Source of the DNA: Oscillospiraceae bacterium | GTDB lineage: Bacteria > Bacillota > Clostridia > Oscillospirales > CAG-272 | Direction of reading: 5' to 3' | DNA length: 64,000 nt | Assembly (NCBI GenBank): GCA_015065385.1 | Contig: SVQK01000056.1 | Coordinates: 270,983-334,982, forward strand | Program-made: the position numbers and the translations under genes | Shown here: positions 1-64,000 of the stretch, one piece after another | Layout: each line of letters starts with the position of its first letter | Position numbering within the stretch: position 1 is the stretch's first letter | The notes under the pieces: model-generated | The model's input: only the letters and a program-made list of their open reading frames with translations | The model's database searches: none | Told to the model about the DNA's origin: nothing

Positions 1-183
1 GAGCTGATCAAACTTCTGGGTTCGGGGGAGCCTATCTACGTTCCGGTGTACAGTGGTTCCCGGTGGACTTCCCGGAGGCGGATAGAATCCATCGAGTCGT
101 GCGGCGAGACCGAGTGCCAGTGCATCACGCTGGATTCCCCCGATGGATTGTATGTGACGAAGGATTTCATCGTCACGCATAAC
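1..183 (+). mobile_element. Intein, C-terminal portion only (N-terminal part lies upstream of the window)
   Basis: Translation of nt 1-186 is ELIKLLGSGEPIYVPVYSGSRWTSRRRIESIESCGETECQCITLDSPDGLYVTKDFIVTHN|S. The terminal His-Asn followed by a Ser nucleophile, and the preceding beta-rich block, resemble Hint blocks F/G. TerL ATPase sequence resumes right after it. Confidence 0.65.
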
Positions 184-1482
184 TCCTACGGATTGCTTCT
201 GACCTTTCTCCGGTACAAGAATGAGCCGGGTTTCACTGCTACGATATTCCGTCAGAACTACAATCAGATCTTCGCGCCCGGTGGTTTGTGGGATGAAGCC
301 GAGAAAATCTACGGGCGCATCCCCGGAGCCGAGAAAAAGACAATGGATGGCGCTTGGCAGTTTCGTGGGAAAGACGGGCGGATTCTTAGTAAGATCAAGT
401 TTGCGCACATCGAACGGGATGATGCTGTACATAAGTGGCAGGGCTCACAGATAGCCGAAATTGGCTGGGATGAGCTCACCCATTTTACAAAGGCAGAGTT
501 CTTTTATATGCTCTCCCGTAACCGTAGTACCTGCGGTGTGAAGCCCTTCGTCCGTGCGACTTGCAACCCGGACGCAAACTCATGGGTGGCGGAGTTCATC
601 GATTGGTGGATCGACCCGGATACCGGGTATCCCATCCAAGAACGAAGCGGGGTCAAGCGGTGGTTCATTCGTCGTGATGAACAGCTTTTCTGGGCCGACC
701 GGAAACAGGATTTGTGGGCGGAGTTTGATCTTCAAACCCCGGAGGAGAAGCAAGAGCCCAAGTCTGTCACGTTTATTGCGTCGTCCATCTATGACAACAA
801 GGAGCTGTTGCGGGTCAACCCGAGCTACCTTGCAAACTTGAAAGCCCTATCCGTCGTGGAGCGCGAACGGCTCCTGTACGGCAACTGGAAGATCAAACCC
901 TCCGCAGGGCTGTTCTTCAAACGGACGCAGCTCGGGTCCATACTCGAGGTTATCCCGGATGACATCCTTCAATGGGTGCGGTGCTGGGACTTAGCCGCGA
1001 CCGAGAAAGAGGAAAACGGCGATGCAGCTTACACGGCGGGCGTGCTGATCGGGAAAAGGAAGAACGGCAGATACATAATCGCGGACGTCATAAACAAGCA
1101 GATGAGTGCCGCGGATGTCCGGAAGACGATCTACCTGACAGCACAGGCAGACCGGGCGAAGTTCAAACGCATCCGGATCCGGTTACCTCAAGACCCGGGC
1201 CAAGCCGGGAAGGAACAGGCACAGTCCTATATAAAACTGCTCTCCGGTTTTGATGTGACCGCGGTTCCCGAGACCGGGAGCAAGGAGAGCCGGGCCGAGC
1301 CTATGGCGGCTCAATGGCAAGCCGGAAACTTCGACATCGTACACGCGGATTGGAATGAACCATACCTTGAACAGCTTGAGAATTTCCCCGAGTGGAAGTT
1401 TAAGGACATGGTGGACGCTTCGGCTAACGGCTTCGCGGAAGTCGAGCTGAAAGCGATGTTTAATATCGATACACTACTTTGA
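1..1482 (+). CDS. terL: Terminase large subunit, 5'-partial (runs off window start), interrupted by an intein
   Basis: Frame 1 is open from nt 1 and is the same frame as track ORF 46..1482. After the intein junction the sequence reads SYGLLLTF..., then Walker-B-like GWDELTHF, the ATCNPD coupling motif and acidic nuclease-like motifs (WDLAATE, DMVDASANG). It lies immediately upstream of the portal. Confidence 0.85.
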   Translation, partial: ELIKLLGSGEPIYVPVYSGSRWTSRRRIESIESCGETECQCITLDSPDGLYVTKDFIVTHNSYGLLLTFLRYKNEPGFTATIFRQNYNQIFAPGGLWDEAEKIYGRIPGAEKKTMDGAWQFRGKDGRILSKIKFAHIERDDAVHKWQGSQIAEIGWDELTHFTKAEFFYMLSRNRSTCGVKPFVRATCNPDANSWVAEFIDWWIDPDTGYPIQERSGVKRWFIRRDEQLFWADRKQDLWAEFDLQTPEEKQEPKSVTFIASSIYDNKELLRVNPSYLANLKALSVVERERLLYGNWKIKPSAGLFFKRTQLGSILEVIPDDILQWVRCWDLAATEKEENGDAAYTAGVLIGKRKNGRYIIADVINKQMSAADVRKTIYLTAQADRAKFKRIRIRLPQDPGQAGKEQAQSYIKLLSGFDVTAVPETGSKESRAEPMAAQWQAGNFDIVHADWNEPYLEQLENFPEWKFKDMVDASANGFAEVELKAMFNIDTLL

Positions 1483-1531
1483 TTTGATCACGGGCGGGAG
1501 CCCGTTTTATCGTTGGTGAGGTGATGAAACT

Positions 1532-4387
1532 ATGGCGATGGACACGCGCGGGTATAAAAATCTCCTGCGGAAACAAACGGGAAAAGCTGTGCGTCCTGTC
1601 CGTTATGATGGGTATGTAAACCTCATCAACCGTTACGGGACCTCAAAAGATATAGACGAGCAGTACTTCTTTTCTCCGGAGCCGGATGTGCCGGATGATG
1701 AACTGGAGCTGTTTTACGAAGGAAACGGGCTGTTCGCAAAGATCATCGATACCCCCGCTGAGGAAGCCGTGAAGCACGGCTTTGAGTTGGAAGATCTGAA
1801 CGACGATGAAATCAAAAACTTCTACGAATCCGCTCTGGATGAGCTGGATTGGGAAGAAGTGTGCATGACCTGCATTAAATGGGCGCGTCTTTATGGCGGG
1901 AGCCTCGCGGTCATGCTGATCAACGATGGCCGCGGGCTTGAAGAACCGCTCGATTGGGATTCTATCGAGTCCATCGACGATATTGTTGTCTACGACCGGT
2001 CGCTGATCGTTCCGGACCAGTCCAGCATCTATAAGTACGAGAAGGACAACCCGTTCGGCACAAGAGGCAGTCGCCTCGGAACACCCGAATGGTACGAGAT
2101 AAACAGCACAAACGGGAACTTCCGGGTTCACGACAGCCGGGTTCTCGCGTTCCGAAATGGCGTGCTTCCGCAGAGAGCAACACACCAGAACTACCAGCTC
2201 TGGGGCATTCCGGAATATGTGCGGATCAACCGAGCGATCCGAAATGCGGAGGTTGCGCACGAGAGCGCTCCGAAGATGCTCTCGAAGTCCGTCCAGCCCG
2301 TGTACAAGATGAAGAATCTGTCTGAGCTGCTGGCGACCACGGATGGCGAGGACAAGGTTCTGCGGAGGCTCCGTTTGATCGATATGGCGCGGAGCTTCCT
2401 GAATTCCATTACCATCGACCAAGAAGGCGAAGACTACAGTTTCGCCTCCTTTGCGTTTAACGGAGTCGATCAGGTTATCACCTCCTCGTGCAACTGGCTT
2501 TCCGCGCTGACGTCCATTCCGCAGACTATCCTGTTTGGGCGGTCGCCCGCGGGCATGAATGCGACCGGAGACGCCGACCTCGAAAACTACTACAACTATG
2601 TGGAACGGATTCAGAAGCGGATGGTTCGGTCGAATCTCCGGTATCTGTTGTCCGTGATATTTACCGCGGGTCTGCATACCGGCGAGATCGATCATATTCC
2701 CGAGTTCAGCATCAAGTTCTCCCCGTTGTGGTCCATGACTGAATCCGAGCAGGTTGCGCTTGATTTGCAGAAAGCTCAGGTTGAGTCCGCGCGTGCGCAG
2801 ACGGCGTCCACATACATTCAAAATCAGGTTATCGATCCCGGCGAAGTCCGGAAGAGCCTCGCGGAATCGGACGAGTTCGACATCGAGACGATGCTGGACG
2901 ATTACACCGAGGAGGAACTTGAAGAGAACGCTCCAAAGGGCGAAGAGGGCGGGATGCCCGGTGAAGGTGGTTTGCCCGGTATGCCTCCCATGGGTGGTGC
3001 GCCGGACGGTGGCGGTATGCTTCCCATGGGTGGTGATCCCGGGTCGGGGCAGGAGGCCCCGGCACAGCCCGCACAGGCCGCTTCTGAGCCCGTTTCCGAG
3101 AGCGGGGAAGAAGGATACGCCCTGCAAGGAAACAGCCCTGAAACCGCCCCTGAAGCGACCAAGCTGCCTCAAGACCAGCTCGAGGAAGACCCGGATCATG
3201 AAGATGCGGAAAACATGGATGATGAGGACGAAGGGGCAGATAAAATCATATCTCGCCACGGCAAACCGGACTACGAGGCTCCGGTTCCCGCGGGAGAGGC
3301 TTCTTCATGGCTCGTCCAAGACCTCGACCCTCTCATGACGAACAACCCGGACACATCTTCTCCCGATTGGACCGATGATGAGATCAAACGCAGAATCCGT
3401 TCTGTGGGTGTTCTGGTAGTTGATCAGTTCGGGAAGATCCTCACTGGTGTGCGTAAGGGCGGAAGCGGTGAGAACTACGGACTGCTTGGCGGTCCCGGTG
3501 GCCACGTTGAGCCGGGGGAATCCCTCGAAGACGCGGCTATCCGTGAAACCTATGAGGAGTTCGGGATCGTCCCGAAAGATCTGATGTTCATTTCCCTCGG
3601 TCGCTACGAAGAGGACAGTGGGATGATCCCTGCCATCTTTCTTTGCACGGAGTGGGCCGGAAGGATCTACCCGGTAGACGGGGAGATGGAGAATATCCGG
3701 TTCCGGACTATAGACGACATCGAAACACACAAGTTGTTCGGGCCGTTCGAATCTTCTCTGGAAATACTCGAAAAAGAGTTGACTTCCGAGGATGAAGATG
3801 GTAATATAGTGATGGATGAATTCGTGGAGAGCGACCATCCCAGAGATGAAGACGGACGGTTTTCCAAGAATTCCACATCCGGTGCTAAGAGCGCTTCACC
3901 AAGCGGCGGGAAGAGCTCGACGAAATATGCTGAAATTGACGATGATGATGAAGAATATAATCCAGATCTTGATGGACCGGGGGAAGAGGCCAAACGAGAG
4001 AAAGAGCATGCAATAAGCTACTATAAAGCCGTTAGGCGTCGGCACGGTGATGTCAAGAAGATCGCAAGGAATACCGGATTTCCCGAGCAAGTGATCGATA
4101 GAATTCGTGAACATGTTTTCATGAAGAAGCACGATCTGGGAGACGATAAAATGAAACGCTTTTCCCCGGATTATGATATGGCACAGTCATGGCAGCGGTT
4201 AGTGAAGGGAAAAAACATTCAACCCCATGACGTCACCCTTTTGAAGCATGAACAAAAAGAGTACGAGCTGATGGATTCGGGACTATCTCAGGATAAAGCC
4301 CACGCGTTAGCGACCCGAGAATTTGATTATCAAGGAGAGGTGGAAAAATACAATGGTAAAAGTCAAAAACATAACAAAGACACCTGA
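1532..4387 (+). CDS. Portal protein (resembles the DUF1073 portal family) fused to a Gly/Pro/Met-rich linker, a Nudix hydrolase domain and a helical C-terminal domain
   Basis: 951-aa ORF after terL with a GGTGAGGTG RBS. The N-terminal ~460 aa are portal-like by position and size. A low-complexity stretch follows (GGMPGEGGLPGMPPMGGAPDGGGMLPMGGDPGSG), then a Nudix box, then DEFVESDHPRDEDGRF and a C-terminal domain containing LLKHEQKEYELM. Confidence 0.8.
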   Translation: MAMDTRGYKNLLRKQTGKAVRPVRYDGYVNLINRYGTSKDIDEQYFFSPEPDVPDDELELFYEGNGLFAKIIDTPAEEAVKHGFELEDLNDDEIKNFYESALDELDWEEVCMTCIKWARLYGGSLAVMLINDGRGLEEPLDWDSIESIDDIVVYDRSLIVPDQSSIYKYEKDNPFGTRGSRLGTPEWYEINSTNGNFRVHDSRVLAFRNGVLPQRATHQNYQLWGIPEYVRINRAIRNAEVAHESAPKMLSKSVQPVYKMKNLSELLATTDGEDKVLRRLRLIDMARSFLNSITIDQEGEDYSFASFAFNGVDQVITSSCNWLSALTSIPQTILFGRSPAGMNATGDADLENYYNYVERIQKRMVRSNLRYLLSVIFTAGLHTGEIDHIPEFSIKFSPLWSMTESEQVALDLQKAQVESARAQTASTYIQNQVIDPGEVRKSLAESDEFDIETMLDDYTEEELEENAPKGEEGGMPGEGGLPGMPPMGGAPDGGGMLPMGGDPGSGQEAPAQPAQAASEPVSESGEEGYALQGNSPETAPEATKLPQDQLEEDPDHEDAENMDDEDEGADKIISRHGKPDYEAPVPAGEASSWLVQDLDPLMTNNPDTSSPDWTDDEIKRRIRSVGVLVVDQFGKILTGVRKGGSGENYGLLGGPGGHVEPGESLEDAAIRETYEEFGIVPKDLMFISLGRYEEDSGMIPAIFLCTEWAGRIYPVDGEMENIRFRTIDDIETHKLFGPFESSLEILEKELTSEDEDGNIVMDEFVESDHPRDEDGRFSKNSTSGAKSASPSGGKSSTKYAEIDDDDEEYNPDLDGPGEEAKREKEHAISYYKAVRRRHGDVKKIARNTGFPEQVIDRIREHVFMKKHDLGDDKMKRFSPDYDMAQSWQRLVKGKNIQPHDVTLLKHEQKEYELMDSGLSQDKAHALATREFDYQGEVEKYNGKSQKHNKDT
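3394..3780 (+). other. Nudix hydrolase domain embedded in the portal ORF
   Basis: The Nudix box GX5EX7REUXEEXGU is matched by GGHVEPGESLEDAAIRETYEEFGI. It is flanked by typical Nudix beta strands (VGVLVVDQFGKILTGVRK ... IPAIFLCTEW). Confidence 0.8.
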
Positions 4388-4589
4388 TTTCATTTCTGGG
4401 GAAGCGTATGTTGAAGACTGTCCTACGGCCATTAAGATTTCCGTTGATTCCGAGGGCGGCATTCGCGCGGACCCGCTTCCCGAAGGGTACGATTGGTGTA
4501 AAAAACATCTTCGGTATGCGATTGGGGTTCTCCGACAAGCGCGTAAAATGGAGGATCCTCCTACCGAACGAACGATAATGTGGTATTGA
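4353..4589 (+). CDS. Hypothetical small protein (78 aa)
   Basis: ATG at 4353 preceded by AGGAGAGGTGG, overlapping the portal 3' end. A strong terminator follows. Confidence 0.5.
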   Translation: MVKVKNITKTPDFISGEAYVEDCPTAIKISVDSEGGIRADPLPEGYDWCKKHLRYAIGVLRQARKMEDPPTERTIMWY

Positions 4590-4608
4590 TATAGCAGATC
4601 TGACAATG

Positions 4609-4636
4609 AAAAAAGGACGGGGGCCCGTCCTTTTTT
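4609..4636 (+). terminator. Rho-independent terminator (A-tract / GC hairpin / T-tract, potentially bidirectional)
   Basis: aaaaaaGGACGGGggccCCGTCCtttttt. Confidence 0.7.
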
Positions 4637-4637
4637 C

Positions 4638-5243
4638 ATGCCTTCGGAGGACATTGTGGGAAAAGTCGATGAATATATAAAGCGGAGGAGAATCCGGCTT
4701 CTTTCCCGGAACGGAGAAACACCTTCATTCTCAGATCGAGTAACGGCTTTCAAGGCCCGTCGCGCAGCTCGGCTCGACGTACGGAATAAAGAACTTGAAA
4801 TGCTGAAAAATGGGTTGACTTTCTCCAAATATAATGGTAACATTGCAATGGATGAATTCGTGGAAGGCGACCATCCACGGGATGAGAACGGGCAATTCGC
4901 TAAAGCGAATAGCTCCGAGGCTTCAAGCGAGTCGGGAGCTGAAACGGTAAAACCGCAACCCACGACCCCATCTGCAAAAGAGATCCGGTCCCGTTTGATC
5001 GGGCAAAAAACGCAGGACGGGCAAACGGTAAAGTCGGTGAGCGACCACGCAGTACAAAGGGTTCAGGAACGGAAGATCGGTTTTGATACAATCGAGAATT
5101 TGTTCCAATCCGGTAACGTTCGGCCCGGACACACACCGAACACGATTTGCTATGAAACCGATAAGCACAGAGTTGTTTTCGACAAAAACAACGGCAAAAT
5201 AGTAACCGTGATGCACCGGGGCAATAGAGGAGGCAAGAAATAA
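4638..5243 (+). CDS. Effector protein with a C-terminal DUF4258-like (RelE/BECR-fold RNase toxin-like) domain
   Basis: The C-terminus VSDHAVQRVQERKIGFDTIENLF...HRVVFDKNNGKIVTVMH fits the DUF4258 signature (HAxxRxxERxI ... IVTV). The middle carries NIAMDEFVEGDHPRDENGQFAKAN, which is shared with the portal. The N-terminus has FKARRAARL, as in the effector paralogs. An alternative start is GTG 4656, 5 nt after GGAGG. Confidence 0.6.
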   Translation: MPSEDIVGKVDEYIKRRRIRLLSRNGETPSFSDRVTAFKARRAARLDVRNKELEMLKNGLTFSKYNGNIAMDEFVEGDHPRDENGQFAKANSSEASSESGAETVKPQPTTPSAKEIRSRLIGQKTQDGQTVKSVSDHAVQRVQERKIGFDTIENLFQSGNVRPGHTPNTICYETDKHRVVFDKNNGKIVTVMHRGNRGGKK

Positions 5244-5503
5244 TGGACACGAAGGGCTTTCTTGATCTGCTGAATCAAGAACAAAATGATTTCATCCTCG
5301 ATGAGTTTTCCATGACGCAGGATCAGCTCCTCGGCCTTTCCGATGAAGGCCTCGACGAGCTCTACGAAGAGCTGGCAGACATTGAGGTTGAGGAGACGAT
5401 GAAAGCCGAAGAAACGGGCGCAGCTCTTTCGGACAGAGGCCGGATTGCTTCTGAGATCGTCACTGTTTGGGGCAACGCCTACGCCGAGATAGACGAGGAG
5501 TGA
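5243..5503 (+). CDS. Acidic 86-aa protein, candidate immunity/antitoxin for the upstream toxin-like domain
   Basis: Start overlaps the upstream stop (TAATG). The protein is very acidic (DELYEELADIEVEETMKAEE) and is followed by a terminator. The immunity role is inferred from position only. Confidence 0.55.
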   Translation: MDTKGFLDLLNQEQNDFILDEFSMTQDQLLGLSDEGLDELYEELADIEVEETMKAEETGAALSDRGRIASEIVTVWGNAYAEIDEE

Positions 5504-5523
5504 ACCCGAAAACAAAATACCTG

Positions 5524-5547
5524 AAGGACGGATCCCCGTCCTTTTTT
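5524..5547 (+). terminator. Rho-independent terminator
   Basis: GGACGGatccCCGTCC followed by TTTTTT. Confidence 0.7.
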
Positions 5548-5597
5548 CGTGCCCATGTTTGAGAGCCGCGTAGGGGCTTATATGGAGGCGTTTTAAC

Positions 5598-6554
5598 GTG
5601 AACGAAAAGATACCCGCCCAACTGAAAAACGCGACTGACAAAGCCCCCACGAAGGTCAGAAGCCGCGTCCGGGCAAAAGGGACGCTCCTGTACCCGGATT
5701 CATCCGAACGGGAGTACGCTTCGCTGGCTTTGAAGCACGCCCGGATGTACGGCGACCTGTTAAAAGAATACCTGCCGGAGATCGAAACGATTCTCCGTGA
5801 AACCGCGAGGACGGATTCCAAGGATTACCACGATGATGCGAAAATCCTTGATTTCTCCGAGCGGTTTTCTCGTACCATCCGGAAGATGGAAAAAGAGCTG
5901 GCCGAAAAGCTGGACGATTTCGACACGGAGTACTTCATCAAGAAGGTGGCGAAACGGGCAAACGGGAGCAACACCCGCCAGTGGTTGCAGCTGATAAAGA
6001 AAACCTACGGGATCGATCTTGACGGTCACTACTACAACAAAGGAACGTGGGCGGATATGATCGACAGATGGGCCGCGGAAAACGTCGGCTATGTGAAGTC
6101 AATTCCGCAGGATTCTCTGGCTACACTTCGCCAGATCGTCCAGAACGGGTACTACGACGGCTGGGGGGTCATTAAGACCCGGAACGAGATCATGAAGGCT
6201 TTCGGGGTTTCCAAGAAAAAAGCAAAGATGCTGGCCGCGGATCAAATGGGTTCCTTGTGTGCGCAAATAACCCGGAAGAAGCAAACGGACGCCGGGTGCA
6301 AACGGTATCGATGGAAAGCCCGAAACGACAACCGTGTTCGGGATGCGCACAGGCAGTACAACGGGAAAATCTTCTCATGGGACAACCCGCCGCCCGCGTG
6401 GTACATGACCAAGACGAAGGGGAAGGTCTTCACCGGGAGGCATTGTCATCCCGGCGAGGATTACTGTTGCCGGTGCATAGCGATACCGATCTTCGATTCG
6501 GACACGCTTCAACTGCCCGTGAAGAGCGGATACGAGGAGACCGGACAAACGTGA
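5598..6554 (+). CDS. Head morphogenesis protein, SPP1 gp7 / Mu F family
   Basis: 318 aa with a GTG start. It carries the family-typical block RWKARNDNRVRDAHRQYNGKIFSWDNPP and sits in the expected position after the portal. Confidence 0.85.
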   Translation: MNEKIPAQLKNATDKAPTKVRSRVRAKGTLLYPDSSEREYASLALKHARMYGDLLKEYLPEIETILRETARTDSKDYHDDAKILDFSERFSRTIRKMEKELAEKLDDFDTEYFIKKVAKRANGSNTRQWLQLIKKTYGIDLDGHYYNKGTWADMIDRWAAENVGYVKSIPQDSLATLRQIVQNGYYDGWGVIKTRNEIMKAFGVSKKKAKMLAADQMGSLCAQITRKKQTDAGCKRYRWKARNDNRVRDAHRQYNGKIFSWDNPPPAWYMTKTKGKVFTGRHCHPGEDYCCRCIAIPIFDSDTLQLPVKSGYEETGQT

Positions 6555-6571
6555 GGAAGGGAGCAATTGGA

Positions 6572-7417
6572 ATGAATAAAGTACGCGCTTTCCAAGGGCG
6601 TCGATATAAGCGGCTCCTCGCAAGGATGGATGCCAACACTGACAAAGGAAAATGGATCACAACCGAAAACAATCACAAAGTCCATCTGAACGAGAACGGA
6701 CAACCAGATATGGGCAACCCTCACGTGATCGCTGCGATGGGTGGTAGCGAGTCCTCAGTACAGGTAAGTGATCTCAGTAAGCGGGTTGAGGGACTTAAGA
6801 AGATGAAAAAGACCGAACGGCAACAGGAGCTTGCGAGTATTCTCGGTGATATGCCGGTGGGTTCTCAGATTACAGTTAAGAACCCGGGGCTTCCTGATCA
6901 AGTCATAACGAAAAAGGACGCGGAAACCTTCGAGCTTAAGACCACGATGTTTGGTGCACCATCCGTTCACGATTCTTCACTCTTCGCATTGTCTCACGGT
7001 TTGTCTAATGATAAGAGCAATGCGTATTCGTTCGAAGGCTCCGGCACAATGCAATCTCAGGCGAAGGCGGAAAGTGGCGTTAATCCCAACGCTAAAACCC
7101 CCTCCAATGTATCATCTTCAAGTTCAAGTGGGGGTGGGTCTACAGTGCCCCCCGATGCAGATGCTCTTGCTAAGACAAAGGCTCAAAAAGCCGCTGAAAA
7201 AGCTAAGACTGCGGCCATGCTCAAAAAAGCACAAGCCGCGGTAGCTAAAAAAGAAAAGATCTCACAGATTGATAAGGAAATCGAGCAGCTGGAACACGAG
7301 ATGTATAAGGCCCAGCATTACGGGAATACCGAGATCGGGGATTGGGATCTGTCCCACGAACTTGAAATGAAAATCCATAATCTTGAGGAGCAGAAAAAGA
7401 AGCTCACAGGGAAGTAA
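6572..7417 (+). CDS. Effector-family paralog 1 (shared N-terminal module, Ser-rich linker, coiled-coil C-terminus)
   Basis: ATG 6572 after GAGGAAGGGAG. The track ORF start at 6257 overlaps muF and is rejected. The N-terminus is MNKVRAFQGRRYKRLLARMD...GKWITTENNHKVHLNENGQPDMGNPHVIAAMGG. The C-terminus is Lys/Ala/Glu-rich coiled coil. Confidence 0.6.
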   Translation: MNKVRAFQGRRYKRLLARMDANTDKGKWITTENNHKVHLNENGQPDMGNPHVIAAMGGSESSVQVSDLSKRVEGLKKMKKTERQQELASILGDMPVGSQITVKNPGLPDQVITKKDAETFELKTTMFGAPSVHDSSLFALSHGLSNDKSNAYSFEGSGTMQSQAKAESGVNPNAKTPSNVSSSSSSGGGSTVPPDADALAKTKAQKAAEKAKTAAMLKKAQAAVAKKEKISQIDKEIEQLEHEMYKAQHYGNTEIGDWDLSHELEMKIHNLEEQKKKLTGK

Positions 7418-7439
7418 AAGTTAAAGCGAGGCATTTTTG

Positions 7440-10400
7440 ATGAATAAAACGGATGCGTACCGTAACCGCCGGTATAAGCGGCTTCTCGCAAGAATGGATG
7501 AAGTGGATGGCCATTTCGACGACGAGGGGCATTGGGTCACAACCCACGAAACGAAACGGCACATACACATAAACGAGAACGGGGTTCCTGATAAGGGCAA
7601 CCCCTATATTATTGCCAAGATGACCGGGACGAAACCGAAACTCAGCGGCGAATACCGGAAAAAATCGCTGCAGGAGAGTTTCGGTAAAGGGAATACCGGT
7701 AAGGCAGTGCATTCGTTGAAGAGCCTTCCCGAAGGATCGACGATCAAGATGGCAAACGGAACGGAGTACACAAAGACCGGAAGCGGCTTTGTCAGTTCCA
7801 AGAGTAAAACGGGTGGTAAACAGACCCCGCAAGCTCTGGCGAAAATCCTTGATGGTCATACGAAGGCCGGTAAGAACTTCGAGGTCAATCCTTCCGACAT
7901 TGGCGGGGCTGTCGAAGCGGGGAAAAACACGGGAGCCCCGAAGCCCGGACAGGGTGCTGAGTCCGAGGCTCCGAGTGCTTCTACGTCAGAATCGGTGCCG
8001 GAAACCGCATCAGCATCGTCCCCGGAGATCGATGCGCTTAACACGGTAATCGATCAATGGGGCGCGGGCAATCAGGTCCCCGCAGTAACCACATTGCAAG
8101 CTCTCACGGGTTTAGAAGACGGGACGAAAATCTTAGTTGACGGGTTTACCTTTGAAAAGCAGTCTGAAATCAGCGCGCTTGGGGCAGGGAAGGTCACTTC
8201 CTTTAAGAACACGGACACGGGCGAGGTCTTTAGTAAGGGTACGTTTAAGGCAATCCTGAAAAGCTATGCAGAGGAAGGTCAGCACGATATAGAGGTGCAA
8301 GCGCCCGGTCAATCGACGCCCGCCTCGGCTGAGGCCGCACCTGCTCCGGATGAGGTGGCCCCGGTTGAAACGGCTTCGACTTCTCCTGAAGTAACCAAAT
8401 TCAACGACATTCTTTCAGGGTGGGCTGGCCACTACAGCGATGGGACACTTACAGAGGACGATATTGCCGCCGCAAATGCTTTGAAGGATGGCACGATTAT
8501 CTCCGTTAACGGAAAAGATACCTACAAAAAGGTTACCGAACACTCCATGTACGGCGACTATCCGTGGTTTGAAAACTTAGAAACCGGGAAATGGTCGAAT
8601 GTACCCGCGCTGAAAAAAATCGTGGGCGGGGATGACGTACAGGCTGTACAGGTGAAAGATCCCGCAAATGATACAACAGTTTCTGCGCCAGCTTCTGAAC
8701 AAGAGCCTACGCCGACGTCGAGTGCCGAGCCTTCTGCCGAGCAACCGAGTTCTTCTTCCGGTGGTAAGACGATGAAGGACCTGACAGAGTCCTTGAAAAA
8801 GTATCCCCCGACCATGGAGGGGGCGAATAAGTTCTGGAATGAAGTCAATAGCACCTTCGATAACGCCCCTGACGGAACTGAGATAACCTTTCCTGATGAA
8901 GACGATGGAAAATGGATCAAGGAAACCCACGGGAGCCTGACGCAATGGGTAAACCTCGCTTCCGGCGATACGATGGATAACAGTGAGATGTCGGCGGCTT
9001 TCTTGGATTCCGACTTTGGCAAGGATCTCGATAACATTTCTGCCGGAATAACCTATAAAGAACCTACCGGCGCGGGGACGCCGGGTTCAAGCTCGAGCGG
9101 TTCAAGTGGTTTAGCCTCGCAGGATTATTCGGGCCAAAAAGAAGCCCTTAGCGATCTGATCAAAAACGTGCCCGATGCGAGCATTGCCGCCTATGAAACG
9201 GTGTTGGATGAATTCCCAGAGGGCACCATCATCAAGGTTGGCGGAAAAACGTATGAAAAAATTCCGTCCGGGGATTGGGGTGATCCAGATACAGGGTTGC
9301 CGCTTGGCGAGTCTTGGGATGTGGGCTACGAGCTGAAGCACTATAACCCTCAACACACCTTAGACATTTCGATACCCGGAGAAAACACCGCCGCGTCTTC
9401 CACCGGCAATGCGAATACACCTACTACGAGTTCTGACCCGGCGCAGTATTCGGCGTCTCTTTCAGGGGTAAAAAGCGCTGTAGATAAACTGAAACAAGGG
9501 AAATTCGTCCATCCGGCAGAGTTCAAAAAGGCGTGTAAGTCAATGAAAGACGGCGATGGAATCGTCACGAACGGAAAAACCTATATCAAGGGTACAGATT
9601 CGTCCGGAAATCCGGTGTTCCACCCTTCTGATTCCCCACAGCACACTTACAGTTCTACCGGCATGGTGGACATCATGGCATACCAGATCGGTTTGCAAAA
9701 AGCCGGTCTCTCAAACGGGGTTTCGTTCAAATCCGGATCGGATCAATCCAGCTCAGGAAGTACAGCCGGTGCTTCACCCAGCACGGCAGCTCCCACGGCA
9801 ACACCGAGCGTGGCCGCAAAAGACACGCAGAAATCAATCAAAAATGCTAAGACCAAAGCCGCCGTCGCTTCGGCTCTGGACGCGCTTCCCGTGGGAACGA
9901 AGATCCACATGAAGAACCAAGGGGAAACCGTGTTCACAAAAACGGAGCACGGTTTCTCAAAAGAGTCTAAGTTCTGGGGCGGGACCATTCACACCCTTAC
10001 CGATGACGTGGTGAAATATGTTCACGGGAAGAATAAATACGCCGCGCCCTTTGCTATCGAAGATACTTCTGGCGGAACAACCGATTTCTCGGACGGTTCA
10101 AGCTATAAAGCCCCGGCGCATTCGTCTACCGCGTCTTTGCAAAGCCAGTCTTCCTCCTCCGCCTCGTCCGCTTCATCTTCCGCATCAAGCCCGAAACCGA
10201 GTGCTTGGAACGGGCTAAAAGCAAAAGTCCAACATGCCGCCGAAGCGTTCACCCAAGCCCGGAAGAACGCGGCCCATTGGGATAAAGGGGGCGGAATGGC
10301 AACCGATAAACTGCTGAGACCGGTTACAGGAGCAGTATGGAAAAAACTAACTGAGGGGCAGAAGAAGAGTCTGGTTGCCTATACCGGGAGCGCTTATGCG

Positions 10401-10925
10401 AGCATAAATGACGCATTGAGAAACGGAACCGGTAAACGAGCTGCAGACATAAACAACATGACAACGGCTATCGATCAGTGCGAAGCGCCCACCGATATAT
10501 GGCTTCAGAGAGGATGTTCGACATACGCATTGAGTAAGCTGTTCAACACCGATACGATGACCCTTGAAAAAGCGCGTTCAAAAGGATCCCAAGCTATTCT
10601 TGACCTTTTGTCCACCTCGGCAAACTACGGTCAGGATAAGGGTTTCATGTCATGCGGGTCTTCGAAAGGGAAGGGCTTTTCCTCTAACGATGTGATTTTG
10701 AACGTGTACTGTCCGAAAGGCACGAAGATGATGTATGCGGAACCGTTCTCCCACTATGGCGCGACAAGTGCCGGAGCTACGTGGAACGGCTCGTCTGGTA
10801 CAACTCATGTTTCAGGCGAACACGAAACAATCCTGCAAAGGGGGACAATGCTCCGTCCCACAAAGGTCACGGTGTCTAACGGTAAGATATACGTGGATGT
10901 AGACGTAATCGGTCAAAACTACTAA
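7440..10925 (+). CDS. Effector-family paralog 2: shared N-terminal module, about 7 repeated modules, and a C-terminal ADP-ribosyltransferase toxin domain
   Basis: The N-terminus MNKTDAYRNRRYKRLLARMD...HWVTTHETKRHIHINENGVPDKGNPYIIAKMTG is about 150 aa and highly similar to paralog 3. S/T/A/P-rich linkers separate the repeats. The ART motifs are at the C-terminus. Confidence 0.8.
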   Translation: MNKTDAYRNRRYKRLLARMDEVDGHFDDEGHWVTTHETKRHIHINENGVPDKGNPYIIAKMTGTKPKLSGEYRKKSLQESFGKGNTGKAVHSLKSLPEGSTIKMANGTEYTKTGSGFVSSKSKTGGKQTPQALAKILDGHTKAGKNFEVNPSDIGGAVEAGKNTGAPKPGQGAESEAPSASTSESVPETASASSPEIDALNTVIDQWGAGNQVPAVTTLQALTGLEDGTKILVDGFTFEKQSEISALGAGKVTSFKNTDTGEVFSKGTFKAILKSYAEEGQHDIEVQAPGQSTPASAEAAPAPDEVAPVETASTSPEVTKFNDILSGWAGHYSDGTLTEDDIAAANALKDGTIISVNGKDTYKKVTEHSMYGDYPWFENLETGKWSNVPALKKIVGGDDVQAVQVKDPANDTTVSAPASEQEPTPTSSAEPSAEQPSSSSGGKTMKDLTESLKKYPPTMEGANKFWNEVNSTFDNAPDGTEITFPDEDDGKWIKETHGSLTQWVNLASGDTMDNSEMSAAFLDSDFGKDLDNISAGITYKEPTGAGTPGSSSSGSSGLASQDYSGQKEALSDLIKNVPDASIAAYETVLDEFPEGTIIKVGGKTYEKIPSGDWGDPDTGLPLGESWDVGYELKHYNPQHTLDISIPGENTAASSTGNANTPTTSSDPAQYSASLSGVKSAVDKLKQGKFVHPAEFKKACKSMKDGDGIVTNGKTYIKGTDSSGNPVFHPSDSPQHTYSSTGMVDIMAYQIGLQKAGLSNGVSFKSGSDQSSSGSTAGASPSTAAPTATPSVAAKDTQKSIKNAKTKAAVASALDALPVGTKIHMKNQGETVFTKTEHGFSKESKFWGGTIHTLTDDVVKYVHGKNKYAAPFAIEDTSGGTTDFSDGSSYKAPAHSSTASLQSQSSSSASSASSSASSPKPSAWNGLKAKVQHAAEAFTQARKNAAHWDKGGGMATDKLLRPVTGAVWKKLTEGQKKSLVAYTGSAYASINDALRNGTGKRAADINNMTTAIDQCEAPTDIWLQRGCSTYALSKLFNTDTMTLEKARSKGSQAILDLLSTSANYGQDKGFMSCGSSKGKGFSSNDVILNVYCPKGTKMMYAEPFSHYGATSAGATWNGSSGTTHVSGEHETILQRGTMLRPTKVTVSNGKIYVDVDVIGQNY
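10310..10922 (+). other. ADP-ribosyltransferase domain (R-S-ExE class, C3/VIP2/SpvB-like)
   Basis: YTGSAYASINDALRNG; catalytic Arg in DIWLQRG (Arg codon 10509-10511); STS-like FMSCGSS; ExE in GEHETILQRG (10818-10826). Confidence 0.8.
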
Positions 10926-10952
10926 CCTCGAAATTAAACCGGTTATTACTGC

Positions 10953-10981
10953 TTGACTTTTTTCATGCTTTATGGTAATAT
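10953..10981 (+). promoter_or_regulatory. Sigma-70-type promoter with extended -10, internal to the late region
   Basis: TTGACT (10953-10958), 17-nt spacer, TGgTAATAT (-10 at 10976-10981). It lies 28 nt after the ART gene stop. Confidence 0.6.
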
Positions 10982-11012
10982 GGGTTTACCTAATATGAGG
11001 GGGTAACATTTC

Positions 11013-11267
11013 ATGGCGAAAGAAGGAAAGATGAAGCCTCGTGATTGGGATGAGGGATTCGGTGATAACGCTGAACACGGCGCGGAAGAAACGCCTTGCA
11101 CCGATTGCGTTTTTCGTCGAATTGTCACAAGCGCAGATGGTAGGGTGATAGATACCGGAAAAGGATCTACCTGCAAGGCCTATCCCGAGCTCAAACCGCT
11201 CGAGGTGATGATGTATGGGGCCGAGTGCCCGAAATATCAGAAGGATAAACACGAAAAGAACCTCTGA
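11013..11267 (+). CDS. Small Cys-containing protein (84 aa), unknown function
   Basis: ATG after GAGGGGG. Cys pattern PCTDC...C...ECPKY. It is the first gene of the promoter-to-terminator cassette that also carries the ARH gene. Confidence 0.55.
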   Translation: MAKEGKMKPRDWDEGFGDNAEHGAEETPCTDCVFRRIVTSADGRVIDTGKGSTCKAYPELKPLEVMMYGAECPKYQKDKHEKNL

Positions 11268-11312
11268 GGCAAAGAGGATACCGAAAATGAACCCAAACAG
11301 GGAGGCAAACGC

Positions 11313-12233
11313 ATGATAGGAGCCATCATCGGTGACATCGTCGGCTCGGTCTACGAGTTCGACAATCATCGATCAAAGATTTTTCCGCTTTTTGATTCTC
11401 GCTGTGCGCTGACAGACGACAGCATAATGACGCTGGCCATCGCAAGAGCGCTCACGATCTACGGGCAGCAGGGGACGTATGAAAACCTGCAATCTGAGAC
11501 GATCCGGCAGATGCAGAGGGTCGGTCGATGCTACCCCGATTGCGGTTGGGGCGGGCGTTTCGGAAGGTGGATCTTCTCAGACGATCCGAAGCCATACAAC
11601 AGCTTCGGGAATGGCGCGGCTATGCGGGTCAGCGCGATTGTCGCCGCGGCTCCAAACCTCGAAACGGCGAAGCTGTGGACGAAGCTGGTAACCGAGATTT
11701 CGCACAACCACCCGGAAGGGATCAAAGGCGCACTTGCGACGGTTGAGCTTGCGTGGATAGCAAAAGAGGCCAGAAAACGCACGAATCCAAAATGCAAAGA
11801 TCGCATTTTCAAAGCCGCTTTGAAATACTACCCGGAAAAAGACTTCGCCGGAGATTTCAACCTTGATGCGATCCGCCCCAAATACCGATTCAACGAAACC
11901 TGCCAAGAGACGGTTCCGCAAGCCATCGAAGCGTTCCTTGAATCGAGAGATTTTGAGGACGCTATTCGAAATGCGATCTCAATCGGCGGGGACAGCGACA
12001 CGTTAGCCGCAATTACAGGGACTATCGCCGAGGCCTTCTACGGGGTGAAGCAGGAGCATAAAGCAAAAGCGCTCAAATACTTCGACAGCCTCCAATACGG
12101 AATCTACAGTGAGTTTTCAGCTATGTACAACGATCTGCCCGTATTCGGAGAGCTGTCCGGAGAAATCGCATTCCGAACAACCGAAGACGGATCCATCGGC
12201 GGGATTTCTACGATGGGAGACGTCATTGGGTAA
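11313..12233 (+). CDS. ADP-ribosylglycohydrolase (DraG/ARH family)
   Basis: GAIIGDIVGSVYEF, TDDSIMTLAIARAL, GNGAAMRVSAI, HNHPEGIKGA and GGDSDTLAAITGTIAEAFYG are the hallmark di-metal ARH motifs. Confidence 0.9.
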   Translation: MIGAIIGDIVGSVYEFDNHRSKIFPLFDSRCALTDDSIMTLAIARALTIYGQQGTYENLQSETIRQMQRVGRCYPDCGWGGRFGRWIFSDDPKPYNSFGNGAAMRVSAIVAAAPNLETAKLWTKLVTEISHNHPEGIKGALATVELAWIAKEARKRTNPKCKDRIFKAALKYYPEKDFAGDFNLDAIRPKYRFNETCQETVPQAIEAFLESRDFEDAIRNAISIGGDSDTLAAITGTIAEAFYGVKQEHKAKALKYFDSLQYGIYSEFSAMYNDLPVFGELSGEIAFRTTEDGSIGGISTMGDVIG

Positions 12234-12252
12234 TCCCGCGAACTGAATACCG

Positions 12253-12277
12253 AAGACGCAGAAATGCGTCTTTTCTT
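12253..12277 (+). terminator. Rho-independent terminator closing the ARH cassette
   Basis: AAGACGCAgaaaTGCGTCTT followed by a T-rich tail. Confidence 0.65.
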
Positions 12278-12286
12278 ATTTCCCCG

Positions 12287-13972
12287 TTGAAAGGAGGGGT
12301 CGGCATAAAAGGCAACAACATAAGTCGTTTCAAACAGCGACGCGCTGAACGTCTAATACAAAGAGCGTTTAATGCGGATGCCCGTTTTGACGAGGACAAG
12401 GGAAAATGGGTGACGACCCACGAAAAGAAGCGTCGAATCCACATAAACGAAAACGGAATCCCGGATAAAGGGAACCCCTTTGTCATAGCCAAGATGACCG
12501 GGTCTAAGCCCAAGGTCAGCACTGGCTACAAAAAGAAGAATCTTCACGATCTTCTTGTAAAGGGCAAATCCGACAAAGCTGTAAAAGCTCTGAAAGCCTT
12601 GGAAGAAGGTTCCACTATCACGCTGGAAAACGGCACACAGTACACGAAGACGGGGAGCGGCTTTGTCAGCTCGAAGGGAAAAACTGGCGGCAAACAAACC
12701 CCGCAAGCCATAGCGAAGATCCTCCATGGTCACTCCGGAGGCGGGAAGGACTTTACGGTTGGTGATCCCAAACCCGATGCAGTTCCCGAGGCAAAAGCGC
12801 CTAAAACGTCAACCGTCCCAACCTACCCGAAGACATACAGCAAGGGTCAGCTTGGCGCGTCCCATAGTTCTCATATGGGAGACGATCCGGTAGACATTCC
12901 GAAAGGTCCGCCTAAAACCTATAAATCCGACTCCGGCCACGAATTCGTGGACGCGGGTAATATTCTATCAAGCGTCAAATCAACCGATACGACGAAAGAC
13001 ATCATCGAGAAGCAGGGATTCAGCGGTTTGCCTCGACGGGTATCAAAAGAGGAATTTCAAAAGATTGCAAAACAGAGTGGTTTCGTTTCGAAGCGAACAT
13101 ATAGCGCGGCCTCTCAGGAGCTCGCAGACGAATATCGAAAACAGCTCTACGAAGGGGACTTTTTCGTGGACTGCACCGTAGGCGGTGCACAATACGGGCA
13201 AGGAATGTATTGTGCCGCCGATTACACCGGCAACGGATACAACGCGGGCATCGACGAAGAGATGAAGCACTACCAAAAATTGAATGTCGCGCGGCAAGCA
13301 GATAACGCTTTCATCTTAGGGGCTTCAACCGAAGATCTGAACAAGGCCATAGACGAGTGTAAGGCCGCGGGTAAGTACAGCTGGAACGGAATGGGTTACA
13401 AGCACATGACCCCTGCCGAGCATGAGGCGTTTAAGAAGTTTGTAACGCATCAGAAGCTCAGCCCAAAAGAAGAAGAGGCCATGGCAAAGCACGGCGGTTT
13501 TTCGGATGTTCAGTTCGTGCTGTCCACTGATGTCGGGTGGAGCAACTATGGAACGGTTTCCGTAGGAAGCACTAAGAGCGCTACCAAGAACAAGTTCCTC
13601 TCGACATATAAGGGGTACAAAAAGACCGAAGTGGTCACGTTGGACCCGAGCGCGAAGATTATTAGTTTCAATGCTCTAAAGGCGAAATACAAGGCCTATA
13701 AAGGTACGAAACCGAAAGATCTGGGTGCCTTCGCCGCGGCTATGGGCTACGATGCGATCAACGCCTACGGCCATGGTAAATCCGGGTCCTACACCGTTAT
13801 TCTCAACCGGACAAAATGTGTATTTATGGATCGGCCTATCAATGGCGACTCGGTAGATGAGCCGAAGGAATCCCGTATCAAGTTCATCCCCGGCAAGCAT
13901 GGCCGGTTCCACGCATATCGGGACGGTCAATATCTGGGGTGGGTGGACACCTACGTCGGCGGTCAGAACTGA
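12287..13972 (+). CDS. Effector-family paralog 3: shared N-terminal module plus a putative PARP/ART-like C-terminal domain
   Basis: The N-terminus RFKQRRAERL...GKWVTTHEKKRRIHINENGIPDKGNPFVIAKMTG...TGSGFVSSKGKTGGKQTPQAIAKIL parallels paralog 2. The C-terminus has YGQGMYCAAD (compare PARP FGKGIYFAD) and TEVVTLDPSAKI (compare NEYIVYD). The start codon is uncertain: TTG 12287 has no RBS, while in-frame ATA 12305 lies 7 nt after AGGAGG. Confidence 0.7.
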   Translation: MKGGVGIKGNNISRFKQRRAERLIQRAFNADARFDEDKGKWVTTHEKKRRIHINENGIPDKGNPFVIAKMTGSKPKVSTGYKKKNLHDLLVKGKSDKAVKALKALEEGSTITLENGTQYTKTGSGFVSSKGKTGGKQTPQAIAKILHGHSGGGKDFTVGDPKPDAVPEAKAPKTSTVPTYPKTYSKGQLGASHSSHMGDDPVDIPKGPPKTYKSDSGHEFVDAGNILSSVKSTDTTKDIIEKQGFSGLPRRVSKEEFQKIAKQSGFVSKRTYSAASQELADEYRKQLYEGDFFVDCTVGGAQYGQGMYCAADYTGNGYNAGIDEEMKHYQKLNVARQADNAFILGASTEDLNKAIDECKAAGKYSWNGMGYKHMTPAEHEAFKKFVTHQKLSPKEEEAMAKHGGFSDVQFVLSTDVGWSNYGTVSVGSTKSATKNKFLSTYKGYKKTEVVTLDPSAKIISFNALKAKYKAYKGTKPKDLGAFAAAMGYDAINAYGHGKSGSYTVILNRTKCVFMDRPINGDSVDEPKESRIKFIPGKHGRFHAYRDGQYLGWVDTYVGGQN

Positions 13973-14003
13973 TAGAATCGCCTCTTCCGATGAAAAATAA
14001 AAT

Positions 14004-14023
14004 GCGCGGAAACGCGCTTTTTT
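14004..14023 (+). terminator. Rho-independent terminator
   Basis: GCGCGgaaaCGCGC followed by TTTTTT. Confidence 0.65.
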
Positions 14024-14050
14024 AGTTCCTCACGATAGGAGGCGTTTCCG

Positions 14051-14218
14051 TTGAAAGAATACATTCGTGTTTTCATTCGTTTCAAAGAAGGGAGAACCGT
14101 GTGCATCTGCATGAGGGACAACCCGAAATGCAAGAAGCACTGCATCCCAGAACTGGTAGAGCGGGACAAGATGAGAGATTGGCAAGAGGCCTTCAAGGTC
14201 AATAAATACGGAAAGTAA
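14051..14218 (+). CDS. Possible small Cys-rich protein (55 aa, TTG start)
   Basis: AGGAGG at 14037-14042, then 8 nt, then TTG 14051. Translation is LKEYIRVFIRFKEGRTVCICMRDNPKCKKHCIPELVERDKMRDWQEAFKVNKYGK. It is below the track size cutoff. Confidence 0.3.
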   Translation: MKEYIRVFIRFKEGRTVCICMRDNPKCKKHCIPELVERDKMRDWQEAFKVNKYGK

Positions 14219-14321
14219 AGCGGGGTATATCGCATATGAAACGCGTCGTAAAATCGGTTCACGATCCGCCCATCGAAAGCTATTATTTTGACGGCAAAGA
14301 AAGAGAAGGGAGGTGGTACGG

Positions 14322-14651
14322 ATGCCGGAGAAAGAAATGAGCGTCATTGAAACCATCTGCCAGCAGATGATTAAGTCTGCGGGGGATGTCATCGCGCTCG
14401 AGCAGGTTATATCTCGGCTGGAAGACCACAATAACGATAAGGTGTTGGAGCTGTTTGAACACCTGCAAATCTCCAATCTGGAAGCCCTGCAAACCTTGAC
14501 AGTCGCCTTAACGGGTGAAATGCTGGAATCCCGGAAGACCGAAAACGATGATTCGGATGATGGCGGCGTCTTTGCGCCGGGGGAGCTCGATTGGAAAAAG
14601 AAAGCCGAGGTGATCGGCCACGGTGAAACGGAGGAAGAAGCCGATGAATAA
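14322..14651 (+). CDS. Acidic hypothetical protein (about 110 aa)
   Basis: ATG 14322 after GAAGGGAGG. Its stop overlaps the scaffold gene start. Confidence 0.6.
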   Translation: MPEKEMSVIETICQQMIKSAGDVIALEQVISRLEDHNNDKVLELFEHLQISNLEALQTLTVALTGEMLESRKTENDDSDDGGVFAPGELDWKKKAEVIGHGETEEEADE

Positions 14652-16485
14652 GACCATGCCTAAGCTGGTTCACGTCACACGGCTTGACAGTTTCCCCGTA
14701 ACCCGTGCAACGTACACGGATGAAGGTTATCTGTCCGACCGACCGATTCTGACGTCAACCGGAATCTTCGAGTACAAAAACAAAGATGGCTCGATCAGAC
14801 GGGAGCTGAGGCTCCCGGAGGAAGTTTTTGACCCTGAAAGTCTTGAATCCTATAAAGGGAAGCCCATCGTGATAACACACGATGCCGGGCTTATTAACCG
14901 TGACAATGTTCAGGAAAATCAGATAGGGACGATCCTCAGCGCCGGTGAGCGCGACGGGGATGATGTTCGGGCTGACATCATGATTCATGATACAAAGGCC
15001 CTGAAAAACTGTCGATTCAAGGAACTGTCGCTCGGTTACAACCTCGACCTTGAAGAGGAACCGGGAGAATGGGAAGGGCAGAAATATGATGCCATCCAGC
15101 GGAACATCCGCGTGAACCATCTTGCCGTTGTCAGGGAGGCAAGGGCGGGAGATCAGGCGCGGCTGAACATAGATAGCCGTTCCGATAACACAATCTTAAC
15201 AGGAGGACATAGGACTATGGCCAAGAAGAAGACCCGCCGTAAATACAACAACGACGGCATCCTCAGCCCTGAACAGCTGCAGGAAGCAATCGCAAAGTAT
15301 AAGGCGGAACAGGCGGCGCTTGCCGCTGAAAATCAGGACGAAGATCCTGATGAAGAGGCCGAGGAACTCGCAAAGACCGAGGTTGTAAACCCCGAGGCCG
15401 ATGTGCAGAAGAATGAGCTGAACAAGGATACGGACAAGCCGGTTCCTGCTCCGCAGAATACCGCGCCGCAGGTGCTCCCCCCGAAGAAGCCCGTGGCTCC
15501 GAGCATCCCGCTCCCGAGTCAGGACAGGCCCATTGAGGAGAAGCTCGACGCGGTGAAGCACAGACGCGATCTCCGCGACGAGAAGGGTGACCCCAAGGAC
15601 CTTAATGAGGCCATGGAAAGCATCGCTGAATACGACGAGGAGCACGATTATTATCGTGACATCATCGACACCCTTCTCGCTGAACGTGACTTCGAAAAGG
15701 GTAAGAAGGCCGACTCTGCGCAGGAGCCCATCCCCGACACCGAGACCGCTGAAATCGGTGACAAGGGCAAGGAGAAAGACGAGGACTGTGTGGACAACAA
15801 GCTCGACTCCGAAGACGCTGACACCCCCTTCACCGATGAAGAAGAGGTAAAGGAAGACGACGAGGAAGACACCGACCCGTTTGGTGACGAGGACTTCGCT
15901 GACGAAGATCTCACCGAAAACGAGGGTGAGGAAGAGGATCCGGCTTTTGCCGATTCTGACCTCGGCGACCCGGACTCCGCTGATCCCGATAACGAGGACG
16001 ACGATGACGAAGAGGCACTTCCCGACTACGATCTCACCGATCCCGACATCGACGATGCAGATGAGGAGGAGGAATCCTACCCGCGTCTGAATCAGGATTC
16101 TATCGACCGGGCTGTTCGGAAAGAAGTGCAAAGACGGCTCGCCATCGCCAAGGTAGGCCAGCGGCTCAACATGGACGGTCTGGAAACCATGAGCCTCCGC
16201 AAAGCGAAGCGCATGGTCATTAAGAAGGTTTATCCTTCTGTCCGGCTCGACGGTAAGAGTGACGCCTACATCAACGGTATGTACAACTGCTGCGTAAAAG
16301 AGCTGAAGAAACACCCCCGGAAGGATACCGCCTACCAGAAGCGGCAGATGTTCAATAAGGTGTTCAACAAGGACTCTCAGGACTTCGATAACACCGATTC
16401 CGCGGCAACCGCGCGTGACAAGATGATCGAACGGCAGCTGGATCGCAAGCCGGAACGTCATAGCGTTCGTGCGGAAAAGAAATAA
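14644..16485 (+). CDS. Scaffold / prohead-processing protein (resembles DUF2213) with a long acidic C-terminal half
   Basis: ATG 14644 after GGAGGAAG. The block ELSLGYNLDLEEEPGEWEGQKYDAIQRNIRVNHLAVVREARAG matches my recollection of DUF2213. It sits between the portal/MuF genes and the capsid gene. The C-terminal half has about 200 aa of D/E-rich low complexity. Confidence 0.7.
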   Translation: MNKTMPKLVHVTRLDSFPVTRATYTDEGYLSDRPILTSTGIFEYKNKDGSIRRELRLPEEVFDPESLESYKGKPIVITHDAGLINRDNVQENQIGTILSAGERDGDDVRADIMIHDTKALKNCRFKELSLGYNLDLEEEPGEWEGQKYDAIQRNIRVNHLAVVREARAGDQARLNIDSRSDNTILTGGHRTMAKKKTRRKYNNDGILSPEQLQEAIAKYKAEQAALAAENQDEDPDEEAEELAKTEVVNPEADVQKNELNKDTDKPVPAPQNTAPQVLPPKKPVAPSIPLPSQDRPIEEKLDAVKHRRDLRDEKGDPKDLNEAMESIAEYDEEHDYYRDIIDTLLAERDFEKGKKADSAQEPIPDTETAEIGDKGKEKDEDCVDNKLDSEDADTPFTDEEEVKEDDEEDTDPFGDEDFADEDLTENEGEEEDPAFADSDLGDPDSADPDNEDDDDEEALPDYDLTDPDIDDADEEEESYPRLNQDSIDRAVRKEVQRRLAIAKVGQRLNMDGLETMSLRKAKRMVIKKVYPSVRLDGKSDAYINGMYNCCVKELKKHPRKDTAYQKRQMFNKVFNKDSQDFDNTDSAATARDKMIERQLDRKPERHSVRAEKK

Positions 16486-16508
16486 TCACACTCACAGGAG
16501 GAAACAAA

Positions 16509-17000
16509 ATGCAGACTGCTTATAAGTACTTCGCAGGTAGGGGCATCGCGGGCGGCCTCGTGGATCTCGCTCCCTACGCAATCGACAGCTTCATCAATGA
16601 GGAAGAGAACGGTGTTCTGAAGCCGGGTCTCGCCGCGATGTCCGGCACGAACGCCGGAACCCAGATCAAGCTCTACACCGGCGCTGACGCCACCTTCGAG
16701 GGCGTTATCAACAACAACCGGAACACCGAGTACGATCTTGACGGCCACCTCCGGATTCTGAAAGGCGCGGGCGTCGGTGTGGTCCGTTGGGGCCGCGTTT
16801 ACGTTCGTGTGGCCGAAGGTGTAGAAGTGGCCTACGACGATCCGCTGTATGTCGTGAAGACCGGCGACGAAACCGGTTTCTTCACTAACACCGCTGGCAC
16901 GGCTGGCAGTGAAACCGGTGTCGCCGTCAGGGGTCGTTTCCTTGGCCCGGTGGAGAACGGCATCGCCCCCGTCGAACTGTTCAATCAGGCCGACGCCTAA
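16509..17000 (+). CDS. Head structural protein (decoration/cement candidate)
   Basis: 163 aa with an AGGAGG RBS. The call rests on its position between the scaffold and major capsid genes; no diagnostic motif was seen. Confidence 0.5.
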   Translation: MQTAYKYFAGRGIAGGLVDLAPYAIDSFINEEENGVLKPGLAAMSGTNAGTQIKLYTGADATFEGVINNNRNTEYDLDGHLRILKGAGVGVVRWGRVYVRVAEGVEVAYDDPLYVVKTGDETGFFTNTAGTAGSETGVAVRGRFLGPVENGIAPVELFNQADA

Positions 17001-17037
17001 TTGAACAAGAACTGATTCAAAACAGGAGGAAATACAC

Positions 17038-18072
17038 ATGGCAAACAAGCACAGATCCTATGAGAAGGACGAGGCGAGAGCTCTTCGGGACTCTGGTATT
17101 GCGAAAGCGATCATCGCCTCTGAAGGCACTCGTTTCGACAGCGCTGAGGAAGCATCTGTTTTCTTCGCCCGTGAGCTGGATTTCGTCAAGAGCCAGTCCT
17201 ACGACGTTGAATACCCCGAACTGACCGCGCTGAACATCTTCCCGATCAGCACCGAAGCTGATGAGGGCGCGGAAACCATCACCTACTACACCTACGACAA
17301 GAAGGGCGTCGCCAAGATCATCGACAGCTATTCTACGGACCTTCCGAGAGCTGACGTGGATGGTACCCCCTCTGTCGCCAAGATCAAGTCTCTCGGTGCT
17401 TCCTACGGTTACTCCGCTCAGGAAATGAGAGCGTCCCGTCTCGCCGGTAAGGGGCTGGATGCCCGGAAAGCCGAGTCCGCAAGATGGGCTATCGACTCCG
17501 CGAACAACAAGATCGCGTGGGCCGGTGATACCGCTTCCGGTCTGATGGGCGTTCTTTCTGCGGGTCAGTCTATCCCGCTGTACACCATCCTCGCTGATGG
17601 TTCCGGTAAGACCAAGTGGACCGAAAAGGACCCCGACGCCATCCTTGACGACATCAACGGCATGGCGAAGCAGGTGGCCAGAACCACGAAGAACGTGGAA
17701 CGCCCCGATACCCTCTGCGTCCCTGCCGATGTGTATATGCACATCGCAACCAAGAGAATCCCGCAGACCGCTACCTCCGTGCTGAACTACCTCCTCGAGA
17801 ACGCTCCGTACATCAAGGAGATCGTCAGCGCGGCTGAGCTGGATGCCGATTCCGTTGAGACCAACCCCTACGCCGCGGCTTCCGGTGGTCAGGGCGTCGC
17901 CTTCCTGTTCAAGAAGGACAAGAAGAAGCTCTCCCTCGAGAACCCGATGCCCTTCAACCAGTACACCGCCCAGACCAGAAATCTGGAAACCATCATCCCC
18001 TGCGAAGCCAGAACTGCGGGCGTCATCGTGTACTACCCCCTGTCCTGCCTGATCGCTATCGGCGTTTCCTAA
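17038..18072 (+). CDS. Major capsid protein (resembles the DUF2184 / encapsulin-like HK97 fold family)
   Basis: 344 aa with a strong RBS. The sequence FARELDFVKSQSYDVEYPELTALNIFPIS...YGYSAQEMRASRLAG is typical of the portal-DUF2213-DUF2184 head module. Confidence 0.8.
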   Translation: MANKHRSYEKDEARALRDSGIAKAIIASEGTRFDSAEEASVFFARELDFVKSQSYDVEYPELTALNIFPISTEADEGAETITYYTYDKKGVAKIIDSYSTDLPRADVDGTPSVAKIKSLGASYGYSAQEMRASRLAGKGLDARKAESARWAIDSANNKIAWAGDTASGLMGVLSAGQSIPLYTILADGSGKTKWTEKDPDAILDDINGMAKQVARTTKNVERPDTLCVPADVYMHIATKRIPQTATSVLNYLLENAPYIKEIVSAAELDADSVETNPYAAASGGQGVAFLFKKDKKKLSLENPMPFNQYTAQTRNLETIIPCEARTAGVIVYYPLSCLIAIGVS

Positions 18073-18090
18073 GATCCGAACAAGCCAAAA

Positions 18091-18123
18091 ACGGGGGACG
18101 GGAACAGGGAACCCGCCCCCCGT
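18091..18123 (+). terminator. Long GC hairpin after the capsid gene (no T-tract)
   Basis: ACGGGGGACGGG...CCCGCCCCCCGT forms an approximately 12-bp stem with one mismatch. Confidence 0.45.
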
Positions 18124-18161
18124 CCCATTCGTGAAAACGACACATCTTTTGGAGGTTAAAA

Positions 18162-18506
18162 ATGCTTTTCATCAAAAATTGCAGCTCAAAAGTGATTCAC
18201 ATCGGTAATCAGATGGTTCTTCCGGACGAAAGAATCGAAGATTCCATCGTTGACGGTCTCAAGCTCTCAGATAACGCGGCGGTCGGGACGCTTCTTGATC
18301 TCGGGTATCTGGAACTGGTAGACGTCGTTGAAGTTCCGAAGAAAACCGGAAGCCGCGAGGCCAGAGTGGAAACGGTAGAGGTTGACGTCCCTGCCGATGA
18401 ACCCGAACCTGCCCCCGAACAGCCCGCCCCTGAACAGCCCAAAGCGGAAACCACGCCAGAGACAAAAACCACGACAAAGACCGGCGCGAGAGGCAAACGG
18501 GGCTAA
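18162..18506 (+). CDS. Hypothetical protein with a Pro/Glu/Thr-rich basic tail
   Basis: 114-aa ORF with a GGAGG RBS. No recognisable motif. Confidence 0.6.
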   Translation: MLFIKNCSSKVIHIGNQMVLPDERIEDSIVDGLKLSDNAAVGTLLDLGYLELVDVVEVPKKTGSREARVETVEVDVPADEPEPAPEQPAPEQPKAETTPETKTTTKTGARGKRG

Positions 18507-18528
18507 AAATCTTCTATGAGGTGATAGC

Positions 18529-18942
18529 ATGACCGCCCTTGAAATAATCAGAGTCGTAGGCACGGAGTTCAAAGACATAAGCGATGAAGTCCTTGAACAG
18601 TGGATCGAAATCGTGAAGCCGATGGTCTCCAAGAAGCAATTCGGGAACTTGTATGAACAGGGCCTTGCCTTTCTCGTGTGCCACAAATTGAAAATGGCCG
18701 GGGAAGGGAATAACCCCCTCGGCGACGAGTTTAATACCGCCAGCCTCGGCTTCGGTGTATCCAGTGTTTCCGAGGGCGGTAGTTCTATCAGTTTCAGCGC
18801 CTCACAATCTTCTAATCTTGCAAACGATGCGGAGCTGGCACTGACCGCGTATGGCTTGCAATATCTCAGCATCCGGAGAATGGTGATCGTTCCGATCCAT
18901 ATTAGCGGGGAAGGTGAGAACTATGTCCATCGGCTTCCATGA
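18529..18942 (+). CDS. Head-tail adaptor (resembles DUF4054)
   Basis: [39 protein letters not shown]...LAFLVCHKL, positioned after the capsid gene. Confidence 0.6.
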
Positions 18943-19384
18943 TTTGAAAATGTCTCCGAAGGGCGCAAAGTTCATGGCAGAACTGAACTGGCTGGCAAAC
19001 CGAACGATTCATGTCGGCTTCCAGCGGGGAAAGGGTGTCTATGAAAATGGAGCCGATGTTGCCGATGTTGCTATGTACAACGAATTCGGCACTTCCAAGA
19101 TTCCGCCAAGACCCTTTATGGAGCAATCCTTCAAACGGCACGAAGTGGAGTATGTTGAGGAATGTGAGAACATCTTCAACGCCATGATTAAAGGTCAGAA
19201 GACCGACAGCCTGATCCGGAAGTTTGGCGCAAAAGTCAAACAGGATATTGTGGACGAAATAGAGCTGGGGCAATTCGTACCGAACGCCCCATCCACGGTT
19301 GCAAAGAAGGGGTTCAACAAGCCCTTGTACGAAACCGGCTTGATGGAGAAATCTATCTCCTACTACACGGAGAAAGTGAAGTGA
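18923..19384 (+). CDS. Neck/tail-completion protein, HK97 gp10-like
   Basis: [16 protein letters not shown] is the HK97 gp10 family signature. ATG 18923 follows GAAGGTGAG. Confidence 0.7.
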
Positions 19385-19388
19385 TGGC

Positions 19389-19793
19389 ATGAATATCCGA
19401 CTGTTCAACCGGAAATATACCCTCCGGTCGTTCGGCCCGCCTACAATCAGGAATGGGTATGCTATTCCTTCTGGATACACCGACAAAACGGTGAGCATCC
19501 ATGTACATCCGTCTGGTGGGGATCAGGTACAGGATAAGGATGGAGCGGGCGAGGGCGTGGCAAGACGCCTCGAAGGACATGGAGAGGTAGAAATAAAAAT
19601 CTCGGACAGAGAGGCCGGAACAAAAGCAGATATGCTATTTTTTGACGGCCATTGGTACGAGTGCGTTTCGTGTGAGCACTGGTTTCATACCATCCTCACG
19701 CATTACAACTACCGATTTGCCCTTGTCCCCGAACATGCAGAAGGAAAGAAAAGTGAGTTTAATGCTCCGATGACGTATGGAGGTGGATTGTGA
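19389..19793 (+). CDS. Neck/tail structural protein, unassigned
   Basis: 134-aa ORF, tightly coupled within the neck gene block. Confidence 0.5.
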   Translation: MNIRLFNRKYTLRSFGPPTIRNGYAIPSGYTDKTVSIHVHPSGGDQVQDKDGAGEGVARRLEGHGEVEIKISDREAGTKADMLFFDGHWYECVSCEHWFHTILTHYNYRFALVPEHAEGKKSEFNAPMTYGGGL

Positions 19794-20758
19794 GGATAAA
19801 GGACGTCAGAAAACTTTTTTGTTCTCTGACTGAAGAATATTTCTCAAATGCAATTGTGCTTCTTTCGCGTCAAAGCAGGATTGCAAAACCAGAACTTCCT
19901 CTCGTTTTGCTGACATTCGGGACTGTGACCCGACCTTCCCGCCCGAATCTTCAAGTGTTCGACGGCGTGAATGTGGAGCAATATGCGTCTAATGTCCAGC
20001 TTGATATAGATCTGTTTACCCACGGCATACCAATCGTAGATCAAGAGATTGGGGTTGTCGGTTATGAGGATTCCGCCGTTGAGGATTTGACGGCTTTTGA
20101 TGATTTCCTTAACTCCGAATATGTTCTGGAATGGTGCGATATTCATTCCTTGACGATTCAGCGGGAGGGAGATATAGAATCCTTATCCGGTATTATCGGC
20201 GAAACGTCTTATGAATACCGGGCCAGAATGCGGCTCATTCTGTCATTCGTTTCCTTGGCAGTAGAACACGCCGCAGTAAACGATGAGAGCAGTATTGTTT
20301 ATCCCACGGGAAGATTCGATGGGGATGAGGAAATCTTTGAACCGGGTGCGCCCGTAAGGAAAACGAGTACAACCGGAGGGTTTGGAAGTCCGGAAGAGGA
20401 AAAAGAAAAACGGGCGACCGTCGTTCCTCATTACACACCCACGAGCAGTGGAGGCGGATCCGAAATCCTCGCTATGTTCAATACCGGGTACTTCACCGAA
20501 GCCGAGGTGGAGTTTGTTCCTTATACCCGCGAGGGAGAATATGTATCCCATGGCTTTGCGGTCAGAGGCCATCTCGACGCCACGGCAAGACGGCTTCTTG
20601 ATTACCTGCAAGAGTTAGGATTTTACCCGGTTACAGCCGACTTTGACCTGAAGCATTCCGTGACCTATGTCAGCGACGATGATTTGATCGTTGAGGTTGA
20701 CGAGGAAAACAAAGCTCTTATCATCAAGCGGGGAAAGAAGACTTCCGATCCCGTATAA
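19790..20758 (+). CDS. Tail structural protein, unassigned (322 aa)
   Basis: The GTG start overlaps the upstream stop. It lies just before the sheath gene. Confidence 0.5.
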   Translation: MRIKDVRKLFCSLTEEYFSNAIVLLSRQSRIAKPELPLVLLTFGTVTRPSRPNLQVFDGVNVEQYASNVQLDIDLFTHGIPIVDQEIGVVGYEDSAVEDLTAFDDFLNSEYVLEWCDIHSLTIQREGDIESLSGIIGETSYEYRARMRLILSFVSLAVEHAAVNDESSIVYPTGRFDGDEEIFEPGAPVRKTSTTGGFGSPEEEKEKRATVVPHYTPTSSGGGSEILAMFNTGYFTEAEVEFVPYTREGEYVSHGFAVRGHLDATARRLLDYLQELGFYPVTADFDLKHSVTYVSDDDLIVEVDEENKALIIKRGKKTSDPV

Positions 20759-20804
20759 GTGAGCCGCAATATCCCATAAATCATAGAAACGGAGGAAAAT
20801 CCGA

Positions 20805-21944
20805 ATGAGCAAGAAAAATTACGACCTGATCGCAACCGTCGATATTGATATTGTCTCCCCTATCGTGGATGATACCAGTTTCGACAATATGCTGATCGTC
20901 GGTCCTGCTCCGTCCGTTGCGCCTGAAACCGCTCCGCCCGACTTCGGTGCTTACCGATCTCTGGATGAGGTTCTGGATACCGGGTGGAGCCTTGAAGCGC
21001 ATGATCCTATCGCCGAGGCCGCACAAGTTGCGTTCTCCCAGACTCCTCGTCCGACCGTTCTGTATATCGCTCCCATCAAGGATACCGACACCGTTCAGCA
21101 GGGCGAAGGTCAGGATGCTGTAATGGTCGTGTCTCCGCTGAAAGCCATCGAGCGGGCCATCGACAGCGTGAAGTGGTACGTTCTCTGCACCGCTGGCGTG
21201 GATTCGACTTGGTATGAGGAAATCGCCGAGTTCATCGAAGCCTACGACAAGATGTTCGTTTACACGGAGACTGAATATCTCCGCAACAACAAGACCGCTT
21301 CTACCGGAGCTGTGTATAACAGAACCGTGGGCGTGTTTGGCCCCGAAAACGGGACTCAGGTTGTTGCGGATATGCCTCGTGCCAACAAGTACATGAACGT
21401 GGCGTTTACCGCTGACTGGCTGAACTACCAGCCCGGATCCGAAACCACGGCGTTCAAGCAGCTCACCGCTGTGTATCCTTCCGAGCTGACTTCCACTCAG
21501 CTTGCAAACCTCGCGGAAGATGGCCTGTGCTACTTCATCACGGTTGGGAACCGCAACATTACCATGAGCGGCAAGACCCGTTCTGGCGAGTGGGCCGACG
21601 TGATCCGGTTCCGCGACTGGCTTAAGAACGATATGCAGATTCGTGTTGTGAATCTTTTCATCATGAACGCGAAGATTCCGTACACCGATGAAGGTATCGC
21701 TCTGATCCACAACGCCATGATCGCTTCTCTGAAACGCGGTCAGGTTATGGGCGGTATCGCTCGGGACGAGTTCGACGAATACGGGATTCGTATTCCCGGT
21801 TTCGCCACTTCTGTCCCGCTTGCCTCCAGCCTCACCGCTTCGGAGAAAGCGTCTCGTATTCTGCGCGGATGCAAGTTCAGGGCGAGACTTGCCGGGGCGA
21901 TCCATTTCGCCGAGATCAAGGGCAGCTTGACCTACGAGCTGTAA
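20805..21944 (+). CDS. Tail sheath-like protein (resembles DUF3383)
   Basis: 379 aa, immediately upstream of a tube-like gene, a chaperone and the tape measure. The assignment rests on synteny plus recollection of the family. Confidence 0.55.
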
Positions 21945-21962
21945 GAGAGGAAGGTGAAATAA

Positions 21963-22394
21963 ATGGCCGCTGGAAGAATCAAAACCTACAACCCCCGTGA
22001 AATCACTTGCACCCTCGGCTCCCACATCGTTGAAGGGTATGCAGAGGACAGTTTCATTCAGATCGAGCCGAACGGGGACGGCATCACGAAGAAGGTCGGC
22101 TGCGACGGCGAAATCGTCCGTTCCGTCAGCCCCGATAGAACCTACAACATTCGGATCGTTCTGCTGAGATCTTCTGCTTCTGCGAAGTTCCTTCAGGACA
22201 AGTTCGATGAAGATGTGGAAACCGGAAATGCCCTGTTCCCGATCCTGATTAAGGATTTGAAGGGCGGCATGGTCTTTGCCTCCGACGCTTGCTGGGTTGT
22301 GCGTTCTGCGCCTCGGCAGTTCGGACGTCAGGCCCCCGACCTTGAATGGGAACTTTCCACTGGTGAGGCTGATCTCACCGAAGAGGGCGAATAA
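21963..22394 (+). CDS. Tail tube protein (resembles DUF3277)
   Basis: 143 aa. MAAGRIKTYNPREITCTLGSHIVEGYAEDSFIQIEPNGDG is typical of this tube family, and the synteny fits. Confidence 0.6.
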   Translation: MAAGRIKTYNPREITCTLGSHIVEGYAEDSFIQIEPNGDGITKKVGCDGEIVRSVSPDRTYNIRIVLLRSSASAKFLQDKFDEDVETGNALFPILIKDLKGGMVFASDACWVVRSAPRQFGRQAPDLEWELSTGEADLTEEGE

Positions 22395-22459
22395 GCTGAA
22401 CGAAAGGGGGAGGATCAAGGGGATGGTTCTCCCCCGTTTCTTTGAATGGAGGTAAAAAT

Positions 22460-22987
22460 ATGTACGCGCTGAAAAGAACGGAATCCACCCAATTCGATAT
22501 TGGTGAGTATTCCTTTTACGTTACGCCTTTTCCGGCAATGAAGAGCGCCGGTATCGCCGCGGATGTGGCAAAGGTAATCGGTCCCGCTCTTGGCGGTTTC
22601 ATTTCACTCGTTGGGGGAAACGGAACCGAAGAGGCTAATGCGGATAATTTACTGGCTGGCATCGATTCCCAGAAAGCTGTATCTGTTATCGGAGAAGCGC
22701 TGTCTTCTCTGAATGGGGATGAGATGGAGCGAATTATCAGCCGTTTGTTGCTCGATAACAACAATGTATCCGTCAGCGGTCCGTACACCGACTTCAAAGC
22801 TGTGCGAATGAACCGCGAAGCCTTTGATGAGGTTTTCTGCTGTGAAGCTCAAAACATATTCGTCCTCTGCTGGGATGTAATCAATCTGAACTACAAGAGT
22901 TTTTTCAAGAACATCGCTCTCCAATTTGGAAACCAAACCGAGTCTACGGAGAGTTTGACTACGAGCGCTATGGAGAGCTTGACTTAA
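22460..22987 (+). CDS. Tail assembly chaperone (frame-0 product)
   Basis: ATG 22460 lies 6 nt after GGAGG. It is located between the tube and tape-measure genes and contains a slippery heptamer near its 3' end. Confidence 0.6.
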   Translation: MYALKRTESTQFDIGEYSFYVTPFPAMKSAGIAADVAKVIGPALGGFISLVGGNGTEEANADNLLAGIDSQKAVSVIGEALSSLNGDEMERIISRLLLDNNNVSVSGPYTDFKAVRMNREAFDEVFCCEAQNIFVLCWDVINLNYKSFFKNIALQFGNQTESTESLTTSAMESLT

Positions 22988-23178
22988 CAGCGTTCAATGA
23001 TCTGGAAATGCGGATGTACACGCTGATCAAAGCGCGTCTCGCATCCAAATTCGAACTGGAAACTTGCTATACACTTGAAGAGGCATTGAAACTGTATGCC
23101 TTGTATCAGATGGAGCTTGATATAGAAGCCGCTAAATCGGAAGAGATGAAGCGGGAACACGAAACAGGAAGACACTAA
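22900..23178 (+). CDS. -1 programmed-frameshift extension of the tail assembly chaperone
   Basis: T TTT TTC at 22900-22906 is in X XXY YYZ phase with frame 0. From 22906 the -1 frame is open for 90 codons (QEHRSPIWKPNRVYGEFDYERYGELDLTAFNDLEMRMYTLIKARL...EHETGRH*). It ends at 23178, 17 nt before the tape-measure start, and fills an otherwise non-coding gap. Confidence 0.5.
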   Translation, partial: FFQEHRSPIWKPNRVYGEFDYERYGELDLTAFNDLEMRMYTLIKARLASKFELETCYTLEEALKLYALYQMELDIEAAKSEEMKREHETGRH

Positions 23179-23195
23179 CCGAGGGAGGTGAGATT

Positions 23196-25670
23196 GTGCC
23201 GGAATTTACGCTTGAGTCCATGATACAGTTTATCTGTGACCCGAAAAGCATTCAACAGGTAAACAATACCGTCAGCGGATTAAAAAGCATGATCGGGAAA
23301 GCCCTCGGTACAATCGGGATCGGATTCAGCCTCAAGGCGATGAACGACGCCGTTGAGCAGGTTCGGTCCGTAAATCGCGCTTTGGAAAGCGCGGTCGGGC
23401 AATTCGGAAATATAGATGATATTCAGGAAAAAATCCTGAAAACTTCTAAAGATCTCGTCGGGAATTACGAGGACGTGTCAAAAAATGTGTCCGACCTCGT
23501 AAAGAACAACAAGACCCTGTTTGATGTGGATAAGGCTATCCGGTTCACCGATATTATGACCAAGCTCACTAAATTGAGCGGCGGCAGTAATTCGGATGCT
23601 TCCGGGCTTGTCTCGAGTATGGCGTCAGCCATGAAGAATGGCCGATTTGACAGCGGTTCGCTGGACGCTTTGTTTGCGAAGGCACCACAGGCAATAAAGA
23701 TCCTTACGGATTATTACGGCGTTTCCGAGAGGAAGCTCCGTACTATGGCACAGGCCGGAATCATTAAGGCGAAGGATATTCAAAAGGCATTCATGGATGC
23801 GGGGGAGGCTGTAGATAAATCCTTCTCTGAGATGGGGCCGAGAATATCCGATGTGCTTTCATCCGCGCGGAGCCAGCTCAAATATTTCATCGAGGAAACC
23901 GATGAAATGTTCGGCATTACGAAATCCATAGCAAAATTTCTACAGAGCGGATTTCAGACCGTGATGGGCTGGCTTCAGAAAGCGCGTTCAAGTGTGATGT
24001 TCCTTTCGGAGAAGCTGGGCGGGATGGAAAATACCCTCAAACTTCTCGCGGTTGTCGCGGCTTCATTCGCTGTTGCCATGAACTTCGGAAAAATCGTATC
24101 AGGGGTAAAAGGTCTGGTTGGCATATTCGGCAAGCTGGGGATAAAAGGAACCTTAATCGTTGCGGCAATCGCCATGATCATATTGGCGATAGAGGACTTC
24201 ATCCACTTTATGAAAGGGAATAACTCCCTGCTGGGGGTGATGTTCGAGAAGGCCGGTATAGATGCTGACGAGGCAAGAGAAAAGATAATCTCCGCTTGGA
24301 ACACGGTCAAGAAATTCCTTCTTGCAGCTTGGGGTGCGATCAAACAAGCTGGCACGGCTGTTTGGGGTCAACTTACAGCGTTTTGGCAAAGAAACGGAGA
24401 GCGGATTGTTCAGGTAACGACCAAAATCTTCACGGCTGTCGGTACTATCGTCAAGGCTGTAGCAGGACAAATCGCTGGCTCGTGGGACAACATGGGCGGG
24501 TCGCTCATGAGCATAATTTCAAAGGCGTGGGATTATATAAAATCTACGTTCCAATTTGCCCTTGACTTCATCTTAGATCTGCTTGCCGTAGTTTGTGACA
24601 TCATCAATGGCGATTGGAGTGCGCTTTGGGAAGATGTAAAAACATTGTTCGTCAACATTTGGAACAACATGATAAACTCCCTTAAGGAGTGGGCTAAGTT
24701 GTTCGCTTCGTTTATAGAACTTATCGGACAAGCCATCCTTTACAGTTTCACATGGACGCGCGACCAGATCAAAAAGATTTGGGATAGTATCGGCCCCTAC
24801 ATCACGGGCGCTTTGAAAGCCGTATGGGATAAGATCAAATCCATCGGTCAGGCAATTGCCGATTTCTTCGTCGGGTTGTGGGGATCCATTACAGAAACGG
24901 TCGGCGGAATCAAAGATACAATCGTTGAGAAATTCCAAGAGGCTGTCGATTGGATCGTTGCGCTCCCCGGACAGGCCCTCGCATGGGGTTCTGATATAAT
25001 CAACAAAATCATCGAAGGGATTCTCGGGGTCGGAACGTCTCTGAAAGAAACGGTTGAGGGAATCTTTGATGATCCCATCGGATTCATAAAAGGGCTTCCC
25101 GAAAAAGCCGTCGAATGGGGTAAAGATATAGCGGGCGGTTTGAAGTCTGGAATTGAGAGCGGCGCGGGGGCTGTGAAAAAAGCGGCTTCGTGGGTTGCCG
25201 GTAAGGTTAGCGGTGTTCTTCACTTCTCCGAACCGGACGAAGGCCCGTTATCTGATTTTCACACCTATATGCCTGATATGATAAAGATGATGGTCCAAGG
25301 CATAGAGGCCGGGATCCCTGCCATCCGTCAGGTAGTTGGAACTTTGACCGGTGCAATGTCTTCTGATTTTGCATCCGGGTTAGGCTCTCTTTCATCTGTC
25401 GTTGAAGCGATAAAAGAATCCATGGTTTCTGATTTTGCTTCGGGCATCGATAAGCTGTCAGCACTTGCGGATTCCCGATTCGTTTTCCAGAAAACTGCTG
25501 GCGCTGTAACCAACAGCAACAACATTTCCCGCAATGTAGTTCAGAATGTGGAAATTTCCAACACGTTCAACGGAGACCGGGCGGGACAGCAGAAAGCATC
25601 CGCGGCTATGAAATCCGCGGCTCAGGACAGCACGGCTCAGATGGGCCGCGCACTTCTGTTTGCGAGGTGA
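23196..25670 (+). CDS. Tail tape measure protein
   Basis: 824 aa with a GTG start after GAGGGAGGTGAG. It has a central hydrophobic segment (LLAVVAASFAVAMNFG...LIVAAIAMIILAI), helical repeats rich in W/A/G, and canonical synteny. Confidence 0.85.
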   Translation: MPEFTLESMIQFICDPKSIQQVNNTVSGLKSMIGKALGTIGIGFSLKAMNDAVEQVRSVNRALESAVGQFGNIDDIQEKILKTSKDLVGNYEDVSKNVSDLVKNNKTLFDVDKAIRFTDIMTKLTKLSGGSNSDASGLVSSMASAMKNGRFDSGSLDALFAKAPQAIKILTDYYGVSERKLRTMAQAGIIKAKDIQKAFMDAGEAVDKSFSEMGPRISDVLSSARSQLKYFIEETDEMFGITKSIAKFLQSGFQTVMGWLQKARSSVMFLSEKLGGMENTLKLLAVVAASFAVAMNFGKIVSGVKGLVGIFGKLGIKGTLIVAAIAMIILAIEDFIHFMKGNNSLLGVMFEKAGIDADEAREKIISAWNTVKKFLLAAWGAIKQAGTAVWGQLTAFWQRNGERIVQVTTKIFTAVGTIVKAVAGQIAGSWDNMGGSLMSIISKAWDYIKSTFQFALDFILDLLAVVCDIINGDWSALWEDVKTLFVNIWNNMINSLKEWAKLFASFIELIGQAILYSFTWTRDQIKKIWDSIGPYITGALKAVWDKIKSIGQAIADFFVGLWGSITETVGGIKDTIVEKFQEAVDWIVALPGQALAWGSDIINKIIEGILGVGTSLKETVEGIFDDPIGFIKGLPEKAVEWGKDIAGGLKSGIESGAGAVKKAASWVAGKVSGVLHFSEPDEGPLSDFHTYMPDMIKMMVQGIEAGIPAIRQVVGTLTGAMSSDFASGLGSLSSVVEAIKESMVSDFASGIDKLSALADSRFVFQKTAGAVTNSNNISRNVVQNVEISNTFNGDRAGQQKASAAMKSAAQDSTAQMGRALLFAR

Positions 25671-25674
25671 TTGA

Positions 25675-26373
25675 ATGGCACGGGCAATACAACCGGTTCA
25701 GGTTGCTGGAATTGAATTCGATGCTCTCATCGAAGAAACGAGGCAGCTCGACGCGGAGATCCCTCAATATTCGACCGAAGAAGGGTTCCAAATTTCTGAT
25801 GCGATCATCATTGACGCGGAAACCATCAGCATGACGCTTTTCGTGACGGACACTCCTGTAACTTGGCGTGACCGTCACGGGGGCGCACATATGGGAGACG
25901 TTTGCAGTCGCCTCGAAGCGATCTATTTCAACAAGGAACCCATCACGATTTCAACCACGGATGCCAACTATACAGATATGGGCATCCAGTCCATCACGTT
26001 TTCAAAGTCGTTTGAAGTAGGGTATTCCAGAGAAATACCGATCACCTTCAAAAAGATTCGAAAGACGAGGACCAGAACGATAGCGGCCCCGTCTTCTATA
26101 TACCCAAGCGGAGGTATGACCGGACAGACCACCGGGCAAGTTTCTACCGAAGCGAAAAACACGGCTGAACCCGGAAGCATTATGTACGGAGTGTATTCCG
26201 GATTAACAGGCGGATCCGAGAATACTTCCACTCCGGCTTACACGGGACAGGGAACCGCGGCGGGAGCAAGGAAAAGGACTTCACAAACTGTCCAAGGCAC
26301 AATAAACAACCACAATTCCGGTGGCGGGTATAATCCGTCCAAAAACTTGACCCGGCTTAATCAGATCAACTGA
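25675..26373 (+). CDS. Tail/baseplate protein (232 aa), unassigned
   Basis: Directly follows the tape-measure gene. The C-terminal third is Gly/Thr/Ser-rich. Confidence 0.55.
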   Translation: MARAIQPVQVAGIEFDALIEETRQLDAEIPQYSTEEGFQISDAIIIDAETISMTLFVTDTPVTWRDRHGGAHMGDVCSRLEAIYFNKEPITISTTDANYTDMGIQSITFSKSFEVGYSREIPITFKKIRKTRTRTIAAPSSIYPSGGMTGQTTGQVSTEAKNTAEPGSIMYGVYSGLTGGSENTSTPAYTGQGTAAGARKRTSQTVQGTINNHNSGGGYNPSKNLTRLNQIN

Positions 26374-26395
26374 CGAAAGGAGGCGGCGCTGAAAG

Positions 26396-26728
26396 GTGGA
26401 TACCGGAGTAGATTATACCGTGATAACGGTTCCCAAATACAACGACAGTTTCTCCCGAATTACCCTTGACGGGACTCTGTATCAAATTCGGTTTTCCTAC
26501 AACATGGCGACAGATTGCTGGAAATTCGGTTTATTCACGGCTTGGTACGAGCCGATATTCCAAGACGTGAAAATCGTACCCGGCGCACCGCTGAACCATT
26601 CGTTTTGCCAGAAGCCGTACCCCCGCGTCTGGTTTGGCGTAAAGACCAAACTGGATCGTGTCGGCTACCGGGATTTCTGGGACGGGAACGCAGAGTTCTT
26701 CTACATGGAGTTGGCAGACAATGGCTGA
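26396..26728 (+). CDS. Small tail/baseplate protein (110 aa)
   Basis: GTG start after GGAGG. Coupled to the next gene through an ATGGCTGA overlap. Confidence 0.5.
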   Translation: MDTGVDYTVITVPKYNDSFSRITLDGTLYQIRFSYNMATDCWKFGLFTAWYEPIFQDVKIVPGAPLNHSFCQKPYPRVWFGVKTKLDRVGYRDFWDGNAEFFYMELADNG

Positions 26729-27587
26729 GAATTACGAAAACTTTGAACGGCAGTACAAGGTCACGATAACCGGAGCCGGGGGAGGGTTTGAGTTTGGAGG
26801 AGAGGAGTTTCCCCTCCATATCAGCTTTTCGTTCCAGAAAACGGATTTGTACTCTCCGAACAACGGAAACCTGACCGTTTGGAATCTCGCCCCCGAACAT
26901 ACCGCTATGCTGATCGAGAATGAGGAAAATGCGCATCTGACGCTTGAAGCGGGATATCGGGATCATATCACCCGTATCTTTTCGGGAGTTGTCAGTTTTT
27001 CTTCTACCTCGATGGATGGAGCAGATTGGCGTACCGAAATCGAAGTCATAGACACCCTCGAGGAGCAGCGCGATTCATACGTTTCGTTGTCCTTTGCCCC
27101 CGGTACAAACTGGAGAGACATAACGGATGAGGCGGCAGGACAGCTCGGCATTGATATTGATTACGGCCATAATGTAGAGTTCAAGGCCATAGATACAGGA
27201 TTCCAGTTTGTCGGGCTTGCAGACGATGTTTTTACCAAAGCCTGTGACAGCAACGGCCTTTCGTGGAGCGTTCAGGATGGAAGGATCCAGATGAAGAAGA
27301 ACGCAGATACGATGCCGCCCGGTGTGATCTACGTTATATCCGCTGATACTGGTATGATTGAAATGCCTGTTCGTGTTTGCATTGCCGGGAGCGCAGAAAC
27401 TGGGGATAAGATCATAGGATATGATGTTACCTGCCTTTTGAATGGAGACATAAAAATAGATGATTACGTCTATTTGGATTCAAAGATCGTCAAAGGGGCA
27501 TTCCGGGTTTACTCCATCGAATACACGGGTGACAGTCAGTCCGGCGACTGGACCACAAAAATGCGTCTGCTCGAAAAAGGGCTGTGA
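26721..27587 (+). CDS. Baseplate hub protein (P2 gpD / XkdQ-like)
   Basis: ATG 26721 overlaps the upstream stop. About 288 aa, positioned before the spike gene; the assignment rests on synteny. Confidence 0.55.
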   Translation: MAENYENFERQYKVTITGAGGGFEFGGEEFPLHISFSFQKTDLYSPNNGNLTVWNLAPEHTAMLIENEENAHLTLEAGYRDHITRIFSGVVSFSSTSMDGADWRTEIEVIDTLEEQRDSYVSLSFAPGTNWRDITDEAAGQLGIDIDYGHNVEFKAIDTGFQFVGLADDVFTKACDSNGLSWSVQDGRIQMKKNADTMPPGVIYVISADTGMIEMPVRVCIAGSAETGDKIIGYDVTCLLNGDIKIDDYVYLDSKIVKGAFRVYSIEYTGDSQSGDWTTKMRLLEKGL

Positions 27588-27599
27588 TCGGAGGAATCC

Positions 27600-28397
27600 A
27601 TGCTTCAAGAACTGGTCAACATGACACAGGAGCTGATCCGAAAGCATCTGAAAAAGATGCACACAGCGGTTCCTGGAAAGGTCGTAAAGTACGACCCTGA
27701 TAGGGGGATGTGCGACGTCCAGCCCGTCATGCAATACAAAAAACCGAATGGTGAATGGATCGATTATCCGGAGCTGAAAGACGTCCCTGTTTGGTGGCCG
27801 CAGACTTACGGGCAGGAATCGACCATCGTTTACCCCATCAAGAAAGATGATGAGGTGCTTGTCCTTCTGATGGAACGTCCCATCGACTACTGGCTTTTCG
27901 GACAGCAGACGAAACAGGATCTGATGTTCGATCTGTCGGAGGCTATCTGCATCCCCGGCCTTTTTGCAAAGCCGAACAAACTGGCGAAAACCGCTCAGGA
28001 TGAGAAGGCAATCATCATCCAGCGAAAGGATACCTTCGTAAAGATCAAAGAAAAGGAAATCGAGCTGAACTCCAAAGAAACCGTGGTCGTGAATGCCAAG
28101 AAAGAAGTCACGGTCAACACGGATACGGATGTGATTGTCAACGCCAAAAAGGACGTTACGGTGAATGCAGATGGAGATATAGCCCTTAATGCAGAAAACA
28201 CCATAGAGCTGAACGCGGAGGAAATCCTCATCAATGGTTCTGAAATGAACGCCACGGCGTCCCTGTCCTTTGACGGAGATATGACCGTCGCCGGAGGCAT
28301 TACCGCTTCGGGTGATGTGGTCGCCGATGGAATCAGCCTGAAGGAACATACCCACAAAGATGGGGACGATGCTGAAACGACGCCCCCGAACGCTTAA
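27600..28397 (+). CDS. Baseplate central spike (Mu gp45 / P2 gpV-like) with a beta-helix
   Basis: N-terminal OB-like VPGKVVKYDPDRGMCDVQPV, then repetitive VVVNAKKEVTVNTDTDVIVNAKKDVTVNADGDIALNAENTIELNAEE, and a tip motif GISLKEHTHKDG. Confidence 0.7.
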   Translation: MLQELVNMTQELIRKHLKKMHTAVPGKVVKYDPDRGMCDVQPVMQYKKPNGEWIDYPELKDVPVWWPQTYGQESTIVYPIKKDDEVLVLLMERPIDYWLFGQQTKQDLMFDLSEAICIPGLFAKPNKLAKTAQDEKAIIIQRKDTFVKIKEKEIELNSKETVVVNAKKEVTVNTDTDVIVNAKKDVTVNADGDIALNAENTIELNAEEILINGSEMNATASLSFDGDMTVAGGITASGDVVADGISLKEHTHKDGDDAETTPPNA

Positions 28398-28451
28398 CGC
28401 ACACAGCAGCGAAAGCTGTGAAAATATATTTTTGATGGAGGTCAAACCATT

Positions 28452-28982
28452 ATGGAAAAGATCAATCTGAATCTTTCTACCCCTTGGTACACTTTTCAGA
28501 GAAAGGTTCACGCCCTGTTCCGGAACGATCCGGATATTCAGGTCGGGGAAATCTTCGAAACCAATGATCCGGTTGCGCAGTATGCTTTCGATATTGAGGT
28601 GAAGAACCACGAGAAGTACATCGCCCTCGACCGCGTTCTCCCTAAGATCCGGAGATTCGGCAATGTGGCCGTCGCCATTTTCCTGTACGATGAAGAAAAC
28701 GGAGAGGAACAGGATACCGAAACCCTGTTCAAAACCATCTTTGACGGGAATCCGCTCATGGATGAGATCGTCTCTGCCGAAGATTTCACAGGCACGAAGC
28801 ATACCTACGTCATGTTCCTGCCGAGAGTTATCCAGTTCTTCAACGATGATATTTCCGACCTGAACGGAAACTGGAGCGGCATCGCGCAGGAAATCGCCCG
28901 TGAGGTTTTTGAGGATGCAAGGGGCGTCCATTTCTGCACTTCTCCGTTCATCGGTGAACCAGAAGCCAAAGAGGAAGAGTAA
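28452..28982 (+). CDS. Hypothetical protein in the baseplate block (176 aa)
   Basis: ORF with a GGAGG RBS. No motif recognised. Confidence 0.5.
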   Translation: MEKINLNLSTPWYTFQRKVHALFRNDPDIQVGEIFETNDPVAQYAFDIEVKNHEKYIALDRVLPKIRRFGNVAVAIFLYDEENGEEQDTETLFKTIFDGNPLMDEIVSAEDFTGTKHTYVMFLPRVIQFFNDDISDLNGNWSGIAQEIAREVFEDARGVHFCTSPFIGEPEAKEEE

Positions 28983-29121
28983 AACCGTTTGTCTGCCCCG
29001 TGTGGCGTTTGTACGCTGATTTTTCTTGAAAGAGGTATTTCCATCCATCCGAAAGAAACGAGGCGTATAAACGGCTCCACGGGGCTGTAATATAGTCCAA
29101 AGAAAACGGAGGCCGACTGAC

Positions 29122-29484
29122 ATGATGGACAGGCTGGATATACGGCTGTCGCGGGACGGAGATATAGTCCTGTCGGACAGTGGGGATATACAGATCACCA
29201 ACAGCATACAACAGGCAATCTTGATCCACCTCCGGTGGATTTTTTCTGAGTGGAGGCTCGGCCCGGATTACGGTTTCCCGTACTTTGAAGACGTGTTCAT
29301 CAAGAATCCCGACATTGAGCGGATCAAGCGGGATATACGAATGGAGATCATGAAGGTTGAAGGGGTCCGCCGTGCAACAGTAGACAGCGTGACCTATGAC
29401 CCTGCCGGAAGATCTGCGACGTTCGTATATACCGCCGTGACCGACGAGGAAACTTTCAAGGAAGAGGTGACTTTGTATGCCTGA
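29122..29484 (+). CDS. Baseplate wedge protein (gp25/W-like)
   Basis: 120 aa. DGDIVLSDSGDIQITNSIQQAILIHLRW...GPDYGFPY is typical of small W/gp25-type proteins that precede baseplate J. Confidence 0.6.
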   Translation: MMDRLDIRLSRDGDIVLSDSGDIQITNSIQQAILIHLRWIFSEWRLGPDYGFPYFEDVFIKNPDIERIKRDIRMEIMKVEGVRRATVDSVTYDPAGRSATFVYTAVTDEETFKEEVTLYA

Positions 29485-30931
29485 TTATGGATTGACCCCT
29501 ACCGGTCCGAACACAAAACGGCTGGACGTCATCCTCGACGAAATGCACACCCAGCTTTCGGAGGCGTGGGGGGTTAATACCCGGAAGGATCCTCAGTCCT
29601 TCTTGAACCATCTGCTGACGAATATAGCCGACCAGCTTGCCGACCTTTGGGCGTTCGGTGAGGACGTCTACTACTCGCAGTACCCTACCTCGGCGGAAGG
29701 GGCGAGTCTTGATTACTCCGCAGAGTATGGAGGAATTGTCCGGGAGGCCGCTGCAAAGTCCTACTACCGGGTTCTTTGCACGGGCAAAGACGGAACGATC
29801 ATCCCGGCCCGGACCATCATTGCATCGAATACGACTCCGGCAACCCAGCTCTCGATCACGGAAAACGCACAGATCACGAGCGCGGATTTCAATACGGCAA
29901 AGATCATCATAGCCGAACCCGGAACGAAATCCGTTCTTGCTGTTGAGTTGAATAGCGAGCTTTATCAGTTTGAGCCGGATTCCACGAAAACGGACGCAGA
30001 AAACCTCGCCGGACTCGCTGGGGTTTTGAATGCCGCACCGGGATTCACCGCGAAAGTCGAGGAGAGGGCGATTGTCCTTGCCGCAGAGGACGAGATCAGC
30101 AGTAACACCCTGATTATGTCGGAAAACCTGACAACGGAATCAGTCGGATCCGTTATTACATTTTCAACTGTTGAGGATGGCGATATTCTGATTCCTCCCG
30201 GCGTGGTTACGAAGATCCAGATGGCTGTTGCGGGGCTTGAATCGGTTACGAACGTCGGCGGCTATATCGCTGGCCGGAAGGCTGAAACCGATACCGAACT
30301 GCGGCAGTCCTACATCGATAAAATCTATAACCGGTCTTCGTCCATGGCAGAGAGCATCCGGTCGGCGATTCTTGAACAGGTTCAGGGTGTCTCTACTTGT
30401 ACCGTCTATGAGAACTACACCAACCTTGTGGATGAGTATGGTCGATACCCTCATTCGGTTGAAGTGGTTGCGGATGGAGAGTTTGACGAGATCCTTCTGG
30501 CTCAGGTGATTTTGAATACTAAAGCTGGTGGCATAAATACATATGGCTCCCGCGAAATCGATCTTCCCGGATTATATGGAGAGCCGATTACGATTCGATA
30601 TAACAAGCCTGTTCCGGTTTACATATGGTTTAAGGTGGTCGTTTTCATGAATGGATCGACGAATGCGCCGACCAACTATGTGGATTTGATCGAAGGGATC
30701 ATTACGGAATGGATGGATGGCCTGAGCGCGGGCGACGATGTTGCGCCTCAGACGATCATTCATAAGTTGTATGCCATGATCCCGGGCGTGGATTATTTCG
30801 ATATTTACCTGTCTTCCACGGAAGATGAAGTCGCGTTGCCCAGCGAATACCCGGATCGCAGAGTTGAAATAACCGACCGTCAGAAAGCCTATACAAGTCC
30901 CGGCAGGATTGAGGTGACGCTCGGTGGCTGA
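29477..30931 (+). CDS. Baseplate J-like protein
   Basis: 484 aa, coupled to the W-like gene by an ATGCCTGA overlap. Synteny is W-J-(gp48-like)-fibre. Confidence 0.7.
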   Translation: MPDYGLTPTGPNTKRLDVILDEMHTQLSEAWGVNTRKDPQSFLNHLLTNIADQLADLWAFGEDVYYSQYPTSAEGASLDYSAEYGGIVREAAAKSYYRVLCTGKDGTIIPARTIIASNTTPATQLSITENAQITSADFNTAKIIIAEPGTKSVLAVELNSELYQFEPDSTKTDAENLAGLAGVLNAAPGFTAKVEERAIVLAAEDEISSNTLIMSENLTTESVGSVITFSTVEDGDILIPPGVVTKIQMAVAGLESVTNVGGYIAGRKAETDTELRQSYIDKIYNRSSSMAESIRSAILEQVQGVSTCTVYENYTNLVDEYGRYPHSVEVVADGEFDEILLAQVILNTKAGGINTYGSREIDLPGLYGEPITIRYNKPVPVYIWFKVVVFMNGSTNAPTNYVDLIEGIITEWMDGLSAGDDVAPQTIIHKLYAMIPGVDYFDIYLSSTEDEVALPSEYPDRRVEITDRQKAYTSPGRIEVTLGG

Positions 30932-31796
30932 ACTGGAATACAGCATTGACCTGAAAAAAGATCTGGTAACACAGTTTACGGATCAGCCCAACATATCCGT
31001 GCTGGCAGAGGTTATCCAGAAACAGTTTGCGGATGTGTGCGATTTCTTTGCGCAGCTCAAAGTCAGGCGATGGCTCGATCTGGCTGAAGGAGTTCAGCTT
31101 GACCGGATCGGAGATATTGTCTGCCTGACCCGAGGCGAAGCCGGGTATCTGGCTTGTATAGACCAATCTGTTGAGGTGCTCCCGGATGATGAATACCGGA
31201 AGTACCTCATTTTCAAGATTTGGAAGAACACGAACAACTGCACCTACTATGATGTTCTGAAAGCGTTCAGGATGTTTTGGCCCAGACCGTTGTACTACCA
31301 CGAGGATCCTGAAAGACCCGCAACTATGCTCTTCGAGACGGAGATCCTGAAGCCGGGTGAGATGGATGTACAGCAACTTTTCAAAGCCCCGATCATCCGG
31401 GCGGCTGGCGTGGGGATCTGGATTACGGCAATCACTCAAGCGGACGAACAGACCTCGCAGCTCTACACATATTCGCATCTCGGCAGGGGATTGAGTATAA
31501 CCCCGATACCAGAGGTGTTCCCTGAATGGCCCAGCGACATTAGCCTGTGGCTTTCCGGTATGATGCCCCGGTGGTACAAGACGATCATCGAACGGGACGA
31601 AACCAGAACCGGTTTGGTCGTTCATCCCGTGCCGGAAACATGGACCCTTGAGATCTGGGAATATCTTGAAATCCTCGGAAACCACAAACTGCGTTCCCGC
31701 GCTGACGAAGAAAATCTTACCGTCGTGATAGAAAACGCGGGGCTTGCCGTGGATGAGCACAACCCCACGAAATCGCTCATTATTACAGGAGGTTAA
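30924..31796 (+). CDS. Baseplate/tail-fibre attachment protein (Mu gp48 / DUF2313-like)
   Basis: 290 aa. The GTG start overlaps the J stop (GTGGCTGA). The assignment rests on synteny. Confidence 0.5.
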   Translation: MAELEYSIDLKKDLVTQFTDQPNISVLAEVIQKQFADVCDFFAQLKVRRWLDLAEGVQLDRIGDIVCLTRGEAGYLACIDQSVEVLPDDEYRKYLIFKIWKNTNNCTYYDVLKAFRMFWPRPLYYHEDPERPATMLFETEILKPGEMDVQQLFKAPIIRAAGVGIWITAITQADEQTSQLYTYSHLGRGLSITPIPEVFPEWPSDISLWLSGMMPRWYKTIIERDETRTGLVVHPVPETWTLEIWEYLEILGNHKLRSRADEENLTVVIENAGLAVDEHNPTKSLIITGG

Positions 31797-31800
31797 ATAA

Positions 31801-32556
31801 ATGGATTATGGATTCGCCGTAACCGATGCAGGGCGTTATTTGATCGCGCGTCTGTTAACAGGGGAGACCATGCACATCACCAAGATCATGGTAGGATCCG
31901 GAAAGGTCCCGGATGGAGTGCGGCTTTCGTCCGTTACTCAGCTCTATAATGTTGTGGCACAGGCCACGTCCGACGAGCCGAAATGCAAGGACGGCGTAGC
32001 CTTCATGACCATCGAATACAACAACTCCCTGAACGGGGGGCTTGAAAGGGGTTTCTTCCTGAATGAGTTCGGGATCTGGGCGATGGACCCCGCTGTCGGC
32101 GAGGTGATGATCGCTTACGGTACGCTGGGGGATTATCCTCAGTTCGTAGCTCCGTTCAATTCCGCGATTGGCGTTGATGTTCGCCGATTCCCCGTAGCCA
32201 TCGCCATCGGTGAAGACAGGGGCATGGTGGTCGATTACAAGACCGAGCTGTGGCTTACCGCGGAGGATCTGGAAGATTATTACAATCTGACGATCAAGCC
32301 GCTCATTCTCGCCGAGATCGATGAAAAGATCGATGCTCACAACAAAGATCCTCACGCCCATATGGAAATGGAGAGAGCTTTGAATCTGAAAGTCTACCCC
32401 CGGCTCGCGCTTGCCGAGGCCATGGAGGAACTTTCAGACTTGACCTCCGACGACCACACGGGCTATGCGAACGAGTATATCGTCACGTTTGAAACACTGG
32501 ACGGGGCAGACGTCACGGGGGTATGGAACGATGCCCTTTGCCGGATTGAGTTCTAA
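31801..32556 (+). CDS. Tail-collar/fibre protein
   Basis: The N-terminus MDYGFAVTDAGRYLIARLLTGETMHITKIMVGSGKVPDG resembles the phage tail-collar fibre N-terminal domain. Confidence 0.6.
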   Translation: MDYGFAVTDAGRYLIARLLTGETMHITKIMVGSGKVPDGVRLSSVTQLYNVVAQATSDEPKCKDGVAFMTIEYNNSLNGGLERGFFLNEFGIWAMDPAVGEVMIAYGTLGDYPQFVAPFNSAIGVDVRRFPVAIAIGEDRGMVVDYKTELWLTAEDLEDYYNLTIKPLILAEIDEKIDAHNKDPHAHMEMERALNLKVYPRLALAEAMEELSDLTSDDHTGYANEYIVTFETLDGADVTGVWNDALCRIEF

Positions 32557-32569
32557 GGAGGTGAAATGA

Positions 32570-34903
32570 ATGGCAACGAAAGATTTTGGAGATCTCTCGG
32601 CATCGTGGAAGTCGATAGATGATTCGATTTGGCCTATCCTCTACTCCCCCTATAATGCGTATTCGGGTTACACCCGTGGGAGCACCGGAAATCTCAAACT
32701 TCGGGTAATCGGAAACACGCTGGAATATGAAGCCACCTTCAAAACGCTTAGCAGGTACAATTCAGGGCAGGGGACAACTGACTATACGCATTTCCTCAGA
32801 TCGCTCTATATGGTCTATCCGGGTGGCAATGTAACAATCAGCAACCCGGGTTCCCGGTATATTTTGCAATCGGATGACACCGAAACTGTAACCGGATCGG
32901 TTACAGTTTCCGGATATGGAAAGGTTACAGTTCGGCCAAATATGCTCTATGATGGTGTGTGGTCCGAGGAAAATCTTGCATACGAAGAGTATGAGGGATG
33001 GATTCCGAGACCCGCTCCGACCATCGGCATCACGTTCCCTGCTGGTAGAGTAGAGGCTGGAAGAACCGCTTCGCTGAATGTAACTGCCTCCAGCGACGTC
33101 ACATCCGGAACCGTCACGCGATACTACAGGGCATCCTCGAGCGATCCTTGGCAGATCAAAGATATCAAGAGCAATGTCAAAACCAATCAGACGGTAAGTG
33201 ACAGCATTCCATCGGATTGGGTTGGTTATCAGGTTAAATGGAGATACACGGCGAGCAACGGCACTGAAACGTACAAAGAAACCTCGGTGTACACCGTTGA
33301 AGTCTATGACGATTCAACCGCATCGATTTCCCTTCTGAGCAGTACCTTCTACGAAGGCGGAAAGGTTACCGTTCAGTGTTCAAATACCGGAACGGTAAAA
33401 TCCGGCGTTGTATCTCGATATTATCAGGCGAAGGGGAGTAATTCTTGGACGGTTACCCAAATTGCCATAAACGTGACTGCGCGGAGCACCAACATCGAGG
33501 ACACAATTCCTGAAAATACCGGTGGCGGTACTATCTACTGGAAGTACGAAGTCAATGACGGAAGAAAGTCCGCCGAAACTGCTCAAAAAGCCATCACTGC
33601 CAACTCGCCGCCTACGACTCCCCCTTCGCTGACGATCCCTTCTGCGATCACAGCGGGGCAGAATTTCACGGTTTCATGGGGAAGCTCTACGGACGTTGAT
33701 AATAACCTTTCTGGCTATGTTCTTCAGCGTTCCATCAACCAAGGGGCGTCTTGGGATACCATCTATCAAGGCCCGGCTACCTCTTTTACTGACAAGCTCT
33801 TATTGAATCAAGCTGCCACAGTTCGGTATCGTGTTAATGCCTACGACAGCTTCGGAGCAACGTCAGACTATATATATGCTCCCTCCTCCGGAGATCGCAC
33901 GGTAACGAACAACCATGCTCCGACAACCCCTGCGGCTCCAATAACCGTCACCCCCGCCACTTTGACGTCTGGCATTACAGCCATCATTTCTTGGGGCACG
34001 TCCACGGATGAAGATGGTGATAGCTTCAATTATGTGCTTGAGCGAGCCGTGGATGGTTCCAAATCTTTCACGAAGATCTACGAAGGCACGGCACAGCAGT
34101 TCACTGAAACGGTAGGAAATTGGGAGACGGTAACATACCGGGTAAAAGCGGTTGATTCAAAAAATGCTTCTTCTGCTTACCGCACCGCAGACGCTAAAGC
34201 TGTTTCCCAGAACGCCGTTCCGACCATCACCTGTGCCAATGAAGACGGCGCGGATTTGGGGACGAAGAGTGAGGTATTCAGCTTCACGTATTCCGTCAAT
34301 GACACAAACGCTTCCGACACTTTGACCGTCAAGGAGATGGTTGACGGAGTAGTGAAGAAGACGATCAATAACGCCGTCCGTAACCAGAACTATACGTTCA
34401 ACTTCAGAACCGGATCTGCCGCGTCCACAACCTACTGGAACAAAATCTTGAACGGATCTCACACGATTACGATTTCCGTCTCGGATGGAACCCGTACCGT
34501 TTCGAAATCGTTCACCTTCCTGAAGAGCGTCGGGGCTTGTCTGATTACGATGGCCGAGGCGATCACTGCCAACAAGAATATCGACAAGGCCGTGGTTTCG
34601 ATCTGCGGTAACATTCCTGCCGGAGGGCTGACTGCGGTTCAGGTCACAGCGGATGATGGAACGCATTGGGAGGACTGCATCCTTGCTTCCGGAACCGGCG
34701 TAACGGAATCCGGGATCGGCAACCGTAAGAAGATGGCGACCGGAGCATTGACCGAGGAGCTTCTTGGCGGGCATTATCTTTTCATCCATACGATGGCGAA
34801 CACGGGGAAGAAATTCAATTTCCGCGTTCAGGCTCAGAAGGTCGGGGAGAATGGGGGACATATTTCTTCCGTGCAGGGTACCTTCACTGAGGTGAACACA
34901 TAA
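32570..34903 (+). CDS. Tail fibre/appendage protein with fibronectin type III-like repeats
   Basis: 777 aa. Two clear FN3-like units: PPTTPPSLTIPSAITAGQNFTVSWGSSTDVDNNLSGYVLQRS... and APTTPAAPITVTPATLTSGITAIISWGTSTDEDGDSFNYVLERA.... Earlier there are Ig-like duplicated segments (VTRYYRASSSDPWQ / VSRYYQAKGSNSWT). Confidence 0.7.
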   Translation: MATKDFGDLSASWKSIDDSIWPILYSPYNAYSGYTRGSTGNLKLRVIGNTLEYEATFKTLSRYNSGQGTTDYTHFLRSLYMVYPGGNVTISNPGSRYILQSDDTETVTGSVTVSGYGKVTVRPNMLYDGVWSEENLAYEEYEGWIPRPAPTIGITFPAGRVEAGRTASLNVTASSDVTSGTVTRYYRASSSDPWQIKDIKSNVKTNQTVSDSIPSDWVGYQVKWRYTASNGTETYKETSVYTVEVYDDSTASISLLSSTFYEGGKVTVQCSNTGTVKSGVVSRYYQAKGSNSWTVTQIAINVTARSTNIEDTIPENTGGGTIYWKYEVNDGRKSAETAQKAITANSPPTTPPSLTIPSAITAGQNFTVSWGSSTDVDNNLSGYVLQRSINQGASWDTIYQGPATSFTDKLLLNQAATVRYRVNAYDSFGATSDYIYAPSSGDRTVTNNHAPTTPAAPITVTPATLTSGITAIISWGTSTDEDGDSFNYVLERAVDGSKSFTKIYEGTAQQFTETVGNWETVTYRVKAVDSKNASSAYRTADAKAVSQNAVPTITCANEDGADLGTKSEVFSFTYSVNDTNASDTLTVKEMVDGVVKKTINNAVRNQNYTFNFRTGSAASTTYWNKILNGSHTITISVSDGTRTVSKSFTFLKSVGACLITMAEAITANKNIDKAVVSICGNIPAGGLTAVQVTADDGTHWEDCILASGTGVTESGIGNRKKMATGALTEELLGGHYLFIHTMANTGKKFNFRVQAQKVGENGGHISSVQGTFTEVNT

Positions 34904-34914
34904 GGAGGGCTTGA

Positions 34915-37900
34915 ATGTACTTCAAAAAGCTGAAAATCAACGGTATTGAGTATGAAATGGAAACCCATATTGTCGGAGAGGAGGATCCCACCTCCGAGAC
35001 CGAAGGCAATCTGGGCCAGTTCTATTACAACTCGAATACCGGCATCTTCTGGAAGTGTACCTATTCCGAGGATGGCGTGTACTCTTGGGAAGAGTTCAGC
35101 ACGACCGCCTTTGATGAAGTCACGATGGATGAAGAAACCCGGCTTCTCCATTTCCTGAAAAATGGGGAAGATGTAGTCGATCCTGTGTACATCGCGGGAG
35201 GCGGCGGAGGCAGCGGAGGCGGCAGCGGCAACAATGCCGTCCTCACCGTTACAAACATGACCGGATGGCTGGCGCATACGATCAGCACCGGCGCGGACTG
35301 CTATCTGTCTATCGACTGGTCTTCCCTCGAAAATGAGATGGAGACCGGCGCGGGCATCCTGACGATCCGCGTGAACAACGTGGTGAAGCGGACGCTGGAC
35401 ATTTCTCAGGGGACCGTCCGGATCAACCTCAAGGATATTCTTGCGACCGGATCCAACAAGGTCAAGCTGACCGTAACCGACGTGTACGAGAACACGAAGT
35501 CGATCACCTTCACAATCAAGTCCGTCGATCTGCGGCTGGCAAGCTCGTTCTCCACGGTTTCCGAATTCACCGAGGGCGAGGCTGTCGTATTCACCTACAC
35601 GCCCTACGGCTCCGTTTCCAAGACCACGCATTTCGAGGTGGACGGAGCGGATGCCGGGACGCAGGTTGTGACGGCCTCCGGCAGACAGCAGAGCTACACC
35701 CTCCCGGCCATGGCCCACGGCGCGCACAGCCTGAAAGTCTGGTTCACGGCTGAGATCGACGGGGAGGAAGTGTCCTCGAACGTCTTATGGTTTGACATGA
35801 TCGTGGTCGGGGATTCGACCGCGCCGATCATTTCGACCTCGTTCCGCACCTCCGAAGCCGTGCAGTACGAAACCCTGTACATCAAATACCGCGTCTACAC
35901 CCCGAACAGTCTGACGTCCGTTGTCAGCCTGTATTCCGGGAACACGAAGATCACCGATCTGACCGTGGACCGGACGGAACAGACATGGACCTATCGCTGC
36001 GACGGATACGGGGAGCTGAATCTTTCGATCCGGAGCGGAACCGCCGTCGTGAATTTCGTGATCGACGTGGAGCAGTCCGACATTGACACGGAGCCGGAGG
36101 CCGACTCCCTCGCCCTGCATCTTTCGAGCTACGGGCGATCCAACAACGAGGAGCATCCGGAGGTCTGGAAGGACGAAGAGCACAACATTTCCTGCCAGCT
36201 CACGGGATTCAGCTACGTTGCAAACGGATGGGTCGCGGACAAGGACGGCAACACCGTCCTTCGCGTCTCCGGAAACGCCCGCGTGACGATCCCGTACAAG
36301 CCCTTCGAGAGAGATTTCCGCACCACGGGCAAGACGCTTGAGTTTGAGTTTGCGACGCGGGATGTGCTGGACTACGACGCGGTGCTGGTTTCCTGCATGA
36401 ACGGAAACCGCGGATTCGAACTCACGTCCCAGCGGGCAACGCTGAAATCCGAACGGTCGGAGATTTCCACGCAGTACAAGGAAGACGAGCACGTCCGGAT
36501 TTCCTTTGTGGCGGAGAAGAGAACCGAAAGCCGCCTGATCTACGTTTACATCAACGGCATCATGTCCGGCGTGGTGGAGTATCCGGAAGACGACGACTTC
36601 TCCCAGCAGTCTCCGGTGAACATCACCATCGGCGCGAACACCTGCACGACCGATCTATACAACATCCGGGTCTACGACAACAACCTGACCCGGTTCCAGA
36701 TCGTGAGCAACTGGATCGCCGACACGCAGAACATCACGGAAATGCTGGCCCGGTACGAGCACAACAACGTGTACGACGAATACGGGAATGTCGTCATTTC
36801 CAAGCTGCCGAAGGATCTGCCGTACATGATCATCGAGGCGGAGGAACTTCCGCAGTACAAGGGCGACAAGAAGACGGTTTCCGTGGAGTACACCGACCCC
36901 GTAACCCCCGGCAGGAGCTTCACGGCGACCGGATGTCAGGCAAACGTACAGGGGACGTCCTCCGCGCCATACGCCCGGAAGAACTACGATATGCAGTTCA
37001 AGGCGGGATTCGTTCTCGCGGACAAGTCCTCGGCGGAAAACTACGAGCTGGCCCCCGGAATCATCCCCTTCAACCGTTTCGTTCTGAAAGCGGATGTGGC
37101 GTCCTCGGAATCCGCAAACAACGTGGAGCTGGTGAAGCTGTTCTGCGAGGCCGATCCCTACAAACGCCCCGAAGAACTGTCGAATGCTAAGGTCAGAAAG
37201 GGTATCTACGGCTTCCCGATTGTGCTGTTCTGGCGCAATCCTGCGGACGGTTCGGAACAGTTCATGGGGAAGTACAACTTCAACCTGCCCAAACGTGCTC
37301 CCGGCCCCTACGGGTACAGCGGAGACATGGAGTCTTGGGAGTTCCAGAACAACACCTCCAACCTCATGCTTTTCCTGAGCGACTATTTCTCCGAGGCACC
37401 TCAGGCTGATCCCTCCACCGGAGAGGTCAAGGCCGCATGGCGATATGATTACGAAGCGCGTTTTCCCTCCGACGAATGGGTGGACTACTCCAAACTTCAG
37501 GAGTTCCAATCCTTTGTCTTCTCGACCTACCGGGCCGGGGCGACGGGGAATGATCTGGAAACGCCCGTGACCTATCAGGAGACCCATACCGTCTATGATG
37601 AGGTGGTGGATCCGGAAACCGGAGCTGTGGACTATGTGGAGCGGCTTGTGACGGAGGATGTGACCTACACCAAGGATACGGCGGAATACCGTCTATCCCG
37701 CTTCCATCATGAGTTCGGTAAATATGCGGAGGTGGATTCGTTCCTCTTCTACTACATCTTTACCGAATTGTTCCTGATGGTGGACTCCCGTGCGAAGAAC
37801 CTGTTCATCGGCTTCTCGGGCGGGCCGACGTCCGGCCTGACCCACCTCGACCGCAAGGCCGTTGCAGAGCCTTACGACATGGACACGGCGATAGGTACGA

Positions 37901-40899
37901 ACAACGAGGGCTCGCTGGTTTTTGACTACGGTCTCGAAGACACCGACCACCTCGCGGGCGGCGCGGATGTATTCAACGGCCAGAATTCTGTCCTCTGGTG
38001 CAACCTGAGAGACGCTTTCTCCCGCGAGATCGCGCAGATGTATCAGTCCCTCCGCTCGGCGGGCGTTCTGTCCTACGCGACAGTTTCTGCACGGTTTACC
38101 GATCACCAAGCCAAATGGCCGGAGGCGATCTTCAACGACGATGCGCAGTTCAAATACCTCGACCCGCTGGTGAATCCCGATCCCGGCAAGGAGCCTACGG
38201 CCGTCTACCTGCCCATGCTTCAGGGATCCAAGGCGGAGCAGCGGAAATGGTGGCTCTACAACCGGTTCCGCTACATGGATTCCAAGTGGAACGCCGGGGA
38301 CGCGCTGACGGACGTGATCCAGCTCAGAGGCTACGCCAAGGCGGATATCACGGTCACGCCCTACGCGGATATTTACCCGACCATCAAATACGGTTCCGTT
38401 CCTGTTCAGGCGAGAGGAAAGCATGGCGTTCCCCAGACGCTGGCCTGTCCCCTCGATAACGTGAACGACACCGAAATCTATATCTACTCCGCCTCCCAGC
38501 TTGCCTCAGTTGGAGATTTGTCCGGGTTGAAGGTCGGTTTCGCTGACTTCTCCAAAGCGACGAAGCTCCAGTCCATCAAGGTTGGCTCGGACGAGGCGGG
38601 ATACACAAACCAGAACCTTACGGGCCTGAGTGTGGGTACGAACCCGCTTCTCGGATCCGTGGATGCCCGGAACTGCACAGCCCTTGTCGGTACGGTGGAT
38701 CTGTCGGGTGCGGCGAACGTCGAAACCGTTCTTCTGGAAGGAACTGCCGTTACCGGTGTTGCCCTTCCGAACGGCGGCATTCTGAAAACGCTCCACCTGC
38801 CCGGTACGGTGACGAACCTGACCGTGCGGAACCAGCCGGGGATCACGAGCTTCGTCATGCCGGACTACGAGAATATCACGACCCTCCGCGTGGAGAACAG
38901 CCCCGGAATCCCGGTGGAAGACATTCTCGCCGAGATCCCGGAAAACAGCCGCGTCCGCATTCTCGGTTTTGTCTCCGAAATGACGACGGTCGAAGAGGTG
39001 GATGCGTTCTACGCGCGCCTCGACACCATGCGCGGCCTCGACGAATCGGGCGGAAACGTGGACACCGCGGTTGTGGCAGGGAAGATCACGGGGCTCGACA
39101 CGATCACGGGCGCATGGCTCGCAGACAAGCTCTCGAAATACCCGAACATCGAGATCGAATACCAGCACATCACCAGCAGTCTGCGGTACTACAACTACGA
39201 CGGTTCGACGCTGATCACCACCGAGACCATCACGGACGGCGGCGACGGAACATACTCCGGCACTCCGTCCAGAAGCTCGACGGCACAATACAGCTACACC
39301 TTCGTCGGCTGGAACCGGAACAAGAACGCGACCGCGAAGGACAGCAGCGCGACCAAGGCCGTGACCGCCGACCGGGACGTTTACGCGGCCTATACGGCCA
39401 CGGTGCGGACGTACACGATCACATGGAAGAACAGCAACGGAACCGTTCTCGAGACGGACAACAACGTGCCTTACGGATCCACGCCGAGATACAACGGATC
39501 GACGCCGCAGAATCCCGACAGCTCGGGCGGCGCGTTCCGCGGATGGACACCCACGGTCACGACCGTCACCGGGAACACGACGTACACGGCTTCCTATGTG
39601 CCGAAGTATGACGTGAAGTTCTACAACGGTTCGACCCTGCTCCAGACGGTTTCCGTTTTGGAAGGAGGAACGGCGGTATATACCGGAGAGACTCCGGTTG
39701 ACGCGGGCGGAGCCGAGTTCCTTGGATGGGCGGCTTCGGCCGGTCAGCACTCCGCGGACGCCAATATTCTGAAGAATATCACGGCGAACAAGAGCGTCTA
39801 TGCGGCGTTCAAGTCTCCGATTGAGGTTCCCACGGCGACGACTGCGGAGGGGGCTTACGGTGTGGAATGGAACTACGGGGCGACGGCAACCACCCTGACA
39901 AGAAAGGGGCTGGCAGCTTCGTTCGGCAATCCCGTTCCGGCCGATTCCCTCACCGGTTCCGGATCCTCTCCGTTCGATACGGTTGCGCCGTGGAAGGACA
40001 TGAAGCGGTACAACGTAATCGACGGGGCGGTCTCGTATTCGCAGGACGACGCCGGATACTCCGAAACGGACTACGATACCGTGGTCTACATCCCGGAGTT
40101 TTATTACACGGCCTACAAAGACACCGCCGATTCCAAGTGGCTGTGGGCGATCTCTCCGACGCCGCTTGAGGGTTTTGTGAAGCACCCCGGTTCCGGTCGG
40201 TACATCGGGCGGTTCCACACCTCCGGAAGCTCGTCCGGTGTATTCTCGAAATCGGGCGCTGCTCCGCTGGCGAACACCACCCGTGCGAACTTCCGGATGT
40301 ACTCCCACAACAAAGGCGAAAAGTGGCGTCAGCTCGACCTCGCGGCGTGGTCTGCGCTTCAGATGCTCTACCTTGTGGAATTTGCGAACTTCTATTCGCA
40401 GAGCACACTCGGGACGGGCTATGATACCGGATCGGTCGGCACGATGGGCGAGACCGGCGAGGCGGCTTACCATACGCTGAAACGCTCGAAGGCGCACAAT
40501 ATGTACCGCTGGATCGAAGATCCGTTCTCGAATGTTCTGGACTGGTGCGACGGCTTTGTCGCTTCATCCAGAGCTGCCTACACCAGCATCGACTACGGGA
40601 GCTACAAGGATACAACCACGGGCATGGATAAAACCGGCATCACGCTCCCGAGTTCGAACTATATTTCGGGATTCGGATACAGCGCGGAAGCGCCTTATGC
40701 GTTCATCCCTGATAAAGCGTCAGGAGCAGAAACAACCTACGTTACAGACCGCGTCTACTCGAACACCGGGACTTGCGTCCTGTACGTCGGCGGTAGCTGC
40801 AACGCGAACGCGGACTATGGGTTCTTCTGCTTCGGCGCCTACCTCTCGGCTTCGAACACCTACGCCAGCTTCGGCTCCCGCCTCCTTTATATCCCTTAA
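34915..40899 (+). CDS. Giant receptor-binding tail fibre (1994 aa): CotH-like, LRR, Listeria-Bacteroides-type repeats and a C-terminal C-type-lectin/FGE-like domain carrying the DGR VR
   Basis: CotH-like: FVLKADVASSESANNVELVKLF...GFPIVLFWRN...GKYNFNLPK...LFLMVDSRAKNLFI. LRR: LTGLSVGTNPLLGSVDARNCTALVGTVDLSGAANVETVLLEGTAVTGV.... Repeats: YSYTFVGWNRN...YTITWKNSNGTVL...YDVKFYNGSTLL...FLGWAAS. CLec-like end: NMYRWIEDPFSNVLDWCDGF...VLYVGGSCNANADYGFFCFGAYLSASNTYASFGSRLLYIP. Confidence 0.85.
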   Translation: MYFKKLKINGIEYEMETHIVGEEDPTSETEGNLGQFYYNSNTGIFWKCTYSEDGVYSWEEFSTTAFDEVTMDEETRLLHFLKNGEDVVDPVYIAGGGGGSGGGSGNNAVLTVTNMTGWLAHTISTGADCYLSIDWSSLENEMETGAGILTIRVNNVVKRTLDISQGTVRINLKDILATGSNKVKLTVTDVYENTKSITFTIKSVDLRLASSFSTVSEFTEGEAVVFTYTPYGSVSKTTHFEVDGADAGTQVVTASGRQQSYTLPAMAHGAHSLKVWFTAEIDGEEVSSNVLWFDMIVVGDSTAPIISTSFRTSEAVQYETLYIKYRVYTPNSLTSVVSLYSGNTKITDLTVDRTEQTWTYRCDGYGELNLSIRSGTAVVNFVIDVEQSDIDTEPEADSLALHLSSYGRSNNEEHPEVWKDEEHNISCQLTGFSYVANGWVADKDGNTVLRVSGNARVTIPYKPFERDFRTTGKTLEFEFATRDVLDYDAVLVSCMNGNRGFELTSQRATLKSERSEISTQYKEDEHVRISFVAEKRTESRLIYVYINGIMSGVVEYPEDDDFSQQSPVNITIGANTCTTDLYNIRVYDNNLTRFQIVSNWIADTQNITEMLARYEHNNVYDEYGNVVISKLPKDLPYMIIEAEELPQYKGDKKTVSVEYTDPVTPGRSFTATGCQANVQGTSSAPYARKNYDMQFKAGFVLADKSSAENYELAPGIIPFNRFVLKADVASSESANNVELVKLFCEADPYKRPEELSNAKVRKGIYGFPIVLFWRNPADGSEQFMGKYNFNLPKRAPGPYGYSGDMESWEFQNNTSNLMLFLSDYFSEAPQADPSTGEVKAAWRYDYEARFPSDEWVDYSKLQEFQSFVFSTYRAGATGNDLETPVTYQETHTVYDEVVDPETGAVDYVERLVTEDVTYTKDTAEYRLSRFHHEFGKYAEVDSFLFYYIFTELFLMVDSRAKNLFIGFSGGPTSGLTHLDRKAVAEPYDMDTAIGTNNEGSLVFDYGLEDTDHLAGGADVFNGQNSVLWCNLRDAFSREIAQMYQSLRSAGVLSYATVSARFTDHQAKWPEAIFNDDAQFKYLDPLVNPDPGKEPTAVYLPMLQGSKAEQRKWWLYNRFRYMDSKWNAGDALTDVIQLRGYAKADITVTPYADIYPTIKYGSVPVQARGKHGVPQTLACPLDNVNDTEIYIYSASQLASVGDLSGLKVGFADFSKATKLQSIKVGSDEAGYTNQNLTGLSVGTNPLLGSVDARNCTALVGTVDLSGAANVETVLLEGTAVTGVALPNGGILKTLHLPGTVTNLTVRNQPGITSFVMPDYENITTLRVENSPGIPVEDILAEIPENSRVRILGFVSEMTTVEEVDAFYARLDTMRGLDESGGNVDTAVVAGKITGLDTITGAWLADKLSKYPNIEIEYQHITSSLRYYNYDGSTLITTETITDGGDGTYSGTPSRSSTAQYSYTFVGWNRNKNATAKDSSATKAVTADRDVYAAYTATVRTYTITWKNSNGTVLETDNNVPYGSTPRYNGSTPQNPDSSGGAFRGWTPTVTTVTGNTTYTASYVPKYDVKFYNGSTLLQTVSVLEGGTAVYTGETPVDAGGAEFLGWAASAGQHSADANILKNITANKSVYAAFKSPIEVPTATTAEGAYGVEWNYGATATTLTRKGLAASFGNPVPADSLTGSGSSPFDTVAPWKDMKRYNVIDGAVSYSQDDAGYSETDYDTVVYIPEFYYTAYKDTADSKWLWAISPTPLEGFVKHPGSGRYIGRFHTSGSSSGVFSKSGAAPLANTTRANFRMYSHNKGEKWRQLDLAAWSALQMLYLVEFANFYSQSTLGTGYDTGSVGTMGETGEAAYHTLKRSKAHNMYRWIEDPFSNVLDWCDGFVASSRAAYTSIDYGSYKDTTTGMDKTGITLPSSNYISGFGYSAEAPYAFIPDKASGAETTYVTDRVYSNTGTCVLYVGGSCNANADYGFFCFGAYLSASNTYASFGSRLLYIP
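40750..40887 (+). repeat. DGR variable repeat (VR), last ~46 codons of the fibre gene
   Basis: 138 nt colinear with the TR. I count 15 mismatches by eye, 14 of them at positions where the TR has A. Confidence 0.9.
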
Positions 40900-40907
40900 G
40901 GGGGACC

Positions 40908-40925
40908 GGGGGTCGCAACCCCCGA
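40908..40925 (+). promoter_or_regulatory. GC hairpin just 3' of VR (candidate DGR target-recognition hairpin)
   Basis: CGGGGGT cgca ACCCCCG: 7-bp stem with a 4-nt loop, 21 nt after the VR end. Confidence 0.55.
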
Positions 40926-41061
40926 GAGCTTAAAGCTCAGGCAAAACAAACAGCAAAGCAAACACAACAAACGCAACGGAAGTCCATATCCGTCCGCGCA
41001 CAGCGGTCGGATATGGGATTTCCCGGGATTCCCTGCGCAGTGGAGCGGTGCTTGTATCCTT

Positions 41062-41199
41062 CGCGTCAACTCGAACACCGGGACCTGCGTCCTGTACGTC
41101 GGCGGTAACTACAACGCGAACGCGAACTATGGGTTCTTCTACTTCAACGCCAACAACTCGGCTTCGAACACCAACGCCAACATCGGCTCCCGCCACCTT
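41062..41199 (+). repeat. DGR template repeat (TR)
   Basis: Non-coding copy of the VR, rich in AAC triplets (translates as RVNSNTGTCVLYVGGNYNANANYGFFYFNANNSASNTNANIGSRHL). It lies 119 nt upstream of the RT gene. Confidence 0.9.
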
Positions 41200-41318
41200 G
41201 TTCATACGGTTTGTGATATGCGCGCAGGGCTTTCCGTACCACTTGGTAAAAATATCGCCGCAAGGAGAGTGTTTAGTAGGACTATCTCGAAAAACGCTCA
41301 GGCGAACAAGGAGAAAAG

Positions 41319-42398
41319 ATGCCAAAAAGAATTGGATTTCTCTACGACAAAATGTGCGACAAGGTTTTCATCCGAACCGCCATCCTCGAAGGCGCGGTCG
41401 GAAAACACAAGCGGGCCGACGTGAAAGCGGTTCTCGAAGATCTTGACGGCTATGTGAACAAGACATACGAAATGCTGGTGAACCGCGCTTATGTTCCGAC
41501 GCCGCCGAGATCGAAGCGGATCTACGACAAGACCTGTCAGAAAGAGCGGACGATCCAGATTGTCCCGTACTTCCCGGACGGAATCATGCACTGGCTCTGC
41601 GTCAAGGCGATGCGGGGCGTTCTGATGCGCGGGATGTACCGCTGGAGCTGCGCGTCCATACCGGGCCGCGGGAACAAATGCGCATGGAGCTATGTCAAGC
41701 GCGCTTTGAAGAAGGATCCGAAGGGGACGAAATACTGTCTGAAGATGGACATCAAGAGCTACTATCCATCGATCAGGCCGAAGCGTCTGATCTGGGCCCT
41801 GGCCCGCAAGATCAAGGACAAGCTGTTTCTGAAAACCGTTTACAGCATAGTGGCTTCGAATCCGGATCCCGGAATCGCGGTCGGTTTTTACATCAACCAA
41901 TGGCTCGCAAACTATTTTCTCGAACCGCTCGACCGGCTGATCTGCTCCCTTCCCGGTGTCAAACACTACGTGCGGAACATGGACGACATGGTAGTATTCG
42001 GGTCGAGCAAACGGGATCTGCACCGGGCGCGGGCGAAAATCTCCGAGTTCCTTTTGGATCGTCTTTCTCTGGTGCTGAAAGGGAACTGGCAGGTATTTCC
42101 CGTGGACGGGCGCGGCGTGGACTTCATCGGCTATCGGTTCTTCCACTCGCACACCGCTTTGAGGCGGAGGAATTTCCTGCGCTTCATCCGGCAGTGCCGC
42201 AGGGTGGCCGGGATGGCCGCGGACGGGATCGCCATTCCATTTCACGAGGCGTCAGGTCTTCTCTCCCGGGCCGGTTCGCTGAAACACTGCGACTGCGCGG
42301 GCGCCAAGCGGCGGTATCTGGACGAGGGAGTCAGCGTCGGGCGGCTGAAACGGGTCGTGAGAGAACATGATCTGCACCTCCGCCTGACGACCGCATAG
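41319..42398 (+). CDS. DGR reverse transcriptase
   Basis: 359 aa. RT motifs: KERTIQIVPYFPDG, YCLKMDIKSYYPSI, IAVGFYINQWLANYFL (near-match to the DGR-type [LIV]GxxxSQ), YVRNMDDMVVFG (YxDD box) and GVDFIGYRF. Confidence 0.9.
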   Translation: MPKRIGFLYDKMCDKVFIRTAILEGAVGKHKRADVKAVLEDLDGYVNKTYEMLVNRAYVPTPPRSKRIYDKTCQKERTIQIVPYFPDGIMHWLCVKAMRGVLMRGMYRWSCASIPGRGNKCAWSYVKRALKKDPKGTKYCLKMDIKSYYPSIRPKRLIWALARKIKDKLFLKTVYSIVASNPDPGIAVGFYINQWLANYFLEPLDRLICSLPGVKHYVRNMDDMVVFGSSKRDLHRARAKISEFLLDRLSLVLKGNWQVFPVDGRGVDFIGYRFFHSHTALRRRNFLRFIRQCRRVAGMAADGIAIPFHEASGLLSRAGSLKHCDCAGAKRRYLDEGVSVGRLKRVVREHDLHLRLTTA

Positions 42399-42409
42399 GG
42401 AGGGCGCGC

Positions 42410-42670
42410 ATGAATACAGCGGAGATCATCGACAAGCTCTGTTCCATCACGGAGGAGCAATCCAGAATCATCCGGGAACAGTTTCTGTTCATCCGGAACT
42501 GTCTCGCCGTCGATCAATCCGTACTCGAACACTTTGAAGGCATGATCAAGCCGGTCGAGGACGCCCTCGATCTGGCGGAGTATTCTCTTCGGCGCGACAG
42601 AAATTCATCGGACGGCCCGGATCCGTCCGGGCGCGAAACGGCAAACAACGAATCAGGAGGCAACTCATGA
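42410..42670 (+). CDS. Acidic helical 86-aa protein of unknown function (not Avd-like)
   Basis: ORF directly after the RT gene. It is coupled to the next gene by an ATGA overlap. Confidence 0.55.
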   Translation: MNTAEIIDKLCSITEEQSRIIREQFLFIRNCLAVDQSVLEHFEGMIKPVEDALDLAEYSLRRDRNSSDGPDPSGRETANNESGGNS

Positions 42671-43086
42671 GCGAATGGGTAAAGTTTTTCCTCGGCGGGG
42701 GCGTCGCCCTGTCCATCGTCGAAGGCGTGAAAGCTCTGATCGGCTGGCTCATCAAGAGGAAAGCCGCGAAGGAAGACCGCGCGGAGGACAGGGCGGAGCG
42801 GAAGATGGAGGAGCGGATGGCGAAGATCGAGGGGCGCGTCGCCGATCTGGAAGGCCAGCAGGGCAAGATCGTCGACTCCCTCGAGCTGCAAAGGGAGACA
42901 AACATCTATGTTCTGTACGACCGGATCCGCTATCTCTCAAAGTGCTATATACAGGACGGGGAGATCAGCTTTGAGGACAGGGATTCGCTGAATCAGATGC
43001 ACACGGTTTATCACCGGAATGGAGGCAACGGGAACTTGGACAATGTGATGAAGCTGGTGAACGAACTGCCGCTGAAGAAAGGATAA
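42667..43086 (+). CDS. Membrane-anchored coiled-coil protein (lysis-associated candidate)
   Basis: N-terminal TM segment WVKFFLGGGVALSIVEGVKALIGWLI, then a charged coiled coil. It lies immediately upstream of the endolysin. Confidence 0.55.
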   Translation: MSEWVKFFLGGGVALSIVEGVKALIGWLIKRKAAKEDRAEDRAERKMEERMAKIEGRVADLEGQQGKIVDSLELQRETNIYVLYDRIRYLSKCYIQDGEISFEDRDSLNQMHTVYHRNGGNGNLDNVMKLVNELPLKKG

Positions 43087-43094
43087 GGTGGATC

Positions 43095-43841
43095 ATGGAA
43101 TACACAAACAGTCCGCTGGTGAGCTACATGCAGCTCAGCCCGAACCATTCCGGATTGAGAACCCACAGCATCGACCGCATCTCCCCGCATTGTGTGGTGG
43201 GCCAGTGTTCCGTAGAGACGTTGGGCAACATATTCGCGCCGGTCTCTCGACAGGCCAGCTCCAACTATGGAATCGGTGTGGATGGAAGGATCGCCATGTA
43301 CGTCGAAGAGCAGAACCGTTCGTGGTGTACATCCTCCAAAGACAACGACCAAAGGGCGGTCACGATAGAGTGCGCGTCCGATACCACCGATCCCTATGCG
43401 ATGAACGGTTCCGTTTACGCATCCCTTGTGAAGCTCTGCGCGGATATATGCCGCCGAAACGGGAAGAAGAAGCTGGTCTGGATCCCGGACAAGGACAAGG
43501 CTCTGGCGTACAATCCGAAGACTGACGAAATGCTCCTAACCGTCCACCGGTGGTTTGACAGTCGGAAGTCCTGCCCCGGAGACTGGCTGTATAACCGCCT
43601 CGGAAACCTCGCTGTGGAGGTTACAGGGCTTCTTGCCGACCCCGTTCCAGCCCAGCAGACCGGAACACCGGGAGATGGAAATACGCCCCATAAATGGGCT
43701 GACGAGGCTGTAAAATGGGCTGTGACGAAGGGGATCCTGAAAGGATCGTCCTCCGGCGCAAAGGACTACAGGCTGAACGATCCCGTAACCCGCGAAGAGG
43801 TTCTGACGTTCATCCATCGTGCAATGAAGGGAGGCGATTGA
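43095..43841 (+). CDS. Endolysin: N-acetylmuramoyl-L-alanine amidase (Amidase_2/PGRP type) with a C-terminal SLH domain
   Basis: Amidase_2-like: RISPHCVVGQ...NYGIGVDGRIAMYVEEQNRSWCTSS...AVTIECASD. SLH-like: HKWADEAVKWAVTKGILKGSSSGAKDYRLNDPVTREEVLTFIHRAM. Confidence 0.85.
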   Translation: MEYTNSPLVSYMQLSPNHSGLRTHSIDRISPHCVVGQCSVETLGNIFAPVSRQASSNYGIGVDGRIAMYVEEQNRSWCTSSKDNDQRAVTIECASDTTDPYAMNGSVYASLVKLCADICRRNGKKKLVWIPDKDKALAYNPKTDEMLLTVHRWFDSRKSCPGDWLYNRLGNLAVEVTGLLADPVPAQQTGTPGDGNTPHKWADEAVKWAVTKGILKGSSSGAKDYRLNDPVTREEVLTFIHRAMKGGD

Positions 43842-43843
43842 GG

Positions 43844-44182
43844 ATGGAGAAGAAGAAATCCAAATTCCGGATCTGGTTTGCCGAGAAGCGTAAGAAATGG
43901 AACGAAACCTATGAGAAGCGGCTTTGTACCCTGATTACATCCAACGCCATCGCGTGGGTGTGGTGCTCTTACGGACTTGCCTTGCTCAGAAGATATGAGA
44001 TTGCGCAGTCTTTGTCTCAGGAGGCTGTGCGAACGATCCTCGGGGTTGCGATAGCATATGCTGTGAAATCCCTCGGCGAGAACGTATCGAAGTACGGCTA
44101 CAAGGGAAAGCAGATTCCGGAGCCTCCCGCTGAAACCGAGGACGAATTTGCCAACGCCAGAGGCAATGATGATGAGCTGTAA
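43844..44182 (+). CDS. Putative holin (112 aa, two TM segments)
   Basis: ATG 43844 after GGAGG. TM candidates are LCTLITSNAIAWVWCSYGLALL and AVRTILGVAIAYAVKSL, with a charged C-terminus. It is adjacent to the endolysin. Confidence 0.6.
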   Translation: MEKKKSKFRIWFAEKRKKWNETYEKRLCTLITSNAIAWVWCSYGLALLRRYEIAQSLSQEAVRTILGVAIAYAVKSLGENVSKYGYKGKQIPEPPAETEDEFANARGNDDEL

Positions 44183-44211
44183 CCACGTCCTCGATCAACA
44201 GGAGGTGACGG

Positions 44212-44997
44212 ATGCTTCAGGATTTCATAATGATAACCCGGCATTTTCCGGGAAACGATGATCTGAAGATTTACCCAATTTCCGACGTCCATCTCGGCGC
44301 AGCGGAACACATGGAGTCCGCTTGGCGTGAGTTCCGAACGAAGGTGATGGGGGAAGAAAACTCGTATCTGGTGCTGGCGGGTGACTTGATAAACAATGCC
44401 ACCCGCTCAAGCGTCAGCAACATTTTTGATGAGACCATGCGCCCCAGCTCCCAGAAGAAACTCATGGCCGAAATGCTCATGCCCCTAAAGGATCGTATCC
44501 TTTGTGCAGTCCCCGGAAACCATGAGGGGAGATCCGGGAAAGATGCGGACGATGATCCGGTTTACGATATTTGCTCCAAGCTGGATATTGAAGACTTGTA
44601 CCGCGAGAATATCGCTTTTCTGAAAATCCAGATAGGGGATCCTGCGGCGAACGGGGCAAGAAATCCAACCTATGTGATAGCCGTGACCCACGGAGCGGGT
44701 GGAGGAATCCTTACCGGAGGAGTGGTAAACCGCGCGGAGAGATTCGGCTATGCGATTGACGGAGCCGACGCTTTGATCCTCGGACACTCCCATAAACCGT
44801 TTACAACCCAGCCCGCCAAGTTGAAGGTAAACCCCTACAACAATACGGTATCCGTAAAGCCGTTCAAGGTGATCTCGGCTACCTCGTGGCTGGAATACGG
44901 GGGCTATGCGGCGCGGAAGAATCTGCTCCCCTCATCCCATGCTCCACAGGTTTTGAAGCTCTGCGGCACTCAGAAAGAAATCAAAGTTGAAATGTAA
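44212..44997 (+). CDS. Calcineurin-like metallophosphoesterase
   Basis: Motifs ISDVHLG, LAGDLINN, PGNHE, VTHGAGGG and LGHSHKP. Confidence 0.8.
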   Translation: MLQDFIMITRHFPGNDDLKIYPISDVHLGAAEHMESAWREFRTKVMGEENSYLVLAGDLINNATRSSVSNIFDETMRPSSQKKLMAEMLMPLKDRILCAVPGNHEGRSGKDADDDPVYDICSKLDIEDLYRENIAFLKIQIGDPAANGARNPTYVIAVTHGAGGGILTGGVVNRAERFGYAIDGADALILGHSHKPFTTQPAKLKVNPYNNTVSVKPFKVISATSWLEYGGYAARKNLLPSSHAPQVLKLCGTQKEIKVEM

Positions 44998-44999
44998 AG

Positions 45000-45509
45000 A
45001 TGGAGGTTGAAATGGAGTTTACCTATCATGATGTTTTCGGCATCATTTCGGTGGTATGTTGGATCGCCCTGATGATTGCCATGTTCTACTATCAGGAGAA
45101 GGGCAACGTAATCAAGATGATTACGAAGTTCATAGCCAATGCCGAAGAAACCGGCCAGCCCGGTCCCGACAAGATGGTGATGGTTGTGGATTGGATGTAT
45201 TCCTATATTCCTGCCCCCTTCCGTTCCATTCTAAATAAGGAAAAGCTGAAAGTAATTGCTCAGGACGTGTTCGACTGGACGCGCCAGTACGCCCTTGACT
45301 ACCTCGAGGAGAAGGCCAAGAAGGAAGAAGAGAAGAAGCATCCCAAGGATCCGGTTTTGCCCGAAGAGGATTCAAAAGACGATGATGATTTCCTCGTCGA
45401 ATACGATATTGTCCCGGAAATCTGCGATGCCGGGGCCGGTGATGACAAGGATGAAGGATGCGCGGAGTGTGTTGACGATGCTTGTCCTGTCTTCCCTGAA
45501 AAGAAATAA
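45000..45509 (+). CDS. Single-pass membrane protein, LL-H-type holin-like, with an acidic tail
   Basis: N-terminal TM segment IISVVCWIALMIAMFYY, then AEETGQPGPDKMVMVVDWMYSYIP, as in LL-H family proteins from memory. The C-terminus is D/E-rich. Confidence 0.5.
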   Translation: MEVEMEFTYHDVFGIISVVCWIALMIAMFYYQEKGNVIKMITKFIANAEETGQPGPDKMVMVVDWMYSYIPAPFRSILNKEKLKVIAQDVFDWTRQYALDYLEEKAKKEEEKKHPKDPVLPEEDSKDDDDFLVEYDIVPEICDAGAGDDKDEGCAECVDDACPVFPEKK

Positions 45510-45599
45510 CTTTGACGTTTACGGGTGTTGACCTCCCGCCCGTTGCGTCCGTCGCGGAGGGAATCCCCTGTTCCCGGTGAAGCGGCGGTATATAGATTC

Positions 45600-45633
45600 A
45601 GCCCTGTGGTGTAAAAGCCACGGGGCTTTTTTT
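45600..45633 (+). terminator. Rho-independent terminator ending the late/lysis operon
   Basis: AGCCCTGTGG tgtaaaag CCACGGGGCT followed by TTTTTTT. Confidence 0.7.
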
Positions 45634-45941
45634 GTAACAAAACCGGCCCCGGAATCGTAACAAACGAAGTGCCACAAACGGAGAGTGAATCCTACTCAAC
45701 TGGTAGGTTTTAGCCTGTTTTTCCGGGAAATCGCCTTTGTTACACGATTGTTACGGAATGTGACGGAGAATGTTTCACCCGGAAAACCGTTACAGGAAGC
45801 CCTTAGTCCTTATAAATGTAACATTGTAACATTAAAATAAAGAAATAAATAGTATAAATAGCCATTTCTGGCCGGCATACCCCTATACCCCTATATAGGG
45901 AAATTTATAGGAAATTCTTGTTTGTTACGTTTCATGTTACA
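45633..45941. repeat. Array of 9 TGT(A/T)ACA-type sites plus a 12-bp palindrome in an AT-rich non-coding region
   Basis: Site starts: 45633, 45657, 45738, 45749, 45789, 45817, 45825, 45923, 45935. A variant TGTGACG is at 45759. The palindrome CCCTATATAGGG is at 45889-45900, preceded by the direct repeat ACCCCTAT ACCCCTAT. Confidence 0.7.
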
Positions 45942-46068
45942 AAGGTTGAGACCAACCGAAAACGCGCTGAACCGTTTCGGCAGGTCTTTGATGGCGAGTT
46001 AAAGAAGGATGGCTCGATATATGGGCTTATAGTTAAACAGCTTGCTCTAAAAAACTGCAAAAATGGGC

Positions 46069-46097
46069 TTGACTTTTGTACGATAATTGCTTATAAT
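46069..46097 (+). promoter_or_regulatory. Consensus sigma-70-type promoter
   Basis: TTGACT (46069-46074), 17 nt, TATAAT (46092-46097). Confidence 0.65.
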
Positions 46098-46103
46098 ACC
46101 CGA

Positions 46104-46334
46104 TGCAAAGGGAGGTGAAACGCTTTGAACGAACGGAGAAACCGTATGACGGGAATAAAAAGAAAAGCAATCGTCCAGCATCCCAAACCGTGACGGTTGC
46201 TTTTACCCGAAAACCCCGAAATGGTTTCTCCCGGAAACCGGGATTCCACTTAACTCGGAGGCCTTGCAGAATCTATTATACACTGTTTCCCCCTCCGTGT
46301 CAAGTGGAATCCACTAAAAAATTCGGAGGAAAAT
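46104..46334 (+). ncRNA. Structured ~230-nt 5' leader or small RNA candidate
   Basis: No convincing ORF. One hairpin is GCAATCGTC...GACGGTTGC followed by TTTT (about 46167-46205). A second, large hairpin pairs GGATTCCACTT/AAGTGGAATCC with an inner CGGAGG/CCTCCG pairing (46241-46312). Confidence 0.4.
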
Positions 46335-46484
46335 ATGGAAATCACAAAAGAAGAAGCCCTGCAGATGCTCAAAGCCGTCACGATCCTGCTTTTGGATTGT
46401 GTTGACCGGGGAACCCTGTCTCAGGAAACCTACGTTGATGTGCTCGAGCTTCTCCTGAAGCTCGAGTACGTTTTGGGCAACTGA
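46335..46484 (+). CDS. Small helical protein (49 aa)
   Basis: ATG 46335 lies 6 nt after GGAGG. Translation is MEITKEEALQMLKAVTILLLDCVDRGTLSQETYVDVLELLLKLEYVLGN. Its stop is 2 nt before the next start. Confidence 0.45.
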   Translation: MEITKEEALQMLKAVTILLLDCVDRGTLSQETYVDVLELLLKLEYVLGN

Positions 46485-46486
46485 TT

Positions 46487-46990
46487 ATGGGAGTCCCGAC
46501 GCGCATAGGACGTCAACCAGAAAGAGTCATCACGGTAGATGATTATCTGGCGGCGGCACGTATCGTAGCTCGGTGCCGTTCAGAACGGCTTCCGTATGTG
46601 CTGGAGTTGCTTTGCAGAACCGGGATCGACTTGATGAAGTTGGATTTTCCGGAGGTTCCGGATCCAGTCTTCGGTACAGATTTCCGAGTCCGGTTATCCG
46701 CGTGGCTTGATGAGCCTATTCCGGATAACTGGAAATCACTGTCGATTTCGGAACACCTTGACTGGTATGTAAAACCGCACAGGGCCGTTGCCCGAGACGT
46801 CGGTAAGCGGTGTGCGGTTTCACCGATCGAAGTGTGGCGTGAAATGCTTTTACAGAACGGCCCGCTTTCCCGGTCGACGTCTATACGCATCAACACCGAG
46901 ATTGGATTGATCCCGGGATGGACCTATAACCCAAAAGCGATGCGGTGCGGTCCTTACGGCGCACAACGAGGCTTCGTCAGAACGGAATAA
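46487..46990 (+). CDS. Hypothetical protein (167 aa)
   Basis: ORF coupled to the preceding small gene and followed by a terminator. No motif recognised with confidence. Confidence 0.6.
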   Translation: MGVPTRIGRQPERVITVDDYLAAARIVARCRSERLPYVLELLCRTGIDLMKLDFPEVPDPVFGTDFRVRLSAWLDEPIPDNWKSLSISEHLDWYVKPHRAVARDVGKRCAVSPIEVWREMLLQNGPLSRSTSIRINTEIGLIPGWTYNPKAMRCGPYGAQRGFVRTE

Positions 46991-46997
46991 CAGACTC

Positions 46998-47029
46998 TCC
47001 CGGTGGGTTTATCCCATCGGGATTTTTTT
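46998..47029 (+). terminator. Rho-independent terminator
   Basis: TCCCGGTGGG tttat CCCATCGGGA followed by TTTTTTT. Confidence 0.7.
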
Positions 47030-47049
47030 ATTTTTCTTGTTAAAACCCC

Positions 47050-47078
47050 TTGACTGGTTAAAGAAAGTATGCTAATAT
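47050..47078 (+). promoter_or_regulatory. Sigma-70-type promoter
   Basis: TTGACT (47050-47055), 17 nt, TAATAT (47073-47078). Confidence 0.6.
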
Positions 47079-47126
47079 GAAGCCAGTTAAAGAACTTTAG
47101 CGGATTTCCGCGATAGGAGGTTTACC

Positions 47127-48185
47127 ATGAAACAGGGCAGAACGCTTTCCGCGGTGTTAGGCGAGCTTAGCACGCAGAAGAACGCGAAGCGGGACTTCAT
47201 TAGCCCAGCAAGAGCCGCATCGATCTCGCCGGACGCCCGGCATTTCATCCTCAAAGGATCCGAAACCCACGAATTTGGGATGACCGACCTTTTCCACCGT
47301 CAGGTCGGTACGGCGCTCGGTATCCCGGCCAAGTACTACGAGGCCATGCGAACACAGAAACCCGATCTTCTGGCCGAGAACGTAAACGCTTGGCTGGGCG
47401 ACCTTGAGCAGAGCTACATGGTCCGGGCTTTAGAGTATGACGGGGTCTCAACCGCGCGGGCATTCCTTTCGGACCGATACCATAGGATCGACAACCTTGA
47501 GGTAGCGACAGCGGTCCTTCCGATGTTCGCCGGGAGGGAAGGAATGGAGGTAACGAGCTGCGAGGTCACGGAAAGCCGATTGTACCTTAAGATCGTCAAC
47601 CACCGGCTTGAACAGGAAGTGGTTCCCGGCGACATCGTTCAGTCCGGAGTAGTGATTTCTAACTCCGAGGTCGGGCTCGGCGCGGTTGCGGTTCAGCCCT
47701 TGCTTTACCGTTTGGTCTGCTCCAACGGCATGATCATCAACGAGATGAGCGAGAGACGAACGCACATCGGACGGGCCAATAAAGGATCCGACGCGAGTTT
47801 CATTTTCTACACGGACGAGACGGTCGAAGCCGAAGATCGAGCCTTCATGTTAAAGCTGAGGGATACGGCGAAAGCCGCGCTGGACTCCGCGCGGTTTGCG
47901 CAGTCGATTGATCGGCTCAGGGCTTCCACCGAGGCCCCCATTACCGGTAGAGTGCAGGAGGTAGTTGAGCTGACCGGTAAGAACTACGACCTTTCAATCG
48001 GTGAGCAGGACAGCATCCTGAATTACCTGATCCGTGGCGGTGACCTCAGCCTTTACGGGCTTTCGAACGCCATCACCAGAACGAGTCAGGATGTGGAGTC
48101 CTACGACCGAGCCACGGCCTTGGAGGGCATCGGCTGGCAGGTCGCTACGATGCCCGAAAAACAGTGGAAAGAGATCAACGCGTAA
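47127..48185 (+). CDS. DUF932-family protein (phage/plasmid-like protein)
   Basis: LSDRYHRIDNLEV...VVISNSEVGLGAVAVQPLLYRLVCSNGMI matches my recollection of DUF932. Confidence 0.7.
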   Translation: MKQGRTLSAVLGELSTQKNAKRDFISPARAASISPDARHFILKGSETHEFGMTDLFHRQVGTALGIPAKYYEAMRTQKPDLLAENVNAWLGDLEQSYMVRALEYDGVSTARAFLSDRYHRIDNLEVATAVLPMFAGREGMEVTSCEVTESRLYLKIVNHRLEQEVVPGDIVQSGVVISNSEVGLGAVAVQPLLYRLVCSNGMIINEMSERRTHIGRANKGSDASFIFYTDETVEAEDRAFMLKLRDTAKAALDSARFAQSIDRLRASTEAPITGRVQEVVELTGKNYDLSIGEQDSILNYLIRGGDLSLYGLSNAITRTSQDVESYDRATALEGIGWQVATMPEKQWKEINA

Positions 48186-48211
48186 CGAGAACACGAGAAG
48201 GAGTGTAACCG

Positions 48212-49144
48212 ATGAAGTGCAGAGTGGAAAACCCCAAACCGCTTAAGGTAAAGCGGGTTCTGAGTGGACGAGAAAAGGCAAAACGGGTGCTGATTACAGC
48301 CGCGGCGGTTGGAGCCTCCGCGGGGGTCCTTGGGATCGGAGCGTGGGTGGCAAGGAACACCCACCTCCGCCCTGCGGAAGAAAGTACGGAGGTAGCGCAG
48401 TCGAAGGCCGCGGCCGCGTTCGGCCCTTGCTCCCTTTCTGATCTGCCCGCATACGAAGCCGACCTCAAACCCCGGCTTGAGTTTTACGCAGAAGGTGACA
48501 GCCCGATCCCGGCTTGGTATAACCCCGACGAACCGATGGCGGTAGTATGGGACGGGTCTGCCGGAACCGACCATATTGCTGAATCCAACAAAATGGTTGG
48601 GGATTTTGTGCCCGACATTTTTGTCGGGGACACGGATGTCCTTTGCAACGCAGAACCGCACCCACCTGTGGGGATTGACTGTGGCGGGATCGATTACAAC
48701 ATCGAACCCGAAGTGGTCCCCGACTACCTTCTGGACATTCCTCTCGACCGATACCTGCAAGAGTACATCTACAATCTCTGTGAAGACAGCGGGCTCCCCT
48801 ACACCTTGGCCATCGCGGTGATCGAACAGGAAAGTACCTACACCCCTTGGGTGGTCAGCGAGAGCAACGACTACGGGTTGATGCAGATCAACACCGTCTG
48901 CCACGACTGGTTGGCGCGGGAACTCGGGATCAATGACTTCCTGAGCCCCTACCAAAACGTACTCGCGGGCATCTACATCCTTTCCGGTTACTACGAGGAG
49001 CTCGGCTGGGAAAGTGGGACTTTGATGGCCTACAACATGGGAGAGGCCGGGGCAAGGGCGCTTTTCGAGCAGGGAATCTACTCCACGGATTACTCCGAGC
49101 GAGTTCTCGGGATCAAGTACCGACTGGATACGGAGGGGCGTTAA
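48212..49144 (+). CDS. Membrane-anchored lytic transglycosylase (SLT domain)
   Basis: N-terminal TM segment VLITAAAVGASAGVLGIGAWV. SLT motifs IAVIEQESTY, DYGLMQIN and LMAYNMGEAGA. Confidence 0.8.
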   Translation: MKCRVENPKPLKVKRVLSGREKAKRVLITAAAVGASAGVLGIGAWVARNTHLRPAEESTEVAQSKAAAAFGPCSLSDLPAYEADLKPRLEFYAEGDSPIPAWYNPDEPMAVVWDGSAGTDHIAESNKMVGDFVPDIFVGDTDVLCNAEPHPPVGIDCGGIDYNIEPEVVPDYLLDIPLDRYLQEYIYNLCEDSGLPYTLAIAVIEQESTYTPWVVSESNDYGLMQINTVCHDWLARELGINDFLSPYQNVLAGIYILSGYYEELGWESGTLMAYNMGEAGARALFEQGIYSTDYSERVLGIKYRLDTEGR

Positions 49145-49145
49145 C

Positions 49146-49298
49146 GTGAGAAACCGGCAGAAGCAACGGGCGCTTCGGCGTTCCGGGAAGAAGCGGGATT
49201 CCCCGATAGATTTCCGGAACGCGGAGCATTACCCGGATCCTGTTCCGCACGACGCGGTTGACAGAATAATCAGAAAGGAGAAAAAGAAGGTCGTATGA
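49146..49298 (+). CDS. Small basic protein (50 aa) of a type common in Firmicutes mobile elements
   Basis: GTG 49146. Translation is VRNRQKQRALRRSGKKRDSPIDFRNAEHYPDPVPHDAVDRIIRKEKKKVV. Its stop overlaps the next ATG (ATGA). Confidence 0.4.
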   Translation: MRNRQKQRALRRSGKKRDSPIDFRNAEHYPDPVPHDAVDRIIRKEKKKVV

Positions 49299-50338
49299 TT
49301 GACTACGAAGGCAAGCGAAAAGCCGCGGCAGAGGCATTACAGCACAGGCTTGCCGATCTGATGGATGACGCGGGAATCAACTCTAAAGTGCTGGCAAATG
49401 CCATCGGTGTAACCTATTCGAGCATCAACAACATCAAATCGGGGAAGACGGAACCCGGTTTCACCCTTCTGGTGTTGCTGGCAGACTATTTTGCGGTCCC
49501 GCTGGATTATCTCACCGGGAGGTGCAGCTTGCAAACCGCTGAGGACGTGCTGAAGAACTATCCCGAACGGTTTCAGGTTTTACGCCGGGCAGCTTATGAA
49601 GAATATCTTGGATTACGCAAGTATATTCGGATTCCGCTCGGGTATGAAAGCCCGTGGCCCTACAATCTGGTAGAGAGCGTTCGGATGCACTACGCGGAGG
49701 AGGTTTTACGGGAAGATCAGCTGCGCGGGCTGGACAAGGCGATAGACTCCCTGTCAGAAAGGGAACGCGATTCGATCTTGTGCTATTACCGGGATGGTTT
49801 TACCTTACAGCAGATCGGGGACCGCTGGGGAGTTACCCCGCAACGGGTGAGACAGGTTTTGGAAAAGGCCGTCCGAAAGCTCCGTCACCCGGCCCGACAG
49901 AAACTGGTTCTTGAGGGATACGACATCGTGGAGGAGAAGGCCAAAATCGAAAAGCGAAAGGCTGAGTTAAAAGCAGAAGAGGATTCCTTGAACCAGTTAG
50001 CGGATGCGCTTATGGCCAAGCGTCTCAGGCTGTGCGGGCTTCACCACGATCTTGAAGCACTGATTAAGTGGGATTCTGAATTGCGCGATGTGCGGGGAGA
50101 GACCCCGACAATGGATGTGCCGATTGAAAATCTGGACTTGACCGTTCGAGCTTACCACGCCTTGCACCGTGCCGGGTTTCGCACCTTGGGACAGGTGATC
50201 GACGCTGAGGCCGCAGGGAACCTTAAAGGGATCCGTCTGCTCGGCCCCAAGAGCTATGATGAAGTGCTGGGGCGGTGCAAGTGGTTTCTTGAAAACACTC
50301 CGATCTATGAGAATAAAGGTAGGGGTGGCGAAAGATGA
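49295..50338 (+). CDS. Three-module transcription factor: XRE HTH + sigma-70 region 4 + RNAP alpha-CTD-like domain
   Basis: HTH: NSKVLANAIGVTYSSINNIKSGKTEP. Sigma r4: LSERERDSILCYYRDGFTLQQIGDRWGVTPQRVRQVLEKAVRKLRH. AlphaCTD-like: IENLDLTVRAYHALHRAGFRTLGQVID...LKGIRLLGPKSYDEVL. Confidence 0.75.
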   Translation: MIDYEGKRKAAAEALQHRLADLMDDAGINSKVLANAIGVTYSSINNIKSGKTEPGFTLLVLLADYFAVPLDYLTGRCSLQTAEDVLKNYPERFQVLRRAAYEEYLGLRKYIRIPLGYESPWPYNLVESVRMHYAEEVLREDQLRGLDKAIDSLSERERDSILCYYRDGFTLQQIGDRWGVTPQRVRQVLEKAVRKLRHPARQKLVLEGYDIVEEKAKIEKRKAELKAEEDSLNQLADALMAKRLRLCGLHHDLEALIKWDSELRDVRGETPTMDVPIENLDLTVRAYHALHRAGFRTLGQVIDAEAAGNLKGIRLLGPKSYDEVLGRCKWFLENTPIYENKGRGGER

Positions 50339-50703
50339 AACTCACGGATTTCAAGGTCGGCGATAGGTTATGGCGTGTTGACTTCGACAAGAAGACCGGC
50401 GCGGTTTCATATACACCATTTCCGATTTCAAAGGTCGGTCGGAAATATGTGTATGTCCGGATTGGGTGTTGGGATACGCAGTTTCAGATGCACATTAAGG
50501 AAGGCTGCTTTTTGGAAGTGAAGGATTGGGGTTCTCCTGAAGTTCTATATTTCTCGGAGCAGGATGCTCGGGATTATGTAGAGCGGAGGAATTGTGAGGA
50601 TTTCCTCGCCCGGCTCGATAGCTGGGGATTAAGAAAATACAGTCTGGAAACCCTGCGGAAAGCCGTCCGAATTTTGAAGACGGGGGAAAAAGAAAATGGC
50701 TGA
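50335..50703 (+). CDS. Hypothetical protein (122 aa)
   Basis: Coupled ORF (ATGA overlap). Confidence 0.6.
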   Translation: MKLTDFKVGDRLWRVDFDKKTGAVSYTPFPISKVGRKYVYVRIGCWDTQFQMHIKEGCFLEVKDWGSPEVLYFSEQDARDYVERRNCEDFLARLDSWGLRKYSLETLRKAVRILKTGEKENG

Positions 50704-50968
50704 AAAAACATATGTACAATGCAAATATCGTGTCGAGTATTATGCGACGGAAGAGGATGCAATGAATGGTTGTCCCACTCTCGAAGACAGATACATCGCT
50801 GGCGAGTATAAACATGTGGAATGGGATGGCGCGGTTTTAACCGTTGGTAAGAAAAAAATATATTCAGAATATGCCGAAGAGGTGTACGGCTATACAGGTA
50901 TAGATTTTCTCAAAATAGATGGGACGGTTTATGTAGGAGAAGAAAGCGGAGGAGGTGAGCAATTCTGA
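50696..50968 (+). CDS. Hypothetical protein (90 aa)
   Basis: Coupled ORF (ATGGCTGA overlap). Confidence 0.55.
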   Translation: MAEKTYVQCKYRVEYYATEEDAMNGCPTLEDRYIAGEYKHVEWDGAVLTVGKKKIYSEYAEEVYGYTGIDFLKIDGTVYVGEESGGGEQF

Positions 50969-51426
50969 TGGAGTACAATGACTATCGGTTAAGCGATGCC
51001 GAGTTGGATCAATACGCTGACATACTTGCTGAGGACACCGCCCACACACAGCGGTTTGAAGGCCACCACGACACCGTTGCCGAGTGCGTATTGGAGCTGG
51101 TTCGGCGCGAGCTCGAGAGAAATGAACTCGGTAGTGATGATGCGGTTCCGGTACTATCGGAACAAGGCCCGCGATTGCTGGCCTTGGCCGAGGTGCTGGC
51201 CTACACGGACGATGATGTTCTCTACATCGAAACGGCGGTCACAAATGAAGCAAAGCCCGCAATATACCAACCGGCGACTTCAGATCTGGTTGGAGGGGCC
51301 TTGTATTTCTCAAGTTCTAAGGCAAAAACCGGGCTTTACAGGATAAAGTTCTACGGAAAAACGTGGAGGTGCTGGAGCGCCAGACCTACCTACGAGCAGA
51401 GAAAAGAGGTGCCTTGGAATGGCTGA
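50968..51426 (+). CDS. WRCW-family paralog A
   Basis: C-terminus FYGKTWRCWSARPTYEQRKEVPWNG. The internal EQGPRLLALAEVL is shared with three later paralogs. Confidence 0.6.
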   Translation: MEYNDYRLSDAELDQYADILAEDTAHTQRFEGHHDTVAECVLELVRRELERNELGSDDAVPVLSEQGPRLLALAEVLAYTDDDVLYIETAVTNEAKPAIYQPATSDLVGGALYFSSSKAKTGLYRIKFYGKTWRCWSARPTYEQRKEVPWNG

Positions 51427-52021
51427 AAAACCGATCCTGTTCGGCACAGAAATGGTATGTGCCATCCTCGACGGGCGGAAGACGCAGACACGGAGAGTTA
51501 TCAAACCCCAGCCGTCTGATGGAAAAAAGCCGATGGTCGATCCGTTCTATGGAACATATGGCTATGAAAGAGCGGATGAGAAACGGACCCCATACGCCAT
51601 CGACGATATTCTTTGGGTGCGCGAGACATGGAAAAACGCAACCGGAGATCCGGCTGGTGGCGGGTATGCCCTTTTTGACACCTACATCTACAAAGCCGAT
51701 GGACAAGCAAAGGTTGACTATCCGACAGATGAAATGCTGGTTGAAGACCGCTGGCGTCCCTCTATCTTTATGCCGAAGAGTGCCGCGCGGATTTTCCTCC
51801 GGGTGAAGAACGTGTGGGTCGAACGGCTACAGGACATCGATGCGATAGATTGTGTTGCCGAGGGATGCGATGCTGATATGCTATCCGGTGTTGGTCCGGA
51901 GTTTACACGCGGCGTTTTTAACGGGATATGGGACAGTACGATCAAGGAGAAAGATTTTCCGTTTTATAGCTGGGACGCAAACCCATGGGTATGGGTGCTT
52001 TCATTCGAAAGAATCCAATGA
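51419..52021 (+). CDS. Conserved phage protein (ASCH/PUA-like N-terminal motif)
   Basis: PILFGTEMVCAILDGRKTQTRRVIKPQP...ILWVRETW is a pattern I recall from ASCH-domain phage proteins. Confidence 0.55.
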   Translation: MAEKPILFGTEMVCAILDGRKTQTRRVIKPQPSDGKKPMVDPFYGTYGYERADEKRTPYAIDDILWVRETWKNATGDPAGGGYALFDTYIYKADGQAKVDYPTDEMLVEDRWRPSIFMPKSAARIFLRVKNVWVERLQDIDAIDCVAEGCDADMLSGVGPEFTRGVFNGIWDSTIKEKDFPFYSWDANPWVWVLSFERIQ

Positions 52022-52051
52022 AGAATCGGGTTTGAAATTGCAATGAGGAGG
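52020..52051 (+). repeat. 32-bp direct repeat, copy 1 (gene junction plus RBS)
   Basis: GAAGAATCGGGTTTGAAATTGCAATGAGGAGG, identical to 52730-52761. Confidence 0.9.
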
Positions 52052-52057
52052 TGCGGG

Positions 52058-52396
52058 ATGACAAACCGTGAGGCGTTCGGAGTTTATTTGCGGTGCCAGT
52101 TAGAAATCGGCGTTCAAGCGGTGGAAAAACTGAGCGATTTCGTGTTCGTGGCTTGGGCGTTCGCAAACAAAGAAGCGGCCATCCGGGAGAAGATCAACGA
52201 TGCTTTGACTTTCTTCTGGTACACGCAGGGCGGGAGGAAATACGGCAAGGGTATAGACAATGTGGTCTTGTGGCTCGGTGCGGAATTCGACGGCGACATC
52301 GACGAATGCCGGAAGATATGGAGCGAATCGGACTGTAGCTGGGCTGAAGAGATCACAAAGGGTTTCGGGGAAATTAGAGGAGACAGCGATGATTGA
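52058..52396 (+). CDS. Hypothetical protein (112 aa)
   Basis: ATG 52058 lies 6 nt after the GAGGAGG provided by the repeat. Confidence 0.55.
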   Translation: MTNREAFGVYLRCQLEIGVQAVEKLSDFVFVAWAFANKEAAIREKINDALTFFWYTQGGRKYGKGIDNVVLWLGAEFDGDIDECRKIWSESDCSWAEEITKGFGEIRGDSDD

Positions 52397-52745
52397 GTTT
52401 GAAACTATGGCACAACCCAAAGCGCGAAAACAGCACAAATGCTATTTGTGCGGGTATCCGATTGTCTATGGTGAGCGCTATTTCCGCCATTCGGGAAAGT
52501 GTGACGGGGAGTTCTTCGATAACTGCTACCATGAGGAGTGTTCCGATCTGATAGAATCCTACTGCCGTGAGTTCATGGAAACAGAATGGGACCGTGATGC
52601 CATAAGTGAGTGGCTGAGTGACCGTTATTGCCGTGATTGTCGGCATGGAACAGAACAAGACGATGATTGCGAAGTCTCTGTTCTCCTGTGTCGGTCGATC
52701 CGTGCAAAATACAGAGCAGAGCACAGACAGAAGAATCGGGTTTGA
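52389..52745 (+). CDS. Cys-rich hypothetical protein (118 aa)
   Basis: ATG 52389. The sequence KCYLCGYPI...CYHEEC...YCRDCRHG suggests zinc binding. Confidence 0.55.
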   Translation: MIEFETMAQPKARKQHKCYLCGYPIVYGERYFRHSGKCDGEFFDNCYHEECSDLIESYCREFMETEWDRDAISEWLSDRYCRDCRHGTEQDDDCEVSVLLCRSIRAKYRAEHRQKNRV

Positions 52746-52761
52746 AATTGCAATGAGGAGG
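52730..52761 (+). repeat. 32-bp direct repeat, copy 2
   Basis: Identical to 52020-52051. Here the upstream stop codon lies inside the repeat in a different frame. Confidence 0.9.
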
Positions 52762-52765
52762 CTGG

Positions 52766-52984
52766 ATGAAACGAATAATCTGTGATCGGTGTAAGGTCGA
52801 ATATGCACCTGCTCCGGATTGGACGCAAGTCCCGAAGTTTGAGTACCGGGTGCGTTACTACTATTACGGCGGAGGAACGTATAGAGCCGCGACTTTGGAC
52901 CTCTGCCAAGAATGCCAGAAAGATCTGGACGAGTTCATCAAGGCAAAAAGCAAAATCCAGAAAGGGGATAGCACAGATGATTGA
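52766..52984 (+). CDS. Zn-ribbon small protein (72 aa)
   Basis: CDRC...CQEC pattern, with the RBS supplied by the repeat. Confidence 0.55.
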   Translation: MKRIICDRCKVEYAPAPDWTQVPKFEYRVRYYYYGGGTYRAATLDLCQECQKDLDEFIKAKSKIQKGDSTDD

Positions 52985-53113
52985 CACGGAATGGCTGAAC
53001 GCGGCTATCGCCACGATCCAATCCGGGATAGCCGACAAGCTGACGAAGGGGAACGTCACTGTTTACCGGGTGCTCAATATCATAAGAATCGACATCAACT
53101 TGGGGGCGGGAAA

Positions 53114-53347
53114 ATGAATAAGTTGCTGGGTTTCCTAAAACGTTGTCAGCGGAATCGGAACAAGCCGGATCTGCATTCATTCTGGATCGAGATAGACGGC
53201 GGCAGAGCGTATGTAGACTGTGACGGGGACGGTGTGTACATAGAGGCCCACACCTCTGCCGGGATAGCCCGTTGGCGAGGAAACCTCGTCGAAGCGGCTA
53301 ACAGGCTATCCGATTCCGGGGCGGTCTTCGGATCCATCGATATGTGA
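53114..53347 (+). CDS. Hypothetical small protein (77 aa)
   Basis: ATG 53114 inside track ORF 52991..53347. Confidence 0.45.
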   Translation: MNKLLGFLKRCQRNRNKPDLHSFWIEIDGGRAYVDCDGDGVYIEAHTSAGIARWRGNLVEAANRLSDSGAVFGSIDM

Positions 53348-53365
53348 AGTGAGGAGCTGAAAAAG

Positions 53366-53551
53366 ATGAAAGGCAACGAAATCAAAGAGACAGATCGCAA
53401 ACGATGGGAGAAAGCCGGAATGATCCCCGCTGCTTGTCGCTTTTGTGGGGAGATTATGCTTTTCCCGAAGGAAACCTATAAAACGGAGCAGTTAGCCGGA
53501 TATGAGTGTGCGAACTGCAAGGCGCTTATGCGTATGTTCGGGAGAAGGTAA
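53366..53551 (+). CDS. Zn-ribbon small protein (61 aa)
   Basis: CRFCGE...CANC pattern. Confidence 0.5.
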   Translation: MKGNEIKETDRKRWEKAGMIPAACRFCGEIMLFPKETYKTEQLAGYECANCKALMRMFGRR

Positions 53552-53555
53552 GCGG

Positions 53556-53867
53556 ATGAGCGACTTTGTAAGCCGTCAATGGCTGATTGATGAATACCAC
53601 CGGAGGCATCAAGGACCTCCGGGCGGTGCGCTGAAAATGATCGAAGAAGCTCCCGCCGCCGATGTGGAGCCGGTAGTTCATGGGTTCTGGTACTTACGAG
53701 GTGGACGCCCATGTTGCTCCGTGTGCAATACAAAGGCGCTTTGGAAAGACGAGGGCGGGACTGGCGGGTTCTCACACGAATACGTCGGAGCCAAAAGCAA
53801 ACGATGTCCGGAGTGCGGGGCCAGAATGGATAAGGGAGGAAAAACAGATGATAAAAATACTGTGTGA
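53556..53867 (+). CDS. Small Zn-ribbon protein, AADVEPV-HG-W paralog 1
   Basis: MSDFVSRQWLIDEY...APAADVEPVVHGFW...CSVC...CPECGARMD. Confidence 0.55.
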   Translation: MSDFVSRQWLIDEYHRRHQGPPGGALKMIEEAPAADVEPVVHGFWYLRGGRPCCSVCNTKALWKDEGGTGGFSHEYVGAKSKRCPECGARMDKGGKTDDKNTV

Positions 53868-54132
53868 TAAGTGCGGGGCTGATTGCGACAGAGTTTCCTT
53901 TGCGGTGTCCGTTTCATTGATTCATAATCCGAGCCCTTTGTATGTAGGGGATACCGGCAACCCCACGTTAACCGACGAACCCAATAAACATGTGCAGTTC
54001 ATTCTTTGTCAAGATTGCTATACAAAGTTGGGGCTTCCGAACGTGTACTTACAACGCCCTAACAGCAAGCGTATCGCATGGCGAGAGACCGATGGGGACA
54101 GCGATGCCAAAGAGGTCAGTGATGCCGAATAA
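53848..54132 (+). CDS. Zn-ribbon small protein (94 aa)
   Basis: MIKILCDKCGADC...CQDC pattern. Confidence 0.5.
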   Translation: MIKILCDKCGADCDRVSFAVSVSLIHNPSPLYVGDTGNPTLTDEPNKHVQFILCQDCYTKLGLPNVYLQRPNSKRIAWRETDGDSDAKEVSDAE

Positions 54133-54508
54133 CGAGTATGTTTTGCGGAGCGATGCGCTGAAAGCTGTCTGTGAGAACTGCTCTATGCACGGATCGGACG
54201 GAGAGCCTTGTTCGAGTAGATGCGAAGATTATGCGCTGGTTCAGAAGATCCCCGCTGCCGACGTGGAGCCTGTGAAGCACGGATATTGGGTTTATAAGAT
54301 GCGGGAGCGAAACAAATGCGAGTTTGTGTCCGGCTTTGATCACTTGGGGGATTGGCACACTATAACCGTGATTACTCATGTCAAAGGGCCTGTTCCTTAT
54401 TGTGGATTGTGTGGTGCGCTGGCTGCGGAAAGTTTTCTGGATCATTGCCCGAGGTGCGGCGCGAAGATGGACACCGAACCGCCGAAGGAGGAAGATAATG
54501 CTGATTAA
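54122..54508 (+). CDS. Small Zn-ribbon protein, AADVEPV-HG-W paralog 2
   Basis: IPAADVEPVKHGYW...CGLC...CPRCGAKMD. Confidence 0.55.
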   Translation: MPNNEYVLRSDALKAVCENCSMHGSDGEPCSSRCEDYALVQKIPAADVEPVKHGYWVYKMRERNKCEFVSGFDHLGDWHTITVITHVKGPVPYCGLCGALAAESFLDHCPRCGAKMDTEPPKEEDNAD

Positions 54509-54743
54509 ATTCACAGGTAACACTCCGGATAATTTGGCCGCATATATCAATCCCGCATATGTATCTGCTGTATTGCCACGGCGCAATATATTAACAGGGG
54601 AAGTCCTTGATGGAACTTCAATCTATTTGGTAGGCGATGAAAGACCCATACATGTGAAGGAAGAGGTGGAAGAGGTCGTTGATACGATATTGAAAAGCAC
54701 TATGGTGACATTCCTTGTTCCGGATCCGCCAAAGGAGGACTAA
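54498..54743 (+). CDS. Hypothetical small protein (81 aa)
   Basis: ATG 54498 after GGAGGAAG. Confidence 0.5.
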   Translation: MLIKFTGNTPDNLAAYINPAYVSAVLPRRNILTGEVLDGTSIYLVGDERPIHVKEEVEEVVDTILKSTMVTFLVPDPPKED

Positions 54744-54747
54744 ATAA

Positions 54748-54942
54748 ATGACAGTTTGTGACCGATGCAGAAAAGAACTCCATGATCGGGTAGTTATTCG
54801 TAGGTGCATAAGAATATTCGGGAATATCATTTTTAGCGAAGACGGTATTTTGTGTAAGGAGTGCTGGAACGATTTCAAGCGGTTCATAACGCCGATTACT
54901 ACAAAGCCGTCGAAGGAGAAGGACGATGAAAAAGCAGATTGA
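54748..54942 (+). CDS. Zn-ribbon small protein (64 aa)
   Basis: CDRC...CKEC pattern. Confidence 0.5.
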   Translation: MTVCDRCRKELHDRVVIRRCIRIFGNIIFSEDGILCKECWNDFKRFITPITTKPSKEKDDEKAD

Positions 54943-55246
54943 TATAGAAGACAGCATAGGTATTATTCAGAAGGTTGCCAACAACGGGAAAATGCTGTGG
55001 GAACTCCATGAGGGAGAAGTGGTTTCGATCACATACAACCGCTATTCAGGGCGGCGAGTTAAGGCGAGGGGTTTTTATACCTTTGATGACGACGCTATAA
55101 CCGACATCGAAAACAATACCGCGTGGTTGAAAGAATCCCCCGCATTGACACTTGTAAATGAACCGTTTATCCTGACGGACGAGCTGAGACAGCGAGCGAA
55201 CCGGTGGATCGAAACTCAGAACGCAAGAGGTGATGACGATGCCTGA
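54926..55246 (+). CDS. Hypothetical protein (106 aa)
   Basis: Coupled ORF whose stop lies inside the ATGCCTGA junction. Confidence 0.55.
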   Translation: MKKQIDIEDSIGIIQKVANNGKMLWELHEGEVVSITYNRYSGRRVKARGFYTFDDDAITDIENNTAWLKESPALTLVNEPFILTDELRQRANRWIETQNARGDDDA

Positions 55247-55640
55247 ACGCCTGAAACGCGTGTACGCATTCCAATGCCCGCATTGTGGCCGAGAGATCAA
55301 ATACAACCGAAACTACTACGACAAGAAGATAGCTGAGCTGAAAGCGTCCATCACGAGCATCCATGCCCAACTGACGGAGCATAAAGACGACGGGGATCCT
55401 GATTGGAAGAAACGGTGCGTTGCGGCAAAGGGAGCTATGGAACAGCAGCTCGCAGAGCTGAAGAGTTTCCGGGCCGAGGCTAATGTGCTCGTGAAAGAAC
55501 GAATTGATGATGCTTTCAAAGGGGTGGTAAAAGAGAAGATAGGAGAGGAAAACTACATCAAGTGGATGCAGGAGGCCGAACAGCGGATTGAGTACGCCGA
55601 TACCAAGGAGCTGATGCGACATGACGGGGGAGGCGTTTGA
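55239..55640 (+). CDS. Zn-ribbon plus coiled-coil protein
   Basis: MPERLKRVYAFQCPHCGREIKY... followed by a helical region. Confidence 0.55.
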   Translation: MPERLKRVYAFQCPHCGREIKYNRNYYDKKIAELKASITSIHAQLTEHKDDGDPDWKKRCVAAKGAMEQQLAELKSFRAEANVLVKERIDDAFKGVVKEKIGEENYIKWMQEAEQRIEYADTKELMRHDGGGV

Positions 55641-55641
55641 A

Positions 55642-56067
55642 ATGCCTGATCGAGAAAAAACGATAAAGGGCTTAGAGCATTGCACGAGGTTGTTTGATTG
55701 CAACGGATGCCCGTATTTTTCCAAAGGAATTGATCAGAAGACTTGTATGCTACGAAATGGAAAAGACGCCCTTGCCCTGCTAAAAGCGCTGGAGCCGCGG
55801 TTGCTGACGCTCGAAGAAGTGCTGAATGCTGACGATTTTGTGTGGGCTGAAATTTATACTCCTAAAAAATGGAGTTGGTGCGTTGTCTATGCCAAGATCA
55901 GTCCGCTTGTAGGTAACGATGAGATTGTGTTAATCGAAGAGGACTGCGGAACCGGGTGGGCGAGGAACAAGGCGGAATACGGCAAGCGTGGATTCCTTGA
56001 TGGCGGCTGGCGGTGCTGGTCTGTGCGGCCTACGGAGGATCAGAGGAGAAATGAACCGTGGCAATAA
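55642..56067 (+). CDS. WRCW-family paralog B
   Basis: MPDREKTIKGLEHC...CNGCPYF...DALALLKALEPRLLTLEEV...GGWRCWSVRPTEDQRRNEPWQ. Confidence 0.6.
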   Translation: MPDREKTIKGLEHCTRLFDCNGCPYFSKGIDQKTCMLRNGKDALALLKALEPRLLTLEEVLNADDFVWAEIYTPKKWSWCVVYAKISPLVGNDEIVLIEEDCGTGWARNKAEYGKRGFLDGGWRCWSVRPTEDQRRNEPWQ

Positions 56068-56678
56068 ACGATTTAACCGGGAGCGTATTTGGAAGATGGA
56101 CGGTCATTAAACCAAGTACAAAAACATCTTACTTTGTTTGTGAATGTTCATGTGGAATTATCAAGGATGTTCGGAGAGACCATCTTTTGAGTGGTAAGTC
56201 CAAATCATGTGGCTGTTTGGTAAAAGAAGGTCATTCGCGGATTTATAAAGGGAGACCTGATCGGCGGTCGCTCAATCGTGTGTACGGTTGTATGATTGGT
56301 AGATGTTATAATACTAAATCCGATTCATATGCTTATTATGGCGGCAGAGGAATAACGGTATGTGATGAGTGGAAAGAATCATTTGATGTATTTGCTGAAT
56401 GGGCATATGAAAATGGGTATAAAACAGGATTAACTATTGATAGAATCGACAATAATAAGGGATATTATCCAGAAAACTGTAGAATTGTTACCAAGCAGGA
56501 ACAGAACAACAACAAAAGGAACAATGTAGTTTTGTTAATTGATGGTGTCCGATATACTGTAACTCAAGCGGCGAACAAAGCCGGGATAAAACCTTCAACA
56601 GTATTTAATTGGATATATCGAGGGGCAACGAAAAATGAGGTGATTTCAAAACTAAAGGCGGTGAAGTGGGATGCCTGA
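56058..56678 (+). CDS. AT-rich acquired gene: DNA-binding protein of the YGGRGI...DRID type (freestanding homing-endonuclease-associated/AP2-like family)
   Basis: FGRWTVIKPS...CECSCG...SCGC; YAYYGGRGITVCDEWKESFDVFAEWAYENGY...LTIDRIDNNKGYYPENCRIVTKQEQNNN. The gene is visibly lower in GC than its flanks. Confidence 0.6.
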   Translation: MAINDLTGSVFGRWTVIKPSTKTSYFVCECSCGIIKDVRRDHLLSGKSKSCGCLVKEGHSRIYKGRPDRRSLNRVYGCMIGRCYNTKSDSYAYYGGRGITVCDEWKESFDVFAEWAYENGYKTGLTIDRIDNNKGYYPENCRIVTKQEQNNNKRNNVVLLIDGVRYTVTQAANKAGIKPSTVFNWIYRGATKNEVISKLKAVKWDA

Positions 56679-57051
56679 GCGGAAAAAGGTGATGTTAGAA
56701 ATCGAAAAAGCTATCAATGAAGCTGACAGCACGGCGGCGTTTGCGCTTATACTGACGCACACGTTGAGGGACGCCCTCGCCCTGCTGAAGGGGCAGGAGG
56801 CGCGGGTAGTCAATGTTGGCGACTTCTACGGTGGAGAATTTGGCTATCTTGAATACAGGTCGGACAGACCGAGCTTCTCAAATTTTGAGCCAAGTCCCGT
56901 GCTGATAGGTGACATCGACGAGGAAAACGTCACTGTTATATTCCGTAGTGCTTCGGTACAAAAGCTACAGTTGGACAGGATGAACAAAAACTGGCGTATA
57001 TGGAGCGAATATCCGACGCATGAGTTGTTAAGGACGGTGAAGTGGGAATGA
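56671..57051 (+). CDS. WRCW-family paralog C (divergent)
   Basis: LRDALALLKGQEARVVNVGDF...KNWRIWSEYPTHELLRTVKWE. Confidence 0.55.
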   Translation: MPERKKVMLEIEKAINEADSTAAFALILTHTLRDALALLKGQEARVVNVGDFYGGEFGYLEYRSDRPSFSNFEPSPVLIGDIDEENVTVIFRSASVQKLQLDRMNKNWRIWSEYPTHELLRTVKWE

Positions 57052-57521
57052 GGATCACACCAGAAATGATGGTCGAAGACGAACAACGATGGCATGCCCG
57101 AGACGTGATCACGGAACTCGGCTATTGCGGAAGTTACATGCGTGACCGAAAAGACATGACAAACCTTGACATTCGGTTTTATGCCTACCTCATGCGCAAG
57201 GCGCACGATATGCTGAAGGAGCAGGAGCCAAGGGTGATGACGCTCGAAGAGGTGTGTAATCTGAAATATGACGATGTTGTCTACTATCAAGGGATCAATA
57301 CGAATTCCGTGGAGAGCGCTATTGTTCTTCACGGGGAAAAAATGGTTCCAGAGGTAAACACAAGAGTTGTCCAGTTTAGACACGCTGACGGAACTGGTGG
57401 ATGGAACGGTATCAATAATGCCGATCTGAATGGGTACGGTAAAAAATGGCGGTGCTGGTCTGCCCGTCCGTCAGAACGGCAGATGCGGGACACGCCATGG
57501 GAAGGAGAGAATGATGCCTGA
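57048..57521 (+). CDS. WRCW-family paralog D
   Basis: AHDMLKEQEPRVMTLEEV...GYGKKWRCWSARPSERQMRDTPWEGE. There is an ATGA overlap with the upstream gene. Confidence 0.6.
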   Translation: MRITPEMMVEDEQRWHARDVITELGYCGSYMRDRKDMTNLDIRFYAYLMRKAHDMLKEQEPRVMTLEEVCNLKYDDVVYYQGINTNSVESAIVLHGEKMVPEVNTRVVQFRHADGTGGWNGINNADLNGYGKKWRCWSARPSERQMRDTPWEGENDA

Positions 57522-57768
57522 ATATCATCTTGGGGTTTCCCCGATTACCAACACGATCTACGCCGGGACGCTAAACAAGGCGAAGACGATGTGGCTGAAC
57601 AAAAGTGACGTTACCGATGAAGCGGTCGCCTGTGTTCGGGACCATCTGAAACGACTCGCAGACGACGAACCGGATTCCAAATTCGGGTACGAGTGGGATC
57701 TGAAAGACGGAGGAAAAGTTCAGCTGCTTGTTAAGATTTTACCGAAGGAGGAGACCGAAAATGCCTGA
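57514..57768 (+). CDS. Hypothetical small protein (84 aa)
   Basis: ATG lies in the ATGCCTGA junction. Confidence 0.5.
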   Translation: MPEYHLGVSPITNTIYAGTLNKAKTMWLNKSDVTDEAVACVRDHLKRLADDEPDSKFGYEWDLKDGGKVQLLVKILPKEETENA

Positions 57769-58120
57769 TATCAAGCGAACCATAGACCAGATGAAGAGGC
57801 TCGAAGAAACGGTTGGAGACTCCACCATGCAGGGGGCCGGTCAGGTTCTCCGGGATGCCATTGCGCTTTTGGAGGCGTATCAGAAGGTTCCGAAATGGAC
57901 CCCGGTAACGGAAGGCCTCCCGCCTCAGTTTGAGGTTGTCTGGGCCACGGATGGCGAAGATGTCGGCCTTGCAGCTCTGCAGGGATTCTGCAATGACGAG
58001 CCACTGTGGACCGGTGTCTGGAATTTAGACTATCTGGATGATCCGGACGATGAAGACTACCTCCCCATCATCAAATGGAAGCCGCTCGAAACGCTCCCGG
58101 ATCCGAAAGGGGGTGAATGA
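57761..58120 (+). CDS. Hypothetical protein, DUF551-like C-terminal half
   Basis: VPKWTPVTEGLPPQFEVVWATDGEDV...IIKWKPL pattern. Confidence 0.5.
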   Translation: MPDIKRTIDQMKRLEETVGDSTMQGAGQVLRDAIALLEAYQKVPKWTPVTEGLPPQFEVVWATDGEDVGLAALQGFCNDEPLWTGVWNLDYLDDPDDEDYLPIIKWKPLETLPDPKGGE

Positions 58121-58182
58121 GTCCGTTTTACCCACGAAGCCAAGAGTCAATCAAACCGAAAATGCAAGAAAGGAAATATCAC

Positions 58183-60234
58183 ATGAGGTTTCACGAATTC
58201 AAAGAACAGCTTGCCAGCCATTTTGCGGCGGCTGTAGGAAACGGCTATCTGTACGAGACTGATGCCGACAAAGATAGGCTGTGGGAGATTTATCTTTCCA
58301 GCTTCCCGAGCGGATCCAACCCGATCTACCGCGTCCGGACGGAGCATGATTGTTCCTGTTGCCGCCATTTCATCAAGGAAATCGGTCGAACCGTGATCAT
58401 CGACAAGGATCTGAATGTTCACAGCATCTTCGACTTTGAGGCTGGGGATGCGAACTATCAGGCCGTGCTTGATGCTATGCGGGATTATGTCCAGTCCTGC
58501 ACGATTGTCGGGGTTTACCTGTCCCCTACTGCTACGGTAGGAACCCCGCGTACACAGGAGAGATCTGAAAGCGGGACGATCATCACCTACGAGCACTACA
58601 GCTTGGCTCTTCCCGCCCGTCTTGTACACCGTTCGAACAGAACCATCGACACCGACAAAGGCCAGTTCCGGGACACCCGTAACGTGTTCAAGCGGTCGTT
58701 GACCGAAATAACGGCGGAGGCTATCGAAACCGTTCTGGAGCTGATTCGGTCGAACACCCTGTACAAGGGCGCAGAATGGGAAAAGCAGATCAACGACCTG
58801 CTGAACTGTAAGCGGGAATTCGATTCCCTTACTAACGCGAAGAAGGACGCCTATTGCTGGGCTAAAGCCAGTGAGGTTGGTCCGGTTCTCGGCAGAATCC
58901 GCAATCACAGCATCGGCAAGTTACTGACCGATATTTCCGAGGGGGTGGACCTCGACGCGGCAGTCAGGGCATACGAGCTGATTGTTGCGCCGACGAACTA
59001 TAAACGCCCGAAAGCGATCTACACCCAGAAGATGCTGGAAGAGGCCCAGAAGACGGTCGTCGAAATGGGCTACATGGATTCTCTCACCAGACGCTATGCG
59101 ACCCTCGACGATATTACCGTCAACAACATCCTCTTTTCCAACCGGGATTCGGCAAAGCGGATCGGCGGGAGCGTGTTTGATGAGATGAAGTCCAGCATCC
59201 CGTTTGATCCGAAGAAGTTCAACCGCTTCGAAGAAATCGGGATAGAGAAATTCGTGGCCGATGTTCTCCCGACTGCAACCGAGGTGGAAGCCTTCGTCGA
59301 AAACCGTCACGCTTCCAACTTTGTGTCTTTGATCGCCCCGGTCAACCGGGAGGCTAAGTCCATGTTCAAATGGGATAACGGGTTCTCGTGGGCATACGCC
59401 GGGAACTTGACGGACAGCGATATTCGGGAAAACGTCAAAAATGCCGGAGGCCGCGTGGACGGCGTTCTGCGGTTCAGCATCCAGTGGAACGACGAAATAG
59501 AGTGGAACCGAAACGATCTCGATGCGCATTGCCGGGAACCCAATGGGTATGAGATTTTCTATATACGGAAGCGGGACGAATCGTCCGGGGGTAACCTTGA
59601 TGTAGACATCATCAATCCCCAGAAGAACGTTCCGGCTGTGGAAAACATAACCTTCCCCACAAAAAACAAGATGAAGCCCGGACGGTATGAATTCTTCGTC
59701 CACTGTTTCAGCAACCGGGGAGGATCGGATGGGTTCAAGGCAGAAATCGAGTTTGACGGTCAGATTTACCGCTTTGAATATAGGAAGCCCATACGCCAGA
59801 ACGAGAATGTTCCCGTTGCCACTGTTCTTCTGGATGAAAACAGAGAGTTCCGGATGGTAGAGGCTCTTCCCAGCTCTGATGTTTCCGGGAGGGAGATCTG
59901 GAATGTTAAGACCCATACCTTTACCCCTGTGTCCGTTGTGATGCACTCCCCTAATTATTGGGACGACCAGCAGGGGATCGGTCATAAACACTACTTCTTC
60001 ATGCTCAAGGGGTGCATAAATCCCGAGAATCCGAATGGGTTCTACAACGAGTTCTTGAAGTCTGAACTTATCGATCATAAGCGGGTGTTTGAAGCACTCG
60101 GGTCAAGAATGGCTGTCGCTCCCTCTGACGATCAGTTATCCGGCGTCGGATTCAGTTCTACGAAACGAAATGACCTGATCGTGAAGGTTCGCGGAAACAG
60201 CGGCATGGAACGTGTTATGAAAATCAAATTCTAA
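58183..60234 (+). CDS. Large orphan protein (683 aa from ATG 58183; track start 58117)
   Basis: ATG 58183 after GAAAGGA. The N-terminus has HDCSCCRHF. The C-terminal ~200 aa (RFSIQWNDEIEWNRNDLDAHCREPNGYEIFYIRK...GGNLDVDIINP...VENITF...GRYEFFVHCF) recalls the DUF2135/YfaP-type beta-domain, with low certainty. Confidence 0.65.
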   Translation: MRFHEFKEQLASHFAAAVGNGYLYETDADKDRLWEIYLSSFPSGSNPIYRVRTEHDCSCCRHFIKEIGRTVIIDKDLNVHSIFDFEAGDANYQAVLDAMRDYVQSCTIVGVYLSPTATVGTPRTQERSESGTIITYEHYSLALPARLVHRSNRTIDTDKGQFRDTRNVFKRSLTEITAEAIETVLELIRSNTLYKGAEWEKQINDLLNCKREFDSLTNAKKDAYCWAKASEVGPVLGRIRNHSIGKLLTDISEGVDLDAAVRAYELIVAPTNYKRPKAIYTQKMLEEAQKTVVEMGYMDSLTRRYATLDDITVNNILFSNRDSAKRIGGSVFDEMKSSIPFDPKKFNRFEEIGIEKFVADVLPTATEVEAFVENRHASNFVSLIAPVNREAKSMFKWDNGFSWAYAGNLTDSDIRENVKNAGGRVDGVLRFSIQWNDEIEWNRNDLDAHCREPNGYEIFYIRKRDESSGGNLDVDIINPQKNVPAVENITFPTKNKMKPGRYEFFVHCFSNRGGSDGFKAEIEFDGQIYRFEYRKPIRQNENVPVATVLLDENREFRMVEALPSSDVSGREIWNVKTHTFTPVSVVMHSPNYWDDQQGIGHKHYFFMLKGCINPENPNGFYNEFLKSELIDHKRVFEALGSRMAVAPSDDQLSGVGFSSTKRNDLIVKVRGNSGMERVMKIKF

Positions 60235-60253
60235 AGCCAAGGAGGATACATCA

Positions 60254-60631
60254 ATGGCTAACCTGTTCGAAATCGCATCTAAAAAGAAGTACCGCTTCCC
60301 CTACAAGGGACCCATCGGTACGGAGGATCTGTGGGATTTGGCCCCCGCCCAGCTTGACAGTGTCTACAAGGTCCTGAATAAGACGGTGAAGGCGCAGGGC
60401 GAGGACAGCCTCATGGACAATTCCGGTGTGGACGAAGACCTGAAAAACCAGATCGAGATCGTCAGGTACATCTACACCGTGAAGAAGGAGGAGGCCGCGG
60501 CGAAGAAGACCGAGGCCGAAAATAAAGAGAAGAAGAAGATCGTCATGGAGATTCTCGCGGAAAAGCAGAACGCCGCCCTTCGGAATATGTCCGAGGAGGA
60601 TCTCCAGAAGATGCTGGAGGAATTGAATTGA
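60254..60631 (+). CDS. Hypothetical protein (125 aa), Lys/Glu-rich C-terminus
   Basis: AGGAGG RBS. Coupled downstream of the 683-aa gene. Confidence 0.6.
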   Translation: MANLFEIASKKKYRFPYKGPIGTEDLWDLAPAQLDSVYKVLNKTVKAQGEDSLMDNSGVDEDLKNQIEIVRYIYTVKKEEAAAKKTEAENKEKKKIVMEILAEKQNAALRNMSEEDLQKMLEELN

Positions 60632-60645
60632 TCTTGGGCTTCCTC

Positions 60646-60679
60646 GAAGCCCGCGCCTTCACAACCGGGCGCGGGCTTC
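60646..60679 (+). other. Perfect 12-bp GC-rich inverted repeat (hairpin, no T-tract)
   Basis: GAAGCCCGCGCC (60646-60657) and GGCGCGGGCTTC (60668-60679) with a 10-nt loop. Confidence 0.6.
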
Positions 60680-60705
60680 GGCCCGTATATAAAAGGAGGA
60701 AAGCC

Positions 60706-61119
60706 GTGAAAGATGCAGATAGAAGACGTAAGTATTATGAAGCGGAGTATGCCAAGGCCTACCGTCGCAAAGCCGCGGGGCTGTGTGTGTCGTGCGGTGG
60801 ACCGGTTACCGGGGTAAACCCTTCAACGGGGAAAGCCTACGTCAATTGCACCGCTTGCCGGGCCGAGAAGTTAGCACGAAAAAAGATGCGAGCTGAGGAA
60901 AGTCGCATTGAGGCCGGGCGTACCACCTACCGGCAATACCGGGCGACGAATCCGAATGATGATCCTATCGAAGGGGATGCTCAGGAGATTGCACAGCTTC
61001 TTGGGTTATCCGTGATCTACGTTCGGGCCTTAGCCCGCAGTCACAAAACTACGAGACGTGGTTGGTCGATAGTTCAGATAGGAGGGTCGGATGAAAGCAA
61101 GAGTTCCCTCTCGGTATGA
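60706..61119 (+). CDS. Zn-finger plus HTH-like small protein
   Basis: GTG 60706 lies 6 nt after AAAGGAGGA; the track start 60628 would run through the hairpin. CVSCGG...CTAC pattern. The C-terminus AQEIAQLLGLSVIYVRALARSHK is HTH-like. Confidence 0.5.
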   Translation: MKDADRRRKYYEAEYAKAYRRKAAGLCVSCGGPVTGVNPSTGKAYVNCTACRAEKLARKKMRAEESRIEAGRTTYRQYRATNPNDDPIEGDAQEIAQLLGLSVIYVRALARSHKTTRRGWSIVQIGGSDESKSSLSV

Positions 61120-61525
61120 AAAAGAACTGCGAAAGGAAGCGGATAAGGTGTTGACAGAAATGGCGAAGCAAACGAAAGCGGCCCTCGCAGCGGAGGTGGA
61201 AACCGAGCTCAAGGCACGCGTTGAGGCGGCGAACAAGGCCTATGAGTTGGAACTTGATGCGCTGGTGCTGTGGACGCTCCATGCGCGGTTTGGGTTCGGT
61301 TACAAGCGCCTGTCGGCCTTCTATGAGGCCCTGTTTCAAGAGCGGCAGGAGTTGCACAATCGGTATCTGCCAGCTGCGCCGGATTACAGCGACAACGGGG
61401 TTGAGTCCGGGGTGGCGTACCATCGGCTTCGGGATTTCGGGTACGATGTGAAGACCCATTTTGCCGAATTGAACGCAAAGTACCCGATCCAGACTTTTCC
61501 GGAAAATGAAAAAACGGAGGGGTGA
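61091..61525 (+). CDS. Hypothetical protein (144 aa)
   Basis: ORF with a GGAGGG RBS, ending inside the bidirectional terminator. Confidence 0.6.
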   Translation: MKARVPSRYEKELRKEADKVLTEMAKQTKAALAAEVETELKARVEAANKAYELELDALVLWTLHARFGFGYKRLSAFYEALFQERQELHNRYLPAAPDYSDNGVESGVAYHRLRDFGYDVKTHFAELNAKYPIQTFPENEKTEG

Positions 61526-61542
61526 AATACCCCTTCCGTTTT
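61511..61542. terminator. Bidirectional rho-independent terminator between convergent genes
   Basis: AAAACGGAGGGG tgaaata CCCCTTCCGTTTT. Confidence 0.7.
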
Positions 61543-61548
61543 CACGGG

Positions 61549-61770
61549 TTACAGTTCGGATGAATCCAAAGCATCCGGGCGGTATTCATCCGCCGCGATT
61601 CTGGCCCGGACCGCTTGCGCTACCAGATCCGTGATGGATCGGTATTTTTCCGGGTACTTGGCGACGTGATCGGCCATCTCAGCCTTTAGTCCTTTGGGTA
61701 AGGCGAGGCTCATTCTATCATAATGATCGTTGATGAAGGCGTTTGCCTTCCGGGAGGCTTCTCCTGCCAT
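61549..61770 (-). CDS. Ribbon-helix-helix (Arc/CopG-like) DNA-binding protein; the only minus-strand gene
   Basis: Start ATG at 61770 after AGGAG. In MAGEASRKANAFINDHYDRMSLALPKGLKAEMADHVAKYPEKYRSITDLVAQAVRARI, the segment DRMSLALPKGLKAEM fits an RHH beta-strand followed by helices. Confidence 0.6.
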   Translation of the reverse strand: MAGEASRKANAFINDHYDRMSLALPKGLKAEMADHVAKYPEKYRSITDLVAQAVRARIAADEYRPDALDSSEL

Positions 61771-61861
61771 GTTCGGCTCCTTTTTACACAAAAGTTTACT
61801 TATAGTGTAACACATTCCGGCTGTTCTTACAAGAGGCAACTTGCACAATTTCTACCTGTAC

Positions 61862-61921
61862 GTTTGTGTAGTATATGTTCCGAAAAAGGCTTGATATTCT
61901 GCAAGAGTAGAGGTAGTATGT
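61862..61921 (+). promoter_or_regulatory. Promoter/operator element, copy A
   Basis: GTTTGTGTAGTATAT...TTGATA (61891-61896), 17 nt, TAGTAT (61914-61919). The core TTGATATTCTGCAAGAGTAGAGGTA is identical to copy B. Confidence 0.6.
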
Positions 61922-61974
61922 AGGCACAACCGAAGAACGAAACCTAATAGAGCACAATGCTAAAGGAGGCAAAC

Positions 61975-62253
61975 ATGAGCACGAACGAGCTGATTGCGAA
62001 GATCGAGGAGTTGCGGGGCCTTGAGGAACTGGTTAAGGAGGCCGAGCAGGAGATCGAAGGGATCAAGGATTCCATCAAGCAGCAGATGAACGACGCGCAG
62101 ATCGAGGAGCTTGAGGCCGGGACGCACATCATTCGGTACACCACGGTGATCAGCGACCGCTTCGACAGCACCCGGTTCAAGAAGGAGCACGGGGACATGT
62201 ACCGGGAATACAGCCGGAAGTCCACCAGCAGACGGTTCACGATCAGCGACTGA
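61975..62253 (+). CDS. Coiled-coil small protein (92 aa)
   Basis: ATG 61975 lies 6 nt after AAGGAGG. Confidence 0.6.
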   Translation: MSTNELIAKIEELRGLEELVKEAEQEIEGIKDSIKQQMNDAQIEELEAGTHIIRYTTVISDRFDSTRFKKEHGDMYREYSRKSTSRRFTISD

Positions 62254-62272
62254 GCCGCAGAACCACGAGCGA

Positions 62273-62299
62273 AGCGCCCGCCTTCTACAGGCGGGCGCT
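62273..62299 (+). other. 10-bp GC hairpin (possible attenuator/terminator, no T-tract)
   Basis: AGCGCCCGCC ttctaca GGCGGGCGCT. Confidence 0.45.
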
Positions 62300-62341
62300 G
62301 ACCCCTACCTCGTCGCCCGCGGGGGAAGAAAGGAGCTAACA

Positions 62342-62629
62342 ATGAAGTACAGCGTTAAGTTCAGTTGCGGCCATACTGAGACCAAGGAACTGTTCGGAAA
62401 GGTTTCCGAACGGGAACGCAGGATTGCTTGGTGGGAGCAGAACGGGATTTGCACCAACTGCTATCTGGATCAGAAAGCCATCGAGAATGCCATCGGCCAC
62501 CACGAGGTTGAGATGTTCTACGGCGACTACAAGCGCGACTACGCCAAGTGCAAGACGAAGCCGGGAAGTTACAACGGCGACACAAAAACGATCATCGTTT
62601 TCGTGCCGGATGAAGCGCCCGTCTGCTAA
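62342..62629 (+). CDS. Hypothetical protein (95 aa)
   Basis: ORF after a GGAG RBS. Cys pattern KFSCGH...CTNC. Confidence 0.55.
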   Translation: MKYSVKFSCGHTETKELFGKVSERERRIAWWEQNGICTNCYLDQKAIENAIGHHEVEMFYGDYKRDYAKCKTKPGSYNGDTKTIIVFVPDEAPVC

Positions 62630-62660
62630 AGCGGGCCTAACCTGATTATGGAGGAAGCAA

Positions 62661-63122
62661 ATGGAGAAAATAGCGAGTTTCAAAATCAACCACGACATGC
62701 TGACACGAGGGTTGTACATCTCCCGCGTTGACGGAGATGTCATTACCTACGACCTCCGGATGAAACTGCCCAACGGTGAAGACTACCTCGCTCCCGCTGT
62801 GGCACACACCCTTGAACACCTTCTTGCCACCTACCTGCGGAACTCGGAGATTGGAAACGAGGTGGTGTACGTCGGTCCGATGGGGTGCAGGACCGGGTTT
62901 TACATATTGTTACGGGACACCGTAAGCCCTGAAGCAGCTATCGTGGAAATCTACACGGCCCTGTGCGTCGCCGCGAATTACATGGGCGACATCCCCGGAG
63001 CGACGAGAGCCGAGTGCGGGAACTACAGGGATCACGACCTCGTGGGGGCGAGAATAGAGGCCCGTAAGATGCTCCCCATTCTGCGTATGTGGACAAAGGG
63101 TCAACTAAAGTACCCCGAATAA
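62661..63122 (+). CDS. luxS: S-ribosylhomocysteine lyase (autoinducer-2 synthase)
   Basis: SFKINHDML, the metal-binding HTLEHLLA, PMGCRTGFY and CGNYRDHDL are colinear with E. coli LuxS (HTLEHLFA, PMGCRTGFY, CGTYQMHSL). Confidence 0.9.
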   Translation: MEKIASFKINHDMLTRGLYISRVDGDVITYDLRMKLPNGEDYLAPAVAHTLEHLLATYLRNSEIGNEVVYVGPMGCRTGFYILLRDTVSPEAAIVEIYTALCVAANYMGDIPGATRAECGNYRDHDLVGARIEARKMLPILRMWTKGQLKYPE

Positions 63123-63145
63123 AACACACAAGTACGCCGCTCTAA

Positions 63146-63205
63146 GTTTGTGTAGTTTATTTTCAGGTATGGGGTTGATATTCTGCAAGAGTAGAGGTAA
63201 TATGT
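63146..63205 (+). promoter_or_regulatory. Promoter/operator element, copy B
   Basis: GTTTGTGTAGTTTAT...TTGATA (63175-63180), 17 nt, TAATAT (63198-63203). Confidence 0.6.
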
Positions 63206-63268
63206 GCATGTAAATAAACACCGCCTACGCGCGGGCAAGCCTGACAGGGCAGAAAGAGGAACCCCACA

Positions 63269-63871
63269 ATGAAGATGGTCGAAATCAAACTTAGAAGCAC
63301 TACCGCGGAACTTGAAAAGCTCGAAGCACGGGAGGCCAAGGCCGAGGAACGGCTCCAGAAAGCGATTCACAAGGCTCAGAAGCTGAACGCGGATTTCCCC
63401 ACGGTCGAGGCTTACAGGGCTTGGATGGACACCGTTGAGACCGACGAGATAGGCTTCATAGTAAACAAGGCCGACATTGACCGCAACGGCGCATACCGGG
63501 CCATGGGGATGGCACAGGACGATCTGGACGACATAAGAGACCGGATCGCAAAAGCCGAGGCCCGGGTTGAGAAGGCGCAGGTCGAGGTTGACGCTTACCA
63601 CACGGAGATGCAGAAGCAGCTCGACCACGAGGCCTTCGAACGGCTGATGGAAGCCGAGTTCGAGAAGGAACAAAAAGAGTGGGCGAAGGACGGCGTCAAG
63701 CTCGAGGGGCGGTACTACGGAGAAACCCCGAAGGGCGAACGCTTCTGGATCGAGGGCAACAACGGGTTCACCGAACGGAGCCGCCACTGCTTCACCCTGA
63801 CGGTTGGAGGCCGGACGATTTTCACGAGCGGCGAATTCTGGAGATGCTACGCCACGATCAAGAACGCCTGA
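63269..63871 (+). CDS. Hypothetical protein (200 aa), coiled-coil N-terminal half
   Basis: ORF downstream of promoter copy B. Confidence 0.6.
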   Translation: MKMVEIKLRSTTAELEKLEAREAKAEERLQKAIHKAQKLNADFPTVEAYRAWMDTVETDEIGFIVNKADIDRNGAYRAMGMAQDDLDDIRDRIAKAEARVEKAQVEVDAYHTEMQKQLDHEAFERLMEAEFEKEQKEWAKDGVKLEGRYYGETPKGERFWIEGNNGFTERSRHCFTLTVGGRTIFTSGEFWRCYATIKNA

Positions 63872-63931
63872 CGAAACATAGCCCGCCCCTCCGAGGGCGG
63901 GTAAGCCCGGAAGGGCGGAAAGGACATCGAC

Positions 63932-64000
63932 GTGAAATACACACTCGAATACAACGGCAGGAAGGTCGTCCGCATTGCCGACACCGCACAGGCCGCCGTT
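63932..64000 (+). CDS. 3'-truncated ORF (runs off window end)
   Basis: GTG 63932 after GGAAAGGA; open to the end of the window (VKYTLEYNGRKVVRIADTAQAAV). Confidence 0.35.
   Translation, partial: MKYTLEYNGRKVVRIADTAQAAV

Follow-up and report, generated by a model that had tools for sequence, protein, structure and literature searches.

The first 183 nt of the 64,000-nt stretch of DNA analyzed here (the window) very probably encode the 3′ end of a 423-nt class 3 mini-intein that interrupts the Walker A motif of a Terminase_6-type terminase large subunit (TerL) of an uncultured tailed phage. Its splicing, and the chemical route by which this would occur, are predicted by homology to characterized inteins. 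The first-pass annotation of this DNA had proposed the C-terminal end of an intein in the P-loop region of TerL, and the proposal was borne out by a profile match of 81 bits and by upstream contigs that complete an intein of 141 residues.

On the + strand, frame 1 runs uninterrupted from nt 1 until its stop codon at nt 1480–1482. Codons 1–61 translate to ELIKLLGSGEPIYVPVYSGSRWTSRRRIESIESCGETECQCITLDSPDGLYVTKDFIVTHN, with ...FIVTHN as the C-terminal end. His60 (nt 178–180) and Asn61 (nt 181–183) are followed by Ser62 (nt 184–186), so that the hallmark His-Asn terminus of an intein and a +1 nucleophile are found exactly where the annotation had placed them, at the end of a stretch of 61 codons. 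The annotation had also stated that the frame does not resemble TerL before nt 184, and the Pfam matches, tblastn and the start of homology all agree on this point. Pfam Terminase_6N covers residues 76–311 of the window frame, the match opening only at profile position 25, and Terminase_6C covers residues 329–476. When 50,697 phage records were searched with tblastn, residue 61 or 62 was the starting point for 24 of the 25 matches listed; the exception, H2, started at residue 40. Homology to intein-less TerL opens exactly at the Ser codon at nt 184–186. Since the Pfam and tblastn matches begin at or after residues 61–62, H2 excepted, the first 61 codons are not TerL and, judged by their sequence, are foreign to it. 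The C-extein (nt 184–1482, + strand) consists of 432 codons plus the stop and encodes the remaining ATPase domain and the RNaseH-like nuclease domain, as indicated by the two Pfam matches and by gap-free alignment with an intein-less homologue.

Upstream DNA was retrieved by looking for exact copies of the portal protein (951 residues) that nt 1532–4387 encode. They were present in four public contigs (L003–L006; ENA and JGI contributed two each), which show 0 mismatches to the window over 6,882–14,387 compared bases and all reach further upstream; the length of one is 82,484 nt. The same genome has been assembled from four samples without a single difference. Exact-pattern scans of viral, metagenome and genome collections with the first 43 nt of the window revealed no source contig, and the N-terminal part of TerL was absent from the other end of the window. 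The window represents a tailed-phage structural module, with a portal-NUDIX fusion, a Mu F-like protein, an ADP-ribosyltransferase-domain protein, a DUF2213 protein, a tape measure protein and a baseplate J protein.

The identical contigs place the start of TerL 392 nt ahead of the window. The precursor comprises 624 residues, namely an N-extein of 51, an intein of 141 (423 nt) and a C-extein of 432 residues. The first 80 intein codons occupy the 240 nt upstream of the window (L003 nt 8230–8469, + strand), and intein residues 81–141 correspond to nt 1–183 (+ strand), as given by the translation, the identical contigs and a profile match that stops at Asn61. The N-extein ends with ...AIYGGSAGGGK of the Walker A motif and the C-extein opens with SYGLLL, which places the insertion between Lys51 and Ser of G-S-A-G-G-G-K/S. 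The annotation had expected a Gly-Lys followed by Cys or Ser at the N-terminal junction. The TerL part of this expectation held, with the N-extein ending in ...GSAGGGK, but the next residue is Ala. The intein opens with AQPLDEPVLTPYGF (AQPLDEP...), contains TRCTAEHLW, and with it the T-x-x-H motif that the annotation had suggested looking for, as well as ECQCITL, and ends with VTHN, followed by Ser. Splicing blocks F and G lie inside the window, and blocks A and B lie outside it in L003–L006. Uninterrupted TerL homology in the upstream DNA, which would be incompatible with an intein, was not seen; the upstream DNA carries the N-terminal blocks of the intein instead.

When the exteins were joined in silico, the resulting 483 residues aligned with the intein-less homologue P0003 at 84% identity and with 0 gaps over 465 residues, the comparison that the annotation had recommended. 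Coverage of the Pfam Terminase_6N profile was extended from positions 25–213 in the precursor (57.1 bits) to positions 1–213 in the spliced product (68.1 bits). The element is thus an in-frame insertion that is missing from close homologues and whose removal restores colinearity, as expected of an intein. Predicted tryptic peptides distinguish the two forms, the spliced junction giving SYGLLLTFLR after ...GGGK and the precursor DFIVTHNSYGLLLTFLR.

The 120 closest proteins in a large protein collection fall into 114 with fewer than 500 residues and six with 605–758 residues; ten of the 120 were read and aligned. Four short, intein-less relatives read ...IYGG(S/A)AGGGKSYGLLL..., in agreement with the annotation, according to which the C-extein S-YGLLL would follow a Walker A GK. 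The long relatives read ...GGGK/AQPLDEPVLTP...TRCTAEHLW...ECQCITLD...FIVTHN/SYGLLL..., and those with a mini-intein carry a clean insertion of 140–145 residues between the Walker A Lys and Ser. Two proteins, P0020 and P0038, have the same ends plus a central LAGLIDADG endonuclease (P0038: Pfam LAGLIDADG_3, 3.7e-10; Hom_end, 1.4e-4). The window intein lacks this domain. According to the alignment, the LAGLIDADG point of P0020 and P0038 lies approximately between Trp22 and Thr23 of the window frame (nt 61–72, around nt 66/67, + strand), where the window sequence runs on without interruption, and the 141-residue element is therefore a mini-intein. The homing endonuclease domain, which the annotation had named as an option and which full-length (bifunctional) inteins carry between blocks B and F, is absent. 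The LAGLIDADG versions (P0020, P0038 and P0121) share the insertion site, the N- and C-terminal splicing blocks and the Trp-Cys-Thr (WCT) residues with the window intein, but they contain an endonuclease of ~180 residues between the splicing halves. A TAG codon appears to interrupt the N-extein in L008 and L009, the two LAGLIDADG-version loci that were read.

Standard libraries were insufficient for recognizing the element, and relatives and upstream context were needed. The 62-residue fragment alone gave no hit in Pfam or NCBIfam and none in a single-sequence PDB search; for the full mini-intein, neither Pfam nor NCBIfam produced a significant match to a Hint or intein model (best, Hom_end_hint, E 0.3). 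With the intein alone as query, a word-indexed protein search found just P0121, and reaching the family took an exhaustive profile search, which yielded 12,349 cluster representatives at E ≤ 1e-3. Among the best 150 of the 12,349 profile hits, the first intein residue is Ala in 130 and Pro in 25 cases, versus Cys in two and Ser in seven. In the same set, the extein before the intein mostly ends with G-x-G-K, the C-terminus is THN (208 of 218), and the +1 residue is Thr or Ser (208 of 218). The signature residues are similarly conserved among these best 150, with Trp at B:12 (218/228), Cys at F:4 (214/220) and Thr at G:5 (213/217). By sequence, the intein is part of a very large and tightly conserved family with more than 12,000 cluster representatives, nearly all of the form A/P-Q-P-L-D...T-H-N followed by T or S, and such a family is consistent with the phage origin that has been proposed for class 3 inteins. 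We also built a C-terminal profile from 211 independent intein C-termini, each less than 60% identical to the window fragment. The fragment scored 81 bits (E 2.5e-24) against this profile, whereas 1000 shuffled versions of it reached 9.7 bits at most. When all six frames of the window were scanned with this profile, the aligned stretch stopped exactly at Asn61. A separate six-frame search detected no second intein of the same family in the window.

Class 3 inteins (Tori et al. 2010) are defined by a non-nucleophilic residue 1, by co-varying Trp B:12, Cys F:4 and Thr G:5 (the WCT triplet) and, usually, by Ser or Thr, rarely Cys, at +1 (PMC2807308; PMC5050341). All of these were found here. Residue 1 is Ala (precursor Ala52, window coordinate -239 in the identical contigs), neither Cys nor Ser, and Ala1 is present in all four full-length relatives as well. 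Trp B:12 is intein residue 66 in T-A-E-H-L-W, which lies outside the window in the identical contigs. Cys F:4 is encoded at nt 121–123 (+ strand; intein residue 121, precursor residue 172) and is the predicted first nucleophile; Thr G:5, the third member of the triplet, is encoded at nt 175–177 (+ strand; intein residue 139). The penultimate His (G:6) and the terminal Asn (G:7) occupy nt 178–183 (+ strand), and Ser +1 (nt 184–186, + strand), the predicted acceptor nucleophile, is at the same time the Walker A Ser of GSAGGGK-S and the first residue of the C-extein.

To relate the intein to solved structures, we searched the PDB with a profile made of the four relatives' mini-inteins and the window fragment. 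Solved inteins were matched at E 3e-10 to 8e-6, among them gp41-1(WCT), a gp41-1 intein into which the triplet was engineered (6riz, 3e-10), M. smegmatis DnaB-1 (6bs8, 8.5e-8) and M. chimaera DnaB-1 (6rix, 2.5e-6). In this search, Cys F:4 of the window was aligned to Cys118 of 6bs8, which has been established experimentally as the catalytic cysteine (PMC6195587). An AlphaFold model was examined for the intein of the relative P0001, which shares 96% identity with the window protein as a whole and 82% within the 61 intein residues that the window encodes. The mean pLDDT of this model was 92.4. In Foldseek, its best matches were the class 3 inteins 6rix, 6riy and 6bs8 (E ~1e-9, TM 0.74–0.81), and the top 50 PDB matches all have the HINT fold of intein or Hedgehog domains. 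The predicted fold of this close relative is a HINT fold.

The intein of the unspliced precursor interrupts the ATP-binding loop, and DNA packaging by this form is therefore not to be expected. The following steps are drawn by homology from characterized class 3 inteins (PMC2807308; PMC5222942; PMC7664689), a class that depends absolutely on its block F Cys. The thiol of Cys121, aided by His64 (B:10) and Trp66 (B:12), would attack the Lys51-Ala52 bond and generate a branched intermediate with a block F thioester. The N-extein would then pass to the hydroxyl of Ser+1 (nt 184–186), and cyclization of Asn141 (nt 181–183), assisted by His140, would release the intein. A final O-to-N acyl shift would create the Lys-Ser peptide bond and with it an intact Walker A motif, GSAGGGKS, in a TerL of 483 residues. 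The Ser used in splicing would subsequently serve ATP/Mg binding, as in the DnaB P-loop inteins (PMC6195587).

The C-terminal His-Asn and Ser+1 are compatible with an intein of any class, and the majority of known inteins belong to class 1 (PMC2807308), in which the initial (thio)ester forms at residue 1 and block F contributes only an assisting residue. A canonical class 1 intein, which the junction expected by the annotation would imply, is nevertheless extremely improbable here, given that residue 1 is Ala rather than Cys or Ser both in the identical contigs and in each of the four full-length relatives, that F:4 is Cys instead of the usual Asp, that Trp B:12 and Thr G:5 are present, and that the solved inteins closest to it belong to class 3. 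Ala1 and a +1 nucleophile would also suit a KlbA-like class 2 intein, whose +1 residue attacks the N-terminal peptide bond directly, without a block F intermediate. Class 2 inteins, however, lack WCT and have Cys+1 (PMC2807308), whereas the full triplet and Ser+1 are present here; moreover, the class 3 intein of Bvi IcmO is incapable of the class 2 route even with Cys+1 (PMC5222942). We consider this route hardly credible. Ala1, WCT and Ser+1 together thus led us to reject both mechanisms in favor of class 3. The triplet by itself says less about activity, because WCT grafted onto a class 1 intein gives no splicing (PMC7664689); it is therefore necessary but insufficient as evidence that the intein is active.

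The insertion could also be a decayed, non-splicing remnant or be retained in the mature protein, in which case TerL would be dead or another protein would package the DNA. Splicing is predicted here from sequence, some WCT-type inteins are pseudogenes (PMC3196547), the homing endonuclease has been lost, and the intein evolves faster than the extein: in comparison with L001, a 91%-identical lineage in which the intein is likewise present, 13 synonymous and 11 non-synonymous changes fall within the 61 intein codons, and the intein itself is less constrained than the extein. The catalytic residues, however, were untouched by these changes, and all catalytic positions are intact. The TerL extein shows 106 synonymous and only 7 non-synonymous codon changes between the two lineages, both of which carry the intein, and TerL is therefore still under strong selection. 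As the insertion splits the Walker A motif, which TerL requires, this purifying selection on an interrupted gene provides good, though indirect, support for an active intein. No second TerL copy was found in the window plus 8.4 kb upstream (72 kb examined), and the recovery of an identical genome from four samples likewise speaks against decay, which we regard as very unlikely. The tripeptide H-N-[S/T/C] alone is common, and one might suspect a chance His-Asn-Ser in an unrelated N-terminal extension, or an artefact of assembly or frame. This reading was refuted by the profile score, far above that of the best shuffle, and by the recurrence of the same architecture in independent assemblies and in diverged relatives; its probability is negligible.

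Because the class 3 mini-intein has no homing endonuclease, it would now be inherited vertically, with the LAGLIDADG relatives at the same site representing the mobile form. The intein has a GC content of 57.0% and a GC3 of 66.0%, the extein 54.9% and 67.5%, respectively. A recent foreign origin of the intein, as judged by composition, was rejected, as GC and GC3 show no contrast with the extein; the equal composition fits a long residence after loss of the endonuclease. The cysteine pattern allows a further, speculative idea. Cys121 is part of a C-Q-C motif with Cys119, and Cys60 in block B and Cys114 are nearby in the sequence. Oxidative disulfide trapping of the catalytic Cys has been demonstrated for the M. 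smegmatis DnaB-1 class 3 intein. By analogy, the window intein might act as a conditional switch in which oxidation traps Cys121 in a disulfide and holds the terminase inactive, which we consider unlikely; if true, DNA packaging would be tied to the redox state of the infected cell.

For annotation, the result means that the first 183 nt are not terminase and that the real TerL is the predicted spliced product of 483 residues. The mini-intein escapes both gene callers and domain libraries, and genes predicted in related loci begin inside it. Protein engineering gives small class 3 mini-inteins some practical interest as well. This kind of element is already well described, and current understanding is left unchanged. 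With this finding, the known P-loop hosts of class 3 inteins include a further protein, a Terminase_6-type TerL from an uncultured phage.

The closest known counterparts are the class 3 DnaB mini-inteins, that is, M. smegmatis DnaB-1 (6bs8), M. chimaera DnaB-1 (6rix/6riy) and the prototype from mycobacteriophage Bethlehem DnaB, which gave the best sequence-profile and fold matches. They share with the window intein Ala1, WCT, Ser or Thr at +1, the terminal His-Asn and a length of ~140 residues. They also share the P-loop site after the Walker A Lys, with the Walker A Ser/Thr as the +1 residue (PMC6195587; PMC7664689). The DnaB mini-inteins, however, sit in a replicative helicase and the window intein in a phage terminase, and the identity is ~20–25%. 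The window intein further differs from the DnaB mini-inteins in a second Cys, located two positions ahead of the catalytic one (C-Q-C), and in a Gly where many relatives carry His in ...D-H-L-Y....

The annotation had called the terminase P-loop a known intein site, and the literature supports this. TerL is the commonest phage intein host and the main one in actinophages, the position between the P-loop Lys and Thr has been described as a classic insertion point (PMC5050341; bioRxiv 10.1101/2025.01.02.630785), and the terminase large subunits of phages are already on record as hosts of class 3 inteins (PMC2807308; PMC5050341), which mostly occupy the P-loops of ATPases (PMC2807308). The mycobacteriophage TerL inteins surveyed by Kelley et al. 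(2016; PMC5050341), which we compared by insertion site, include site TerL1-a, likewise located between the P-loop Lys and Thr. Like the window intein, those at TerL1-a interrupt the ATPase domain between the invariant Walker A Lys and a hydroxyl residue. In that survey, the P-loop sites belong to Terminase_1-type TerL and the intein of Terminase_6-type TerL lies in the C-motif, whereas the window combines a Terminase_6-type TerL of an uncultured non-actinophage with a class 3 mini-intein in the P-loop. The difference from known TerL inteins is modest.

The intein family recovered by the exhaustive profile search comprises 12,349 cluster representatives, and the residues at its splicing motifs were counted on the best 150 of these. 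Among the family members derived from them, a cysteine occupies position 6 of block B in 136 of 227, and a C-x-C motif is present at positions 2-4 of block F in 60 of 220. Many of the top matches among the same 150 representatives carry several class 3 inteins per protein, with two to six matched stretches each. In some cases just a few residues separate the insertions; P0124, with ...THN|SGTGK|AQPLD..., is an example.

In both L008 and L009, the related large terminase (TerL) loci with the endonuclease-containing intein version, the TerL N-extein is interrupted just 5' of Walker A. In L008, two extra nucleotides at about 2900-2945 shift the frame and introduce a TAG; in L009, approximately nine extra nucleotides at about 2790-2900 contain a TAG in frame. 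As a result, gene callers place the protein start within the intein. Pseudogenes, assembly errors and recoding are all possible explanations of these TAG interruptions.

The public contig L003, which is identical to the window, extends upstream of it, and the region 5' of TerL (L003 1-8076) encodes an SNF2-related helicase, an S-adenosylmethionine synthetase N-domain protein, a ParB_N-N6/N4 DNA methyltransferase fusion, an Amidoligase_2 protein and a GGACT (gamma-glutamyl cyclotransferase-like) protein. It also contains a candidate small terminase with a weak Terminase_4 match.

Within the window, positions 1532-4387 (+ strand) encode a portal-NUDIX fusion protein of 951 residues, in which Phage_portal_3 (residues 57-416) and a NUDIX hydrolase domain (residues 621-732) are accompanied by a long C-terminal tail; the fusion was likewise found in L008 and L009. 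A 37-residue motif, ...NI(V/A)MDEFVExDHPRDExGxFxK, is common to the portal protein (residues 743-779; window 3758-3868) and the product of ORF 4638-5243 (residues 53-89; window 4794-4904), with 62% identity (E 5e-12); it may serve as a signal for processing or for capsid targeting. Two further adjacent genes open with a shared N-terminal module of ~60 residues, MNK..RRYKRLLARMD...NENGxPDxGNPxIIAxM (window 6572-6766 and 7440-7634, both +; 54% identity, E 1.5e-18), and have a second, weaker stretch in common further inside.

The 1994-residue protein encoded 3' of the baseplate genes (34915-40899, +) probably functions in host recognition or as a tail fibre; its sole match was a sub-threshold one to CotH kinase (residues 928-1068, E 2.5e-4).

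The head-morphogenesis module also harbors an ADP-ribosylation writer/eraser pair. The writer, a Ser/Thr/Ala-rich protein of 1162 residues (7437-10925, +), carries a C-terminal ADP-ribosyltransferase exoenzyme domain (PF03496, residues 968-1153), and the next sizeable ORF (11313-12233, +) encodes an ADP-ribosylglycohydrolase (PF03747, a precomputed match on L003). The two proteins may represent an injected effector and its antidote.

Follow-up and report, generated by a model that had tools for sequence, protein, structure and literature searches.

In a 64,000-nt stretch of DNA (the window), a virus of gut Firmicutes carries, within its head-assembly genes, an ADP-ribosyltransferase (ART) gene and a pair of putative antidote genes. 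We consider it likely that this locus of a Firmicute myovirus encodes a head-module toxin/antidote system comparable to Bxa-BAH-Bsi, the Firmicute counterpart of an arrangement demonstrated experimentally in Bacteroides phages in 2024. Bxa, encoded by a Bacteroides stercoris prophage (Alexei et al., J Biol Chem 2024, PMC11699363, which cites Brown et al. 2021), is arginine-specific and bactericidal, and is neutralized by an adjacent ADP-ribosylglycohydrolase (ARH) termed BAH, with the catalytic residue E15, and by a small binding protein (PMC11699363). In the window, the toxin would be a long “beads-on-a-string” head-module protein (carrier-ART) that ends in an arginine-type (R-S-ExE) mono-ADP-ribosyltransferase, and the antidotes would be an 84-residue four-Cys protein (p84) and an ARH. 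The domain identities, catalytic residues and gene order, together with the conservation of the promoter, the terminator and p84, are read from the sequence (Table 1).

The element is probably a prophage, because identical ARH, portal and p84 proteins recur on a contig of the 0.2-1 Mb size class, and pfk and spoIIAA/AB/sigF genes of host type are found at the contig end; the inspected parts of the contig showed no integrase. Most relatives stem from MAGs and viromes of the gut and rumen. The MuF protein of the window stands alone and bears no toxin domain. In relatives, the ART domain is fused to MuF (L096 and L097) or to the C-terminus of the same type of portal protein (L010, L029, L033 and L276). 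Two further window proteins share the N-terminal module of the carrier-ART. The third of these paralogues has no match in Pfam, PHROG or NCBIfam, and its C-terminal domain recurs as a cargo fused to the portal-NUDIX protein in L008 and L016 and downstream of MuF in L023.

Table 1. Positions of the head-module and toxin/antidote features, counted from the first nucleotide of the window
Feature	Position	Strand	Basis
Portal protein with C-terminal NUDIX domain (residues 621-732)	1532..4387	+	PF06381, PF00293
MuF minor head protein, stand-alone, SPP1 gp7-like	5598..6554	+	PF04233 (5.7e-16); phrog_324 (1.9e-54)
First N-module paralogue, 281 residues, coiled-coil C-terminus	6572..7417	+	ORF and N-module alignment
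Carrier-ART protein, 1162 residues from TTG or 1161 from ATG at 7440; stop codon TAA at 10923-10925	7437..10925	+	ORF
N-terminal module, ~75 residues, RRxxRLL...GxWxTTxE...H[IL]NENGxPDxGNP	7437..7661	+	Common to two window paralogues
ART catalytic domain, residues 941-1162	10257..10922	+	Invariant R/S/ExE columns; PF03496
Predicted sigma-A/sigma-70-type promoter with extended -10, TTGACT-17-TGgTAATAT	10953..10981	+	Sequence match and positional conservation
p84, 84-residue four-Cys protein	11013..11267	+	C29, C32, C54, K61, P62 and C72 invariant
ADP-ribosylglycohydrolase (ARH), 306 residues	11313..12233	+	PF03747 (2.5e-29); phrog_6572 (5.5e-45)
Predicted intrinsic terminator, GAAGACGCA-GAAA-TGCGTCTTT then TCTTATTT	12252..12281	+	Stem-loop 12252-12273, 9 bp, dG -11.9 kcal/mol
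Third N-module paralogue, up to 561 residues, C-terminal domain of unknown function	12287..13972	+	ORF and N-module alignment

The carrier-ART, which is called as a 1161-residue protein in public assemblies, consists of the N-terminal module, about seven globular repeats with S/A/P/T-rich linkers, and the C-terminal ART domain. The low-complexity linkers span residues 155-204, 276-322, 407-453, 533-573, 645-678, 759-802 and 885-930. An alignment of the N-terminal module revealed 14 invariant positions; the module was found downstream of MuF or portal in only eight viral contigs. The toxin is thus joined to a new module instead of MuF, and this module may serve for head targeting or as a carrier.

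PF03496 covers residues 968-1153 of the carrier-ART with an E-value of 1.7e-17 (63.9 bits against a cutoff of 23.4). An earlier note on this DNA had described a C-terminal R/S-x-S/ExE domain, and its motifs WLQRG (residues 1022-1026), FMSCGSS (1070-1076) and GEHETILQRG (1127-1136) are indeed present; all the features it described lie at the coordinates it gave. When 16 diverged relatives are aligned, the residues R1025, S1072, E1128 and E1130, encoded at 10509-10511, 10650-10652, 10818-10820 and 10824-10826, respectively, prove invariant. However, the S-x-S motif is not to be taken literally: because the alignment with Vip2 pairs “YMSTS” with “FMSCG”, the STS-equivalent site is S1072-C-G, a degenerate STS of the family pattern S-[C/A/T]-G in which the first Ser alone is retained. 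Profile search against the PDB gave Lmo0066 (8za7_B) as the best match at 5e-25, followed by C3stau, Vip2, Certhrax and CdtA. The domain also matches phrog_16625, annotated as “Bxa ADP-ribosyl transferase”, at 1.1e-21, shares 33.8% identity with the MuF-ART of Bacteroides phage Versailles, and weakly matches the Alt-like phrog_802 (3.5e-7). The earlier assignment of the ExE motif to the arginine type of C2, VIP2 and iota agrees with the homology of this domain to Bxa, Vip2, iota, C2 and Lmo0066, among which Bxa modifies arginine (PMC11699363). The carrier-ART is thus predicted to be enzymatically active and specific for arginine.

The catalytic set of the ARH is intact, with the invariant residues E15, D35, D36, T40, G-N-G-A-A-M-R, H131-N-H133 and G225-G-D227-x-D229-T230. 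It shares 40.7% identity with the ARH that adjoins the Bxa-like ART of phage Versailles. Its best PDB match is Lmo0067, which was crystallized in complex with the ART Lmo0066; the best matches of the window ART and ARH are therefore two chains of one ART-ARH complex, 8za7. The ARH would remove the ADP-ribose put on by the ART. The labels Tri1-type and DraG-like, given to it previously, apply at the level of the superfamily but not of the ortholog: it scores 26 bits against the Tri1 equivalog cutoff of 490, lacks a Tri1-like N-terminal extension, and scores 45 bits against the DraG equivalog cutoff of 337. The clade of this ARH is widespread in Firmicute genomes, and none of 80 genome loci has an ART nearby, indicating that linkage to an ART is not general for the clade. 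Moreover, a natural nonsense allele of the ARH (W86*) exists beside an intact ART and p84, and at least some populations can therefore do without the hydrolase.

The small protein p84 belongs to an unnamed family of 458 clusters and is the most constant partner of the ART family. It directly follows 31 of the 42 non-redundant ARTs, often with translational coupling; an ARH is present on the same strand in 18 of these loci and no ARH in the other 13. By comparison, only three loci have an ARH without p84 or a Bsi-like gene. In none of the 42 do p84 and a Bsi-like gene co-occur, and Bsi-like genes fill the slot in Bacteroidales-type loci. In L276, a p84-ARH fusion lies right after the portal-ART fusion, and in L280, p84 fused to another domain is found 16 nt past an ART. 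This association, exclusion and fusion do not fit a mere passenger, as the 84-residue Cys protein had been treated in the earlier note. Rather, p84 is a different, uncharacterised small partner at the place where the Bacteroides system has Bsi. It probably binds zinc, and its genomic context suggests a non-enzymatic antidote that would bind the ART. A structure model of moderate confidence (pLDDT 69.7) gave no fold match. The family is also fused to four different C-terminal domains, namely ARH, NUDIX, HD_4 and a domain with an HNHPSG motif, and the p84-HD_4 fusion adjoins KptA in a tRNA-modification neighbourhood. In addition, p84 stands beside Macro and ARH on a Lactimicrobium MAG contig that has no ART in view. 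These fusions and this company suggest that the p84 domain may serve a wider role than plugging the active site of one toxin. Position alone is no proof of immunity either, as the small neighbour ORF RS09440 of the Bxa locus did not neutralize the toxin (PMC11699363).

The predicted promoter comprises the -35 element TTGACT (10953-10958), which starts 28 nt past the ART stop codon, a 17-nt spacer, TG at 10973-10974 and the -10 element TAATAT (10976-10981), with a transcription start expected near 10988. No terminator is found between the ART stop codon and the -35 element, and a hairpin with a T-run closes the unit behind the ARH. Under a stricter rule, a near-consensus promoter is present in the ART-to-ARH interval (~360 nt) at 12 of 14 related, diverged loci; L007, whose TTGCAT-17-TGtTATAAT narrowly fails the rule, would be a thirteenth. 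These loci have a same-strand background of 0.295 sites per kb, which predicts ~0.1 per locus. Promoters in this interval were also found in L094, L096 and L276. In 10 of 15 loci the ARH stop codon has a comparable hairpin-plus-T-run terminator no more than 60 nt away, and an analogous one follows the p84-ARH fusion of L276. Owing to this conservation of both elements, the p84-ARH cassette is very likely a separate transcription unit, in agreement with the earlier proposal of an 84-residue Cys protein and a full-length ARH behind this exact promoter and closed by a terminator of their own. The proposed likeness to the early-region promoters at 46069 (TTGACT-17-TATAAT without TG) and 47050 (TTGACT-17-TGcTAATAT) holds in so far as both exist, but they resemble the cassette promoter only in that each of the three comes close to the sigma-A consensus. 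Elsewhere in this ART family, most lineages have p84 coupled to the toxin by translation and no promoter for it; autonomy is therefore a trait of the phage clade of the window and not of the system as such. It is highly improbable that the promoter and terminator are fortuitous and the region merely part of the late operon. A scan of the single sequence does perform at chance level, with eight sites in 4000-16000 against 8.3 ± 3.1 in shuffles, and identical-looking TTGACT-17-TGgTAAYAT matches occur at 3779 and 4815 inside coding repeats. Nevertheless, independent near-consensus promoters occupy the same interval in at least nine lineages with otherwise unrelated flanks, terminators recurrently trail the ARH, and no other strong intergenic promoter match than that of the cassette occurs in the head module.

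We propose that the carrier-ART most likely enters the capsid via its conserved N-terminal module, because the same ART domain is covalently fused to portal or MuF in relatives. Once packaged, it would be delivered with the DNA or freed at lysis. In the producing or receiving cell, p84 and the ARH would neutralize the toxin in two ways: p84 may bind and block the ART, a role played by Bsi or by the N-terminal extension of Tri1, whereas the ARH would strip ADP-ribose from already modified proteins, the role of BAH. The p84-ARH unit sits co-directionally inside the late operon. As it has its own sigma-A-type promoter and terminator, and no terminator separates it from the toxin gene, host RNA polymerase could make the antidotes independently of late transcription, from the incoming genome or in a lysogen, and read-through would supply them whenever the toxin is made.

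Several other readings of the locus were weighed. The ART might be injected with the DNA and modify host targets for takeover, as T4 Alt does; the incoming genome would then express p84 and the ARH early from the sigma-A promoter, to switch the ART off and reset its targets, and the cassette would act as a timer of a takeover enzyme. We regard this as possible but rather unlikely. A host-type promoter would be immediately usable by unmodified host RNA polymerase, the portal and MuF fusions imply virion delivery, the weak match to the Alt-like phrog points the same way, and a published proposal casts head-packaged phage ARTs as first-line effectors of takeover (PMC9503650). However, the promoter-less translational coupling of p84 to the ART in most lineages is classic producer protection, and Bxa kills bacteria in the absence of its antidotes; takeover and self-protection are not mutually exclusive. 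We are equally doubtful that the cassette is a moron expressed by the prophage, which would give immunity to ARTs from superinfecting related phages or lysing neighbours (kin protection or superinfection immunity), an ecology proposed for MuF toxins by Jamet et al. (PMC5576092). A promoter and a terminator round a small accessory unit in a late operon are typical moron architecture, the element is probably a prophage, the ARH of Porphyromonas phage005 lies within an integrase-regulator operon, and the Lactimicrobium contig resembles an orphan immunity island. Against it stand the lack of an integrase in the inspected contig parts and the ARH nonsense variant, which suggests weak selection on the hydrolase.

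That p84 is no inhibitor, but a zinc-ribbon regulator, a chaperone or packaging adaptor for ART-fold proteins, or a binder of ADP-ribose or substrate that recruits hydrolases, leaving the ARH as the sole antidote, is a tentative alternative to which we give limited weight. Small four-Cys proteins are often nucleic-acid binders, and the four fusion types, the KptA neighbourhood of p84-HD_4 and the failure of RS09440 to protect are in line with it. Yet the 13 ART loci with p84 and no ARH would then be left antidote-free, the strict exclusion with Bsi-like genes and the coupling right behind the toxin argue for an inhibitor, and the p84-ARH fusion mirrors the binder-plus-hydrolase layout of Tri1. 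It is more improbable still that the main target of the ART lies in the animal that hosts the bacterium, just as Bxa is directed at epithelial myosin II, and that the cassette only averts collateral self-damage before release. The homology to Bxa, which shows dual behaviour, and the gut or rumen origin of most relatives would suit such a target; however, the protein has no secretion signal, translocation component or sequence feature that addresses eukaryotic targets, and the ART of relatives is tethered to virion-internal proteins.

Compared to known systems, the toxin/antidote locus of the window is closest to Bxa-BAH-Bsi of Bacteroides prophages, and not to Tre1/Tri1 or DraT/DraG. The earlier toxin-immunity logic suits a hydrolase that adjoins an ART, although the note had not named this system. 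Both combine a homologous R-S-ExE ART in a (pro)phage head-morphogenesis module with an adjoining homologous ARH, whose catalytic Glu is retained at position 15, and with a further small partner gene, presumably non-enzymatic in the window; the antidote genes are transcribed apart from the toxin, in the window very likely so. The ARH unit of Bacteroidales phages is encoded on the other strand, and one Porphyromonas phage has the ARH within an integrase-regulator operon, which means that transcription of the ARH is separate from that of the toxin there too. They differ in the carrier, as the window MuF is separate and the ART sits on another N-terminal module, or on the portal in relatives. The partners differ as well: p84 has no detectable similarity to the mutually exclusive Bsi-like proteins. 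Moreover, the antidote unit of the window runs in the same direction as the toxin gene and has a promoter and a terminator of its own, whereas that of Bacteroides is convergent on the opposite strand. Finally, the window system belongs to Firmicutes instead of Bacteroidota and is known from sequence alone.

In Tre1-Tri1 of the Serratia proteamaculans T6SS and in Lmo0066-Lmo0067 (PDB 8za7), an ARH-family protein likewise neutralizes an ART; the latter pair gives the best solved-structure matches, and the p84-ARH fusion of L276 has the N-terminal binder and hydrolase layout of Tri1. In the window, by contrast, binder and hydrolase are separate genes, and delivery would rely on phage head proteins and not on a T6SS or T7SS. 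DraT-DraG, which reversibly ADP-ribosylates nitrogenase, is also an arginine-acting pair of ART and ARH, whereas the window has no nitrogenase context and points to phage conflict instead of metabolic regulation. T4 Alt, the MuF- or portal-fused “polyvalent” ARTs (Iyer et al. 2017, PMC5512222; Iyer et al. 2022, PMC9503650) and EFV of an E. faecalis V583 prophage (PMC5576092) are ARTs that go with head proteins inside the virion and presumably enter the cell together with the DNA. The window resembles them in its NUDIX-portal fusion and in an ART encoded between portal and capsid genes, but T4 Alt comes without an ARH or inhibitor cassette of its own. The 2022 survey mentions ART-ARG pairs solely from Aeromonas phages, as rare toxin-antitoxin systems, does not describe the p84 family, and contains no zinc-ribbon, Zn-ribbon or ZnR term (PMC9503650). 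A two-antidote logic, with a stoichiometric blocker and a product-reversing hydrolase, is known from Apk2-Tis1-Aph1, a MuF toxin with (p)ppApp synthetase activity and both structural and enzymatic immunity (PMC10083569). Although its proteins are unrelated and act on alarmone synthesis instead of ADP-ribosylation, its blocker is always there and its hydrolase variable, as with p84 and the ARH, and its hydrolase family, like the window ARH, is widespread beyond the toxin context.

The window derives from a tailed phage, the features of which are collected in the table below. Near base-for-base copies of the locus are found on several metagenome contigs (ENA ERZ27247006, 82 kb; JGI 3300021326; others), and proteins identical to the ADP-ribosylglycohydrolase (ARH), the portal and the 84-aa four-cysteine protein (p84) are encoded together on one contig of the 0.2-1 Mb class. 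At one end, the 82-kb source contig has pfk, on the opposite strand, and genes resembling spoIIAA, spoIIAB and sigF (L087 15091-17668); these are either flanking host DNA or sporulation genes carried by the phage. The identical proteins on the 0.2-1 Mb contig and these host-like genes point to a probable prophage, with a spore-forming Firmicute as its host. The inspected parts of the contig showed no integrase. Megablast of 5500-14500 gave no match to cultured phage genomes, none of which is close at the DNA level.

Features of the phage region in window coordinates
Feature	Position	Description
Terminase	46-1482	
Portal	1532-4387	C-terminal NUDIX domain (aa 621-732)
p201	4638-5243	201-aa DUF4258 protein
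MuF	5598-6554	stand-alone, 318 aa
Region of interest (ART, p84, ARH)	after MuF, before scaffold/capsid genes	
N-module paralogue upstream of ART gene	6572-7417	
ADP-ribosyltransferase (ART) protein	7437-10925	1162 aa
Promoter, -35	10953-10958	TTGACT
Promoter, TG	10973-10974	
Promoter, -10	10976-10981	TAATAT
p84	11013-11267	84 aa
ARH	11313-12233	306 aa
Terminator	12252-12281	9-bp hairpin and T-run
Third N-module paralogue (p561)	12287-13972	
Scaffold, cement, major capsid and E217-like myovirus tail genes	after region of interest	
Large fibre, reverse transcriptase, early or replication region	after tail genes	
Diversity-generating retroelement (DGR)	34915-42398	complete
DGR variable repeat	40750-40887	3' end of 1994-aa fibre gene
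DGR template repeat	41062-41199	
Reverse transcriptase	41319-42398	PF00078
Transcription-factor-like protein	49295-50338	347 aa; XRE-type HTH, sigma-70 region 4, RNA polymerase alpha C-terminal domain (alpha-CTD)
LuxS-family ORF	62661-63122	phage early region

The 1162-aa protein ends in a PF03496 domain (residues 968-1153, E=1.7e-17, 63.9 bits against a cutoff of 23.4), and its gene, placed between the portal/MuF and the scaffold/capsid genes, belongs to the head-morphogenesis module. Alignment with 16 diverged relatives revealed that R1025 (WLQRG), S1072 (FMSCG), E1128 and E1130 (GEHETILQRG) are invariant. The arginine of the 'LQRG' motif aligns with that of Vip2 'YRW', the catalytic β1 Arg in the aromatic-R position, and E1128-H-E1130 aligns with the Q-x-E of C3stau, forming an ARTT-loop ExE of the arginine type as opposed to QxE. 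The ExE transferase proposed in the earlier note is thus borne out by both invariant glutamates and the Pfam score, and its S-x-S motif holds for the first serine only: by the Vip2 alignment, the equivalent of S-T-S is S1072-C-G, within a family pattern of S-[C/A/T]-G, and Lmo0066 has S-T-T at the aligned position.

A profile search against the PDB with the ART alignment retrieved Lmo0066 (8za7_B, 5e-25), C3stau, Vip2, Certhrax, CdtA, iota and C2. The domain also matches phrog_16625, the family of the Bacteroides prophage toxin Bxa (1.1e-21), and is 33.8% identical to the MuF-ART of Bacteroides phage Versailles; the match to the T4 Alt-like phrog_802 is weak (3.5e-7). The motifs, together with the arginine modification demonstrated for the homologue Bxa (PMC11699363), suggest NAD+-dependent arginine ADP-ribosylation. 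PADLOC found no defence-system match for ART, p84, ARH, p561 or p201, and our literature searches found no functional paper on Lmo0066/67.

No MuF match was found in the ART protein, MuF being a separate gene here, which distinguishes it from the MuF-fused toxins. Its carrier instead has a conserved N-terminal module of ~75 aa (N-module), followed by ~7 small globular repeats joined by S/A/P/T-rich linkers. The two neighbouring paralogues share this module, which is rare elsewhere and occurs on 8 viral contigs only. Homologous ARTs sit at the C-terminus of the portal-NUDIX protein in four related loci (L010, L029, L033 and L276), on a NUDIX-like segment after MuF in two (L007 and L008), and fused to MuF itself in another two (L096 and L097). 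Likewise, the third paralogue ends in a domain that recurs as cargo, portal-fused in L008 and L016. This exchange of one toxin among portal, MuF and a new N-terminal carrier, which would all be virion-internal, argues for virion delivery and supports packaging and delivery with the DNA, in agreement with earlier proposals for MuF and portal fusions (PMC9503650, PMC5576092).

The third paralogue lacks a canonical start codon at the position where the other paralogues begin. A strong Shine-Dalgarno sequence, GGAGGGG (12293-12299), is followed by an in-frame ATA at 12305; the sole upstream start is a TTG at 12287, without a Shine-Dalgarno sequence and 6 nt past the terminator T-run, and public gene calls begin at GTG 12410, within the conserved N-module. 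Beyond its NUDIX domain the portal has a further tail of ~170 aa, and the motif GNIxMDEFVExDHPRDExGxF, present in both the portal (~aa 765-800) and the 201-aa DUF4258 protein, may be a processing or targeting signal. On another contig (L105 3479-8762), a polymorphic-toxin-like array without ARH follows MuF: three tandem ARTs, of which one has the N-module, plus two p84 genes.

The ORF, promoter, p84, ARH and terminator listed in the earlier note were all found in place. The promoter begins 28 nt past the TAA stop of the ART gene, has a 17-nt spacer, and would serve the unit that the terminator (dG -11.9 kcal/mol) ends. Taken alone, this promoter is at chance level, as a consensus scan of 12 kb gave 8 sites against 8.3 expected. 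Other matches to TTGACT-17-TGgTAAYAT in the window, at 3779 and 4815, both fall within a repeated coding motif and stem from coding repeats shared by the portal and the DUF4258 protein. We gathered relatives via the ARH and mapped ART, p84, ARH, MuF and portal on each, applying a strict promoter rule (-35 with at least 5/6 matches, spacer of 16-18 nt, and TAnnnT with at least 4/6). In the clade sharing the portal-NUDIX and MuF of the window, the order ART, p84, ARH is kept and the intergenic DNA is not alignable. The ART-to-ARH interval (~360 nt) contains a promoter by the strict rule in 12 of the 14 loci, and a thirteenth has TTGCAT-17-TGtTATAAT, compared to a background of 0.295 per kb on the same strand and loci, or ~0.1 expected per locus. 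The promoter-bearing loci fall into at least nine lineages, whose flanking sequences are unrelated; full-consensus forms occur in the L023 group (TTGACA-17-TGtTACGAT) and in L276 (TTGACA-17-TGtTATAAT). The promoter lies directly before ARH instead in L038, and L069 has two, one ahead of p84 and one ahead of ARH. A strong hairpin with a T-run follows within 60 nt of the ARH stop in 10 of 15 loci. Altogether, the autonomous expression claimed in the earlier note gains comparative support: in this phage clade, the cassette is very probably a real unit that is promoted and terminated on its own. Separate promotion of the antidote unit is not universal to the ART-p84 system, as p84 begins 3-30 nt past the ART stop, without a promoter, in most MuF-ART lineages.

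No terminator was found between the ART stop and the -35 element in the window, so transcription running on from the late genes would reach the cassette as well. At its other end, the terminator lies only ~5-25 nt upstream of the third paralogue, such that expression of this gene and the downstream late genes would need read-through or another promoter. The palindrome AAACCGGTTA (10936-10945), upstream of the -35 element, was considered as an operator and rejected, having 2 matches against 1.09 expected, which is chance level; A/T-rich elements resembling GAAAT(n)ATTTC were noted by eye upstream of the -35 in several relatives. An Rfam search (E ≤ 0.1) over 10000-14600 gave no match, and scanning the full length of the window for tRNAs gave none. 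By eye, tRNA-like sequence directly follows the ARH terminator in L023, L026, L029 and L034, and the p84 terminator in L096.

The ARH belongs to PF03747 (E=2.5e-29, 103.3 bits against a cutoff of 26.2) and phrog_6572 (5.5e-45), and is 40.7% identical to the ARH of phage Versailles, which stood in for B. stercoris BAH in this comparison. Its catalytic set, E15, D35, D36, T40, GNGAAMR, H131-N-H133 and G-G-D227-x-D229-T230, is invariant among 14 homologues, two of them from Bacteroidales phages. In BAH, the hydrolase of the Bxa system, mutation of E15 abolishes activity (PMC11699363). The protein has no N-terminal extension, the conserved G-x-x-x-G-D motif already standing at residues 3-8. It scores 45 bits with the DraG equivalog model TIGR02662 (cutoff 337) and 26.4 bits with the Tri1 model NF041672 (cutoff 490), and by these models it is neither a DraG nor a Tri1 orthologue; the domain named in the earlier note is retained and its DraG/Tri1 type is not. 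Two metagenome assemblies of the same phage from different sources (JGI 3300023687 and ENA ERZ27247018) carry P189H and a nonsense allele at the invariant W86 (W86*, TGG>TGA, window 11570 G>A; L268 1438, L269 1372), with p84 and the ART domain intact in both. This natural allele indicates that the hydrolase is dispensable at least sometimes.

The ORF of p84 has no family or name in Pfam, PHROG, NCBIfam, PADLOC or any other source. Six positions, C29, C32, C54, K61, P62 and C72, are invariant, and an exhaustive profile search yielded 458 clusters at 50% identity, nearly all of them stand-alone proteins of 65-100 aa. To place the family, viral loci were sampled via the ART domain, giving 42 non-redundant domains, each followed by 1.5 kb of sequence or more. 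Both p84 and ARH lie on the strand of the ART in 18/42, and p84 without ARH does so in 13/42. A convergent Bsi-like gene with an opposite-strand ARH is found in 5/42 and an opposite-strand ARH only in 3/42; the last 3/42 have neither, all of them being second or third ART copies with p84 elsewhere in the locus. Here a Bsi-like gene is a homologue of the 107-aa gene beside the ARH of phage Versailles, the product of which, by size and position, would be the orthologue of Bsi, the small protein that binds Bxa. Genes for p84 and Bsi-like proteins never occur together in the 42 ART loci. A tblastn search with the Versailles 107-aa and the Porphyromonas 108-aa proteins found no match in the window or in p84-bearing loci, its matches falling exclusively in loci without p84.

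There are further loci and domain fusions. In L096 and L097, p84 stands between MuF-ART and the scaffold gene, and ARH is missing. A contig of a Lactimicrobium sp. MAG (GCA_036453465.1; L095 4226-7051) has Macro, a vWA-like gene, p84 and ARH among ordinary bacterial neighbours (ABC transporter), shows no ART, and ends right after ARH; this set could be an orphan anti-ART island. A 350-aa p84-ARH fusion (P0087) directly follows a 1228-aa portal-ART in L276 2218-7053 (Logan SRR31374172), flanked by its promoter upstream and a terminator downstream. Other fusions join p84 to NUDIX (P0081), to a domain with an HNHPSG motif 16 nt past an ART (P0106; L280 581-1603), and to the alarmone-hydrolase-like HD_4 (P0101; L273 2331-3645), the last adjoining the ART-fold enzyme KptA/Tpt1 in a queuosine/TGT neighbourhood. 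The ART-adjacent arrangement counts, together with these loci and fusions, assign p84 to the putative immunity position in this ART family, to which ARH is often added. We infer that p84 may bind the ART and is probably the main antidote. The variety of its fusions and the KptA adjacency leave room for a role more general than active-site occlusion.

Judged by homology and gene arrangement, the closest known system is Bxa-BAH-Bsi, in which an arginine-specific, bactericidal ART of a prophage head module is neutralised enzymatically by an adjacent ARH and also by a small toxin-binding protein (PMC11699363). Both systems have a homologous ART in the head module and a homologous adjacent ARH with Glu15. 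However, they differ in that the toxin carrier of the window is something other than MuF, p84 has no detectable similarity to Bsi-like proteins, and the cassette runs in the direction of the toxin gene between a promoter and a terminator of its own. By contrast, Bacteroides phage Versailles and Porphyromonas phage005 have the toxin gene and the ARH unit on opposite strands, the unit of the latter being within an integrase-regulator operon; separate transcription of the antidote thus appears as a shared theme with a different layout. The pattern of p84 and ARH follows the rule of Apk2-Tis1-Aph1, where the blocker is constant and the hydrolase variable (PMC10083569). The p84-ARH fusion of L276 also repeats the Tri1 layout of binder plus hydrolase, and Lmo0066-Lmo0067 (PDB 8za7) are the best structural relatives of the window ART and ARH. 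Tre1-Tri1, Lmo0066-Lmo0067, DraT-DraG and T4 Alt all share parts of this logic, each lacking at least one feature of membership.

The earlier note had taken Tri1 and DraG as the reference and read the hydrolase as the immunity partner. Its outline survives; Bxa-BAH-Bsi fits better, as the Tri1 and DraG cutoffs are missed, and the probable leading role of the 84-aa protein had escaped it. Metabolic regulation of the DraT/DraG type was rejected, since the ARH falls short of the equivalog cutoff and the setting does not fit. Another alternative is that the ARH serves general anti-defence as an enzyme that has nothing to do with the ART. This ARH clade is indeed frequent among Firmicute genomes and phages, usually with no ART nearby, and 0/80 genome loci had one; these contigs were scanned with the ARH alignment, the p84 alignment having no sufficiently conserved stretch. 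Aph1 is likewise reported to be widespread apart from Apk2 (PMC10083569). Such a role may apply to many solitary phage ARHs, but as the main reading here it was rejected because the order ART-p84-ARH is conserved and p84 and ARH occur fused. Proteins of ~805 aa with this ARH clade at the N-terminus and a remainder of 540 aa at the C-terminus (L014, L015, L017, L112, L119, L131 and others) occur on many viral contigs and in Bacilli genomes (Bacillus sp. RC, Robertmurraya, Merdibacter), with no ART or p84 nearby.

Phage head-module toxins such as MuF toxins, Bxa and Apk2 form a recently recognised class. Against this background, p84 would represent a common family, new and without a name, that fills the antidote slot of Vip2/Bxa-type ARTs in phages of Firmicutes, and would be a compact candidate protein inhibitor of arginine-specific ARTs, and the conserved promoter-terminator unit around the antidotes offers a direct handle on their timing, whether early, lysogenic or late. 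A bolder reading, which we advance tentatively and consider rather unlikely, is that p84 represents a new widespread class of small zinc-ribbon-like proteins binding the ART fold, and that the cassette is a prophage-expressed, portable immunity against virion-delivered ARTs of related phages. On that reading, p84 would play, in Firmicute phages, the part of Bsi and of the N-terminal plug of Tri1, acting alone or fused to clean-up hydrolases (ARH, NUDIX, HD), and head-packaged ARTs and cassettes would form a system of phage-versus-phage or lysogen kin discrimination.

Two other elements of the window were noted. Between the template and variable repeats of the DGR, 14/15 mismatches fall at template adenines. 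The 347-aa protein combining an XRE-type HTH, sigma-70 region 4 and alpha-CTD has an unusual architecture for a transcription factor, and is of note as T4 ARTs modify alpha-CTD.

Follow-up and report, generated by a model that had tools for sequence, protein, structure and literature searches.

A compact target-TR-RT DGR of a Clostridia-type prophage that probably works without Avd

The DGR described here, found in a 64-kb stretch of DNA (the window), is probably a functional, compact element of the order target-TR-RT, an accessory-less 'Architecture A' DGR in a Clostridia-type prophage, whose working unit is likely a reverse transcriptase (RT) and one structured RNA. The original prediction of a DGR without a recognisable Avd was borne out by adenine-specific repeats and an Avd-negative window. 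It had left three options, namely that the cassette works without Avd, that it uses a non-homologous accessory factor, or that Avd is encoded elsewhere. On the sequence data the first appears best supported, because no Avd was found in the window or 3' of the RT in relatives, because VR and TR lie too close together in every relative to leave space for a gene, because the RNA lacks the Avd-binding stem-loop of BPP-1, and because relatives of the same architecture show recent adenine-specific changes in VR.

The variable repeat (VR) and the template repeat (TR) are offset by 312 nt in an ungapped alignment, and the pair was recovered identically by a second detection. Fourteen of the 15 mismatches fall at TR adenines and one is a C>T change. 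The target gene ends with a stop codon at 40897-40899, and the C-terminal 399 aa of its product match phrog_5302 'tail protein' (E 3.7e-61), while searches of Pfam and of PDB sequences gave no match for the protein. VR homology ends 173-174 nt before TR, in agreement with the 174 nt noticed earlier, and this spacer holds no credible ORF, those touching it being out of frame or on the minus strand. The best PDB match of the RT was the bRT of BPP-1 (8ub7, E 1.4e-21). It retains the catalytic D and NMDD and the equivalents of bRT R74, I181 (V188 here), G182 and Q187, active-site and adenine-mutagenesis residues being both retained. The locus has the tail-fibre gene on one side and the lysis cassette on the other, and an identical copy of the RT gene was also found on a 0.2-1 Mb contig; the element is therefore a prophage. 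The features are collected in the table.

Table. Features of the DGR locus (positions in the window)
Feature	Position	Strand	Basis or remark
DGR target gene, tail-fibre-like protein, 1994 aa	34915..40899	+	ORF; VR at C-terminus
Variable repeat (VR), GC-rich IMH at 3' end	40750..40888	+	ungapped alignment to TR
GC hairpin, 7-bp stem 40907-40913 / 40918-40924, loop CGCA	40907..40924	+	
CA-rich tract, T-free	40942..40977	+	putative linker
Strong hairpin, 9-bp inverted repeat and inner 4-bp stem	40984..41016	+	repeat search, folding
TR-closing helix, 5' strand GGGATTCCCTGCGC	41025..41038	+	repeat search, minimum-free-energy fold
Template repeat (TR), IMH* at 3' end	41062..41200	+	alignment to VR
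TR 3' edge CCTTGTTC, where TR-VR homology ends	41196..41203	+	pairs with 41304-41311
TR-closing helix, 3' strand GCGCAGGGCTTTCC	41222..41235	+	repeat search, minimum-free-energy fold
RT-18 RNA (Rfam RF03021)	41237..41313	+	73.3 bits, gathering score 41.3, full-length
GAACAAGG, partner of TR 3' edge	41304..41311	+	overlaps RT ribosome-binding site AAGGAG 41308-41313
DGR reverse transcriptase, 359 aa	41319..42398	+	phrog_1423 E 2.7e-92; RVT_1 (Pfam)
Acidic helical ORF, 86 aa	42410..42670	+	phrog_29601 E 1e-8; judged not part of DGR
Spacer-touching ORFs	40532-40933; 41048-41446	+	no Pfam/PHROG match
Spacer-touching ORFs	40896-41078; 40930-41325	-	no Pfam/PHROG match

The order and the spacer had been thought unusual, but all 57 distinct RT relatives (37-67% identity) whose upstream DNA was long enough share the order target-TR-RT, which has already been described; their VR and TR are separated by 67-316 nt and their TR and RT by about 113-190 nt. 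Wu et al. (2018, PMC5758913) defined the avd-less lineage and assigned 75 of 372 DGRs to the accessory-less 'Architecture A'. Their Architecture A1 (target-TR-RT) likewise has TR followed by RT, the target immediately 5', IMH/IMH* and no avd, HRDC, MSL or CH1 gene, with Bacillota hosts and phage context among those reported, and does not differ in any essential from the present element, its description being one without RNA structure. The element is thus an ordinary member of a large known lineage of compact DGRs in Firmicutes phages, found in Bacillota hosts only.

If Avd had been lost and the repeats merely persisted, the cassette would be an inactive relic. The mismatch outside the adenines would fit such a state, as would the VRs of the two other contigs with an identical RT that reach VR (L171 and L172), which are identical to that of this phage and give no direct sign of ongoing activity in it. 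A relic is nevertheless very unlikely, as the RT frame and catalytic motifs are intact, all other mismatches are adenine-specific, and conservation of the flanking RNA, with compensatory changes, extends to relatives with only 37% identity in the RT. Moreover, where two relatives share an identical TR (27 pairs), their VR differences comprised in total 377 sites at TR adenines and 25 other sites, and L014 and L018, two relatives whose flanks match completely for more than 1.8 kb, differed at six VR positions, all six at TR adenines. Such changes between near-identical relatives show that the lineage is active.

Avd is essential in BPP-1 (PMC12875486). None of the 194 ORFs coding for 70-220 aa in the window, both strands included, matched Avd, although the BPP-1 Avd used as positive control scored E 7e-36, and no HRDC was present among the 25 of 42 Pfam families listed in a scan of the window. 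The 39 representative ORFs lying 3' of the RT in relatives included no Avd and were holins and tail proteins; in every relative examined the VR-TR interval was too short for a gene, and no frame stayed open across the lineage in the TR-RT spacer. Avd or another known accessory (HRDC, MutS-like) might still be encoded elsewhere in the host chromosome, which for a prophage lies beyond the window, and act in trans, much as avd, TR and brt of BPP-1 function in trans from a plasmid (PMC5758913). We consider this quite unlikely, since a whole phage-borne lineage is without Avd though phages move between hosts, since a profile search of genomes with avd-less DGRs gave no avd (Wu et al., PMC5758913), and since the RNA offers no Avd-binding stem-loop: the TR edge and the stop strand are linked by no more than 10-25 nt, and in no relative is TR followed by a hairpin of 6 bp or longer.

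The RNA flanking TR was predicted to form two long-range helices and an RT-18 motif. In the TR-closing helix, 11 of the 14 pairs showed changes on both sides among 31 sequences, counted in an alignment that was anchored on the best duplex partner and so favours the structure; the helix was also obtained by repeat search and by folding of the window alone, and its duplex energies were compared against shuffles. The TR-edge helix (41196-41203 with 41304-41311; 8 nt, 100% complementary) was obtained by repeat search and also by RNAalifold, with changes on both sides in five of eight pairs and 91.5% of cells paired, but may reflect few events, because its covariation largely follows two phylogenetic groups. 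The RT-18 RNA, which 15 of the 16 relatives tested carry at the corresponding position, consists of a short hairpin (TACC-ACTT-GGTA), an A-run and a long stem with a UAGUAG/CGAAA internal loop of sarcin-ricin type, a loop common to RT-18 and RT-10 (PMC13085918, the source of the assignment). For the whole proposed structure, 92.8% of cells were paired as against 40-45% with slid partners, 28 of 38 pairs changed on both sides, and none of 500 shuffles reached the observed values; RNAalifold and the single-sequence minimum-free-energy fold recovered the same helices independently. Weinberg et al. (2017, PMC5737381) characterised RT-18 no further than 'near RT genes' and speculated that DGRs account for some of the RT motifs. 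In keeping with that definition, the present copy is immediately 5' of an RT gene, but it is also placed between TR and a DGR RT, and the two covarying long-range helices are added outside the Rfam model.

The DGR of BPP-1 (mtd-avd-TR-brt) resembles the present element in its adenine-specific TR-to-VR transfer into a tail-fibre gene, in a GC hairpin after IMH and in its homologous RT. The DGR RNA reproduces the Sp elements known from BPP-1 (cPRT-Stop duplex, stem-loop, adenosines, thumb ring and RT-binding stem; 10.1101/2023.10.23.563531): in both RNAs the sequences flanking TR form a duplex, which is followed by a short hairpin with a tetraloop, adenosines, an unpaired stretch ('thumb ring') and the long stem for RT binding, whose loop is of sarcin-ricin type. 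By analogy, the 41025-41038 strand appears to be the counterpart of the avd-side strand of the cPRT-Stop duplex. BPP-1 differs in having avd and, after TR, an 11-bp Avd-binding stem-loop, both of which are missing here. Its spacer is RF03022 (Phage_DGR / RT-10), with the 11-bp stem-loop at the 5' side, whereas the present RNA scores as RT-18. The partner strand of the TR edge also lies differently, after the RT-binding stem and over the RT ribosome-binding site here, and before the stop strand (Sp47-56) in BPP-1.

The place of Avd could instead be taken by a host housekeeping protein, such as a basic RNA chaperone or ribosomal protein, with no dedicated gene in the cassette. Avd of BPP-1 has no chemical role but positions the template:primer duplex and binds RNA (10.1101/2023.10.23.563531), a role that another nucleic-acid-binding protein could fill, and the restriction of the lineage to Bacillota would agree with such a partner. 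However, no sequence feature points to one, and the BPP-1 counterparts of the conserved RNA elements all contact RT and not Avd, so a host partner seems unlikely.

With RT and RNA as the likely working unit, the 14-bp helix of GGGAUUCCCUGCGC just 5' of TR with GCGCAGGGCUUUCC 3' of TR would close TR as a loop, directly followed by the tetraloop hairpin and A-run and then by the sarcin-ricin-type stem, which together make up the RT-18 motif, and the TR 3' edge CCUUGUUC would pair with GAACAAGG, which lies immediately ahead of the RT start codon. The RT would bind this RNA, prime cDNA synthesis in cis close to the 3' edge of TR, misincorporate opposite adenines and stop at the TR-closing helix; the cDNA would then replace VR, guided by IMH and the GC hairpin. 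We infer both the priming site and that the RT acts alone. The pairing of the TR edge ahead of the ribosome-binding site might act in translational control instead of priming.

All three elements predicted in the VR-TR spacer were present. The GC hairpin, its coordinates shifted by one base, starts 19 nt past the end of VR homology, and its suggested likeness to the target-recognition element of BPP-1 held up: 50 of 57 distinct relatives have a hairpin with a G5-N4-C5 core and a stem of 6 bp or more 3' of VR, and none has one 3' of TR. It is the conserved target-site hairpin/cruciform of the DGR. The CA-rich tract is predicted to be unstructured, its free energy being 0 kcal/mol. Counterparts in relatives are at most loose, with a similar A/C-rich linker in L006, A-rich linkers just 5' of a -10 box in others, and no conservation of sequence. 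The inverted repeat (arms 40984-40992 / 41008-41016), extended by the inner stem to 14-nt arms of 93% complementarity, folds with -25.1 kcal/mol, a value matched by none of 200 shuffles (z = -6.4). It abuts the 5' strand of the TR-closing helix. This hairpin was not found in the spacer of any relative and is thus specific to this phage; relatives carry a terminator-plus-promoter pair at its place, whereas no promoter or terminator consensus was found near it on the + strand. Our best guess is that the CA tract is a linker and that the hairpin stabilises the DGR RNA or marks its 5' boundary.

The 86-aa ORF, acidic as predicted (pI 4.5), starts 12 nt after the RT stop codon, and could on that account be a non-homologous accessory factor in place of Avd. 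L001 and L005, the closest RT relatives, carry a 64-aa acidic ORF of weak similarity at the same position (phmmer E 0.003), and an acidic accessory, CH1, is known from avd-less DGRs of Bacteroides (Wu et al. 2018, PMC5758913). Compared by description, CH1 and the 86-aa ORF are both small and acidic (pI about 4.5-4.7), without known motif and beside an avd-less DGR, but CH1 has 160-169 aa and is conserved with its DGRs, whereas the 86-aa ORF is half that size, shows no conservation with the RT and tracks lysis genes. The model of the protein alone (pLDDT 77.7) is a helical hairpin of about 65 residues plus a disordered tail; in a fold search against the PDB the top match had E 0.76, and the 50 matches listed included no Avd. 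No tblastn match was obtained in any of 80 RT relatives, nor any in IMG/VR by pattern search, and other relatives have tail chaperones and holins encoded after the RT. Fourteen remote homologues were found, and these adjoin holin and endolysin genes. In L047 and L162, other genes separate the homologue from the RT, while it stays fused to the gene that follows, the 139-aa homologue, and to the endolysin; in L167 it adjoins an r1t holin and an amidase; and in L168 it lies between tail and lysis genes with no RT within 8 kb. Since the ORF travels with lysis genes, also in a locus without RT, a role as accessory factor is extremely improbable, and we judge that it belongs with 42667-43086 and the endolysin (43095-43841) to a tail-to-lysis junction.

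The retroelement has a DGR-type reverse transcriptase (RT) with an intact active site, an adenine-specific TR/VR pair and an IMH/hairpin, thereby confirming its identity as a diversity-generating retroelement (DGR). VR and TR aligned without gaps over ~139 nt at an offset of 312 nt; of the 15 mismatches, 14 fall at TR adenines and the remaining one is C>T. This sole non-adenine mismatch lies at 40773 (T in VR) and 41085 (C in TR); non-canonical (non-adenine) TR-VR differences occur in other DGRs as well (Wu et al., PMC5758913). The VR lies among the final codons of a 1994-aa ORF that extends to 40899, and its end is 9 nt before the stop codon. The sequence GGCTCCCGCC is common to VR and TR, beyond which the two diverge (GC-rich IMH/IMH*). 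A GC hairpin is present after the VR and not after the TR, so that, as in DGRs, the hairpin accompanies the IMH only. The variable domain of the target matched only phrog_5302 'tail protein', with no Pfam match and no PDB match by sequence search.

The RT matched phrog_1423 (E 2.7e-92), and its best solved relative was the BPP-1 reverse transcriptase (bRT, 8ub7; E 1.4e-21). Alignment with bRT revealed that the catalytic aspartates are kept, as D and NMDD (in place of YMDD), and that R77, V188-G189 and Q194 of the RT correspond to R74, I181-G182 and Q187 of bRT, residues which contact the template base and the incoming nucleotide (10.1101/2023.10.23.563531). Compared to bRT, the RT has 31 additional residues, mostly C-terminal, with no extra domain visible at sequence level. 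IMG/VR yielded 416 confirmed relatives of the RT, of which the best 80 (37-67% RT identity) were analysed; related loci are designated below by L numbers. Genome matches placed the hosts of this lineage in Oscillospiraceae, Ruminococcaceae, Clostridium, Bacillus and Lactobacillaceae. DNA and protein searches of GenBank phages gave no match for the cassette or for the 86-aa ORF that follows the RT. An identical RT gene is also present on a 0.2-1 Mb contig and the element is, therefore, a prophage. The positions of all features are listed in the table.

Positions of the DGR features and neighbouring ORFs in the window
Feature	Position	Size	Remarks
VR	40750-40888		in target gene
Target stop codon segment	40897-40924		conserved CCCC-TAA-GGGGG; same place in L001-L080
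GC hairpin	40907-40924	7-bp stem	loop CGCA
14-nt direct repeat	40932-40945 / 41293-41306	14 nt	~0.3 such matches expected by chance (rough estimate)
CA tract	40942-40977		T-free, predicted unstructured
Inverted repeat	40984-40992 / 41008-41016	9 bp	extended by inner 4-bp stem
Tandem duplication	41015-41033		GGGATTTCC / GGGATTCCC; start of 5' strand of helix (a)
GGGAU motif	41025-41038		tandem duplicate at 41015-41023
Helix (a), TR-closing	41025-41038 / 41222-41235	14 bp	GGGAU motif with GCRC...AUAUUCC
Helix (b)	directly after helix (a)		tetraloop hairpin YACC-NCUU-GGUR, then AAAAU
Helix (c)			long interrupted stem; internal loop UAGUAG/CGAAA
Helix (d)	41196-41203 / 41304-41311	8 bp	TR 3' edge CCUUGUUC with GAACAAGG
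Overprinted ORF	41048-41446	132 aa	basic
TR	41062-41200
RT-18 (RF03021)	41237-41313		model positions 1-84/84
RT	41319-42398		+ strand
86-aa ORF	42410-42670	86 aa	+ strand; begins 12 nt after RT
139-aa ORF	42667-43086	139 aa	membrane/coiled-coil
Endolysin	43095-43841		amidase
LuxS ORF	62661-63119	153 aa	+ strand

The original prediction was of a DGR without a recognisable Avd, the accessory protein of the BPP-1 DGR. All 194 ORFs of 70-220 aa on both strands of the window were scanned against Pfam with BPP-1 Avd as positive control. The control was recovered by PF22296 (bAvd) with an E value of 7.3e-36; none of the 194 ORFs of the 64-kb window matched PF22296 or PF05635, confirming that no recognisable Avd is encoded there. 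HRDC and MutS-type families were likewise missing from the 25 of 42 Pfam families that were listed for plus-strand ORFs, and the minus-strand ORFs of 70-220 aa gave zero Pfam matches. The families found, among them baseplate, tail-chaperone and cement-protein families, are those of a phage or prophage genome. The same window carries an autoinducer-2 synthase gene, LuxS (S-ribosylhomocysteinase, PF02664; E 3.5e-44). No Avd was found among the ORFs following the RT in relatives, which are tail chaperones, holins and structural proteins. The basic overprinted ORF was considered as a cryptic Avd and rejected: it has no Pfam match, and in many relatives all frames of this region are interrupted. 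For the lineage as a whole, no reading frame is open over the full TR-RT spacer, and an overprinted protein is thereby excluded.

The 86-aa ORF had been pointed out as the only small ORF near the RT, and we considered it as a possible non-homologous accessory factor. Its acidic nature was confirmed (pI 4.5). It matched phrog_29601 (E 1e-8), a family without functional annotation, and no Pfam family. The single-sequence structure model of the protein alone (pLDDT 77.7) consists of two long helices forming a helical hairpin of ~65 ordered residues, and a disordered tail; Foldseek against PDB gave a best E value of 0.76, with no Avd among the 50 matches listed. Avd itself is a basic, pentamerising four-helix bundle of ~110-130 aa, and the acidic pI, the lack of a Pfam bAvd match and the short helical hairpin led us to reject the 86-aa protein as an Avd. 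By tblastn it was absent from the 80 RT relatives analysed, a pattern search of IMG/VR found no relatives, and a word-based protein search returned only a 98% identical copy. Exhaustive HMMER search recovered 14 remote homologues of 49-104 aa, and a weakly similar 64-aa acidic ORF (E 0.003) occupies the same position in L001/L005. In L162 and L163 the homologue lies two genes from a distant RT and is immediately followed by a 120-aa ORF and an M23/SLH endolysin; an r1t holin and an amidase follow it in L167; in L047 it stands directly before a homologue of the 139-aa ORF, with a tail-assembly chaperone between it and the RT; and in L168 it is flanked by a tail protein and a lysozyme, and an RT is missing from the 8 kb. 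The homologues thus track lysis genes, at one locus without an RT in 8 kb, which speaks against an accessory factor. From these contexts, and from the lack of an Avd among the listed fold matches, we conclude that the 86-aa ORF is part of the tail-to-lysis junction and not of the DGR.

A different ORF follows the RT in many of the more distant relatives. In those with 37-42% RT identity an acidic ORF of 52-274 aa, which the window lacks, overlaps the RT stop codon by 7-58 nt (L050, L053, L054, L056, L059, L061, L063, L064, L066, L068, L069, L072-L074 and L078). All these ORFs have the N-terminal motif Y-x-x-IPEFGQ-x-VEY-x-TQ in common, and the C-termini of some resemble CBM5/12. In L046/L047 a Phage_tail_APC chaperone takes the place of this ORF. 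The overlapping ORF resembles a tail protein gene whose translation is coupled to that of the RT.

The order target(VR)-short spacer-TR-RT was found in 57/57 distinct loci with enough upstream DNA, with VR-TR gaps of 67-316 nt and TR-RT gaps of ~113-190 nt. VR-TR gaps of this size leave no room for a gene in any of the 57 loci. In the window the VR-TR spacing is 173-174 nt, and the ORFs touching this spacer are out-of-frame or on the minus strand without Pfam or PHROG match; none is a credible gene. The cassette differs from Architecture B (avd-TR-RT) in having no avd gene and too short a VR-TR interval, and agrees with Architecture A1, a TR-RT core without avd, HRDC, MSL or CH1, the absence of HRDC and MutS families being judged from the 25 Pfam families listed and that of CH1, for which there is no public model, from size and context only. 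According to Wu et al. 2018 (PMC5758913), avd is present in 74% of 372 DGRs, and 75/372 consist of TR and RT with no accessory gene ('Architecture A'); a search for avd in the genomes of the avd-less DGRs was unsuccessful. About a quarter of catalogued DGRs lack avd, and an entire avd-less lineage was noted in 2018 (PMC5758913). The short VR-TR spacing, described as unusual in the original prediction, and the gene order are common to all 57 relatives, and this architecture has been in the literature since 2018. A DGR without Avd is a correct description and as such already known; that it works without Avd is the reading with the best support. We found no experimentally tested natural Avd-less DGR in the literature; the BPP-1 DGR has been reconstituted in E. 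coli (PMC12875486).

The three elements reported in the VR-TR spacer were all real, the GC hairpin being one base off its earlier coordinates. In 50/57 distinct relatives a hairpin with a G5-N4-C5 core and a stem of at least 6 bp is present ~20-25 nt after the VR, with variable flanking stem positions, and no hairpin of at least 6 bp follows the TR in the 57 loci. The hairpin after the VR is the hairpin/cruciform described for the target sites of BPP-1 and Legionella (PMC3240598; PMC5758913). The target stop codon lies within a conserved segment of this region, and the G5-N3-G5-N4-C5 arrangement seen in nearly all relatives implies that two G-runs compete for one C-run. The inverted repeat folds far better than shuffles (-25.1 kcal/mol, z -6.4). 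Its arm has one further exact copy in the window, with a mild excess of one-mismatch copies, which says little about a role as a repeated operator. The hairpin has no counterpart in any relative's spacer. L006 has an A/C-rich linker comparable to the CA tract.

A GGGAU(A/U)U...GUGC motif is conserved upstream of the TR in relatives; in many of them it lies 8-10 nt behind a TATAAT-like box, and several have a hairpin + T-run terminator further upstream. In the closer relatives (L001, L002, L007 and L008 group), a terminator-like GC hairpin with a T-run is followed by the TATAAT-like box 8-10 nt before the GGGAU motif. The combination of box and upstream terminator suggests a dedicated promoter, and the DGR RNA of these relatives probably starts at GGGAU. 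Scanning 40600-41500 in the window for promoters and terminators gave nothing of the sigma-70 type and, on the minus strand, a single weak terminator-like site such as chance would produce. Where relatives have terminator and promoter, the window has the CA tract and the strong hairpin; our guess is that they function as a linker and either bound a read-through DGR RNA at its 5' end or stabilise it. The GGGAU motif is tandemly duplicated in the window, with its first copy lying partly in the 3' arm of the phage-specific hairpin.

The TR-RT spacer matched Rfam RF03021 (RT-18) over the entire model at 73.3 bits (gathering threshold 41.3), ending 5 nt before the RT start codon, and RT-18 was found at the same position in 15/16 relatives tested. 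RF03022 (Phage_DGR, formerly RT-10) was not reported in the window even at E up to 5, and the BPP-1 spacer scored 104.7 bits with it. The RF03022 model opens with an 11-bp stem-loop which is bound by Avd (10.1101/2023.10.23.563531). Among RT-1 to RT-19, described as motifs near RT genes by Weinberg et al. 2017, only RT-10 was tied to DGR (PMC5737381); the orphan motif RT-18 is now tied to DGR function as well. The [Clostridium] asparagiforme chromosome (L106, RT 35% identical) has RT-17, not RT-18, upstream of the RT, and the RT-17 model also scores 32.6 bits on the window. Both observations raise the possibility that several 'RT-n' motifs may be DGR spacer RNAs of different lineages.

We aligned 33 distinct segments extending from TR end to RT start. 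The alignment was strikingly conserved for non-coding DNA, considering that the RTs are only 37-67% identical. RNAalifold and pair counts on a structure that we specified supported six helices. In the specified structure 92.8% of cells were paired, as compared to 40-45% when partners were slid by 1-3 columns; 28/38 pairs changed on both sides, and the observed values were reached by 0/500 shuffles. Helix (a) showed double changes in 11/14 pairs, a count which favours the structure because the 5' strand was located by its best duplex partner. The same helix was also recovered by inverted-repeat search and by folding the window alone, and its duplex energies were typically 2-5 SD below shuffles, with L039, L056 and L073 near chance. 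The internal loop of helix (c) is a sarcin-ricin motif (Roll and Zirbel 2026, PMC13085918), which is also present in RT-10, where cryo-EM structures confirmed it (PMC13085918). Helix (d) is perfectly complementary, has double changes in 5/8 pairs and covaries across the lineage; its 3' strand overlaps the Shine-Dalgarno/ribosome-binding site of the RT. Helix (d) may represent a template:primer duplex that has been relocated (permuted), or else a switch that couples translation of the RT to use of the RNA. An attempt to identify the priming nucleotide from the TR-VR boundary failed: the adenine beside the TR-edge helix differs between TR and VR, yet is fixed across relatives and is thus no marker of the cDNA start.

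In the BPP-1 spacer (10.1101/2023.10.23.563531), an Avd-binding stem-loop (Sp3-33) is followed by a primer strand pairing with the TR 3' end (Sp47-56), a strand pairing with an upstream avd segment (Sp59-70), a short stem-loop (Sp71-78), A-minor adenosines (Sp79-81), a single-stranded 'thumb ring' (Sp82-94) and the bRT-binding stem-loop (Sp95-139). Compensatory changes fail to rescue disrupted pairing in BPP-1. When the DGR RNA was folded and compared with these elements, as had been suggested, the RT-contacting ones were matched and the Avd-contacting one was missing. Like BPP-1, the RT-18 lineage keeps the stop duplex, short hairpin, adenosines, single-stranded run and RT-binding stem. Unlike BPP-1, it has no Avd-binding stem-loop (9-11 bp + tetraloop) after the TR: the TR edge and the stop strand are no more than 10-25 nt apart, and window positions 41200-41240 fold no better than shuffles (z +0.66). 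In addition, the strand that pairs with the TR edge comes last in the RT-18 lineage, at the 3' extremity of the spacer, whereas it precedes the stop strand in BPP-1. The absence of the Avd-binding stem-loop fits an element that never meets Avd. What goes beyond the literature searched is that RT-18 is identified as the RNA flanking the template in an Avd-less DGR lineage, together with the two long-range covarying helices and the selective absence of the Avd-binding element.

A tentative and rather doubtful proposal is that the RNA took over the job of Avd, i.e., the template:primer register. The TR-edge-pairing strand would have moved to the spacer 3' end, after the RT-binding stem, where it overlaps the RT ribosome-binding site; one 359-aa RT and one ~300-nt RNA would suffice for cis-primed, adenine-mutagenic reverse transcription; and any one RNA would serve either for RT translation or as template, but not for both. 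What replaces Avd can now be tested directly with one protein and one RNA. If these two suffice, the RT-18 lineage would offer a chassis less complex than that of BPP-1 for engineering targeted mutagenesis, and would be a good system for asking what Avd is needed for.

As regards activity, the two loci with an identical RT that reach the VR (L171 and L172) have a VR identical to that of the window, so that a direct sign of activity is absent for the window phage. Among relatives, 27 pairs with identical TRs had VRs differing at 377 TR-adenine sites versus 25 others, although adenines account for 19% of the TR. Flanks of >1.8 kb (600 nt upstream, spacer and RT gene) are identical in L014 and L018, whose VRs have 6 differences, all at TR adenines. 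Such adenine-specific VR turnover between near-identical phages indicates that the helper-free design works in nature and that the lineage is active. In other near-identical relatives (L016-L045) differences are likewise confined to TR-adenine positions of the VR.
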